Source: Methanopyrus kandleri AV19 (lineage in GTDB: Archaea > JAADCQ01 > Methanopyri > Methanopyrales > Methanopyraceae). Taken from it: DNA of 32,000 bases. The number at the start of each line of letters is the position of its first letter. The stretch's first letter is position 1. Where the stretch lies: NCBI RefSeq assembly GCF_000007185.1, contig NC_003551.1, positions 1,200,001 to 1,232,000 of the forward strand. Direction: 5' to 3'. The notes under the pieces were generated by a model. It saw only the letters and a list, made by a program, of their open reading frames with translations. It did not search any database and had not been told where the DNA came from. The position numbers and the translations under genes are program-made. Positions 1-32,000 of the stretch are shown here, one piece after another.

Positions 1-1
1 G

Positions 2-250
2 GGACGGCGCGTCTCGGGGTTACGGATAGCACCCACCGGGGACGACCGACGGGACGGGCTGGTGAGACTGGCCCTGAGATGGCTCGCCGCGAACCCTTCG
101 GCGTCGATCGAGGGGTCCTGGCCCGGCAAGACGGACGCGTTCCTGGAGTACGCGGAGGAGGCCCGGAAACTCATCGACTACCTGGATCGTCTCGGTCACC
201 TCTCGATTCCAGCACATTCCGGACGATCTCCTCGAGCTTGGAGTCGGTGA
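2..250 (+). CDS. Partial CDS (3' end) of an unidentified protein entering from the left window edge
   Basis: Frame is open from nt 2 to TGA at 248-250. Codon third positions are strongly G/C-biased, as in confirmed genes. Tail ...SWPGKTDAFLEYAEEARKLIDYLDRLGH looks protein-like. No family recognised. It would overlap the convergent 171-1364 gene by 80 nt, so support is weak. Confidence 0.3.
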   Translation, partial: GRRVSGLRIAPTGDDRRDGLVRLALRWLAANPSASIEGSWPGKTDAFLEYAEEARKLIDYLDRLGHLSIPAHSGRSPRAWSR

Positions 251-1364
251 CCCTGACACGCCGGTCCCCGAGCGCCTTGATCCGCTTGAGGACCTCCTCG
301 ACGATCTCCTCCTCCGGTTCCACGCCCAGTTCCTCCAACTTCGCGACCACCGCCTTCCGCCCGGTGTGCTTACCGAGGACGATCTTCCGGTTCATACCCA
401 CCTCCTTGGGGTCGATCGGCTCGTAGGTGCGCGGCTCCTCCAGAACCGCGGCCACGTGGATCCCGGACTCGTGCCTGAAGGCGTTCTCGCCCACGACGGC
501 CTTGTTCGGGGGCACGTCGATACCGGAGTACTCCGAGACCTTCCTCGAGAGCTCCGCGAGCACCTCGGTGTTGAACCCCGGGTCGATCCCGTACAGCTCC
601 TTGAGGGCCATGATCACCTCCTCGAGGGCTGCGTTACCCGCGCGCTCACCGATACCGTTCACCGTGGTGGAGATCGCCTGCGCCCCCGCCTCGACCGCGG
701 CCAGCGAGTTGGCCACGGCCATGCCGAAGTCGTCGTGGCAGTGCACGCCGATCGGCAGGTCCACGACCTCGCGGATCTTCGCCACGAAAAGCCGCATCGC
801 CGCCGGTATCATGACGCCGACGGTGTCCGTCGCGTGGACGCGGTCCGCCCCGCACTCCTCCGCCGTCCGGTACACCCTCTCCAGGAACTCGAACTCCGTC
901 CTCGTCCCGTCCTCCGCGGAGAACGCCACCCACAGCCCGTGGTCCTTCGCGTACTCGACCGTGTCGGCGATCCGCTCGAGTACCTCCTCCCTCGACATCC
1001 GGAGCTTGTGCTTCAGATGCAGCTCGGAGGTGGCGATGAAGGTGATCACTCCGTCCACGTCGCAGTCCAACGCCGCGTCCACGTCACCACGTAGCGTCCT
1101 CGCCAGGCATAGAATGTCGGCGTTCAGTCCCTCGTGCGCGATCCTACGCACGGCGTCCCGCTCGCCCTCGGACACCACCGGGAACCCGGCCTCGATCTGC
1201 TGCACGCCCAGCTCGTCCAGTAGGTGCGCGATCTCCAGCTTCTGCTCGGGCGTGAAGCTGACACCCGGGGTCTGCTCACCGTCCCTCAGCGTCGTGTCGT
1301 AGACGATCACCTCGTCCGGGAGGTCCATCTCCCTAACGGCTTCACGTACGTACGGACTCTGCAC
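171..1364 (-). CDS. aksA: Homocitrate / 2-isopropylmalate synthase family enzyme, short AksA/NifV type
   Basis: 397 aa. HMGL-like TIM-barrel motifs VYDTTLRDGEQTPGV, GVHCHDDFGMAVANSLAAVEAGA, TVNGIGERAGNAALEEV and FRHESGIH. Lacks the C-terminal LeuA-dimer regulatory domain of long LeuA/CimA, as in methanogen AksA. The symbol is a reasoned guess from length and architecture. Confidence 0.85.
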   Translation of the reverse strand: MQSPYVREAVREMDLPDEVIVYDTTLRDGEQTPGVSFTPEQKLEIAHLLDELGVQQIEAGFPVVSEGERDAVRRIAHEGLNADILCLARTLRGDVDAALDCDVDGVITFIATSELHLKHKLRMSREEVLERIADTVEYAKDHGLWVAFSAEDGTRTEFEFLERVYRTAEECGADRVHATDTVGVMIPAAMRLFVAKIREVVDLPIGVHCHDDFGMAVANSLAAVEAGAQAISTTVNGIGERAGNAALEEVIMALKELYGIDPGFNTEVLAELSRKVSEYSGIDVPPNKAVVGENAFRHESGIHVAAVLEEPRTYEPIDPKEVGMNRKIVLGKHTGRKAVVAKLEELGVEPEEEIVEEVLKRIKALGDRRVRVTDSKLEEIVRNVLESRGDRDDPGSR

Positions 1365-1368
1365 GTGC

Positions 1369-1722
1369 TCACCCCTCCAAGTCGTACGCGACCTCTAACC
1401 GCTCCAGGGTTACGACGCCCACGCCGAGACGCTCTTTGAGGAGCTCCAGCAGGCGCTCGACCTTCTCCCGACTGTCCACCACCTCGACGACCACGGGCAG
1501 GTTCATCGACGTCCTGAGGATGCGCGCCTCCGAGCGCCCGCGGCGGCCGCAGCCCGCGAAGCAGCGGTGCACGGTGGCCCCTCTCAGTCCGAGCTCGCGC
1601 ACGCGTTCGAGGATCCAGTCCACCGCGGGCACCCCATCGACCTTGTCTCCTTCCAACAGGTACACCTTCAGTTTCACCGGTTCTTCGATCTTCCTGACCA
1701 ACCTCACGCCCTCCCCGACCAT
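1369..1722 (-). CDS. DUF190 (UPF0166) PII-like protein, the usual CrcB partner
   Basis: 117 aa. Motif LGLRGATVHRCFAGCGRRG is typical of DUF190. It lies immediately downstream of crcB. An alternative GTG start at 1707 would form a GTGA overlap with the crcB stop (1704-1706). Confidence 0.75.
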   Translation of the reverse strand: MVGEGVRLVRKIEEPVKLKVYLLEGDKVDGVPAVDWILERVRELGLRGATVHRCFAGCGRRGRSEARILRTSMNLPVVVEVVDSREKVERLLELLKERLGVGVVTLERLEVAYDLEG

Positions 1723-2099
1723 ACCACGTGCGCCGCCGCCATGCCGCCGAGCACGGCCGCGATCCCGAGCACGACGTTAGCTGTTAAGTAAAGAATGGAG
1801 AGTACCGGCGAGGCCTTCAACAGCTCCACGGTCTCGTACGCCATCGTGCTCAGCGTGGTGAGGCCCCCGCAGAACCCCACCGTCGCGAGCGCGCGGACCT
1901 CTGGGGAGAGCCGCAGGCCGAGCATCGTCGACCAGGTGAGGAACCCTAGGACGAACGACCCGAGGACGTTCACGAGGACCGTCCCCATCGGGAACCCGCG
2001 CACCTGCGGTACGAGACCGGACAGTAAGTAGCGACAGACCGCCCCCAGCGCGCCTCCGATCGCCACGGCGGCCAGCTCCCGGGCCCCGATCTTCACCAC
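1704..2099 (-). CDS. crcB: Fluoride ion channel CrcB/FluC
   Basis: 131 aa, four hydrophobic segments. Motifs GGALGAVCRY, GTVLVNVLGSFVLGF and GFCGGLTTLSTM. Confidence 0.9.
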   Translation of the reverse strand: MVKIGARELAAVAIGGALGAVCRYLLSGLVPQVRGFPMGTVLVNVLGSFVLGFLTWSTMLGLRLSPEVRALATVGFCGGLTTLSTMAYETVELLKASPVLSILYLTANVVLGIAAVLGGMAAAHVVWSGRA

Positions 2100-2105
2100 C
2101 CCTCC

Positions 2106-2915
2106 TCAGAGCATCTTGGCTGCGAGCGGCACGAGGAGCGCGATCCCACCCAACAGCAGACACACTTTCGAGAAGTCGAGACGTCTCGCCACCCGCAGCA
2201 GCACTTCCATGCAGATCAGACTCACGACGAAGGACACCCCGATCGCCGTCACCATCCACGACGTGCCCATTTTCGTGGCCGCGCTCAGCCCCTCCTTGAG
2301 CTCTAAGGCCGTCGCGCCCAGCATCGCCGGACCGGCCAGGTAGAACGACAGCCACACGGCCTCTCCACCGTCGAACCTACGCCAGAGCAGGAGCGCCATC
2401 GTCGTACCGGACCGGCTGATCCCCGGGATCACCGAGAACCCCTGTCCCAGGCCCACGATGACGGCGTCCACGACGTTGACTTCCCTGCGATCCCTCAGCC
2501 CCTCGGGCGATATCCGCAGGAGGAGTCCCGTGACGATCAGGGCGCCTCCGATGGCCATCTGGACCGCGTCTCCCGTGGCGGCCGAGAAGATCCCCTTCAA
2601 CACCTTGTACACCGGGAGCCCGACGACGGCCGTACAGACCGTGGCGACGATCGCGAACAATCCTAATCGCCGCCACGGCCCGCCCATCAGCAGGTCCCTC
2701 ACCGTCAGCCAGTACGGGACACCGAACCGTAACAGCACGGCGAGCAGCGTGCCGGCGTGCAGCCAGAGCGCCAGGTCCATCGCGGTCGAGGGCGGGATCC
2801 CGAGTACCTTCATCATCGTCATCGTCGCCTGACCTTCGCTGCTGATCGGTAACCACTCCGTGATACCTTGCACCACGCCGGCCAGGACGGCGGTCCATAA
2901 CTCGATCTCCCGCAC
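2106..2915 (-). CDS. uppP: Undecaprenyl-diphosphatase (UppP/BacA family)
   Basis: 269 aa polytopic membrane protein. Motifs GITEWLPISSEGQ (E..LP.SS.G) and PGISRSGTTM (PGxSRSGxT). GTG start at 2915 preceded by GGAGGGG. Confidence 0.85.
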   Translation of the reverse strand: MREIELWTAVLAGVVQGITEWLPISSEGQATMTMMKVLGIPPSTAMDLALWLHAGTLLAVLLRFGVPYWLTVRDLLMGGPWRRLGLFAIVATVCTAVVGLPVYKVLKGIFSAATGDAVQMAIGGALIVTGLLLRISPEGLRDRREVNVVDAVIVGLGQGFSVIPGISRSGTTMALLLWRRFDGGEAVWLSFYLAGPAMLGATALELKEGLSAATKMGTSWMVTAIGVSFVVSLICMEVLLRVARRLDFSKVCLLLGGIALLVPLAAKML

Positions 2916-3139
2916 CCCCTCCGCCGCCGCGACCGCCCGAGGTTAAATCTCTGTTCGGAATCCGGAGTCGGAAGGCGATTACCGTAATCTGACGCCGCGG
3001 GTCGGGTATCTCCACGAGCGGTCGGAAGGTCCGATTCGCCGTTCGACGTCGAAGCCCGCGTCTGCACTCCGTCCCGGTCCTCGGGCCCTTCGCGGAAAAC
3101 CTTTCCGACGGTCGCGATCACGCTCCTGGGGGCATCGGG

Positions 3140-3412
3140 TTGACCCGCGCGGTGGTGACCGTGATCGGTGCGGATCGACCCGGTATCGTCGCCGGAATCT
3201 CGAGCGTCCTGGCCGAACATAACGCGAACATCGAGGACATCTCCCAGACGGTACTGCGCGACCTGTTCGCGATGGTCATGCTCGTCGACCTCTCCGAGGC
3301 CGACGTGAGCGTGGGTAAGCTGAGGGAGGAGCTCCAAAAGGCCGGCGAAGAGCTCGGTGTCGACGTGATCGTTCAGCATGAAGACGTGTACCGCGCGATG
3401 CACCGGGTGTAG
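3140..3412 (+). CDS. ACT-domain protein (UPF0237 family)
   Basis: 90 aa. VVTVIGADRPGIVAGISSVLAEHNANIEDISQTVLRDLFAMVMLVDL is a classic ACT fold signature. TTG start with GGGGG 9 nt upstream. Paired with the UPF0210 gene, as in many genomes. Confidence 0.85.
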   Translation: MTRAVVTVIGADRPGIVAGISSVLAEHNANIEDISQTVLRDLFAMVMLVDLSEADVSVGKLREELQKAGEELGVDVIVQHEDVYRAMHRV

Positions 3413-3417
3413 GTCCC

Positions 3418-4770
3418 ATGTCCAGTCTGGACGTGGAGGAGGTCATCGAAACCATCGAGATGATCCGGATGCGGAACCTCGACGTCCGCGCGGTGACGCT
3501 GGGGATCAACCTCCTGGACCGCGCTCACCCGGATCCGGAGGAGCTGGCGCGGGACGTCCGCGAGAAGATCGTCGAGGTCGCCGGTGACCTCGTGGAGGTC
3601 GTGGAGGAGGTGGAGGACGAGCTCGGAGTGCCGATCGTGAACAAGCGGATCGCCGTCACACCGTGCTCCATCGTGGCCGCGTCCGCCGTCCGGAAGGAGG
3701 GACGCGAGGCCGTCCTGACCCTCGCGGAGGCGTTGGACGAGGCGGCGGAGGAGGTCGGCGTCGACTACCTCGGCGGGTACACGGCTCTCGTCTACGACGG
3801 GTTCACGGAGGCGGACGAGGCCGTACTGGACACGATCCCGGAGGCCATCGAGGGGACGGAGCGGCTCTGCGCGTCGGTCGTGGTCGCGGACGAGCGCTAC
3901 GGGATCAACATGGACGCGGTGTACAGGACCGCGGAGGCCGTCAAGGAGACCGCGGAACGTACCGATGGACACGGTTGTGCCAGACTCGTGGCGCTGACCA
4001 ACGCCCCCGAGAACACGCCGTTCATGGCTGGGGCGTTCCACGGGGTCGGACAGCCCGAGGCGTGCGTCAACGTGGGGATCTCGGGACCGGGTGTCGTCCG
4101 GGCCGTCGTCGAGGAGCTGAAGGACGTCGACTTCCGGACGCTGCACGACGAGATCAAGCGGACCGCGTTCAAGATCACCCGGGTCGGCGAGCTGGTGGGC
4201 CGGCGGGTGGCGGAGCGCCTCGGGGTGGAGTTCGGGGCCGTGGACCTGTCGCTGGCTCCGACCCCCGAGGAGGGCGACAGCGTCGCGGAGATCCTGGAGG
4301 GGATCGGCCTCGAGTCGTGCGGTTGTCCCGGGAGCACGGCCGCGCTGCACCTACTGATGGACGCTGTCAAGAAGGGTGGAGCGGCCGCGACCTCGAGACA
4401 CGGCGGTTACAGCGAGGCGTTCATCCCGGTGAGCGAGGACGCCGGGATGGCCCGCGCGGCGGAGGAGGCCCTCACCCTCGAGAAGCTCGAGGCCATGACC
4501 GCGGTGTGCTCCGTGGGGATCGACATGGTAGTCGTACCCGGCGACACCCCGGTCGAGACCATCGCCGGTATCATCGCGGACGAGGCGGCGATCGGCGTGG
4601 TCACGGGCAAGCCGACGGCAGTCAGGATCATCCCGGCGCCGGGCAAGGAGCCCGGGGACGAGTTCGAGATGGGCGGACTGCTCGGCCGGGCACCGGTCAT
4701 GGACGTCTCGGACTACCGACCTACCATGTTCCGCAGGGACGGTCGGATACCGCCTAAGTTCCCACGATAA
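3418..4770 (+). CDS. UPF0210 (DUF711, PFL-like fold) protein of unknown function
   Basis: 450 aa. The N-terminus IETIEMIRMRNLDVRAVTLGINLLD matches the UPF0210 family signature. Follows the ACT gene after 5 nt. Confidence 0.85.
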   Translation: MSSLDVEEVIETIEMIRMRNLDVRAVTLGINLLDRAHPDPEELARDVREKIVEVAGDLVEVVEEVEDELGVPIVNKRIAVTPCSIVAASAVRKEGREAVLTLAEALDEAAEEVGVDYLGGYTALVYDGFTEADEAVLDTIPEAIEGTERLCASVVVADERYGINMDAVYRTAEAVKETAERTDGHGCARLVALTNAPENTPFMAGAFHGVGQPEACVNVGISGPGVVRAVVEELKDVDFRTLHDEIKRTAFKITRVGELVGRRVAERLGVEFGAVDLSLAPTPEEGDSVAEILEGIGLESCGCPGSTAALHLLMDAVKKGGAAATSRHGGYSEAFIPVSEDAGMARAAEEALTLEKLEAMTAVCSVGIDMVVVPGDTPVETIAGIIADEAAIGVVTGKPTAVRIIPAPGKEPGDEFEMGGLLGRAPVMDVSDYRPTMFRRDGRIPPKFPR

Positions 4771-4837
4771 CGGCCGATGACGAGCCTGCCCCGGCGGGAT
4801 CGGTGACGAGGATTGGCCTTTCCGAGGCCCGACGGGG

Positions 4838-5845
4838 GTGAACGCGTCGCCGACCGTCGTGGTAATCCCCGGGGACGGGATCGGGCCGGAAGTCATCGAC
4901 GCGGCCCTGAAGGTCGTGCGGGCGGTTCTGGGTGACGAACTCGAGATCGTGGAGGAACAGGCCGGGTACTCGCTGTGGAAGAAGAGGGGAGTCACGATCG
5001 AGGACGAGACGATCGAGCGCTGCCGCGAGGCGGACGCCATGCTCTTCGGCGCGTGCACGACTCCGGAGGACCCGGAGGCCAAGAGTCCCATCGTGACGCT
5101 GCGGAAAGAGCTCGGACTCTACGCCAACGTCCGTCCCGCTCGCTCCTGGCCCGTACCGCGACCTGTCGACACCGAGTTCGACCTGGTGATCGTCCGGGAG
5201 AACACCGAGGGTCTCTACACCGGATGCGAGTGCGAGATCCACGACGGTGTTACCGTCGCCCTGCGTAAGATCTCCGAGGAGGGTACGCGCAGGGTCGCTG
5301 AGGTCGCCTGCGATCTCGCCGAGGAGCGCTCCGGTCGCGTGACGATAGTGCACAAGGCCAACGTGCTGAAGCTCACGTGCGGAACGTTCAAGCGCGTCGC
5401 GGCGGAAACCGTGGAGCGTCGCGGTCTGGAGTGGGACGACGAGTACGTGGACGCGGCGGCGTACAAGCTGGTGCGTGAGCCGGACAGCTTCGACGTGATC
5501 CTCACCTCCAACCTGTTCGGGGACATACTCTCGGACCTGGCGGCGGGTCTGATGGGGAGCCTCGGGCTCGCACCCAGCGCGAACCTGGGGGACGACGCCG
5601 CCCTATTCGAGCCTGTACACGGGTCGGCACCCGACATCGCGGGTAAGGGGATCGCGAACCCGGTGGCGGCGATCCTCTCGGCCGCCATGATGCTGGATCA
5701 CCTCGGGTACGGGGAGGAGGCTCGGATCATCGAGCGTGCCGTCGAGGAGGTGCTGCGCGAGGGCGTGAGGACTCCCGACCTCGGCGGTTCCGCGACCACG
5801 GAGGAGGTGGCCGAGGCGATCGCGGAGCGTGTGGCTACCGGGTGA
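4838..5845 (+). CDS. Isocitrate/3-isopropylmalate/homoisocitrate dehydrogenase family enzyme (LeuB or AksF type)
   Basis: 335 aa. Motifs VVIPGDGIGPEV, VRENTEGLY, NLFGDILSDLAAGLMGSLGLAPSANLG and HGSAPDIAGKGIANP. Substrate specificity cannot be read from sequence alone. Confidence 0.9.
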   Translation: MNASPTVVVIPGDGIGPEVIDAALKVVRAVLGDELEIVEEQAGYSLWKKRGVTIEDETIERCREADAMLFGACTTPEDPEAKSPIVTLRKELGLYANVRPARSWPVPRPVDTEFDLVIVRENTEGLYTGCECEIHDGVTVALRKISEEGTRRVAEVACDLAEERSGRVTIVHKANVLKLTCGTFKRVAAETVERRGLEWDDEYVDAAAYKLVREPDSFDVILTSNLFGDILSDLAAGLMGSLGLAPSANLGDDAALFEPVHGSAPDIAGKGIANPVAAILSAAMMLDHLGYGEEARIIERAVEEVLREGVRTPDLGGSATTEEVAEAIAERVATG

Positions 5846-6266
5846 GCGGGGGGCGTAGGGCGACCGGCTCGTACCTGGGATCACCCCCGAGCTCCACGAG
5901 GGCCACCTCGGGTAGCTCCTTAACCCTGCGTGCGAACTCCTCGCTGCGTCCCTCGATCAGCAGCTCGGCTAGCTCCGAGGCGAGCTCGATTCTATCCCGG
6001 AAGCAGCACCTCTCGGTCTCGGCCACGGCCGGGTCGTTGAAGGTAATCACCACGGGTTCTTCCCCACCGAGCCTCCTGCCGACCTCCTCGGATCGCACCT
6101 CCAGGTACGTCGGGTCCTCCGTGAGCTCCAGCACCCGGGAGTCCGCGTCGTACCTGACGGTGTCCCCGGAAACCGACTCCAGCCCCCTCGCGCTCTCCAT
6201 CGCGAGCCGCAGGAGGTCCCGACACGTCGCGGACCGGAAGACCTTAACCCGGGGGCCCTTGGACAT
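5835..6266 (-). CDS. Hypothetical protein (ORFan, 143 aa)
   Basis: ATG-initiated ORF with protein-like E/L/R/V-rich composition and G/C-rich third positions. No motif recognised. Its ATG (6266-6264) shares nt 6266 with the TTG start of the divergent Rpp29 gene. Its 3' end overlaps the dehydrogenase gene by 11 nt. Confidence 0.5.
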
Positions 6267-6589
6267 TGCCGATCACCCCGCGCAACATCGTCCGACACGA
6301 GCTCATTGGCCTGGAGTGTCGGGTGGTGAAGTCGCTCGGGCCCCCGTACGAGGGCCTGGAAGGCAGGATCGTGGACGAAACGAAGAACACCCTGGTGTTG
6401 AAGACGGAGTCCGGTGAAAAGGTTATAGTGAAAGATCAGGTGCTGCTCGAGCTCAAGCTTCCGTCGGGCGAGAGGGTACGCGTTGACGGTGCCCTGCTCG
6501 TGGGTCGTCCGGAGGAAAGGCTTTCTAAGCGGATCAAATACGCGGAGGTCGTGCGCGGTAGGTTCGATCCGGAGGACTACCTGGATTGA
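6266..6589 (+). CDS. rnp1: Ribonuclease P protein component 1 (Rpp29/Pop4)
   Basis: 107 aa. [21 protein letters not shown]...[13 protein letters not shown]...GRPEERL matches archaeal Rpp29. It sits in the conserved position just upstream of S17. Confidence 0.9.
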
Positions 6590-6603
6590 CGGGGGAGTAT
6601 CGA

Positions 6604-6942
6604 ATGGCGAAAGACATCGGGCTCGGCGTCAAGCCACCGCGGAGGGAGTGCGACGATCCGAACTGCCCGTTCCACGGTAACCTGAGGGTCCGTGGGATGA
6701 TCCTCGAGGGTGTCGTGGTGAGCGACCGGATGGACAAGACCGTGATCGTGGAGCGCGAGTACTACCGGTACGACCGGAAGTACGAGCGTTGGGAGCGTAG
6801 ACGCTCCAGGATCCCGGCCCACAACCCGCCCTGCATCGACGCCCAGGAAGGTGACAAGGTCCGGATCGCGGAGTGCCGGCCCCTGAGCAAGACGAAGAGC
6901 TTCGTCGTGATCGAAGTCCTCGAACGTGCACAGGAGAGGTAG
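6604..6942 (+). CDS. rps17: 30S ribosomal protein S17 (uS17)
   Basis: [12 protein letters not shown]...[11 protein letters not shown]...[20 protein letters not shown] moved the start from the ORF-track TTG (6586) to ATG 6604, because the SD GACGGGGGAG lies 6 nt upstream of that ATG. Confidence 0.93.
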
Positions 6943-6954
6943 GGGTGAGCCGCC

Positions 6955-7356
6955 GTGAAGGCGATTAAGGCGAAGTCCCCGCATGCCGCGCTACCGGTGG
7001 GCGCGCGGCTGGTCTGCGCGGACAACACGGGTGCCAGGGAGCTCCAGATCATCGCCGTGAAGGGCTACAAGGGCGTCCGTAGGAGGCTACCGAACGCCGG
7101 GATCGGCGACATGGTAGTGTGCTCGGTGAAGGAAGGTACTCCGGACATGCGAAAGGAAGTCGTGAACGCCGTCATCGTGCGTCAGCGCAAGGAGTACCGC
7201 CGTCCCGACGGAACGCGCGTGAAGTTCGAGGACAACGCGGCCGTCATCGTGACGCCGGACGGAGCCCCGCGAGGCTCCGAGATCAGGGGCCCCGTGGCCA
7301 AGGAGGCCGCGGAGCGCTGGCCCAGGATCGGTAGCATCGCGAGCATCATCGTCTAG
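6955..7356 (+). CDS. rpl14: 50S ribosomal protein L14 (uL14)
   Basis: 133 aa. [20 protein letters not shown]...[25 protein letters not shown] start with TAGGGGTGA SD fused to the S17 stop. Confidence 0.96.
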
Positions 7357-7370
7357 GGGGGACGTCACCC

Positions 7371-7820
7371 TTGCGCTGGACGAAGTCCAGTCAGCCGAGG
7401 AAGCAGCGTAAGGCCTTCTTCAACGCCCCGCTACACAAGCGCCAGAAGCTCATGAGCGCCACGCTCCACCCGGAGCTCAGGAAGAAGTTCAACCGTCGGA
7501 GCCTGCCGGTCCGGAGGGGAGACATGGTCAGGATCATGCGCGGTGACTTCAAGGGTCACGAGGGCGAGGTCGTCGAGGTGGACCTGAAACGCCTACGTAT
7601 CTACGTGGAGGGTGCCACGATCGAGAGGGCGAACGGAGAGAAGGTGTACTACCCGATCCACCCCTCGAACGTGATGATCATCGAGCCGAACCTGGACGAC
7701 CCGATGCGGCGTAAGATCATAGAGCGCTCCGGTGGCACCCCCGAGGTCGAGGCCGTACCCGAGAAGTCCGAAGAGGAGAAGGAGGAGAAAGAGAAAGAGG
7801 AGGAAAAGTCCGAGGAGTGA
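7371..7820 (+). CDS. rpl24: 50S ribosomal protein L24 (uL24) with acidic K/E-rich C-terminal extension
   Basis: 149 aa. KOW region [27 protein letters not shown] start after TAGGGGGGAC. The C-terminal ~20 aa are [19 protein letters not shown]. Confidence 0.95.
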
Positions 7821-7834
7821 GGGGGTGAACTCGC

Positions 7835-8617
7835 TTGGGTCGCGCGCGTAGTGGTCCGAAGCGTCACGTGAAGCGTCTCGCGGCCCCGTACGCCTGGCCG
7901 ATCCCGAGGAAGGAAGGTGGTAAGTTCGCACCGAGGCCGTACCCCGGACCGCACACCATGGACACGAGCGTGCCGCTGCTGATCCTGGTACGCGACATGC
8001 TGGGATACGCCGACTACGCCCGGGAGGCCCGGAAGATCATCACGCGCGGTGAGATCTACGTCGACGGCGTGGTGAGGAAGGAGCCGAAGTTCCCGGTGGG
8101 CATCATGGACGTGGTGGAGATCCCGCGCACCGGGGACAGGTACCGCGTGGTCATGAACGAGCACCACCGCCTGGACGTCGTGCCGATCTCCGAAGAGGAG
8201 GCCAGGGTGAAGGTCTGCCGGATCAAGAACAAGACCTACGTGAGGGGCGGCAACCTCCAGATCACGATGCACGACGGTAAGAACTGGCTCGTCGAGATCG
8301 AGGACCCGACGGACCCGAAGGAGGATGTCTACAGCGTGGGAGACAGCCTCGTGCTCGAGCTCCCGGAGCCGGACAGCGGTGAGAGCTGGAAGGTCGTGGA
8401 TCACATCCCGTTCGAGGAAGGTGTCTGGGTGTACGCGATGACCGGCCGACACTCGGGCGAGGTGGGTCGTGTCGTCGAGATCCAGACATTCGAGGGTCCG
8501 CAGGAGGACCTCATCACCGTCGAGAACCCGGAGGGAGACCAGTTCCAGACCACGAAGGGCCGGCTCATCGCGATCGGTAAGGACGAGCCGCTGGTCACCG
8601 TGAGGAAGGAGGAGTAG
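7835..8617 (+). CDS. rps4e: 30S ribosomal protein S4e (eS4)
   Basis: 260 aa. GPKRHVKRLAAPYAWPIPRKEGGKFAPRP...LVRDMLGYADYAREARKII. TTG start after TGAGGGGGTGA. Confidence 0.96.
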   Translation: MGRARSGPKRHVKRLAAPYAWPIPRKEGGKFAPRPYPGPHTMDTSVPLLILVRDMLGYADYAREARKIITRGEIYVDGVVRKEPKFPVGIMDVVEIPRTGDRYRVVMNEHHRLDVVPISEEEARVKVCRIKNKTYVRGGNLQITMHDGKNWLVEIEDPTDPKEDVYSVGDSLVLELPEPDSGESWKVVDHIPFEEGVWVYAMTGRHSGEVGRVVEIQTFEGPQEDLITVENPEGDQFQTTKGRLIAIGKDEPLVTVRKEE

Positions 8618-8629
8618 GGGGAGCTCCCG

Positions 8630-9190
8630 TTGTCCGTCGTCGACGAGGAGACCCGGCGTAAGATCCTGGAGGACTGGGAGAGCAACCCGATGCGGAAGCC
8701 GCGCGTGGGTAAGGTCACCGTGAACATAGGCGTCGGCGAGTCCGGGGACCGGCTACAGAAGGCCTACGAGCTCCTCCAGGAGCTCACCGGGCAGAAGCCC
8801 GTCTACACCCGGGCCAAGCAGACGAACCCGAGCTTCGGGATCCGACGCGGCCAGCCCATCGGAGTGAAGGTGGACCTGCGTCGGGAGCAGGCGATCGAGT
8901 TCCTCGACTGGACGCTGGACGCCGTCGACAGGGAGCTCCACGAGTCGCAGTTCGACGAGTTCGGTAACGTGTGCTTCGGTCTGGAGGAGCACATCGCCCT
9001 CGAGGGCGTCGAGTACGACCCGGAGATCGGTATCTTCGGTATGGACATCGCCGTGACCCTGGAGCGCCCGGGCTTCCGGGTTATGAGGAGACGCCGCTGT
9101 CGTCGCCCCGTCCCGCGCCGGCACCGGCTGACCAAGGAGGAGGGCATAGTCTTCATGGAGGAGGAGTTCGACGTGGAGGTCCTGCCCTGA
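8630..9190 (+). CDS. rpl5: 50S ribosomal protein L5 (uL5)
   Basis: 186 aa. [24 protein letters not shown]...[16 protein letters not shown]...[15 protein letters not shown]. Confidence 0.96.
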
Positions 9191-9204
9191 GGGGGTGACC
9201 CGGA

Positions 9205-9351
9205 ATGGCGAGGAGGGAGTTCGGCAAGGGCGCACGCCGGTGCCGGCGCTGCGGTGACACGCACGGAGTCATACAGAAGTACGGTATCATGTTGTGCAGG
9301 CAGTGTTTCCGAGAAGTGGCCGAAAAGATGGGGTTCAAGAAGTACAACTGA
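9205..9351 (+). CDS. rps14: 30S ribosomal protein S14 type Z (uS14, zinc-binding); absent from the ORF track because it is under 60 aa
   Basis: My own translation from ATG 9205 to TGA 9349-9351: [48 protein letters not shown] (48 aa, CxxC...CxxC). SD TGAGGGGGTGA ends 6 nt upstream. Canonical position between L5 and S8. Confidence 0.93.
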
Positions 9352-9367
9352 GGGGGGTTAGTGTCGC

Positions 9368-9760
9368 TTGACCTTGATGGACCCGCTCGCGGACGCGATG
9401 GCCACGATCAAGAACAACGAGATGGTAGGTAACAAGGAGTGCGTGATCGAGCCGGCATCCAAGCTCATCGGCCGCGTGCTGAAGGTAATGCAGGAGTACG
9501 GTTACATCGGTAGCTTCGAGTTCATCGACGACGGTCGCTCCGGGAAGTTCCTCGTCAAGCTGGTCGGCCGGATCAACGACTGCGGTGTGATCAAGCCCAG
9601 GCACCCGGTCAAGAAGGACGAGTGGGAGTACTGGGAGCAGCGCTACCTGCCGGCCCGAGACTTCGGTCTCCTGATCGTGACCACTCCCGAGGGCGTCATG
9701 AGCCACTACGAGGCGAAGGAGAGGGGCATCGGCGGACGGCTGCTCGCGTACGTGTACTGA
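9368..9760 (+). CDS. rps8: 30S ribosomal protein S8 (uS8)
   Basis: 130 aa. [43 protein letters not shown]...[12 protein letters not shown]. Confidence 0.96.
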
Positions 9761-9773
9761 GGGGGACCGGACC

Positions 9774-10388
9774 GTGGCGGAGGCCAAGTTCGAACCCGCG
9801 AAGGACGCCATTCCCGGCGTCATCGTGATGGAGGAACGCGTCAAGATCAAGGACGACGTCGAGATCGAGATCTCCCAGCGCGAGGACCGGCGGTACGAGG
9901 TCACCGTCAAGGGTCCGAAGGGCGAGGTCACGAAGGAGTTCTACTACCCGGACGTGTACCTCTGGGTCGAGGACGACGAGGTCGTGATCGCCGCCACGAG
10001 GTCCAACCGGCGTCAGAAGGCCATCCTAGGCATGATCAAGGCCTACATCGAGAACATGCAGAAGGGCGTCACCGAGGGCCACGAGTACAAGCTCAAGCTG
10101 GTGTACTCGCACTTCCCGCCGGAGGTCAAGGTGGATCAGAAGGAGGGCAAGGTCTACATCGAGAACTTCATGGGTGAGAACGTGCCGCGCGTCGCCGAGA
10201 TCGTGGACCCGGAGAACACCGAGGTCATTGTGCAGGGCCAGGACATCATCGTGCGTGGTATCGACAAGGAGGCTGTCGGACAGACCGCCGCGAACCTGGA
10301 GCAGGCCACGTACATCAAGGATCGGGACCCGCGTGTGTTCCAGGACGGTATCTACATCGTCGAGAAGGACGGCAAGAAGATCGTGTAA
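9774..10388 (+). CDS. rpl6: 50S ribosomal protein L6 (uL6)
   Basis: 204 aa. [14 protein letters not shown]...[10 protein letters not shown]...[21 protein letters not shown] 9774 is supported by the SD TGAGGGGGA. An internal ATG at 9828 has no SD. Confidence 0.93.
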
Positions 10389-10400
10389 GGGTGAGGTGCC

Positions 10401-10796
10401 TTGGTCCGGAACCCGAACCTCTCCAAGGAGGAGGAGCGCCTGCTCAAGCTCCGGGAGGAACTCAAGCGGAAGAAGCCGAAGTTCCGCCGGCAGGAGTGGC
10501 ACCGGTACAAGAAACTGGGTGAGAAGTGGCGCCGGCCGAAGGGCCGCCACAGCAAGATGCGCAGGAAGCTCAAGAGCAAGCCGAAGATGCCGAACCCGGG
10601 GTACGGCTCCCCGAAGAAGGTCCGAGGCCTGCACCCGTCCGGGTACGAGGAGGTGCTGGTGTACAACCCGAAGGACCTGGAGAAGATCGACCCGAAGCGT
10701 CAGGCCGCGCGCATCGCCAGTCGAGTGGGTAGGAGGAAGCGCCAGGAGATCCTCGAGAAGGCCGAAGAACTGGGGATCGTCGTCCTGAACGCGTGA
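10401..10796 (+). CDS. rpl32e: 50S ribosomal protein L32e (eL32)
   Basis: 131 aa. [30 protein letters not shown]...[21 protein letters not shown]. Confidence 0.95.
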
Positions 10797-10802
10797 TCCG
10801 GG

Positions 10803-10810
10803 TTTTGTTG
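10803..10810 (+). terminator. Oligo-T tract (TTTTGTTG) 7 nt after the L32e stop; candidate archaeal terminator of the r-protein transcript
   Basis: One of few T-rich tracts in this GC-rich window. It sits in the 16-nt gap between the convergent L32e and purM stops. Confidence 0.5.
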
Positions 10811-10812
10811 AC

Positions 10813-11841
10813 TCAGAGTTTCACCTCGTGCCCGTCCATGTGGACGACCACCCCGCGTCCCTCCTCCACGTGTCCCACGATCTTCGCCTCCACGTGCTTC
10901 GACACCGTGTCGACGACGTCTTCGGCCTCCTCCTCCGGGACGATCAACGCCATGCCCATTCCCATGTTGAACGTACGGTACATCTCTTCGACGGGCACGT
11001 TCCCCAGCTCCCTGATTATCTCGAACACGGGATGCGGCTCGAACGGGTCGTCCAGCACGTAGCGCACGTCGTCTCGGAGCCGCTTCAGGTTCTCCACTCC
11101 ACCCCCGGTGATGTGGGCGATTCCGCGCACCTCGTAGTCCCGCAGTACCTCCATCACGGGCCGGACGTAGATGCGCGTCGGTTCGAGGAGCTCCTCGGCC
11201 ACGGTCCTACCGTGCGGGAGCTCGTCGTGCACGTCGTACTCCGAGAGGAGGACCTTCCTAGCTAGCGTCAGGCCGTTGCTGTGGATCCCGGAGCTCCGCA
11301 GTCCCACGATCGCGTCGCCGGGTTCCACGTCCTCCCCCGTGATCGGGTCCCCCTCGACCCGACCCAGACAGGCGACCACGAGGTCGAACCCACGTCCTTC
11401 CTCCTTTCCGCGGATCACCTCCGGGAGCGTCGCCAGCTCGCCGCCGACGATCGGGGCACCCGCCTCTCGGGCTCCCTTGCCGAGTCCCTCCGCGATCTCC
11501 GCGCAGACGTCGGGGTCGGGATCCTCCATCGCCAGGTAGTCGAGGAAGGCCAGCGGCCGCGCCCCGAGGCACACCGCGTCGTTCGCGTTCATGGCTATCG
11601 CGTCGATGCCGACGGTGTCGTACCGGCCGACCAGCTGGGCGACGAGGACCTTGGACCCCACGCCGTCCACGTTGAGCGTCAGCAGTTCCCCGTGCACCTC
11701 GAGCACGGCGGCGTAGTGGCCGATGCCCTCGACCTCCCGGCAGCCCTCCGGCTCCACCTTGTACTTCTCCAGCACGTCCCGGATCGCCCGGACGGCGAAC
11801 GCCTCCTTGTCGATGTCCACTCCGGCGTCCTTGTAGGTCAT
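10813..11841 (-). CDS. purM: Phosphoribosylformylglycinamidine cyclo-ligase (AIR synthetase)
   Basis: 342 aa from ATG 11841 (MTYKDAGVDIDKE..., the canonical PurM N-terminus). Also GIGHYAAVL, DGVGSKVLVA and SGIHSNGLTLARKV. The first 70 codons of the ORF-track form (to 12051) are R/S-rich junk overlapping the upstream gene and were trimmed. Confidence 0.92.
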   Translation of the reverse strand: MTYKDAGVDIDKEAFAVRAIRDVLEKYKVEPEGCREVEGIGHYAAVLEVHGELLTLNVDGVGSKVLVAQLVGRYDTVGIDAIAMNANDAVCLGARPLAFLDYLAMEDPDPDVCAEIAEGLGKGAREAGAPIVGGELATLPEVIRGKEEGRGFDLVVACLGRVEGDPITGEDVEPGDAIVGLRSSGIHSNGLTLARKVLLSEYDVHDELPHGRTVAEELLEPTRIYVRPVMEVLRDYEVRGIAHITGGGVENLKRLRDDVRYVLDDPFEPHPVFEIIRELGNVPVEEMYRTFNMGMGMALIVPEEEAEDVVDTVSKHVEAKIVGHVEEGRGVVVHMDGHEVKL

Positions 11842-11863
11842 CTCGGACAACTCGTCGTACCCC

Positions 11864-13843
11864 CTAAGTGAGACGGAAGCACTCCAGGTTCTCGGGCGCC
11901 ATGGAAAAGACCTTCCTGACCGTGCGGCGCAGGTGGTTGGAGAAGTACTTACACGCGCGCGGCTCGCCGTGGTTCGTGAAGACCTTCGACGGCGGCGACG
12001 GACGTATCGACCGCACGTATTTGGTGAGCTCGATCTTGTCGCCGTGTCCACTGAACCCGCTCACGGTCTCGACGCGGAGCTCGATCCGTAGGGTCTCCGT
12101 CTTGCCCGTGGGCGTGGGCAGCGGGACCTCCTTGGCACCCTCCTGGATCTGCCTTCCGAGCGTGCCCTCGGCCTGGTAACCCACGAAGATCAGCGTGTTC
12201 TTGGGATCGTCGGAGAGCTCGCGCAGGTACTCCAGGATCGGGCCCCCCTCGAGCATACCCGAGGTCGAGAGGATGACCGCGGGTTCGTCGTCCTCCATGA
12301 TCGCCTGGCGGTGGTCCGAGCCCTCCACGGGCTCGAAGACTTCCGAGGTGAACGGGTCGTCGTCCTCGTGTAGGATCCTGTGCTGCAGGCGGCGGTTGAG
12401 GTACTCCGGGTACGCCGTGTGGATGGCCGTCGCCTCGTAAATCATACCGTCCAAGTACACCGGGCCCTCGAGCTCGTCCTTGCGGTGCATGTCCTCCAGG
12501 ACGAGCATGACCTCCTGGGCGCGTCCGACGGCGAAGGACGGTATGAGCACCTTACCGCCCTTCTTCAGCGTGTCCCGCACGATCTTCCTGAACCGGTTCT
12601 CCTCCTTACGACGGCTCCCGTGTCGCGAGTCACCGTAGGTGGCCTCGACGACCATCGAGTCGACCCGCTTGAACCGGTTGTCCGCGCCCTCGAGCAACCG
12701 GGACGGGGTCGGGTTGATGTCGCCCGTGTACACGAAGTTGTGGCCCTTGTCCTGGAGGAACACGTGCACGGAGGCCGATCCCAGGATGTGTCCGGCGTTG
12801 TAGAAGGTGATGCTCATGTCGGGCGTGATGTCGGTGGGCTCCCGGTAGTCGATCGTGATCGTGCGCTTGATGACCTTCTTGACGTCCTTCTCGGTGTACG
12901 GGGGCTCCTGGCCGCGCTTCTCGAGGACCTTGATGTAGTCCGTCAAGAGCAGGTACATGAGGTCGCGGGTCGGCGGCGTGCAGTAGACCGGGACCCGGCT
13001 CTCGATGACCTTGTGTCGGTAGAAGTACGGCAGGAAGCCGCAGTGGTCCAGGTGTGCGTGCGTGATCACGATCGCGTCGAGGTCGTCCATACGGAACTCC
13101 GGGACGTTGAAGTGCGGATAGGCGTCCGTACCGTTCGCGGCCACGTTCACACCGCAGTCCAGGAGCACGCGGCTCTCCTCGGTGTGTAGGAACAGTGAGG
13201 AGCGTCCGACCTCCTGGAAGCCTCCCAAGGCGCTGACCCGGGCCCACCGTGACTCGGTGCCGCGGCTCCGCGTTCGACCGCAGAAGATCCGGGCGCTGAC
13301 GTTCCTCAGGAACTTGCGGCGCGAGTCGTCCGAGAGTATCAGTCGGCGTGTCGTGTTCACGGTCTTCGACGGGATCGGTGGTTGCCTGTAGATCCGCGGT
13401 ACCCAGCCGGTATCCCGGGAGATCCTGTGCACGTTCTTCCCGCGCTTGCCGATCACCAGTCCGGGTTTCTTCGAGAAGATCACTACCTCTCCGGTGTCCA
13501 GGAACAGCAGGTCCCGTTCGCTGACCCCGGCCTCCTCCGGGATGATCTTCAGGATGACCTTCTTGGCCTCCTTGGCCGGGGAGAGCGCGGCGGGATTAGG
13601 TCTTATCTTGACACGTTTCCTCAGGGCTTTAGCCAATCTCGTGACCAGGTCCGAATCGTCCTTGACGAAGGAGTGCGGTGAGTTGGTGTACAGGACGACC
13701 TCGGGACCTTCGAAGTCTACGTCGGTCACGACGACGTCCGAAGGCAGCACTTCCTCGACTCTCTCCATGACCTTCTTTTTGACCTCTTCCAACGTCTTTT
13801 CGCCGCCTCTTCGCTCGCTCAACGCATCCGCCCCTGGCTTCAC
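11864..13843 (-). CDS. fttA: aCPSF1/FttA: KH-domain plus beta-CASP metallo-beta-lactamase ribonuclease (archaeal transcription termination factor family)
   Basis: 659 aa. N-terminal KH region (VTDVDFEGPEVVLYTNSP, IGKRGKNV), MBL motif AIVITHAHLDHCGFLPY, and beta-CASP C-terminal half (FSGHGD). GTG start preceded by GGTGATCACC. Confidence 0.92.
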   Translation of the reverse strand: MKPGADALSERRGGEKTLEEVKKKVMERVEEVLPSDVVVTDVDFEGPEVVLYTNSPHSFVKDDSDLVTRLAKALRKRVKIRPNPAALSPAKEAKKVILKIIPEEAGVSERDLLFLDTGEVVIFSKKPGLVIGKRGKNVHRISRDTGWVPRIYRQPPIPSKTVNTTRRLILSDDSRRKFLRNVSARIFCGRTRSRGTESRWARVSALGGFQEVGRSSLFLHTEESRVLLDCGVNVAANGTDAYPHFNVPEFRMDDLDAIVITHAHLDHCGFLPYFYRHKVIESRVPVYCTPPTRDLMYLLLTDYIKVLEKRGQEPPYTEKDVKKVIKRTITIDYREPTDITPDMSITFYNAGHILGSASVHVFLQDKGHNFVYTGDINPTPSRLLEGADNRFKRVDSMVVEATYGDSRHGSRRKEENRFRKIVRDTLKKGGKVLIPSFAVGRAQEVMLVLEDMHRKDELEGPVYLDGMIYEATAIHTAYPEYLNRRLQHRILHEDDDPFTSEVFEPVEGSDHRQAIMEDDEPAVILSTSGMLEGGPILEYLRELSDDPKNTLIFVGYQAEGTLGRQIQEGAKEVPLPTPTGKTETLRIELRVETVSGFSGHGDKIELTKYVRSIRPSPPSKVFTNHGEPRACKYFSNHLRRTVRKVFSMAPENLECFRLT

Positions 13844-13887
13844 CGGTGATCACCGGGGTCGATTGTCCGGGGGAGGGGGCTGAGGGA

Positions 13888-14547
13888 TCACGAGAGGAGC
13901 TTCTCCACCTCCTCCTCGGGTAGCTCTCGGTACCCCTCCTCCCGGGTGATGGTTACCACGGTCACCCCCTCACCGGTACCGGTATCGCGTTCGAGCGCGG
14001 ATTTCACGGCCCGGACGGCCACCTCGATCGCGTCGTCCAACGACATCCCTTCCTCGTACTCGGCCTCCAGCACACCGTAGGCCGTCGGAGAGCCAGAACC
14101 CGTGGCCGTGTAGTCCTCCTCGATGATCGATCCGCTGGGGTCCAGGTTGTACAGCGCCGGATCGTCGTCGTTGAACCCGCCCACGATGAGTTGCACGAGG
14201 TACGGGCGGAACGCCTTGAGGCTCGAGTGCAGCACGTGCGAGATCATGTTGGCCAGCGCCCTGGCGCTGATCATCCGGTTGTGCCTCAGCTCGTACAGTC
14301 TGGCCTCCGCCCGCATGAGGTCGACGATCTTCTGGGCGTCGGCCACCGAGCCGGCCGTGGTCACGCCGATGTAGTCGTGGATGCGGAAGATTTTCTTCAC
14401 CTGCTTGCCCGCGATCAGGTTGCCCATCACGGCTCGCCGGTCGGCGGCCAACACGACCCCTTTATCGGCCAGTATGCCGACGGTCGTGGTTCCCTTAGTG
14501 AGCTGGTCCAGCTCCTTCATCACGTCACTCAACTGCAAACCGGACAA
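13888..14547 (-). CDS. psmB: Proteasome subunit beta
   Basis: 219 aa. Propeptide followed by the active-site TTTVGILADKGVVLAADRRA. An alternative ATG at 14520 would give a 10-aa propeptide. Confidence 0.93.
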   Translation of the reverse strand: MSGLQLSDVMKELDQLTKGTTTVGILADKGVVLAADRRAVMGNLIAGKQVKKIFRIHDYIGVTTAGSVADAQKIVDLMRAEARLYELRHNRMISARALANMISHVLHSSLKAFRPYLVQLIVGGFNDDDPALYNLDPSGSIIEEDYTATGSGSPTAYGVLEAEYEEGMSLDDAIEVAVRAVKSALERDTGTGEGVTVVTITREEGYRELPEEEVEKLLS

Positions 14548-14562
14548 CCCCTGATTCCAGTT

Positions 14563-15966
14563 TCAGTACGTTTTCGCGATACGGACGGTGTACTCGGCTG
14601 TTTCACCACAGATCGGACACCTTTCGAATTCGGTGTCTTCTTCGGGGTACGGCGTACCGAGAACGTCTCCACCAAACTCCTCCTCCATACGTACACCGCA
14701 GCGCTCGGAACCGCACCAACCGGTCTCGACGATCCCCTCACCAACCAGTCTTCGTGCTTCCTCCGGGGAGTCCGTTCGGAATATACCCTTTTCGAACTTC
14801 TCGCGGGCTCGCTTCCGCAGCTCCATCGCGATGTCTTCCAGCAGCTCAGGGACGACGTCGGGCAGTTCTTCGAACGCGTACGTCTCGCGCTCGAGCTCGT
14901 CCCTCCGGAAGACTACCGCGGTACCCTCCTCGAGTTCCCGGGCTCCGAGCTCGATACGCAGCGGGACACCCTTCAGCTCCCAGTAATGGAACTTGCGTCC
15001 CGGGCTCATGTCGCGGTCGTCCACCTTGACCCGGACTCCCTCCTCCCGCAGCATCTCCTCGACCTCCGCGGCACGTTCCAGGATCTTCCGCCGGACTCCC
15101 TTCTTCAGTATGGGGACCATCACAACCTGGTACGGAGCCACGTCCGGCGGTAGCACCAGGCCGCGCTCGTCCCCGTGTATGGCTATCATCGAGGCCACCA
15201 CTCGGTCCGATATACCGTAGCAGGTCATGTACACGTACTCCTGGTCACCCTCCTCCGTCTCGTAGGTGACCTCGAACGTTCTCGCGAAGTTCTGGCCGAG
15301 CATGTGGACGGTACCGATCTGCAGCGTCCGACCGTCCGGCATCAGCGTGTCGAAGGCCACCGTGTACTCGGCGCCCGGGAACTTGTCCCACTCCGGTCGC
15401 ACCGACGCGATGTACGGGATCCCGAGCTCGTCGAAGAACGACGAGTAGATCTCCACCGCCTCCTTGACTTGCTCCTCCGCCTCCTCCTCGGTCGCGTGGG
15501 CTGTGTGGGCTTCCTTGAACGTGGTGATCTCCCGCATCCGGATCAGCGGTCGGGTGTGCTTCGTCTCGTACCGGAAGGTGTTCACGATCTGGAATATCTT
15601 GAGCGGTAGGTCGGCGTGTGACCTGATCCACAGCGCGAACATCGGGTAGATCGCCGTCTCGCTGGTCGGCCGCAGCGCCAGCTTCTCGTCGAGCTCCTTG
15701 AGACCCCCGTGGGTCACCCAGTACACCTCGTCCTCGAACCCTGCTATGTGCTCGGATTCCTTCTTCAGCTGGGTCTCCGGAATCAGCGTCGGGAACAGTA
15801 CTTCCTCGTGCCCGGTCTCCCTCAGCTTGCGCCTCAGCTTCTCGACTACCCGCTGTCGGATCTCGAACCCATACGGTAGCCACACGTACATACCCTTAAC
15901 GGGGTACCTCACGTCCATTATCTCCGCGCTGCGCAAGACCTCCGCGTACCACTCCGAGAACTCCAA
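14563..15966 (-). CDS. proS: Proline--tRNA ligase (archaeal/eukaryotic type)
   Basis: 467 aa. [31 protein letters not shown], class II motifs ([39 protein letters not shown]), and a C-terminal zinc-type CGSERCG...CPICG. TTG start after GAGGGGTGA. Confidence 0.94.
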
Positions 15967-15993
15967 TCGATCACCCCTCGGGGTCGACGGAAG

Positions 15994-17055
15994 TTGAGCG
16001 TTCCCAAGAAACGCATGCAGCTCCCGAGAGAGGTCGTCGTGGGTTCGAACGTGCTCCCCGAAGTTCCGAAGCTCCTACGTAGCGTCGGAGTACCGGACGG
16101 AGTCGTCGCGGTGTTCTCCGGGCGAACTACCATGAAGATCGCGGGGAACGAGGTCGCCGACCACCTCGAGGAAGCCGGGTACCAGACGTCACCGGTGATC
16201 GTCAAGGGGTCGACCGGGGACGACGTGAAAAAAGCTTTGGAGGCGCTGGACGAGATCGACGCGGACGTGGTAGCCGCGGTGGGCGGCGGTAAGGTCATCG
16301 ACGTGGCGAAGGTGGCGTCGTACCGTCGGGGTATCCCGTTCATCAGCGTCCCCACATCCGCCTCCCACGACGGCATCGCATCACCGTTCGCCTCCATCCG
16401 CCGGGAGGGACGGCCGTACTCCGAGCCCGCCCAGGCTCCACTGGCCATCCTGGCGGACATAGAGGTCATCCGAGAGGCCCCGGAGCGCCTCATCCGCGCC
16501 GGGGTCGGGGACGTCGTCTCCAACGTGACGGCGGTGAAGGACTGGCGACTGGCGCACCGGCTCAGGAACGAGCCCTACAGCGAGTACGCGTCCTCCCTAT
16601 CGCTGATGGCGGCCCGGATCGTGATGAAGAACGCGAAACCCATCGGCAAGCTCCTCCCGGAAGGCATCAAGAAGCTGGTTCAAGCGCTCATCAGCGGCGG
16701 GGTGGCTATGAGTATCGCGGGCTCCTCCCGACCGTGCAGCGGGTCGGAGCACCTCTTCAGCCATGCCCTGGACGTGATCGCGGAACGTCCGGCGCTTCAC
16801 GGCGAGCAGTGCGGGGTCGGCACCATCATCATGGAGTACCTGCACGGGGGCAACTGGCGGGAAATCCGTGAGACGCTCGAAACGGCGGGCGCACCTACCA
16901 CGGCCGAGGACCTAGGGGTAAGTGACGAGGAGATCATCGAAGCGCTCTGCCGGGCGCACAAGATACGTCCGGACCGGTACACCATCTTGGGGGATAAAGG
17001 ACTGACGCGCGAGGCCGCGGAGAGGGCGGCCGAGGAGACGGGCGTCATTCAGTGA
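15994..17055 (+). CDS. egsA: sn-Glycerol-1-phosphate dehydrogenase
   Basis: 353 aa. [50 protein letters not shown] and [11 protein letters not shown]. Hallmark enzyme of archaeal ether-lipid synthesis. Confidence 0.93.
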
Positions 17056-17713
17056 ACCGCTCTTCGAACACGACCTCTTCCACGGCGTCGTCGTACTCTA
17101 TCATCAGCTTCGCGAACCTCTGCTTCGCCCGGGCCCACGCCGGATTGGCGGCGTCGTCGCCTTCCACCCTGACGCGCAGCGTGTTCCCGTCCAGCTCCAG
17201 CTCCGCGTCGACGGATGGCACCATCGTCTCCAGCAGGCCCTCCGCCCGCTCCACCGTGTCCTCCAGTACGTCCACGACTTCCACCTCGTACACCAGCGCT
17301 TTACCCGCCAGCGGGTGGTTGAAGTCGACCCTCACCCGTCCACCGTCGACGCTGAGCACGCGACCGCGCCGGCCGTCGGGACTTACGACGGTATCCCCGG
17401 GCTTCACGCTCCCCCTGAACTCGGACTCACGGTACGTCCGGACCAGCGATGGGTCACGCTCCCCGAAGGCCTTCTCCGGGGGCACCTCGACCTCCAACTC
17501 GTCCCCTGGTTCCGCGCCCACCAGTGCCTCCTCAACCGGTTCCCATACCATTCCGGCTCCGACCACGACCACCACCGGGCCGGACTCGACGTTCAGATCG
17601 TGCTCTTCCGCGACCTCCTTCCGTGTGGTGTCGATTACCTCGTCGGTGTCCTTCACGCGTCCCGTGTAGTGGATCTTCACGAAGTCACCCTTCTCAACGG
17701 CCACGACGATCAA
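17045..17713 (-). CDS. FKBP-type peptidyl-prolyl cis-trans isomerase, long SlyD-like archaeal form with IF insert
   Basis: 222 aa. [12 protein letters not shown]...[22 protein letters not shown] 17713 overlaps the sufBD stop (TTGA). GTG at 17704 has better SD spacing (GAGGGG plus 9 nt) and may be the true start. Confidence 0.88.
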
Positions 17714-18621
17714 CCCCTCAGCATCGCGTTCACGAGTAGTTCGACGGCTTCTTCCTCCGAGAGACCTCGGGACATCAGGGTCTCGACCTCCTTCTTCTCC
17801 ACGGTACCCAGGGCGGCCTCGTGCGTCAACCGGGCGCCTGGGTGGACCACCCGCAGCTTGGGAACGCTGACGACCTTCCCACCTCCTTTAATGATCTCCG
17901 AGCACTCTACGTGACCGCGGGCGCCGTCCGCCTCCCCTGAGATCTCACCGACCAGCTCGACGAACGCGCCGTCGATCGCCGCCGCCTTGAAGTCCAGGAG
18001 GGTCCGCGCGTCCTCCCCGGTCAACCTGACGCTCTCCACTGCCCGGACGCGATCCTCCCCGACGGCCCTCAGCCTCGCCACTCCCTCCATGGTGGCCCGC
18101 TCCTCGACGCGGGCGCCCATCTCCCACTCCAGCTCGCCGACCCGACCCTCCGTGAGCCTGAACTCGGTCACGAAGGACGCCTCGGGCTTCACGGACACGT
18201 CGTACTTGGCCTTCAGCCGTACGCCTCCCTCCCCGTGGTAGTGCACGTCCGTAACCTTCACGTCCGCGCCCTCACCGATCTCGAACTCGGCTTCCATCTC
18301 GTGCACGACGTCGCGCGCTCTCGGGAACGAACAGTGGGACATCAGCTGTATCTTCGCCTCTGGCTCCACGATCAGCCTCGTCACGATCCGCTGGACTCCC
18401 TCCGGCCATGGAACCCCCACGCACATGTGGATGGGTTCGTCGAACTCGTACCCCTCCTTCACCACGAGCTCGGCGACGACGGTGTCGTCTTCCTCCTCGG
18501 CGTTGAGCTCGAGGCCCTCCGCCCCCTGCACGTTCACGACCTTGTTCTCGATGATCACGATCCGCGGCGTGTCCGGACCCGCGTGATAACCCGTAGGCTT
18601 GAACACCTCCTCGGGGCTCAC
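17710..18621 (-). CDS. SufB/SufD-family Fe-S cluster assembly protein (short archaeal form)
   Basis: Beta-helix-like repeats and the C-terminal VSVPKLRVVHPGARLTHEAALGTVEKKEVETLMSRGLSEEEAVELLVNAML, typical of SufBD. I start it at GTG 18621, which forms a GTGA overlap with the sufC stop. The ORF-track start at 18660 would overlap sufC by 43 nt. Confidence 0.85.
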   Translation of the reverse strand: MSPEEVFKPTGYHAGPDTPRIVIIENKVVNVQGAEGLELNAEEEDDTVVAELVVKEGYEFDEPIHMCVGVPWPEGVQRIVTRLIVEPEAKIQLMSHCSFPRARDVVHEMEAEFEIGEGADVKVTDVHYHGEGGVRLKAKYDVSVKPEASFVTEFRLTEGRVGELEWEMGARVEERATMEGVARLRAVGEDRVRAVESVRLTGEDARTLLDFKAAAIDGAFVELVGEISGEADGARGHVECSEIIKGGGKVVSVPKLRVVHPGARLTHEAALGTVEKKEVETLMSRGLSEEEAVELLVNAMLRG

Positions 18622-19331
18622 TCCGCCCCGCACACCAGGCCACCCCCGCACATCAGGCACTTGAGCACCACGTCCTTCGGGTCCCCTTCATCGACGATCT
18701 TACCGTCCATCATCAGGTAGGCCCTGTCACCGACCTGCTCCGCCAGGTCGCGGTTGTGCGTGATCAGCAGCACGGCGGAGCCTTCCTCCCTCATGGTCTC
18801 GATGACCTTCGCCAGATCCTCCATCGACGACATGTCCAGTCCCGCGTCCGGCTCGTCCAAGATCACCAGGTCCGGTCTCATCGCCATCACAGCGGCCAGT
18901 TCGACGCGCTTCCGCTCGCCTCCGCTCAGGTTCTCACCGCACTCGCGGTCCCAGTACTCCTCCGGGTCGAGACCGACGATCCGAAGGCACCGTCGCGCCC
19001 AGTCCTCATCGTCGGTGCAGACGGACAGGTACTCGCCCACGGTCAGGCCCTCGAACCTCGCGGGCTCCTGCCAGGACATTGTCAGTCCCATCCTCGCCCG
19101 CTCGTACATGGGGAGGTCGGTGATATCCCGACCCTTGAACCGGACCTCTCCCTCGACGACCTCGTATCCCGAGCACCCCACGATGGTCTTCGCCAGCGTG
19201 CTCTTCCCCGACCCATTGGGACCGATCAGGTCGACGATCTCGCCCTCGTCGACGGTCAGGGAGGCACCTCGAACGATCTCCGTTCCGTCCTCGGATTCCA
19301 CCCGCAGGTCTTTAACCTCGAGCAGAGCCAA
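18618..19331 (-). CDS. sufC: Fe-S cluster assembly ATPase SufC (ABC type)
   Basis: 237 aa. Walker A GPNGSGKST, signature LSGGERKRVELA, Walker B LVILDEPDAGLD, H-loop ITH. Unusual Cys-rich tail KCLMCGGGLVCGAE. Confidence 0.92.
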   Translation of the reverse strand: MALLEVKDLRVESEDGTEIVRGASLTVDEGEIVDLIGPNGSGKSTLAKTIVGCSGYEVVEGEVRFKGRDITDLPMYERARMGLTMSWQEPARFEGLTVGEYLSVCTDDEDWARRCLRIVGLDPEEYWDRECGENLSGGERKRVELAAVMAMRPDLVILDEPDAGLDMSSMEDLAKVIETMREEGSAVLLITHNRDLAEQVGDRAYLMMDGKIVDEGDPKDVVLKCLMCGGGLVCGAE

Positions 19332-19334
19332 CGT

Positions 19335-19369
19335 CTAGGGCCCCCGTACGCCCGCGACCCGGGCCCTAG
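19335..19369. promoter_or_regulatory. Perfect 9-bp inverted repeat CTAGGGCCC-N17-GGGCCCTAG, 4 nt upstream of the sufC start codon
   Basis: Read directly: arms at 19335-19343 and 19361-19369. A second 7-bp GC hairpin (GGCCCGG-gacatca-CCGGGCC) lies at 19407-19427. The only AT-rich, TATA-like sequence is about 150-190 nt from the sufC start. Confidence 0.45.
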
Positions 19370-19522
19370 GAAGCGCTTCGCGCCGCCGATGAGGGCCCGG
19401 CCCAACGGCCCGGGACATCACCGGGCCGACCGGCCAGGTGGGATGAGGCCACCTGCCGACACCCGGGCACAGGGGGTCTCACACCTTTACAGTTACTACG
19501 CTTCCTCATTCGAAAATCGTAG

Positions 19523-19533
19523 AACAATAAAGG
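19523..19533 (+). promoter_or_regulatory. TATA-like box AACAATAAAGG, about 26 nt upstream of ATG 19555 (predicts a leaderless mRNA)
   Basis: AT-rich island in GC-rich DNA at canonical archaeal TATA-to-start distance. No SD before the ATG. Confidence 0.5.
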
Positions 19534-19554
19534 ATCTCCACCGGGGCTTTCCCG

Positions 19555-20589
19555 ATGCCCGAGATCGAGGTTTACGAGATCGAACCGGAGCGGAAGCTGC
19601 TGGAACTGCTCCGGGAAGCCCCGTCAGTCACGGAGGCCCCGGCGTGGGACGCGGTGTACCCATATCACCGGCACGAAGAAGGACTGTTCCGAGAGGTGGT
19701 CCGCGCGGTCCGGGAGGTGCTCTACGAGACCGAAGCCGCCCGGGTGTGCGTGGGACTCGAGGGTATGGATAGCACCCTGTGCGCGGCGGCGGCCGCCCGA
19801 GCCTGCGAGGAGTACGGGGTGGAGCTCGTCTGTTACACCGTGGGGTTCTACCCCGGGATGCCCCGTGAGCTCGTCCACGCCCGGGCGTACCTAGTCGCCT
19901 CCGAGCTCGACAGCCGCTACGAGACCCCGGTCTACCTGTACCACCTCGACGTACCACCTCCGGTCGAGTCCAAGCGCGAACTCTGCCGGCTCTGCGGTCG
20001 GCTCCGGTTCGAGGTCGCGGCCCAGGCGTTCCCGGGCTCCGTGATACTCGGGGGCGCGAACTTCGGAGAAGCCCCGCACAGGGCTCGACTCGACGCGATC
20101 ACGCACCACGGACAGGCCATCGAGTACCGACCCCTCCTCGAGTTGGGCTTCGACAAGGGTCACGTGGTGGCGGCCCTCCGCGAGGTGAACTTCCACTTCC
20201 CCAGGCTCGAGTGGTGGAAGAACGAGAGCGGGTGCGGCGTGCGGGACTACCTACGGGATCCCGACCCCGAGGGGGTACTGGAGGCTGCCGAGGCCAACGA
20301 CACGTTCCACCGGATCCTGCTCGAGGAGGGGGCCTGGTGCGGTCACCACTACGACACGGCCGTCGTGCTGTACGACGGGGAGCGGGTGTACCCGGTCCTG
20401 ATCCCGCTGCCCTGGGGATGGGGCCGCGACGCCCAGCGGGCCGCGGAGGCCGCCTTCGACGAGCTCGCCGATAGGTGGGAGGTGGGGAACCCGGAGGAGG
20501 TCCAGGAGGTGGACGATCCGCCCCTCGAGAGCATCCTCAAGCGGGCCCGGCAACTCGGCACGGTTCAGCCCTCCACCTCGCCCAGGTAG
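19555..20589 (+). CDS. PP-loop ATP-pyrophosphatase superfamily protein, TtcA/NcsA-like, with degenerate PP motif
   Basis: 344 aa. VCVGLEGMDSTLCAAAAA sits where SGGxDS is expected. About 75 aa later, ELCRLCGRLRFEV resembles the TtcA-type CxxC(S/A)RLRR motif. The C-terminal ~170 aa are unrecognised. Confidence 0.5.
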   Translation: MPEIEVYEIEPERKLLELLREAPSVTEAPAWDAVYPYHRHEEGLFREVVRAVREVLYETEAARVCVGLEGMDSTLCAAAAARACEEYGVELVCYTVGFYPGMPRELVHARAYLVASELDSRYETPVYLYHLDVPPPVESKRELCRLCGRLRFEVAAQAFPGSVILGGANFGEAPHRARLDAITHHGQAIEYRPLLELGFDKGHVVAALREVNFHFPRLEWWKNESGCGVRDYLRDPDPEGVLEAAEANDTFHRILLEEGAWCGHHYDTAVVLYDGERVYPVLIPLPWGWGRDAQRAAEAAFDELADRWEVGNPEEVQEVDDPPLESILKRARQLGTVQPSTSPR

Positions 20590-21341
20590 ACCACGCGCTC
20601 CCCAGTCTCGACCTTCCCCTCCCACGAGCGCATCCTCGCCCGGTGCGTCCCGACGCTCACCGGCTCGGCGAGGACGAACGCCGGGGACCCCCATCGGTTC
20701 AACACGACGAGCGTCGTACCGTCCGGGACCTCCACCCTGGGATCCAGCTCCAGCAGGAACTCGTCCCCTTCGACCCCTTTGACGGCCCCCACGGTCTCTG
20801 ATGCCATGAGCTTCAGGAAGGCCAGCGCCTCGATCAGCTCCTCCGCCTGGGAGCGGTCCCGGACCCGAACCAGCTCCGTGACCCGCCGTAGGTCGCCCTG
20901 GAGGGCTGCGTAGAGGTCCTCCCACGACACGTTCGAGGCGGCGGAGAGTAGCACCAGCATCTTGTCCTGGAGTAGGTCCGACACCACCGCGGCCAGCTCG
21001 TCCACCGGCTCGACCTCCACGAACTCGGAGAACTCCCGCACCTCCACCCCGAGGTGGTCCGCGAGCGCCTCCGCCGACGGGTGCACCCTTCTCCCCATCA
21101 CGAGCGGTCGGTAGCCCGTGAGCTTCGCGGCCACGTACGCCTGCCTCACCGCGTCCACGCCCACCGTACCCGCCTTCACCTCGACGGCGTACCGCTCCCC
21201 GTCCTTCTCCGCCACGATGTCGATCTCCGCGACCAGCTCGTCCTCCAGCTCCACCCGGTAGTTCCTCGCCACCACCTCGAAGCCTTCCTTCCGCAGGATC
21301 GAGGCCGCGATCTCCTCGGCGCTCTTACCGCGGCGGAGCAA
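20565..21341 (-). CDS. PD-(D/E)xK nuclease-fold protein (Hjc/YraN-like N-terminal domain) fused to uncharacterised C-terminal domains
   Basis: 258 aa. GKSAEEIAASILRKEGFEVVARNY...VAEIDIVAEKDGERYAVEVKAG gives the E...D...E-x-K catalytic pattern. The last ~70 aa look like a small beta-barrel (TRAM/OB-like; a guess). TTG start. Confidence 0.55.
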   Translation of the reverse strand: MLRRGKSAEEIAASILRKEGFEVVARNYRVELEDELVAEIDIVAEKDGERYAVEVKAGTVGVDAVRQAYVAAKLTGYRPLVMGRRVHPSAEALADHLGVEVREFSEFVEVEPVDELAAVVSDLLQDKMLVLLSAASNVSWEDLYAALQGDLRRVTELVRVRDRSQAEELIEALAFLKLMASETVGAVKGVEGDEFLLELDPRVEVPDGTTLVVLNRWGSPAFVLAEPVSVGTHRARMRSWEGKVETGERVVYLGEVEG

Positions 21342-21499
21342 CGGACCACCGCCCGACTCGGCAGGCGGATGTCCGATCGTCGATCACCCGACGGGCCCCG
21401 TACTCATCATCGTCAGGACCGGGGTCGGATCCGGGCGTCGTCGTTCCGACCGGTCGAGGCGCCTGTCCCTCCTCACCAGCTCGGTGACCGGGGTTCTCC

Positions 21500-22936
21500 T
21501 CATCCCGACCCCGGCATCGGGACGTCCTCGCGCGGGAGCTCGACGACCACGACGGTGGTTTCCCCGTTCATCTCCACGTCCCTGAGGACCTTTTTCACCT
21601 CACCGGGGTCCGGTTTCTCGATCACCTCGACCTCGGCGCCCAGGGACTCGACTATACTCAGAACGTCGGCGTCCAGCCCCATCTTGGCGGCCCTGCCCTC
21701 CTTCTCTTCCATCACCTGCCGGGTGAACCCTAACTCCCCGTTACGGGTGACGAGCACCGCGATCGGGAGGTCCTCCCTGACCGCCGTCTCCAGCTCCTGA
21801 CAGGAGACCATGAACCCACCGTCCCCGGTCAGGGCGAGCGCCATCTCGGGGACCCGGGCCGAGGCTCCCAGCGCCGCCGGGATCGCGAACCCCATGGGAC
21901 AGAACGACCCGGAGTGGATCAACTCGGACGGGGACGACAGCCGGGCGGCCAGCAGCGCGGTGGGGGTGATCTGACCCGAGTCCACCGTGGCCGGCCCGAT
22001 CCAGGCCTTCAGTGCGGCCTTCACGACCCGGTACAGCTCCAGATCGAACTCCGGCGGCTCGCCCGGCTCCGGGTTCCACGGTTCCGTCCTCGGAGGGTCC
22101 TCGAGCAGTGCCTCCACGAAGGCCCGCACGTCGCACTCCACGACCTCGTCCGCGTCCTCCACCCCGAAACCGACCGCGACCGTGGTGGGCCAGTCGATGT
22201 CCGCGCGCGTGCGTCCCGACAACCGGGCCCCTAGGGCGAGCACGACGTCGGCGTCCTCTACCATGTCGTTCGCCCAGCCCCTGAGACCCACGACCCCGGC
22301 GTTACGTGGGTGGTACTCGGGCACCACGCCCCGGCCGCGCATCGTCTCCACGATCGGTGCTTCCAGGACCTCGCACAACCGCTCCACGAGCTCCCCACAC
22401 CGCGCGCGGTAGCAGCCCCGTCCCACCAGGATCGCCACGCGCTTACCCTCCAGGAGCCCGCGGACGCGCTCCACGTCCTCGGGGTCCGGCTCGACGGGCT
22501 CGATTCCCTCGAGCTCCGCGGAGACCCCGTCTGGGTCGAACCCCGGATCGACGTACAGCACGGGCTCTGAGCGCGCTAGGGTCCGTGCGGCTTCCTCCGG
22601 GTCGTCCGTCACCGTGAGCTCCACGCCGTCCGACGCCATCGAGGGTACGAGCGACTGGAACCCGCGCTCGGTGATCTCGCCGGTCGCGCAGAGCACGGGT
22701 ACGCGATCGGCCAGCGCGCACGCCAGCCCCGCCAGCGCGACCGCCACCCCGGGCCCGCAGGTCGCCAGGGCCGCCGCCGGCTCGCCCGAGACCTCGGCGG
22801 CCCCGATCGCCGCGTACACGGCCGCGTCCTCCCGCGTCGTCCGGACTAGCTCGTCCTCCTCCGCGAGCCTCAGGTACGGTCGGGTCACGTCGTCCCCGGG
22901 TACCCCGAACACGGGACGTAACCTGAACGAGGTCAC
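21500..22936 (-). CDS. Thiamine-diphosphate-dependent enzyme, acetolactate synthase large-subunit-like, short form
   Basis: 478 aa from GTG 22936 (SD GGAGGTGG 6 nt upstream; GTGA overlap with the HARP stop). Pyr domain FGVPGDD...TCGPGVAVALAGLACA. ThDP motif LTGDGGFMVSCQELETAVREDLPIAVLVTRNGELG. The ORF-track start at 23029 overlaps the upstream gene by 97 nt and was trimmed. Confidence 0.8.
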   Translation of the reverse strand: MTSFRLRPVFGVPGDDVTRPYLRLAEEDELVRTTREDAAVYAAIGAAEVSGEPAAALATCGPGVAVALAGLACALADRVPVLCATGEITERGFQSLVPSMASDGVELTVTDDPEEAARTLARSEPVLYVDPGFDPDGVSAELEGIEPVEPDPEDVERVRGLLEGKRVAILVGRGCYRARCGELVERLCEVLEAPIVETMRGRGVVPEYHPRNAGVVGLRGWANDMVEDADVVLALGARLSGRTRADIDWPTTVAVGFGVEDADEVVECDVRAFVEALLEDPPRTEPWNPEPGEPPEFDLELYRVVKAALKAWIGPATVDSGQITPTALLAARLSSPSELIHSGSFCPMGFAIPAALGASARVPEMALALTGDGGFMVSCQELETAVREDLPIAVLVTRNGELGFTRQVMEEKEGRAAKMGLDADVLSIVESLGAEVEVIEKPDPGEVKKVLRDVEMNGETTVVVVELPREDVPMPGSG

Positions 22937-23613
22937 CCTTCCACCTCCCTCGACATTCTCAAGTACTCCTCGATCATATCGGGGAAGGAGCACGCGGGCA
23001 TGAAACGGAGCCCGAGCTCCCGGGCCCACCGCTCGATACCCTCGTCGCTCGCCACCACGGCCGCGTCCAGCTCCTTCGCGAGCAGGAGCACGTCCAGGTC
23101 CGGCGCGCTGTCCAGCGTTCCGTGGCGCACCGTCTGACGGTACTTCCGCCGGAAGCGCCGCACCGTCTCCCCGATCACCTCCCGAATGATCCGCTCCTTG
23201 GGCACGTCCGCCTCCTCGCGTAGCATGATCTCGTACGCCTCCAGGGCCGCCTCCCAGATGGCCTTCTCAGCCCGTTTCCTCCCCCGGTCCAGCCGCTCCC
23301 GCATGTCCTTCACGTAGGCCATGAACAACCGCGCCGGGACCTTCACCTCGTACCGGTTCGGCGTCTTCTTCACGATCCACGTATCGATCCTGGACAGCAG
23401 CTCCGGGCACCCGTTCCGCTCGAGGAACCCCTTCAGCTCCCTGTACACCGTGGGGTACGGGATGTAGCAGCTGATGGCCAGCTCCATCCGCGCCCTACCG
23501 ATCAGGTCCAGGAGCCGCGTCACCGCCTCGCAGAGGTCACCGTCCCCGAGCTCGTCCACCACACCCCGGTCGGTGAAGGCCGTGGTATCGAGCACGAACC
23601 GCTGTTTGTACAC
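22933..23613 (-). CDS. HARP: RNA-free (protein-only) RNase P homologue of Aquifex Aq_880, PIN-like, UPF0278 family
   Basis: 226 aa. FVLDTTAFTD (PIN Asp), KKTPNRYEVKVPARLFMAYVKDMRERLDRGRKRAEKAIWEA, and DLDVLLLAKELDAAVVASDEGIERWARELGLRF. These closely parallel archaeal UPF0278 sequences as I remember them. GTG start with GGGGTGA SD 6 nt upstream. Confidence 0.8.
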   Translation of the reverse strand: MYKQRFVLDTTAFTDRGVVDELGDGDLCEAVTRLLDLIGRARMELAISCYIPYPTVYRELKGFLERNGCPELLSRIDTWIVKKTPNRYEVKVPARLFMAYVKDMRERLDRGRKRAEKAIWEAALEAYEIMLREEADVPKERIIREVIGETVRRFRRKYRQTVRHGTLDSAPDLDVLLLAKELDAAVVASDEGIERWARELGLRFMPACSFPDMIEEYLRMSREVEG

Positions 23614-23615
23614 GG

Positions 23616-24314
23616 TCAGTCACCCCGGGCGGGCCGGAGCACCAGACCGGCCCGCGTGATCCTGGCCTCGAACTCGACCAGCTCGCGGCCCAGACGGCAC
23701 CGGGCGACCTTGCCGTCGCGGATCCTGCGGACTCCCAGGAACCTGTACTCGGGGTGGATCCACGGGCGCGTCTCCTCGCCTCCGAACGCGTGGAGTATCC
23801 GGGCGACGGCGTTCACTGGGTTCGGGCGCCCGGCGGGGTCCGGCGGTACGACATCCACGTAGAGGAACTCCCGCGCCGTGTACACCGCCAGGCCCGTCAG
23901 CTCGACGCCGTTCACGCGCTCCGTGGCCGTCTCCAGCTCCAGGACGCCCACGTCGCACTCCTCCAGGGCGCGGGTCACCGCCTTCTCCAGGTCCCGCTTC
24001 GTCCCGGTCGGCTCGAAGTCCAGGAGGCCGTACGGGTCGCGACGGACCAGGCGACGGCGTTCCGGGCGTTCCCCGGTGATCTCCTCCGCCTCCCTCGCGC
24101 CGTGAGGTGTCAGCGTGTACACGCAGGAGGCCGTCCACGGGTCGAACGTGACCGTGAGCACCGGGCGGCCGTCCACGAAGACGCGGTCGGCCCGGACCGG
24201 TCCCCGGATGCGCTCCACGGTCACCTCCCGGTCCGCGATCCCGAGGTCCGAGCCGGTCAGCTCCTCGAGCACCTCCCGGTACTCCTCCAGCTCCCCGCGG
24301 GAAGGTTCCCTCAC
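23616..24314 (-). CDS. Hypothetical protein (ORFan, 232 aa), first gene of the HARP transcription unit
   Basis: GTG-initiated ORF ending 2 nt before the HARP start. Protein-like composition, no motif recognised. A TATA-like CCTTAAAC (minus strand, about 24357-24364) lies about 45 nt upstream. Confidence 0.55.
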   Translation of the reverse strand: MREPSRGELEEYREVLEELTGSDLGIADREVTVERIRGPVRADRVFVDGRPVLTVTFDPWTASCVYTLTPHGAREAEEITGERPERRRLVRRDPYGLLDFEPTGTKRDLEKAVTRALEECDVGVLELETATERVNGVELTGLAVYTAREFLYVDVVPPDPAGRPNPVNAVARILHAFGGEETRPWIHPEYRFLGVRRIRDGKVARCRLGRELVEFEARITRAGLVLRPARGD

Positions 24315-24387
24315 CGGCAGGGTGGTCGTCCCCGTGAGGTCATGCGGGGTTCCCGGGTTTAAGGCCTCAGGGCCGCCGTTACGCGTC

Positions 24388-25167
24388 CTAAAACGATGCC
24401 TCGGACCGGAGCTCCTCGACGATCTCCCGCGCGTGGGATCGGAGCGCCCGGTACAGCGCCCGCGCGTCCCTCCGTAGCGCGGCGTCCAGCACGTCCTCCG
24501 ACTCCGGGATCACCACGTCGAGGTCGTCGCTCGATCCGTCCGCCCGGTTCAGGACGGTGACGGTCGGGAGTCCGAACCTTTCGACCAGGGTCCTGGCACG
24601 CTCGAAGTCGTGACGGGCCGCGGGGCTCGGGGCGGTCACCAGCACCGCGGCGTCGGCGCGGGAGAGGGCCGCGATCACGGGACACCCCAGCCCCGCCGGA
24701 CAGTCGATCACGCACGGACGCTCGGGAACCATCCGGTGGATCACGTGCGCGAGCTCGGGTACCCAGGGCTCGGATCTCGGATGGATCACCTCGAGGTTCA
24801 GGTCCGGGTTACGCGACCTGACGATCTCACCTAGGACCTCCGGCTCGAACTCGATCGCGTCCTCGGGGCAGGCGATCGCGCAGATCCCGCACCCGTCGCA
24901 GGCCGTGGGGTCCTCGACGGCGTCCCACGGGCAGACCTCCGAGCACCTCCCGCACTCGACGCAATCGTCGGTCTTGACCGCGTAGCGGGCCCGGATCTCC
25001 TCGAGCACCTCCTCGACCTCCAGCTCCAGGTACGCGGGTACGTCGGGCTCGGTCACGTCGGCATCCACCAGCGGCACCCCTAGCTCCGCCGCCAGGGCGA
25101 TCGAGAGCATCGTCTTCCCCACGCCGCCCTTCCCTCCCAGGACGGCGACCTTGAGCTCCGGATCCAA
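24388..25167 (-). CDS. MinD/ParA-superfamily P-loop ATPase with inserted 2x[4Fe-4S] ferredoxin domain (paralogue 2)
   Basis: 259 aa. Deviant Walker A LGGKGGVGKT. Insert CVECGRCSEVCP and CDGCGICAIACP. TTG start after GCGGGGGTAT SD. Confidence 0.88.
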   Translation of the reverse strand: MDPELKVAVLGGKGGVGKTMLSIALAAELGVPLVDADVTEPDVPAYLELEVEEVLEEIRARYAVKTDDCVECGRCSEVCPWDAVEDPTACDGCGICAIACPEDAIEFEPEVLGEIVRSRNPDLNLEVIHPRSEPWVPELAHVIHRMVPERPCVIDCPAGLGCPVIAALSRADAAVLVTAPSPAARHDFERARTLVERFGLPTVTVLNRADGSSDDLDVVIPESEDVLDAALRRDARALYRALRSHAREIVEELRSEASF

Positions 25168-25181
25168 CGCGATACCCCCGC

Positions 25182-25970
25182 CTACACGACCTCCTCTAGG
25201 CAGCGCTCTACCGCCTCCCTGAAGACCTCCGATCGGGGTGGGTCGTCTACGGTAGGGGCCTCGACGACCGGATCCCGGACCTCCTCCTCGATCCTCCGCC
25301 TCCAGGAATCCGAGAGGTCGGACCTGTTGATCAGGATGACCACCTCGATCCCGGCGCGGTCGGCGACGCGCATCAGGCGCCTCAGATCGTGGTAAGCCGC
25401 CGGGGTCGGCTGCGTCACGGCGATCGCGGCGTCCGCGGCCTTGAGAACGTCGTACACGTCCTTCCCGGCGCCGGCCGGCGTGTCGAGGATCAGGTCCCTT
25501 TCGTCGTCCGCACCCTCCAGGAGCGCGTGAACGAGGTGTCGGGACCGCCGGTCACCCACGTCGAGCGATCCCGACGTCAGCGTCGCCCCGGTCTCGGACA
25601 CCCGGTACCTCCGTACCTCACCGATCCGAACGCGGTCGTACGCCAGGGCGCCGTTGGGGCAGCTCTCGATGCACAACCCGCAGCCGTGGCACAGGTCGGG
25701 ATCCAGGTCCCACGAGCGCCCGACCACGAGGGCGCCCGGCGCGCAGACCCGCGCGCACGTCCCGCAGAGATCGCACGCGTCTTCGTCCTCAAGCTTCGGA
25801 CACGGGATGTACACGTCGGACCGCTCGACCTCTTCGCAGTCGAGGTAAAGATGGAGGTTGGGGGTGGTGACGTCCAGGTCGAGGGCGTCCCAGCCCAGGA
25901 TCCGGTGGACGTGAACGGCGACCGTGGTCTTACCGACACCTCCTTTGCCGCCCGTGACGGCCAGCCACAT
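25182..25970 (-). CDS. MinD/ParA-superfamily P-loop ATPase with inserted 2x[4Fe-4S] ferredoxin domain (paralogue 1)
   Basis: 262 aa. TGGKGGVGKTT. Insert CDLCGTCARVCAP and CHGCGLCIESCP. ATG start after GAGGAGTGATC SD. Confidence 0.88.
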   Translation of the reverse strand: MWLAVTGGKGGVGKTTVAVHVHRILGWDALDLDVTTPNLHLYLDCEEVERSDVYIPCPKLEDEDACDLCGTCARVCAPGALVVGRSWDLDPDLCHGCGLCIESCPNGALAYDRVRIGEVRRYRVSETGATLTSGSLDVGDRRSRHLVHALLEGADDERDLILDTPAGAGKDVYDVLKAADAAIAVTQPTPAAYHDLRRLMRVADRAGIEVVILINRSDLSDSWRRRIEEEVRDPVVEAPTVDDPPRSEVFREAVERCLEEVV

Positions 25971-25977
25971 CCGGGGA

Positions 25978-26307
25978 TCACTCCTCGGGTAACTCGCCGC
26001 GGGCGGCCTTCAGGGCCGCCTCTTCCGGATCGGTCCCGGGCTCGGCGACGTAGGCCTTGATCCCCTGGGCTTTGAGACCTTGAAGCGCGTTGGGACCGTA
26101 ACGCGCGGCGACCGTGGCTTCGACGTTCAGTTCCGTGAGGACCGTGAGGATCTGCCTACCGGCCCCGCGCGGGAGGTTCGCGACGGGGTTACTCGTGGAC
26201 TCGACGAGCTCGACGTCGTCATCCTGCACCTCGTACACGCGGATCTCAGGAGCTCGGGCGAACCGGGAGGACACCCCGTCACCTTCCACCATCACGGCCA
26301 CGCGCAA
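25978..26307 (-). CDS. NifX/NifB-C-terminal-like (dinitrogenase FeMo-cofactor-binding fold) small protein
   Basis: 109 aa. MRVAVMVEGDGVSSRFARAPEIRVYEV...ATVAARYGPNALQGLKAQGIKAYV matches the NifX-like family pattern. The TTG start directly abuts the upstream TAA (TAATTG), with GAGGGGGT SD 10 nt upstream. Confidence 0.8.
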   Translation of the reverse strand: MRVAVMVEGDGVSSRFARAPEIRVYEVQDDDVELVESTSNPVANLPRGAGRQILTVLTELNVEATVAARYGPNALQGLKAQGIKAYVAEPGTDPEEAALKAARGELPEE

Positions 26308-26547
26308 TTACCTGGGACCCCCTCGTCCCGGACCACCGCGACCTCCGCGGCCGGGACCGCCGCGACCCATACCGCGTCCGAGACCGGCGTAGCTTCCCCA
26401 GGTACCCGGCCCGGGGTTCAGCCGGTGGATGAACACGGCTGGGGCTCCACAGTTCGGACAGCTCGAGGGTTTGGGGGCGCCGTACGGTACCTCGATGATC
26501 TCGCCGCACCGGGAGCACCGGAAGACCTTCACGTCGCGTCGGATCAA
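26308..26547 (-). CDS. Zinc-ribbon protein with C-terminal RGG/GPGRGG low-complexity tail
   Basis: 79 aa. CSRC-x15-CPNC, then GLGRGMGRGGPGRGGRGGPGRGGPR. TTG start preceded by a perfect GAGGGGGTGAT SD with a 5-nt spacer, 6 nt after the ferredoxin stop. Confidence 0.7.
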   Translation of the reverse strand: MIRRDVKVFRCSRCGEIIEVPYGAPKPSSCPNCGAPAVFIHRLNPGPGTWGSYAGLGRGMGRGGPGRGGRGGPGRGGPR

Positions 26548-26553
26548 ACCCGA

Positions 26554-26736
26554 TCACCCCCTCTTGGGCTCCATCCGGAGAGCACCCGTGGGACACACCC
26601 GGGCGCACGATCCGCAGGCGCGACACTTGGAGGCGTCTACCTCGACGTACCCGACGGAGACGAGGAGCGCACCGGTGGGACAGGCTCGCATGCACTCACC
26701 GCATCCCTCGCACTCGGAGGCGTCGTGCACGAACAC
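26554..26736 (-). CDS. 2x[4Fe-4S] ferredoxin (about 60 aa)
   Basis: CEGCGECMRACP and CRACGSCARVCP. The 159-aa ORF-track form runs through the upstream gene as R/G junk. The first in-frame start after that gene's stop is GTG 26736 (or GTG 26730). No strong SD, so the start is approximate. Confidence 0.8.
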   Translation of the reverse strand: MFVHDASECEGCGECMRACPTGALLVSVGYVEVDASKCRACGSCARVCPTGALRMEPKRG

Positions 26737-26759
26737 CGCCTGAGGTGTCTCGACGCGGG

Positions 26760-27179
26760 TTATTCCTTCTCCTCCATCTCTCGCAGCCGCTTCTCTAGTT
26801 CCTCGAGCTTCTTCCGCAGCTCCTCCAGCTCTTCCGTCTTCCCTCCTTCCGGACCCTCCGACACGCTCTCCGCGAGCTTCTCTACGGCCTCGGCTAAGTC
26901 CTCCCCGAAGGTCTCGCGTATCGCTTTCAGTACCTCCTTCCGGGTCTCCTCGTCCGCTGTTGCGAGCCACCACCAACCACCGCCCCAACCGGGACCGCCG
27001 CGCCAACCTCCTCTCCACCAGCCACCGGGCCACGCCGGTGCCGGCGCGCCTTCTTCACCCAGTACCTGCCAGGCGTGCTTTATCTCTCCCGTTTCCGTGT
27101 CCTCGTAGAACGCGTGTGGACCTAGCCCGCACCTGCACGGGCCGATGTACCTATATCGCCGGCTCGCCATGCCCTTCAC
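26760..27179 (-). CDS. DUF5320-like protein: Cys-containing N-terminus, Trp/Gly-rich core, C-terminal coiled coil
   Basis: 139 aa. RYRYIGPCRCGLGPHAF, then WPGGWWRGGWRGGPGWGGGWWW (8 Trp in 22 residues), then EELEELRKKLEELEKRLREMEEKE. Start is GTG 27179 (AGGAGGA upstream) or ATG 27170 (GGGGGTGA upstream). The family call is tentative, from architecture only. Confidence 0.6.
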   Translation of the reverse strand: MKGMASRRYRYIGPCRCGLGPHAFYEDTETGEIKHAWQVLGEEGAPAPAWPGGWWRGGWRGGPGWGGGWWWLATADEETRKEVLKAIRETFGEDLAEAVEKLAESVSEGPEGGKTEELEELRKKLEELEKRLREMEEKE

Positions 27180-27183
27180 CCCC

Positions 27184-27219
27184 TTAGGTCCTCCTAACGC
27201 CGCGATTAGGGAAACCTAA
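27184..27219. promoter_or_regulatory. Two tandem 14-bp palindromes TTAGG-N4-CCTAA (27184-27197 and 27206-27219), centres 22 bp apart; putative operator pair
   Basis: Read directly: cccTTAGGtcctCCTAAcgccgcgaTTAGGgaaaCCTAActc. They lie between the shared TATA-like box (27224-27233) and the first gene of the minus-strand six-gene operon. Confidence 0.65.
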
Positions 27220-27223
27220 CTCG

Positions 27224-27233
27224 GTAATAAAGC
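27224..27233. promoter_or_regulatory. Shared AT-rich TATA-like element GTAATAAAGC in the 72-bp divergent intergenic region
   Basis: The only AT-rich block between the gene starts at 27179 (-) and 27252 (+). It is about 24 nt upstream of the CBS GTG (predicting a leaderless mRNA) and about 45-55 nt upstream of the minus-strand start. Confidence 0.5.
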
Positions 27234-27251
27234 TTTGGGGATGGGAAAGCC

Positions 27252-27620
27252 GTGCCCACGGTCCGGGACGCGATGACCGAGGACGTCGTGGTCGTGGGGC
27301 CGGACGAGCCCCTGGAGCGCGTGCTCCGGACGTTCGCGTCCGAGTCGATCCACGGGGTGCCCGTCGTCGAGGGTGGCCGGTTGATCGGGATCGTGACGTC
27401 GGTCGACGTCGTCCGCGCCCTGGCCTCGGGCGAGTGGAGGGAGCTGACCGCGGGCGATGTCACCCGGAAGGCCGTGACCGTGGACCCAGACGAGGATCTC
27501 GAGACCGCGCTGGACCTGATGGCGGCCGTCGGTGAGGACCGCGCGGTGGTGGTCGAGGACGGGGAGATCGTCGGCGTAGTCACCGTACTGGACGCCATCC
27601 GCGTGCTGTTAGGGGAGTGA
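27252..27620 (+). CDS. CBS-domain pair protein
   Basis: 122 aa. VRDAMTEDVVVVGPDEPLERVLRTFASESIHGVPVVEGGRLIGIVTSVDVV plus a second CBS repeat, VTRKAVTVDPDEDLETALDLMAAVGEDRAVVVEDGEIVGVVTVLD. Confidence 0.9.
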   Translation: MPTVRDAMTEDVVVVGPDEPLERVLRTFASESIHGVPVVEGGRLIGIVTSVDVVRALASGEWRELTAGDVTRKAVTVDPDEDLETALDLMAAVGEDRAVVVEDGEIVGVVTVLDAIRVLLGE

Positions 27621-27624
27621 GCCG

Positions 27625-28965
27625 TTGAAACGGTTGTTCTATCCCGAGGCCGTCGCCGTGGTCGGCGCCTCCCGAGACCCCTCGAAGGTAGGTCACGGGA
27701 TCTTCCGGAACCTGCTGCGCGACTTCGACGGACCGGTGTACCCCGTGAACCCCCACGCCGACGAGCTCCTGGGTCGACGCTGCTACCCGTCGCTCCTCGA
27801 GCTCCCCGAGCGGGTCGACCTGGCGGTGATCGCGGTCCCCGCCCGCGTGGTTCCCGAGGTGGTGCGCGAGGCCGGGGAGGCCGGCGTACCGTACTGCGTG
27901 GTGATCTCCGCGGGCTTCTCCGAGGCGGGCAACGAGGACCTCGAGCGGGAGCTGGTCAGGACCGCCCGGAAAGTCGGCGTCCGGCTGGTGGGTCCCAACT
28001 GCCTCGGGATCATCAACGCGAGGATCGGGCTCAACGCGTCCTTCGCGGCGGAGTCCCCTCCCCCGGGCAACATCGCGTTTGTGACGCAGAGCGGGGCCCT
28101 CGCGACATCGGTCATCGACTGGTTCTCCTCGGGAGACGTCGGGACGGTCGGCGTGGGGTTCAGCAAGTTCGTGAGCCTGGGCAACGCGGCCGACCTGGAC
28201 TTCCCCGACTTCCTCGAGTACCTGGCGGAGGACGACGATACCGACGTGGTCGTGCTGTACCTGGAGGGCGTCAAGGACGGGCCGCGGTTCCTGGACGCGC
28301 TGTCCGAGTGTGCCGGGCGTAAGCCGGTGATCGTGCTCAAGGGCGGCAGGACGGAGGCCGGGGCCGAGGCGGTCGGCACCCACACCGGTTCACTGGCGGG
28401 CTCGGGAGAGGTCTACGAGGGGCTCGTCGAGGGAGAGGGTGGTATCTTCGTGGGAGGGTTCGAGGAGGCGTTCGACGCGGCGAAGCTGCTGGCTAAGGCC
28501 GGTCCCCCGACGTCGGACCGCGTGCTGATCGTGACGAACGCCGGGGGCGGCGGGATCCTGGCGACGGACGCCCTGCACGAGCTGGGCTTCGAGCTCCCGG
28601 AGCCCGCGGGGGACCCCTCGGTGCTGCCACCGGAGGCGGCGACGGGTAACCCCGTCGACGTGCTGGGGGACGCGGACGCGGAGCGTTACCGGGTCGCGCT
28701 GGAGGAGTTCGCGGATCCCGATCGGTACGGGGCCGTGATGGTCATCCTCACGCCGCAGAGCGTGACGGAGCCCGTGAAGACGGCACGGGCGGTCGTGGAG
28801 TTCGTCGAGGAGTTCCCGGGACCGGTGATCGGGGTCTGGATGGGCCGTCACTCCGTGGCCCTGGGGATCAGGGTTCTAGAGGAGGGCGGGGTGCCGACGT
28901 TCCCCTCGCCCGAGCGCGCCGCGAGGGCGCTGTACCACGCGGCCAGGTGGGCGGAAGTATTATAA
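27625..28965 (+). CDS. ADP-forming acyl/acetyl-CoA synthetase alpha-type subunit (CoA-binding plus succinyl-CoA-ligase-like flavodoxin domains)
   Basis: 446 aa. PEAVAVVGASRDPSKVGHGIFRNLL, VGPNCLGIIN, FVTQSGAL and GTHTGSLAG (phospho-His loop). No ATP-grasp beta subunit adjacent. Confidence 0.85.
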   Translation: MKRLFYPEAVAVVGASRDPSKVGHGIFRNLLRDFDGPVYPVNPHADELLGRRCYPSLLELPERVDLAVIAVPARVVPEVVREAGEAGVPYCVVISAGFSEAGNEDLERELVRTARKVGVRLVGPNCLGIINARIGLNASFAAESPPPGNIAFVTQSGALATSVIDWFSSGDVGTVGVGFSKFVSLGNAADLDFPDFLEYLAEDDDTDVVVLYLEGVKDGPRFLDALSECAGRKPVIVLKGGRTEAGAEAVGTHTGSLAGSGEVYEGLVEGEGGIFVGGFEEAFDAAKLLAKAGPPTSDRVLIVTNAGGGGILATDALHELGFELPEPAGDPSVLPPEAATGNPVDVLGDADAERYRVALEEFADPDRYGAVMVILTPQSVTEPVKTARAVVEFVEEFPGPVIGVWMGRHSVALGIRVLEEGGVPTFPSPERAARALYHAARWAEVL

Positions 28966-28967
28966 TG
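28957..28967 (+). promoter_or_regulatory. TATA box GTATTATAATG upstream of feoA (overlaps the ACD-alpha stop codon)
   Basis: The strongest TATA-like sequence in the window, about 35-40 nt upstream of the feoA GTG (28998). Confidence 0.6.
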
Positions 28968-28982
28968 TTAGGCGCACCTAAC
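28967..28982. promoter_or_regulatory. Palindrome GTTAGG-cgca-CCTAAC immediately downstream of the feoA TATA box; putative repressor operator with the same motif as 27184-27219
   Basis: Read directly: tataatGTTAGGcgcaCCTAACaatt. Its position between TATA and the expected transcription start is the classical archaeal repressor site. Confidence 0.6.
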
Positions 28983-28997
28983 AATTGAGTACCGACG

Positions 28998-29237
28998 GTG
29001 GGTGGTGCCGTGAAGACACTGCTCGAGGTGCCAGAGGGGAGGACGGTCCGCGTCGTCGACGTGGCCGCCGGTAAGGGAGCGGCCGCCATGCTGTACGAGC
29101 TCGGGATCCGGCCCGGGGCACGCGTCGAGGTCGTGAAGTCCGGTCCGGGTCCCGTCATCGTGCGCGTCGGCGGCGCGAAGTACTCCCTGGGTCGCGGCCT
29201 CGCGGCCAAGGTGATCGTCGAGGAGGAACAGGGGTGA
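28998..29237 (+). CDS. feoA: Ferrous iron transport protein A (FeoA, SH3-like)
   Basis: 79 aa. LLEVPEGRTVRVVDVAAGKGAAAMLYELGIRPGARVEVVKSGPGPVIVRVGGAKYSLGRGLAAKVIV. An alternative GTG lies at 29010. Confidence 0.88.
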   Translation: MGGAVKTLLEVPEGRTVRVVDVAAGKGAAAMLYELGIRPGARVEVVKSGPGPVIVRVGGAKYSLGRGLAAKVIVEEEQG

Positions 29238-29241
29238 GGCG

Positions 29242-31194
29242 ATGAGGACGGTAGCGCTGGCGGGACCACCGAACGTGGGTAAGACCACCATAATGTCCCG
29301 GGTCTGCCGCGCGAACCTGGAGGTCGGGAACTGGCCCGGGGTCACCGTCGAGAGGAAGACCTGCACGTACGAGTTCCGGGGGGATAGGTACCGTCTCATC
29401 GACCTCCCGGGCACGTACAGCCTCACGGCTTTCTCCGAGGACCAGCGCGTCGCCCGCGACTACCTGCTCGGCCGGACCGACGGGAAGCCGGACGCCGTGG
29501 TCGTCGTCGGGGACGCGCTCAACGTGGCCGGGGCCGTGCGCGTGTTCCTCGAGATCGCGGAGCTCGGGTACCATCACGTCATCCTGGCCGTGAACATGCT
29601 TGACGAGGCGGAGCGCGCGGGCATCGGCATCGACCTGAAACGACTGGAGCGCGAGCTGGGAGTGCCCGTCGTCGGTATATCCGCGAAGCGGGGATACGGG
29701 ATCGAGCACCTCAAGCGCGCGATCGCGGACGTCGTGCAGGGAAGGGTCGAGCCGAACCCCAGGTCCCCCCGGTACCCTCGCGAGGTCGAGAGGGCCGTGA
29801 AGGAGCTCGCCCCGGAGGTCGGTGAAAGGCTCCCGGAGTACCCCCCGCGTTGGGCCGTCCTCAAGCTCCTCGAGGGGGACCCCGAACTCCTCCGGGAACT
29901 CGAAAAACGCGATCCCGAGCTTCTAAAACGGGTTAAAGAGGTCAAGAAACGTATCGCCGAGCGGACCTCCCACGACCCGGCCGTCCTGATCTCGCAGGCC
30001 CGGGACGAACTCGCCACGCGGATCGCCCGGAACTGCGTGACGGGTCGGCCTTCGCTCTCCCGTCAGGACCGGATCGACCGCGTCCTCACGCACCCGGTGT
30101 GGGGCACGCTCATCGCCCTGGGCGTGCTCGGGACGGTGTTCGCGTCGGCGTTCCTCCTGGGCGACCCGCTCTCCGAGCTCGTGGAGGGGGCGTTCGAACA
30201 CCTCGCCGGGTTCGCCCGAAGTCTGCCCGCGCCATGGTCCGACCTACTCGCCGAGGGCGTGATCCCCGGCGTGGGAACCGTGCTCGCCATGTACCCGTAC
30301 GTGTTCGTCATGCTACTACTCCTCACCGTGCTCGAGGATGCCGGCTACACGGCCCGCCTCGCCGCCTTAGCGTCCGGCCTGCTCGCCCGCTTCGGTCTCC
30401 ACGGCAAGACCGTGTTCCCCGCCGTCCTGTCCCTCTCCTGCAACGTACCCGCGATCACGGCGAGCCGGATCATCGAGGACGAACGGGCCCGCCTGCTGAC
30501 CGCGATCGTCGTGCCGCTGATCCCCTGCGGTGCCCGTCTCGAGGTGATCACGTTCCTCACGGCGAAGCTACCGGACCCCTGGCGCGTACCGGCCGCCGTT
30601 TCCATCTACGTCGTCGCCCTCTCGCTGTTCGTGGCCACGTCCTACATCCTACACCGCCTCCTCTTCGGCAAGCCGGAGCCCCACCGCGGGCACGTGATCG
30701 AGCTCCCACGCCTCCGTAAGCCGCACCTACGCACGGTGCTCACCGTCACCTGGCTGCGCTCGAACGAGTTCCTCCAGAAGGCCGGCACGATCATCCTGGC
30801 GGCCTCGGTCCTGCTCTGGGTCGCCACCCGATACCCGGAGCCGCTGGGCACCGGCGGGAGCGCGATCGAGCTCGTCGGTAAGGCCCTCGAGCCGGTGACG
30901 GTGGCCCTCCTGGGGCTGGACTGGAAGGGGGCCGTGGCGCTCCTCAACGGGATCGTCGCGAAGGAGATCGTCATCTCCACCCTCGCCATGCTGCACGCGC
31001 ACCTCACGCCCGAGAACGCCTACGTGCTCACCCTGGTGAGCGCGCTGTACATCCCGTGTGCCGCCACGATAGGTGCGGTCTACTCGGAGACCGGTTCCAT
31101 GAGGTACGCCGCACTCTCCGTCGCGGCGAACCTGTCCCTCGCGACCCTGGTCGGCGCGGCCGTGCACCACGCGCTCGTGGCACTCGGCGGCTGA
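29242..31194 (+). CDS. feoB: Ferrous iron transporter FeoB (N-terminal G domain plus polytopic membrane domain)
   Basis: 650 aa. G1 GPPNVGKTT, DLPGTYSL, NMLD. Multiple TM segments in the C-terminal two-thirds. Confidence 0.94.
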   Translation: MRTVALAGPPNVGKTTIMSRVCRANLEVGNWPGVTVERKTCTYEFRGDRYRLIDLPGTYSLTAFSEDQRVARDYLLGRTDGKPDAVVVVGDALNVAGAVRVFLEIAELGYHHVILAVNMLDEAERAGIGIDLKRLERELGVPVVGISAKRGYGIEHLKRAIADVVQGRVEPNPRSPRYPREVERAVKELAPEVGERLPEYPPRWAVLKLLEGDPELLRELEKRDPELLKRVKEVKKRIAERTSHDPAVLISQARDELATRIARNCVTGRPSLSRQDRIDRVLTHPVWGTLIALGVLGTVFASAFLLGDPLSELVEGAFEHLAGFARSLPAPWSDLLAEGVIPGVGTVLAMYPYVFVMLLLLTVLEDAGYTARLAALASGLLARFGLHGKTVFPAVLSLSCNVPAITASRIIEDERARLLTAIVVPLIPCGARLEVITFLTAKLPDPWRVPAAVSIYVVALSLFVATSYILHRLLFGKPEPHRGHVIELPRLRKPHLRTVLTVTWLRSNEFLQKAGTIILAASVLLWVATRYPEPLGTGGSAIELVGKALEPVTVALLGLDWKGAVALLNGIVAKEIVISTLAMLHAHLTPENAYVLTLVSALYIPCAATIGAVYSETGSMRYAALSVAANLSLATLVGAAVHHALVALGG

Positions 31195-31207
31195 ACCCGC
31201 CGTCACC

Positions 31208-31215
31208 TTATTTTT
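31208..31215 (+). terminator. Oligo-T tract TTATTTTT 14 nt after the feoB stop; candidate terminator (could also be a TATA box for a downstream RNA)
   Basis: Longest T run seen in the window, right after a long operon. Confidence 0.5.
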
Positions 31216-31259
31216 CCGTGAACGGGGTCCTGAGATCCGCCAGGTAACGCCCCTTATCG

Positions 31260-31323
31260 CCCCCGGAGGGAGCCCGGCCGATGAGGAGTGGCGCCGGGAT
31301 GAGGGTCTCCCGATGACCGGGGG
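31260..31323. other. 64-nt nested hairpin (18 Watson-Crick bp in three stacked helices) inside the feoB/ferritin-like intergenic gap; possible ncRNA element
   Basis: CCCCCGG(31260-66)/CCGGGGG(31317-23), GGGAG(31268-72)/CTCCC(31307-11), CCCGGC(31273-78)/GCCGGG(31293-98). The unpaired plus-strand segments each contain GATGA. Strand and identity unresolved. Confidence 0.35.
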
Positions 31324-31754
31324 TAACGGGAGCTGAGGCTCACGAGGCGGTGTATATTCATCGGGCGGTCGGGGTGACCCCATCTCGAGGGCGGGTTCAA
31401 CACCGCGATCTCGTCCCAATCGACGCTGGAACCTCACTTCGGCGCTCCTTGCTCGACCTCGGATTCACATCCAAGCCGTCACCACGGGGATCGACCTTCA
31501 CGACGGCGAGCCCGCGCTTCGGCACACGTCGTTCGATCCTGAAACCGAATTGTTTCCACGTTCACTTCGATCCGTCGGCGTCCGTCAGGGTTCGAGGTCG
31601 GGCGCCGCGGGGGGAGGGCGGCACTGCTTAAATAGCCCATTGACCCTACCTCGCCGCGACTTAGCCGGCAGTCGGGCAGGCCACGCTGCACCGTAAAAGA
31701 GGAATGAGGAGGCCGAGGAACGCCGATCGATGACGAGGGTCGGTGTTCCCGACC

Positions 31755-32000
31755 TCACTCCAGACGTTTCAGCAGGTTCCTCAGCATCTTCGTGTGCCGC
31801 TCCTCGTCGTGCGCGGTACTGATCAGGTACGCCCGTACGTCCTCGCTCATCTCGTCCCCGTACTCCTCGATCACGTTCCTCCTGAGCTCGGCGGCCTGCG
31901 CCTCCCGCTCCGCCAGTCGCTCGACCTCCGCCCTGATGTCCTCGCTCAGCTTCCCGGCGATCCGAGCCACGATCGCGGCGTGCCTCAGCTCCTCGTCCGC
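31755..32000 (-). CDS. Ferritin-like/rubrerythrin-family di-iron four-helix-bundle protein, C-terminal part (partial; continues beyond the right edge)
   Basis: The frame stays open upstream of the ORF-track GTG (31970) to the window edge, reading ADEELRHAAIVARIAGK... Two E-x-x-H motifs (DEELRH, DEERH) about 55 aa apart, with Glu-rich helices between them. Confidence 0.6.
   Translation of the reverse strand, partial: ADEELRHAAIVARIAGKLSEDIRAEVERLAEREAQAAELRRNVIEEYGDEMSEDVRAYLISTAHDEERHTKMLRNLLKRLE

Follow-up and report, generated by a model that had tools for sequence, protein, structure and literature searches.

A six-gene operon of Methanopyrus kandleri as a putative iron-regulated form of the ORP/IssA-type module

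Layout of the operon and its relation to the ORP cluster

Judging from sequence and gene order, the six-gene operon analyzed here represents, in Methanopyrus, the ORP/IssA-type module known from strict anaerobes. The core of this module consists of a NifX-like protein and, behind it, two MinD-type ATPases that are paralogues of each other and bear 2x[4Fe-4S] each. Iron boxes common to the operon and feoAB point to iron-sulfur handling, and we favor, at slightly better than even probability, an iron-repressed, ATP-driven module for metal-sulfide handling.

The operon occupies positions 24388-27179 of the window, i.e. the whole stretch of 32,000 nucleotides of M. kandleri AV19 DNA that was analyzed. 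Six minus-strand ORFs run head to tail, and the coordinates and all five gaps of the original prediction (23, 6, 0, 7 and 14 nt) were reproduced. G-rich SD-like sites precede five genes (AGGGGGTG, AGAGGGGGTGA, GAGGGGGT, GAGGAGTGATCC and GGCGGGGGTAT), and among the six operon genes only the ferredoxin gene has no such site upstream, as had been claimed. The tight operon arrangement also held up. Within 23500-27400, the minus strand contains only one TATA-like element and only one T-run. The former (TTTATTA, 27225..27231), the putative archaeal TATA box of the operon promoter, is kept in Methanopyrus sp. L090. The latter (TTTT, 24390..24393) is located at the ATPase B stop codon and is a candidate weak archaeal terminator; transcription may read through past ATPase B into a 232-aa gene at 23616-24314. 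Based on layout and signals, the six genes are predicted to form a single transcription unit.

The domain assignments of the core proteins were recovered. ATPase A (25182..25970, minus strand) and its paralogue ATPase B (24388..25167, minus strand) are MinD/ParA-type proteins with CbiA/ParA and Fer4 domains, the deviant Walker A motif GGKGGVGKT and a 2x[4Fe-4S] insert after switch I that harbors eight ferredoxin cysteines in each. They share 32% identity with each other, and their identity to the Orp3-like protein encoded by the orp locus of Nitratidesulfovibrio (L001) is 31% in both cases (E 3e-28 for ATPase A and 6e-25 for ATPase B). The conserved cysteine of the GxGCPV motif stands after Walker B in ATPase B, whereas ATPase A lacks it and reads PAGAGKDV. 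This makes a symmetric bridging metal site unlikely. The C-termini of both proteins are acidic. The AF2 model of ATPase B (pLDDT 88.5, pTM 0.85) matched best the folds of archaeal MinD, FleN, ATPase-type HypB, ApbC, Cfd1 and Soj, and none of the solved structures among the ATPase matches carries the ferredoxin insert.

The 109-aa NifX-like protein (25978..26307, minus strand) matches PF02579 Nitro_FeMo-Co (IPR003731) with an E value of 6e-19. It is acidic (pI 4.6), has neither Cys nor His and lacks a tail. Its sequence matches in the PDB include TM1290 (3.5e-10) and MTH1175 (4.1e-10), the latter being its closest solved relative after TM1290, and it aligns over its full length with D. gigas ORP (2wfb, E 8e-4). 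MTH1175 has been assigned in the literature to the IssA (thioferrate-storage) clade, and a role of this clade of NifX-like proteins in IssA-like iron-sulfur storage has been discussed for methanogens (PMC5524996, PMC8351635, PMC8516115). By homology, the Methanopyrus protein corresponds to Orp8 and to those IssA-clade proteins that have no tail.

The neighborhood survey proposed in the original prediction was carried out on 79 ORP-like loci from a species-level genome scan. A tandem ATPase pair was present in 59 of the 79 loci, a NifX-like gene on the same strand in 71 (within 400 bp of an ATPase in 48) and DUF5320 proteins in 38, in agreement with the expected co-occurrence of these genes in anaerobes. 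Mrp-NifX fusions occurred at 13 loci. The order NifX-like, ATPase, ATPase was found repeatedly across diverse anaerobic bacteria and archaea. Fusions of a NifX-like domain with a G/R-rich tail and a DUF5320-type coiled coil were detected at L008, L016, L018, L019 and L051.

The statement that the ensemble has no demonstrated role was overstated, as its equivalent in Desulfovibrio vulgaris is the ORP (orange protein) cluster, for which a complex is known (PMC6345978). Orp3 and Orp4 (MinD plus 2x[4Fe-4S]), Orp5, Orp8 (NifX-like) and Orp9 belong to one complex, and Orp3, Orp4 and Orp8 co-purify with an Fe-S spectrum and accept clusters from MrpORP (PMC6345978). The DUF5320 gene at L001 is, by its position, the counterpart of Orp5. 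The parts, the layout and the iron link of the original prediction stand, but the ensemble itself is a known one. Both the cluster of D. vulgaris Hildenborough and the Methanopyrus operon encode a pair of paralogous MinD-type ATPases that carry 2x[4Fe-4S] inserts, along with a NifX-like protein of one domain and a small Gly/Arg-rich protein of the DUF5320 type, and both are confined to anaerobes. However, the D. vulgaris cluster is organized in two divergent sigma-54 operons under a redox-sensing activator, whereas Methanopyrus has one operon with DtxR-type iron boxes. The latter lacks Orp9/MrpORP, Orp7 and OrpR and possesses the ribbon/RGG protein and the additional ferredoxin as extras. Differences also occur in gene 1, which has a CRC...H motif and a Trp-rich patch where D. 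vulgaris has an MPxxDGTGP motif, and in the ATPase C-termini, as a basic amphipathic membrane helix has been reported for Orp3 and Orp4.

The accessory genes

Gene 1 (26760..27179, minus strand) encodes 139 aa from a GTG at 27179 or 136 aa from an ATG at 27170. The ATG, which is the NCBI start and has an SD 6 nt upstream, is most likely used. The protein harbors the invariant motif YIGPCRCGxGPHAFY...H, a cationic Trp/Gly/Arg patch (WPGGWWRGGWRGGPGWGGGWWW, pI 12) and a C-terminal acidic coiled coil; the AF2 model shows a small beta-sheet followed by the disordered patch and helices. Its family is small (122 clusters among 1.84 billion representatives), and the family alignment has 17 invariant columns. 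The proposed DUF5320 label is borne out for the family, in which 42 of 78 members match PF17253, but gene 1 itself is marginal and below threshold (E 0.028, 16 bits against a cutoff of 27). On these profile matches the family is considered DUF5320-related.

The remaining two small proteins also have the predicted domains. The 60-aa 2x[4Fe-4S] ferredoxin (26554..26736, minus strand) starts with GTG and gives a Fer4 match of E 1.3e-18 with 8 Cys. Its homologous stretch in Methanopyrus sp. L090 is a pseudogene with indels and an in-frame stop, the L003 locus has no ferredoxin gene, and small ferredoxins are found at 11 of the 79 ORP-like loci. It is a lineage-specific accessory gene that is dispensable in relatives. 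Gene 3 (26308..26547, minus strand) encodes a 79-aa four-Cys ribbon, CxxC-x15-CxxC, followed by a cationic RGG tail of pI 12. It belongs to the Pfam family MJ0401, and its orthologues in L003, L004 and L090 have a precomputed PF27353 match. Small ribbon-plus-RGG proteins occur at 19 of the 79 loci, most of which (mainly in bacteria) show the reversed order of DUF5320 N-motif, RGG and ribbon.

Iron boxes of the operon and feoAB

The operator proposed to be common to the operon and feoAB was found in exactly three copies in the window, against 0.09 expected, and none of 100 shuffles reached three. Iron box 1 (TTAGGGAAACCTAA, 27206..27219), a 14-bp palindrome of the IdeR/DtxR type, lies 4 nt downstream of the TATA-like element; L090 retains its half-sites with an altered spacer. 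Iron box 2 (TTAGGTCCTCCTAA, 27184..27197), an exact match also kept in L090, overlaps the 5' UTR immediately before the ribosome-binding region of gene 1, and L003 and L004 have one box each at the equivalent position. The third box (TTAGGCGCACCTAA, 28968..28981) directly follows the TATA-like TTATAAT of feoA (28998-29237), which is followed by feoB (29242-31194). The arrangement at feoA is the same in L090, and in the Thermoprotei locus L065 two boxes in tandem stand before feoA. Across 875 kb of related loci, 11 exact boxes were detected (8 non-redundant, about 0.8 expected). Each of the 11 lies upstream of feoA, a gene-1 homologue or an ORP-like cluster at a distance of no more than 30 nt, and in one case the gene-1 homologue that follows the box is unlinked to the cluster.

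The motif is identical to the redefined 14-bp consensus TTAGGNNNNCCTAA proposed for IdeR/DtxR (PMC8464063), and it shares with these boxes the tandem copies and the location at promoters of an iron-uptake operon. It is also similar to the motif obtained by ChIP-seq for TroR, an archaeal regulator that represses the uptake of iron under iron-replete conditions. However, the TroR motif of Haloferax volcanii has been described about 100 nt upstream of start codons, whereas the Methanopyrus box is directly downstream of TATA. No DtxR gene is encoded within the window. We know of no prior description of an ORP-type operon as a target of an IdeR/DtxR-type box. The predicted tie to iron supply gains further support from proteomics of M. 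voltae, where the products of the consecutive genes Mvol_0689, 0691, 0692 and 0693 (IssA-like, two CbiA-family Fe-S proteins, IssA-like) were up 2.3- to 5-fold, in parallel with FeoA, FeoB and DtxR. These genes probably represent the same module; from the annotation and the 'FeS binding' sheet listing, we infer a ferredoxin insert in Mvol_0691 and 0692.

Possible function of the module

In the favored reading, a DtxR-family repressor would close the operon at plentiful Fe(II), and iron scarcity would release it together with feoAB. The two ATPases may pair as an ATP-dependent heterodimer, like SIMIBI-class ATPases (MinD/ParA/NifH group), and dock onto the acidic, ligand-free NifX-like protein. 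The latter would carry a non-covalently bound, anionic metal-sulfide species, comparable to the thioferrate chain that IssA binds or to the linear Mo-Cu sulfide found in the orange protein. Two cationic stretches may help to hold it, namely the Trp/Gly/Arg patch in gene 1 and the RGG tail in gene 3. ATP binding and hydrolysis and electrons passing through the ferredoxin domains, plus the extra ferredoxin of AV19, could serve to build the metal-sulfide species or, more likely, to mobilize it for Fe-S cluster supply.

A NifX-like domain and a Trp/Gly/Arg tail enable IssA to bind thioferrate and rebuild ferredoxin clusters. The Methanopyrales reportedly possess IssA homologues and lack ferritin. 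P. furiosus IssA and the Methanopyrus system have in common an MTH1175-type NifX-like IPR003731 domain, a link to iron status and a disordered cationic Trp/Gly/Arg sequence. IssA bears this tail itself, whereas the Methanopyrus NifX-like protein is tail-less and the operon would supply the similar chemistry in trans, by the pI-12 patches of genes 1 and 3. No ATPase partners have been described for IssA, whereas the operon encodes two. In P. furiosus, sulfide induces IssA under iron-sufficient conditions, which is opposite to the derepression at low iron predicted here. Thus storage as such does not fit, and mobilization of metal sulfide rather than its storage is our guess.

Like Mrp/NBP35/ApbC and ATPase-type HypB, the ATPases have a deviant Walker A and a MinD-like fold and are presumed to dimerize in an ATP-dependent manner. 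The best fold matches of ATPase B include the metallochaperones ApbC, Cfd1 and ATPase-type HypB, and MrpORP, a relative of these metallochaperones, transfers Fe-S clusters (PMC6345978). In contrast to Mrp/ApbC, the Methanopyrus proteins lack the CxxC bridging motif, with a single post-Walker B cysteine in B and none in A. Their clusters reside in the inserted ferredoxin domain, an architecture for which there is no solved structure.

Three other functions were considered. The founding member of the cluster is the orange protein with its [S2MoS2CuS2MoS2]3- cluster, and the NifX-like protein could likewise bind a linear Mo(W)-Cu sulfide as in D. gigas, with the ATPases serving Mo/W or Cu homeostasis or delivery to tungsten/molybdenum enzymes, e.g. 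formylmethanofuran dehydrogenase. The full-length alignment with 2wfb and the absence of Cys and His, which fits non-covalent anion binding, are consistent with this. However, the protein is nearer to MTH1175 and TM1290 than to ORP, the regulatory motif is an iron box in common with feoAB rather than a Mo/W signal, and no Mo/W transporter or cofactor gene is located nearby; the ABC transporter adjoining the L003 cluster is a Pst phosphate and not a tungstate transporter. In addition, the Mo-Cu cluster can reportedly be formed in vitro with added thiomolybdate and several metals, which leaves its physiological status uncertain. Mo/W thiometallate handling is considered unlikely. An ATP-coupled low-potential electron donor, comparable to the Fe protein of nitrogenase or to activators of radical dehydratases, which would drive electrons from [4Fe-4S] into a partner enzyme with the NifX-like protein as a mere adaptor, appears very improbable. 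Such a role would suit the SIMIBI class that the ATPases share with NifH, the ferredoxin insert immediately after switch I, where the nucleotide state is sensed, and the additional ferredoxin gene. However, no conserved candidate acceptor enzyme adjoins the cluster in the 79 loci, the ATPases are universally accompanied by small NifX-like and low-complexity proteins, and the clusters lie in a separate inserted domain, whereas that of NifH is at the dimer interface.

MinD-like ATPases could also place a septum or another cellular structure, the small coiled-coil and low-complexity proteins acting as adaptors; coiled-coil partners are usual in positioning systems. The authors of the ORP studies favor cell division (PMC8359166), based on morphology defects upon loss of OrpR and the polar location of MrpORP; archaeal MinD and FleN/FlhG are top fold matches of ATPase B, and there is a sub-threshold match to NCBIfam minD_arch. 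However, metallochaperones (ATPase-type HypB, ApbC, Cfd1) match the fold equally well, the acidic C-termini differ from the basic amphipathic membrane helix of Orp3/Orp4, and MinC/MinE-type partners are absent. We regard a positioning function as quite unlikely and an ATP-driven metallocluster machine in M. kandleri as the reasonable hypothesis to be favored over it. Eight invariant ferredoxin cysteines per ATPase and a cofactor-binding NifX-like protein as obligatory neighbor argue in the same direction, as do the iron boxes shared with feoAB and the response of the M. voltae genes to the iron source.

Operon layout and surroundings

The operon consists of six minus-strand open reading frames at 26760-27179, 26554-26736, 26308-26547, 25978-26307, 25182-25970 and 24388-25167. 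In this order they encode gene 1, a ferredoxin, a ribbon/RGG protein (gene 3), a NifX-like protein and two ATPases (A and B). The gaps of 23, 6, 0, 7 and 14 nt and the G-rich Shine-Dalgarno sites ahead of every gene but that of the ferredoxin were found as originally described. NCBI places the start of gene 1 at the ATG at 27170, which yields 136 aa, and the Shine-Dalgarno spacing is better there. ATPase A is 100% identical to an NCBI protein of Methanopyrus kandleri. Profile searches recovered most of the domains that had been assigned to the six products, except DUF5320 in gene 1, which stayed under the threshold.

Between 23500 and 27400 on the minus strand, the sole TATA-like element is TTTATTA at 27231 and the sole T-run is TTTT at 24390-24393, where the last gene has its stop codon. 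On sequence grounds this agrees with a single transcription unit, possibly with read-through into the reading frame at 23616-24314. The latter lies directly downstream on the same strand with no TATA-like element in between, and encodes a 232-aa protein without a match in Pfam or NCBIfam. The sister Methanopyrus strain (locus L090) has a 218-aa gene without a Pfam match in this position, and nothing comparable was found after the cluster of a Methanopyrus-related MAG (L003). The next genes downstream encode an RNA-ligase-partner/PIN_5 protein (22933-23613) and a TPP enzyme. A SufC-like ABC ATPase (18618-19331, minus strand) and a SufB/D core protein (17710-18660, minus strand) are encoded approximately 5 kb downstream of the operon. 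Thus, feoAB, the operon and a minimal SufCB are all located within 14 kb. No iron box, the 14-bp palindrome described below, was found near the suf genes (17710-19331).

The conserved core and the orange protein complex

When genomes were scanned at species level with the ATPase alignment, 80 loci were obtained, distributed over ten archaeal lineages and a great diversity of anaerobic bacteria; features were mapped on 79 of them with custom HMMs and searches for motifs. Of these 79 loci, 78 contain a MinD-ferredoxin ATPase, 66 contain two or more, and in 59 the ATPases stand in tandem. A same-strand NifX-like gene occurs in 71 loci; it lies less than 400 bp from an ATPase in 48 and, as in the window, directly upstream of the ATPases in 37. 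Among the small proteins, DUF5320 proteins, recognized by the N-terminal motif MPxxDGTGPxGxGPxTGRG, were located in 38 of the 79 loci, four-Cys ribbon and RGG proteins in 19 and a 2x[4Fe-4S] ferredoxin in 11. Mrp-NifX fusions occur in 13 loci and are thus not a universal feature of ORP (orange protein) loci. These counts indicate that the core is a very widely conserved module, whereas the accessory small proteins vary. The predicted co-occurrence of NifX-like and MinD-ferredoxin ATPase genes is therefore borne out, with DUF5320 in about half of the loci. DUF5320 was detected with a regular expression for the N-terminal motif and an HMM built from motif-bearing sequences. These replaced an iterative HMM seeded from the Desulfovibrio DUF5320 protein, which drifted to low-complexity and NifX-containing ORFs (210 matches).

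Both ATPases harbor CbiA/ParA and Fer4 domains in the Pfam profile search and contain GGKGGVGKT, a deviant Walker A motif with the signature lysine. Walker A, the DxD of switch I, Walker B and eight ferredoxin cysteines are invariant in the ATPase alignment, and both window proteins keep all of them. ATPase B also retains the conserved cysteine of the family after Walker B (GLGCPV); in ATPase A, as in its orthologues P0005 and P0008, PAGAGKDV stands in its place. In BLASTP comparisons with the shorter ATPase of the Nitratidesulfovibrio orp locus (L001), termed Orp3-like by its position, ATPase A shares 31% identity (E 3e-28) and ATPase B matches with E 6e-25. The NifX-like protein (109 aa, pI 4.6) matches PF02579 (Nitro_FeMo-Co) with E 6e-19 and has no Cys, no His and no C-terminal tail. 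Its nearest solved relatives by sequence in the PDB are TM1290 and then MTH1175 at 4.1e-10 (both about 4e-10), and the third is the orange protein of D. gigas (2wfb, E 8e-4), aligned over the full length. Pairwise BLASTP with the Orp8-like protein of L001 gave an E of only 0.005 and is uninformative.

The complex of Orp3, Orp4, Orp5, Orp8 and Orp9 has been described in Desulfovibrio (PMC6345978). Orp3 is co-purified with Orp4 and Orp8 and has an Fe-S spectrum, and MrpORP (Orp9) passes Fe-S clusters to Orp3, Orp4 and Orp8; a physical complex carrying Fe-S clusters has been shown for the D. vulgaris proteins only (PMC6345978). At L001, a DUF5320 protein and two MinD-ferredoxin ATPases form one operon, a divergent operon encodes a 143-aa protein, a NifX-like protein and an Mrp-NifX fusion, and a PAS/sigma-54 activator is located between them, in agreement with the published orp operons of D. 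vulgaris. The Methanopyrus operon likewise encodes a pair of paralogous MinD/ParA ATPases that resemble Orp3 and Orp4 in carrying two [4Fe-4S] motifs apiece, together with a single-domain NifX-like protein like Orp8. However, neither Orp9/MrpORP nor the sigma-54 activator OrpR is present in or next to it, and its small partners and mode of regulation are different. By its core, the Methanopyrus cluster is of the ORP kind. The claim that the ensemble lacks a demonstrated role is accordingly too strong, as it is recognized and partly characterized as the ORP complex.

Two other assignments of these genes were considered. The NifX-like domain could suggest a nitrogenase accessory set (NifX/NafY/NifB), and NCBIfam returned nifB with E 0.0047, which is far under the cutoff. 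No annotated ORF of the window is a nif gene and the protein has no Cys or His ligands; the operon is thus no such set. The ATPases could also belong to a Min cell-division system. The AF2 model of ATPase B is confident (pLDDT 88.5, pTM 0.85) and its top PDB folds include archaeal MinD, FleN/FlhG and Soj, but also ATPase-type HypB, ApbC and Cfd1, so that the fold alone cannot separate positioning ATPases from metallochaperones. The ferredoxin insert was found in no solved structure in the PDB search. A MinD-like amphipathic C-terminal helix has been reported for Orp3 and Orp4, whereas both window ATPases have net acidic C-termini (...EELRSEASF and ...ERCLEEVV). The operon contains no Min partners of the MinC/MinE type, and the NCBIfam minD_arch match reaches 48 bits against a cutoff of 202. 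The ORP-like cluster is thus unlike a Min system, as it has neither a basic amphipathic membrane-targeting helix nor Min partners.

Small partner proteins

Gene 1 had been called DUF5320-like. This is fair for its family, since 42 of 78 members match DUF5320, but gene 1 itself remains below the cutoff (E 0.028, 16 bits compared with 27). The N-terminal motif of DUF5320, present in 46 ORFs of 36 loci, is absent from gene 1, which aligns with the HMM of motif-bearing sequences only in its G-rich and coiled-coil part (10 bits). Pairwise BLASTP with the DUF5320 protein of L001 revealed no similarity and is uninformative, and a literature search found no functional data on DUF5320. The gene-1 family comprises 122 clusters at E<=1e-3 among 1.84 billion representatives, all of them short. 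Its 17 invariant columns spell Y.YIGPCRCG.GPHAFY, followed by a nearly invariant His further on, a shared Trp/Arg/Gly patch and a C-terminal coiled coil. In gene 1 the cationic patch reads WPGGWWRGGWRGGPGWGGGWWW (pI 12). The AF2 model of gene 1 is moderate (pLDDT 70), and Foldseek found nothing in the PDB (best E 1.0).

A gene-1 homologue occurs outside the ORP-like cluster in genome GCA_054046225.1. The homologue P0062 (L088/L089, 5960-6342) is far from the ORP-like cluster of its genome, that of locus L004, and adjoins a V4R-domain protein. The bacterial relative P0068 (within L086, region 278-1678) follows an insert-less CbiA/ParA ATPase and a 61-aa ORF, and has a low-molecular-weight phosphatase/ArsC-like gene downstream. 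L086 is a second, independent pairing of the gene-1 family with a MinD-type ATPase.

The ferredoxin (Fer4, E 1.3e-18) is intact in AV19. Its counterpart in L090 (4223-4423, 201 nt) has decayed to a pseudogene by indels and an in-frame stop codon, the remaining operon genes and all three iron boxes of that strain being intact, and the gene is absent from the more distant relative L003. A 159-aa ORF overlapping gene 1 (26554-27033) was rejected as a longer ferredoxin: the extension is an Arg/Gly-rich out-of-frame sequence, and the same frame is open in L090, which lacks the ferredoxin.

For gene 3 (79 aa), Pfam returned zinc-ribbon models below threshold only, including DUF7130 at 5e-6, below its cutoff. 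A precomputed match to PF27353 (MJ0401) exists for its orthologues P0078 (90% identity) and those of L003, L004 and L090, and was not returned by any Pfam scan run here. The protein carries the cationic patch GLGRGMGRGGPGRGGRGGPGRGGPR (pI 12). Its order of ribbon and then RGG recurs in one Thermoprotei and one bacterial locus; in most other loci with a ribbon/RGG protein the modules are reversed and stand behind the DUF5320 N-motif. Such proteins of approximately 60-90 aa were observed at L013 (5035-5265), L036 (5769-5999), L037 (2535-2771) and about 15 others, mostly bacterial loci. In them the DUF5320 N-motif precedes an RGG stretch and a CxCPxCG...CPxCG ribbon forms the C-terminus, so that the two modules of gene 3 stand in reverse order. 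The small protein Dde_3197 has been reported to bind a [2Fe-2S] cluster; Orp5, its homologue in D. vulgaris, represented here by the L001 protein, has no ribbon.

Iron boxes and a possible role in Fe-S supply

The iron box TTAGGNNNNCCTAA is present in three exact copies in the window, compared with 0.09 expected, and none of 100 shuffles contained three or more. Two copies (27206-27219 and 27184-27197) are positioned between the TATA box and gene 1, and the third (28968-28981) follows directly after the feoA TATA-like element. The sequence is identical letter for letter to the 14-bp IdeR/DtxR consensus of Marcos-Torres et al. (PMC8464063). It also resembles the ChIP-seq motif of TroR, an archaeal DtxR-family regulator that acts as a repressor of iron uptake under iron-replete conditions (PMC10783522). 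L090 retains the three boxes with the same half-sites but different spacers, and in L003 and L004 one box lies 15-18 nt before the first cluster gene. Tandem boxes precede feoA in the Thermoprotei locus L065, where feoA is located just downstream of the ORP-like cluster, and the unlinked gene-1 homologue P0062 (L089) has its own exact box 27 nt upstream. Altogether, 875 kb of fetched loci contain 11 exact boxes (8 non-redundant) compared with approximately 0.8 expected, and all 11 precede an ORP-like cluster, a gene-1 homologue or feoA. Allowing one mismatch gave no excess over shuffled sequence (16 boxes compared with 20.6 expected), and the analysis was therefore restricted to exact boxes. 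The placement of the boxes downstream of the TATA element predicts repression by an iron-loaded regulator, probably of the DtxR family. No DtxR homologue was found in the window, and among all fetched loci only two bacterial ones gave matches.

In addition, a CBS-pair protein and a CoA-binding protein similar to ADP-forming acetyl-CoA synthetase are encoded divergently from the operon (27252-28965, plus strand). The TATA-like element and iron box of feoA start at the stop codon of the CoA-binding protein gene, and L090 keeps the order of both genes and the feoA promoter.

The proteome of Methanococcus voltae grown on pyrite was interpreted by its authors as that of cells sensing Fe(II) limitation (PMC8516115). 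Fold changes on pyrite were 211 for FeoA1, 14.7 for FeoB1 and 12 for DtxR, and 2.3, 5.0, 2.6 and 4.3 for Mvol_0689 (IssA-like), Mvol_0691 and Mvol_0692 (both CbiA-family Fe-S proteins) and Mvol_0693 (IssA-like), respectively (PMC8516115, Data Set S1). The authors discuss just the two IssA-like proteins. As judged from locus tags and annotations, Mvol_0689-0693 probably represent the NifX-like/ATPase/ATPase/NifX-like pattern that is common in the survey.

IssA, the thioferrate storage protein of Pyrococcus furiosus, consists of a NifX-like domain, modelled on MTH1175, and a disordered cationic tail with Trp, Gly and Arg as key residues, which binds anionic thioferrate chains (PMC5524996). [quoted passage not shown] Nanoparticle formation is a further mark of IssA. 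Johnson et al. surveyed three Methanopyrales genomes; each has an IssA homologue and none encodes ferritin or bacterioferritin. The window NifX-like protein shares the IPR003731/PF02579 domain and has MTH1175 among its two best PDB matches, but it lacks the fused cationic tail; such patches are found on genes 1 and 3 instead. The operon resembles IssA in chemistry but lacks the fused tail that defines it. Five other ORP-like loci encode the NifX-like domain, a G/R-rich tail and a DUF5320-type coiled coil in one polypeptide, which, as Rosetta-stone evidence, indicates a joint function of these modules.

Both the orange-protein cluster and thioferrate are linear anionic metal-sulfide chains. With the NifX-like protein and the cationic tails as scaffold, a putative heterodimer of the ATPases may build linear metal-sulfide species of this type or, as the predicted induction at low iron suggests, mobilize them, drawing on ATP and on its four clusters. 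In a broader and rather doubtful form of this proposal, an ATP-driven machine widespread among strict anaerobes, made up of the NifX-like protein, the two ATPases and the proteins with cationic tails, would assemble or dissolve a thioferrate-like linear iron-sulfide polymer that is held non-covalently, a sulfide-based route of Fe-S supply switched on at iron shortage. Against the metal-sulfide proposal stands the induction of IssA itself at sufficient iron (PMC5524996). If the proposal were true, this route would complement minimal SufBC in ferritin-less organisms such as Methanopyrus, and the names 'orange protein' and 'IssA' would stand for two aspects of a single system. The Fe-S supply reading would also fill a gap in how SufBC-only organisms meet their very large Fe-S demand.

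Few gene clusters of strict anaerobes are conserved as widely as the NifX-like/MinD-ferredoxin module, whose function has eluded fifteen years of study of the ORP complex in Desulfovibrio. The operon appears to link three literatures on parts of one module, namely those on ORP, IssA/thioferrate storage and methanogen iron proteomics. The cluster itself will not surprise specialists; new are the DtxR-box regulon tying it to feoAB and gene 1, the YIGPCRCGxGPHAFY family and the split-IssA reading. The exact DtxR-type boxes common to the operon, feoAB and an unlinked partner gene provide a regulatory clue, and through these links in regulation and architecture a question of long standing becomes directly testable in tractable methanogens.

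Several neighborhoods showed further genes. At L065 (3837-7843) an 89-aa protein of almost pure Trp/Gly/Pro/Tyr is followed by a Trp/Pro-rich coiled-coil protein, the NifX-like protein, two ATPases and a ribbon/RGG protein, then by a DUF134/PRK04217 HTH protein and by feoA behind its two tandem iron boxes, one of which is TTAGGTTAGCCTAA. At L003, two PP-loop ATPase genes (3268-4967) with weak LarE/TtuA-like (sulfur-transferase) similarity immediately precede the iron box and the cluster. A candidate tungstate/molybdate transporter beside this cluster is a Pst phosphate system according to NCBIfam and therefore gives no support for Mo/W. A free-standing LAGLIDADG endonuclease ORF (4936-5337) is located just upstream of the L004 cluster, and the EF-2 gene of the same genome (L088/L089, 1753-5055) contains an intein bearing a LAGLIDADG domain.

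What the first reader, a model, noticed from the sequence alone, without database searches (positions are those of the whole stretch)
27184..27219. Tandem TTAGG-N4-CCTAA palindromes in the divergent promoter of the Fe-S/NifX-like operon
Two perfect 14-bp palindromes, TTAGGtcctCCTAA and TTAGGgaaaCCTAA, have centres 22 bp apart, about two helical turns. They lie between the only TATA-like box of the 72-bp intergenic region and the first gene of the minus-strand operon. Site 1 overlaps that gene's SD/5' leader. A third copy sits behind the feoA TATA box. I found no other full copy in the 32 kb; isolated CCTAA pentamers elsewhere lack the partner half-site. A 10-nt specified AT-rich pattern should occur far less than once by chance in GC-rich DNA of this length. 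The half-sites equal the outer pentamers of the DtxR/IdeR iron-box consensus (TTAGGTTAGCCTAACCTAA as I recall it), but here the spacer is 4 bp rather than 9 bp. The cognate factor may therefore be DtxR-like or something different. No obvious regulator gene lies in the window.
Basis: partly seen in the sequence, partly recalled or inferred. Interest (0 to 1): 0.75.

Follow-up and report, generated by a model that had tools for sequence, protein, structure and literature searches.

The report
DtxR-type iron operators in Methanopyrus
The three TTAGG-N4-CCTAA palindromes in this Methanopyrus kandleri window are most likely binding sites for an iron-sensing DtxR/IdeR-family repressor. That repressor would switch off the ferrous-iron transporter feoAB and a neighbouring Fe-S/NifX-like operon when iron is plentiful. 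This is a well-known kind of switch, newly documented in this lineage.

Summary
Exact TTAGG-N4-CCTAA palindromes lie at 27184-27197, 27206-27219 and 28968-28981: 3 found against 0.02 expected, and no further site appears at one mismatch. The window is Methanopyrus kandleri.

The motif is letter for letter the 14-bp single-dimer consensus proposed for IdeR/DtxR repressors (PMC8464063). It also matches the ChIP-seq motif of Haloferax volcanii TroR (PMC10783522). The "4 bp versus 9 bp spacer" puzzle therefore disappears: the classical 19-bp iron box is two such 14-bp sites overlapping by 5 bp.

Nine non-redundant Methanopyrus-lineage loci (171 kb) carry 20 sites with at most one mismatch, against 0.8 expected. 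All 20 sit 1-10 bp downstream of a TATA-like box. They precede only three gene sets: feoA, the DUF5320-like/NifX-like/MinD-like operon, and its Fer4 gene. Half-sites are nearly invariant, while 18 of the 20 spacers differ.

In an independent sample of 80 metagenome loci chosen only for a tandem pair of the motif, 15 encode a DtxR homologue, 11 of them right beside the boxes.

The cognate repressor gene is not in the window and could not be located, and metal-dependent binding is untested.

Verdict: a real operator, a new member of a known kind, of modest interest.

The parts
27184..27197 (.). Operator site 1 (TTAGGTCCTCCTAA). On the operon strand it reads TTAGGAGGACCTAA. It is the TATA-distal site, predicted to lie about +4 to +17 in the leader of the minus-strand operon.
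   Evidence: Exact match. Conserved at the same place in Methanopyrus sp. SNP6 (L035), L047 and L168.
27206..27219 (.). Operator site 2 (TTAGGGAAACCTAA). It is the TATA-proximal site, 4 bp from the TATA-like box and predicted at about -18 to -5. An 8-bp gap separates it from site 1, giving 22 bp centre to centre.
   Evidence: Exact match. The same 8-bp gap occurs in L035 (one mismatch), L047 and L168.
27224..27232 (.). TATA-like element GTAATAAAG (TTTATTAC on the minus strand, preceded by CCAAAGC). It is the only AT-rich box in the divergent intergenic region.
   Evidence: Read directly from the sequence. The transcription start is not mapped.
28958..28965 (+). TATA-like box TATTATAA of the feoA promoter. 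It overlaps the stop codon of the upstream CoA-binding gene.
   Evidence: Sequence. A similar TTATATAA lies upstream of feoA in L005 and L006.
28968..28981 (.). Operator site 3 (TTAGGCGCACCTAA). It lies between the feoA TATA box and the predicted transcription start.
   Evidence: Exact match. Conserved upstream of feoA in L035 (one mismatch), L047, L168, L005 and L006.
26760..27170 (-). First operon gene: a 136-aa DUF5320-related protein. It has the invariant motif YRYIGPCRCGxGPxAFY, a W/G-rich middle and a coiled-coil C-terminus.
   Evidence: It is 100% identical to a protein named 'hypothetical protein [Methanopyrus kandleri]'. It has no Pfam or NCBIfam hit of its own, but the distant homologue P0008 carries PF17253.
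26554..26754 (-). 2x[4Fe-4S] ferredoxin gene (66 aa).
   Evidence: Pfam Fer4, E = 3.5e-18; NCBIfam ferredoxin families.
26308..26547 (-). Zinc-ribbon protein (MJ0401/DUF7130-like) with a G/R-rich tail.
25978..26307 (-). NifX/ORP-like protein (Nitro_FeMo-Co domain).
   Evidence: Pfam PF02579, E = 6e-19. Weak match to MrpORP.
25182..25970 (-). MinD/Mrp-like P-loop ATPase with an inserted 4Fe-4S ferredoxin domain (first of two).
24388..25167 (-). MinD/Mrp-like P-loop ATPase with an inserted 4Fe-4S ferredoxin domain (second of two).
27252..27620 (+). Divergent CBS-pair protein gene. It may be controlled by the same sites, because site 2 sits where the BRE of a plus-strand promoter using the same TATA would lie.
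   Evidence: Pfam CBS. A one-mismatch box abuts the TATA of the CBS/Fer4 intergenic region in L005 and L006. Control of this gene is an inference only.
27625..28965 (+). CoA-binding protein resembling the alpha subunit of ADP-forming acetyl-CoA synthetase. It always lies between CBS and feoA in this lineage.
29010..29237 (+). feoA (75 aa; an alternative GTG start is at 28998).
   Evidence: Pfam FeoA; called as 75 aa.
29242..31194 (+). feoB, the ferrous-iron transporter.
   Evidence: Pfam FeoB_N, Gate and FeoB_C.

Best explanation
The three palindromes are single-dimer operators for a DtxR/IdeR-family metal-dependent repressor of Methanopyrus kandleri. The gene for that repressor lies elsewhere in the genome.

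Proposed mechanism: when intracellular Fe2+ is sufficient, the metal-loaded homodimer binds each 14-bp site. One winged-helix monomer contacts each CCTAA pentamer, and the 4-bp spacer is not read. At feoA, one dimer sits between the TATA box and the transcription start. At the DUF5320-like/ferredoxin/Zn-ribbon/NifX-like/MinD-like operon, two dimers sit 22 bp apart, about two helical turns and so on roughly the same face of the DNA. One is between the TATA box and the start, and the other is just downstream of the start. Bound repressor blocks RNA polymerase recruitment. When iron is scarce the apo-protein leaves, and both the iron transporter and the Fe-S/ORP-like operon are transcribed.

Shown here: the sites exist, they are far beyond chance, they are conserved at orthologous promoters, they match a published DtxR-family consensus, and they co-occur with DtxR genes in an independent sample. 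Inferred: the identity of the binding protein, iron as the effector, the transcription start positions, and repression by steric exclusion.
For: (1) Statistics. The window has 3 exact sites against 0.02 expected. Across 171,457 bp of nine non-redundant Methanopyrus-lineage loci there are 16 exact sites (0.03 expected) and 20 with at most one mismatch (0.77 expected).

(2) Footprinting. All 20 sites lie upstream of feoA, the DUF5320-like gene or its Fer4 gene. This covers M. kandleri, Methanopyrus sp. SNP6, two Methanopyrus MAGs and five more distant MAG or metagenome loci (first-gene protein identity down to 48%; FeoB 61-62% in L005 and L006). It holds even where the operon has been split or moved. 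Half-sites are nearly invariant (T1 20/20, T2 20/20, A3 20/20, G4 20/20, G5 19/20), whereas 18 of the 20 spacers differ.

(3) Position. Every site lies 1-10 bp downstream of a TATA-like box and 13-40 bp upstream of the start codon.

(4) Identity with a known motif. PMC8464063 proposes TTAGGNNNNCCTAA as the IdeR/DtxR consensus and shows that one dimer binds such a site with KD about 78-102 nM. Hfx. volcanii TroR ChIP-seq gives TTTAGGC-NNN-CCTAAA. Tandem copies there lie near the TATA box of an iron-uptake operon, and either copy suffices for iron-dependent repression.

(5) Independent association. Of 80 metagenome loci (437.6 kb) selected only for a tandem pair of the motif, 15 encode a DtxR-family homologue. 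In 11 of these the gene starts within about 150 bp of the boxes. Four loci carry feoB and two carry feoA.

(6) Target logic. feoAB is the classic DtxR target in archaea and methanogens.

(7) An RNA-level explanation fails. The leader fold has z = -0.39, and there is no Rfam match.
Against: No DtxR-family gene was found in the window or in about 190 kb of Methanopyrus-lineage DNA available here. The rest of the genome could not be searched. M. kandleri is reported to have the smallest transcription-factor repertoire among surveyed archaea, 24 proteins (PMC8253408), so the presence of a DtxR homologue cannot be taken for granted. No transcription-start, binding or expression data exist for these promoters. 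The one-mismatch sites in L005 and L006 change the T at pentamer position 3 (CCGAA), which abolished IdeR binding in vitro when changed in all four pentamers, so those sites may be weak. sufC and sufBD in the same window carry no box, so this is not a general Fe-S regulon. Archaeal DtxR paralogues can sense Mn or Zn rather than Fe.
Confidence: 0.8

Rival explanations
1. The sites are DtxR-family operators, but the sensor responds to manganese or another divalent metal (an MntR/SirR/TroR-type paralogue) rather than to iron. Alternatively, it acts as an activator at one of the promoters.
For: DtxR-family paralogues in archaea have diverged in metal specificity, and TroR both represses and activates. 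FeoB can also carry some Mn(II) (PMC8351635).
Against: The box is the iron-type IdeR/TroR consensus. The conserved targets are feoAB and Fe-S proteins. All sites lie downstream of the TATA box, which is a repressor position.
Confidence: 0.1
2. A non-DtxR protein reads the palindrome. Candidates are another family among the few transcription factors of Methanopyrus, or the small DUF5320-like protein itself, whose gene always carries the box (autoregulation).
For: No DtxR gene could be located. M. kandleri has very few transcription factors. The DUF5320-like gene keeps the box even where it stands alone (L038 and L040).
Against: The sequence matches the DtxR/IdeR consensus exactly, and the motif co-occurs with DtxR genes elsewhere. 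The DUF5320-like protein has no recognisable DNA-binding domain. DUF5320 loci outside this lineage lack the box.
Confidence: 0.07
3. The palindromes are chance matches, by-products of the ribosome-binding site, or RNA hairpins in the leader, with no regulatory role.
For: Site 1 contains AGGAGG on the operon strand. Each palindrome can form a 5-bp hairpin.
Against: Shuffles give 0.02 expected against 3 observed. There are 20 conserved sites at orthologous promoters with freely varying spacers. The leader fold is no better than shuffled sequence, z = -0.39. Site 2 and the feoA site lie upstream of the predicted transcription starts.
Confidence: 0.02

Closest known systems
IdeR/DtxR iron box of Actinobacteria (19-bp TTAGGTTAGSCTAACCTAA) and its 14-bp single-dimer form TTAGGNNNNCCTAA (Saccharopolyspora erythraea IdeR, PMC8464063)
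   Same: The half-sites, their inverted orientation and the 4-bp spacer are identical. The spacer is unconstrained, as expected if each monomer reads one CCTAA pentamer. The promoter location and the iron-uptake target also match.
   Different: These are separate single-dimer sites, two of them 22 bp apart on roughly the same DNA face. The classical box instead has two dimers overlapping by 5 bp on opposite faces, and no site here extends to a 19-bp box. The promoters are archaeal TATA/TFB promoters, not sigma-70 promoters.
Haloferax volcanii TroR regulon (DtxR family; ChIP-seq motif TTTAGGC-NNN-CCTAAA; PMC10783522)
   Same: An archaeal DtxR-family protein with the same core and spacing. Sites are often in tandem near the TATA box of iron-uptake operons and give iron-dependent repression.
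   Different: The TroR tandem sites are about 30 bp apart, and the consensus has extra flanking T/A. Here the flanks are G/C (G at -1 in 19 of 20 sites). The targets are siderophore genes in Haloferax but feoAB and an ORP-like operon in Methanopyrus.
Archaeoglobus fulgidus MDR1 (DtxR family; Bell et al. 1999, as cited in PMC3074139 and PMC2995911)
   Same: Metal-dependent repressor. Several tandem operators lie downstream of the TATA box. It blocks RNA polymerase recruitment rather than TBP/TFB binding, which is the mechanistic model adopted here.
   Different: The MDR1 motif is reported as GTT-N8,9-AAC. The Methanopyrus sites read GTT-N10-AAC when the flanking G and C are included. MDR1 regulates its own operon, whereas no regulator gene lies next to the sites here.
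Predicted archaeal DtxR-family regulons controlling FeoAB (Leyn and Rodionov 2015, J Bacteriol 197:451). The paper could not be read here; it is known from citations and from my own memory of the abstract.
   Same: Palindromic DtxR-type motifs upstream of feoAB in many archaeal orders.
   Different: I could not check whether Methanopyrales were included. To my knowledge, membership of the DUF5320-like/NifX-like/MinD-like operon in such a regulon is not part of those reconstructions.
Orange-protein (ORP) gene clusters of anaerobes, for example Desulfovibrio (from my own knowledge; NCBIfam MrpORP)
   Same: The regulated operon has the same building blocks: a Nitro_FeMo-Co/ORP-like protein, MinD/Mrp-like ATPases with ferredoxin inserts, and a DUF5320-type small protein.
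   Different: As I recall, the Desulfovibrio clusters are controlled by sigma-54 and a dedicated activator. Here the control element is a DtxR-type box. The match to MrpORP is weak (E = 4e-6 to 8e-11, far below the family cut-off).

Membership tests
DtxR/IdeR-family operator, single-dimer 14-bp form | Two inverted CCTAA pentamers separated by 4 unconstrained bp (TTAGGNNNNCCTAA) | tested here: met
   There are 3 exact sites in the window, and 16 exact plus 4 one-mismatch sites in relatives. Eighteen of the 20 spacers differ. The consensus is stated in PMC8464063.
DtxR/IdeR-family operator, single-dimer 14-bp form | In each pentamer, T at position 3 and C at position 1 or 2, the bases required for IdeR binding in vitro | tested here: met
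   All 6 half-sites in the window meet this, as do 38 of 40 half-sites across the 20 sites. The two exceptions are CCGAA in the Fer4/CBS sites of L005 and L006.
DtxR/IdeR-family operator, single-dimer 14-bp form | Placement over the core promoter of the regulated gene | tested here: met
   Every site lies 1-10 bp downstream of a TATA-like box and upstream of the start codon. Transcription starts are predicted, not mapped.
DtxR/IdeR-family operator, single-dimer 14-bp form | Targets are metal-uptake or metal-homeostasis genes | tested here: met
   The targets are feoAB and an operon of Fe-S and ORP-like proteins. The feoA site is conserved in 6 genomes.
DtxR/IdeR-family operator, single-dimer 14-bp form | The motif co-occurs with DtxR-family genes (autoregulation or neighbourhood) in independent genomes | tested here: met
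   Of 80 metagenome loci chosen only for a tandem motif pair, 15 encode a DtxR homologue, 11 of them within about 150 bp of the boxes. From general knowledge of one to a few such genes per genome, fewer than 1 would be expected in 0.44 Mb.
DtxR/IdeR-family operator, single-dimer 14-bp form | A cognate DtxR-family protein (PF01325/PF02742) is encoded in the same genome | not testable with these tools
   None was found in the window or in about 190 kb of Methanopyrus-lineage DNA.
DtxR/IdeR-family operator, single-dimer 14-bp form | Metal-dependent protein binding and iron-responsive transcription | not testable with these tools
   This needs EMSA or footprinting and expression data.
Classical 19-bp iron box (two overlapping dimers) | Four CCTAA-type pentamers within 19 bp (TTAGGTTAGSCTAACCTAA) | tested here: not met
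   Spacers and 3' flanks show no TTAG/CTAA pattern, and no site extends to a second overlapping palindrome.
MDR1-type operator (A. fulgidus) | GTT-N8,9-AAC | tested here: not met
   With flanks the sites read GTTAGG-N4-CCTAAC, which is GTT-N10-AAC. The MDR1 motif is as quoted in PMC3074139.
Structured RNA element in the leader | A fold more stable than shuffled sequence, or a match to a known RNA family | tested here: not met
   z = -0.39. There is no Rfam match at E <= 1 in 26500-29500.

The most novel reading that the evidence does not exclude
Methanopyrus, which has one of the smallest transcription-factor sets known, may lack a conventional DtxR protein. The canonical iron box would then be read by something else, for example the cysteine-bearing DUF5320-like protein whose gene carries the box in every genome examined. 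A milder and more likely version is also possible: the box is DtxR-bound, and it reveals that the widespread but functionally obscure ORP-like cluster (DUF5320, NifX-like and MinD-like proteins) belongs to the iron-starvation response in this lineage.
Probability: 0.06. Interest if true: 0.7.

Novelty: new member of a known kind. Interest (0 to 1): 0.3.

Why it matters
The finding gives a concrete, testable piece of gene regulation for Methanopyrus kandleri, a hyperthermophilic methanogen with very few regulators and essentially no characterised operators. It shows that the 14-bp single-dimer IdeR/DtxR consensus, recently proposed from actinobacterial work, also describes sites in a deep-branching archaeon. 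It also links a conserved but poorly understood anaerobe gene cluster (DUF5320-like, ferredoxin, NifX/ORP-like and MinD/Mrp-like ATPases) to the same control as the ferrous-iron transporter. This suggests the cluster has a role when iron is scarce. The principle itself, a DtxR-type repressor controlling feoAB, is already well established.

Tried and rejected
(1) Regulator search. tblastn with IdeR and MntR, and later a DtxR profile built from 7 sequences, found nothing against the window and all Methanopyrus-lineage loci. I considered a database-wide protein search with a DtxR query but did not run it. The family is huge, so the Methanopyrus member would not surface among the top hits.

(2) Literature. 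The key comparative paper (Leyn and Rodionov 2015, PMC4285986), the P. furiosus DtxR paper (PMC3650548) and the M. kandleri genome paper (PMC123706) are not held. The supplements of PMC8253408 do not list transcription-factor families per genome.

(3) RNA explanations. The leader fold is not significant, there is no Rfam hit, and there is no bacterial-type promoter or terminator.

(4) Wider regulon. No box with up to two mismatches lies near sufC/sufBD or any other gene of the window.

(5) Generality of the link to the ORP-like operon. DUF5320 loci from an Asgard archaeon (L045) and a low-GC organism (L169) have no box. None of the 80 tandem-box metagenome loci carries ORP-like genes. The link is therefore specific to the Methanopyrus lineage.

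(6) The exact-sequence lookup with the 139-aa GTG-start version of the first gene found nothing. The 136-aa ATG version is the recorded protein.

Full report
**Observation.** The window holds exactly three copies of TTAGGNNNNCCTAA, at 27184-27197, 27206-27219 and 28968-28981. Dinucleotide shuffles predict 0.02 copies, and none of 100 shuffles reached three. Allowing one mismatch adds nothing. The only two-mismatch hit lies inside feoB. The first two sites are 22 bp apart centre to centre. They lie between the only AT-rich, TATA-like element of the divergent intergenic region (GTAATAAAG, 27224-27232) and the first gene of a minus-strand operon. The third site starts 2 bp after TATTATAA, in front of feoA. 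The minor corrections concern the start codon of the first operon gene, which is ATG 27170 by comparison with homologues, and the claimed overlap with the ribosome-binding site.

**Source and gene content.** The 136-aa product of the first operon gene is 100% identical to a protein named 'hypothetical protein [Methanopyrus kandleri]', carried on a 1,694,969-bp contig. The window is therefore M. kandleri or a near-identical strain.

The minus-strand operon encodes, in order:
- a DUF5320-related small protein with the invariant motif YRYIGPCRCGxGPxAFY;
- a 2x[4Fe-4S] ferredoxin;
- a zinc-ribbon protein;
- a NifX/ORP-like Nitro_FeMo-Co protein;
- two MinD/Mrp-like ATPases with ferredoxin inserts.

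The plus strand carries a CBS-pair protein, a CoA-binding protein resembling the alpha subunit of acetyl-CoA synthetase, and then feoA and feoB. Pfam scans of all other likely genes found ribosomal proteins, FttA, a proteasome subunit, ProRS, sufC/sufBD and others, but no transcription factor.

**Identity of the motif.** The structural work on IdeR resolves this (PMC8464063). Each monomer binds one CCTAA pentamer. [quoted passage not shown] IdeR also binds a lone 14-bp site as one dimer, with apparent KD of 78-102 nM. The authors explicitly propose TTAGGNNNNCCTAA as the redefined family consensus.

The archaeal DtxR-family protein TroR of Haloferax volcanii has the ChIP-seq motif TTTAGGC-NNN-CCTAAA, which has the same core and spacing. 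It is frequently in tandem near the TATA box of iron-uptake operons, and either copy is sufficient for iron-dependent repression (PMC10783522). The Methanopyrus sites do not extend to a 19-bp box, so they are single-dimer sites.

**Phylogenetic footprinting.** I collected loci from relatives through FeoB and through homologues of the 136-aa protein.

Three further Methanopyrus genomes (SNP6, L047 and L168; first-gene product 73-89% identical) keep all three sites. The 8-bp gap between the tandem pair is also kept. The spacers differ, and two sites in SNP6 carry one mismatch.

In two more distant MAGs (L005 and L006; FeoB 61-62% identical) the arrangement has changed. The feoA site is exact. 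The ferredoxin gene stays divergent from CBS with a one-mismatch box abutting the TATA. In L006 the rest of the operon lies about 8 kb away with its own exact box.

In still more distant genomes (L036, L038 and L040; first-gene product 74% and 48% identical) the only hit in each 20-kb locus is an exact box directly in front of the DUF5320-like gene. This holds even where that gene stands alone.

Pooled over 171,457 bp there are 16 exact sites (0.03 expected) and 20 sites with at most one mismatch (0.77 expected). All 20 lie in these three promoter classes. The ten specified positions are almost invariant, and 18 of the 20 spacers differ. This is the signature of a protein-binding site that reads the pentamers only. 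A G precedes the box in 19 of 20 sites.

**Promoter geometry and mechanism.** In every case a TATA-like element lies 1-10 bp upstream of the box, and the start codon lies 13-40 bp downstream of it. If the usual archaeal distance of about 26 bp from the TATA centre to the transcription start applies, the positions are as follows. This is an inference, because the starts are not mapped.
- The feoA box covers about -20 to -7.
- Operon site 2 covers about -18 to -5.
- Operon site 1 covers about +4 to +17.

This is the arrangement described for the DtxR-family repressor MDR1 of Archaeoglobus fulgidus and for LrpA. Those proteins bind just downstream of the TATA box and exclude RNA polymerase while TBP and TFB can still bind (PMC2995911). 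The 22-bp spacing puts two dimers on nearly the same face of the helix, which would allow cooperative or redundant repression. Site 2 also lies where a BRE would sit for a plus-strand promoter using the same TATA element. The CBS and CoA-binding genes may therefore be co-controlled, but that is speculation.

**Independent test of the motif-protein link.** I scanned public metagenome contigs for two copies of the motif 0-30 bp apart. Of the 80 loci fetched (437.6 kb, of very diverse GC content), 15 encode a DtxR-family homologue. In 11 of these the gene starts within about 150 bp of the boxes, which is the classic autoregulatory layout. Four loci carry feoB and two carry feoA nearby. None carries ORP-like genes. 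DUF5320 loci from an Asgard archaeon and a low-GC organism lack the box. The link between the box and the ORP-like operon is therefore specific to the Methanopyrus lineage.

**What is missing.** No DtxR-family gene occurs in the window or in about 190 kb of Methanopyrus-lineage DNA in hand, and I could not reach the rest of the genome. M. kandleri is reported to have only 24 predicted transcription factors, the fewest among the archaea surveyed (PMC8253408). The existence of the cognate protein is therefore likely but unproven. DtxR and FeoAB are co-regulated in Methanococcus voltae (PMC8516115), and DtxR homologues repress iron uptake in Thermococcus and Halobacterium (PMC3074139). This makes iron the most plausible effector, though a Mn-sensing paralogue is not excluded. 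sufC and sufBD in the same window have no box.

**Rejected alternatives.** Chance is excluded by the statistics and by conservation. An RNA hairpin or riboswitch reading fails: the leader folds no better than shuffled sequence (z = -0.39), and no Rfam family matches. The AGGAGG inside site 1 is too far from the supported ATG to be the ribosome-binding site, and the equivalent spacer differs in relatives.

**Verdict.** It is a new member of a known kind: canonical single-dimer DtxR/IdeR-type operators in Methanopyrales. They control feoAB as expected. The only moderately new element is that they also control a DUF5320-like/NifX-like/MinD-like operon. Interest is modest at 0.3. Confidence that these are DtxR-family operators is about 0.8.

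Noticed in passing
window 26554-26754 (-): A 66-aa 2x[4Fe-4S] ferredoxin gene lies between the DUF5320-like gene and the zinc-ribbon gene. It was not called in the gene calls for the metagenome contigs identical to the window, although it is called in SNP6 and L168.
   Followed up: partly
L006 7716-7964 and 17096-18127; L005 1773-1786: In the more distant MAGs the operon is split. The ferredoxin gene stays divergent from CBS with a one-mismatch box (TTCGGCGCGCCTAA). In L006 the DUF5320-like, Zn-ribbon, NifX-like and MinD-like genes sit about 8 kb away with their own exact box.
   Followed up: yes
window 26760-27170 (-); alignment A1: The DUF5320-related protein has an invariant N-terminal motif YRYIGPCRCGxGPxAFY..G.I.H, a Trp/Gly-rich low-complexity middle (WPGGWWRGGWRGGPGWGGGWWW) and a charged coiled-coil tail. 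Its function is unknown. In L038 and L040 it stands alone next to a V4R-domain gene and still carries the box.
   Followed up: partly
window 27224-27252: A single AT-rich element, part of the palindrome AAAGCTTT, is the only TATA candidate for both divergent transcription units. The CBS start codon GTG 27252 lies about 25 bp from it. This suggests a leaderless CBS mRNA and a shared, bidirectionally used TATA box.
   Followed up: no
L048-L127 (metagenome loci): Tandem TTAGG-N4-CCTAA pairs are common in very diverse organisms. Directly abutting pairs (gap 0) are the most frequent, 14 of 84. High-GC contigs that look haloarchaeal have gaps of 20-22 bp with a TATA-like AT stretch between the boxes. 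The 8-bp gap of Methanopyrus appeared only once.
   Followed up: partly
all 20 sites: A G precedes the box in 19 of 20 sites and a C follows it in 12 of 20. The extended site therefore reads GTT-N10-AAC, reminiscent of the GTT-N8,9-AAC reported for A. fulgidus MDR1.
   Followed up: no
window 17710-19331 (-): The sufBD and sufC genes (the minimal SUF system) lie 8 kb from the operators and have no box, even with two mismatches allowed. The Fe-S assembly genes therefore seem to fall outside this regulon.
   Followed up: yes
L169 3093-4074: In a low-GC organism the DUF5320-like gene directly follows a DUF134 gene (a putative DNA-binding protein) and has no DtxR-type box. Control of these clusters may therefore differ outside the Methanopyrus lineage.
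   Followed up: no
L038 5298-9071; L040 5754-9056: The elongation factor 2 genes of these methanogen MAGs contain inteins (Intein_splicing and LAGLIDADG domains).
   Followed up: no
window 27252-28965 (+): CBS-pair and CoA-binding (ACS-alpha-like) genes always lie immediately upstream of feoAB in this lineage (window, L035, L047, L168, L005, L006). This hints at a functional or regulatory link with iron uptake.
   Followed up: no
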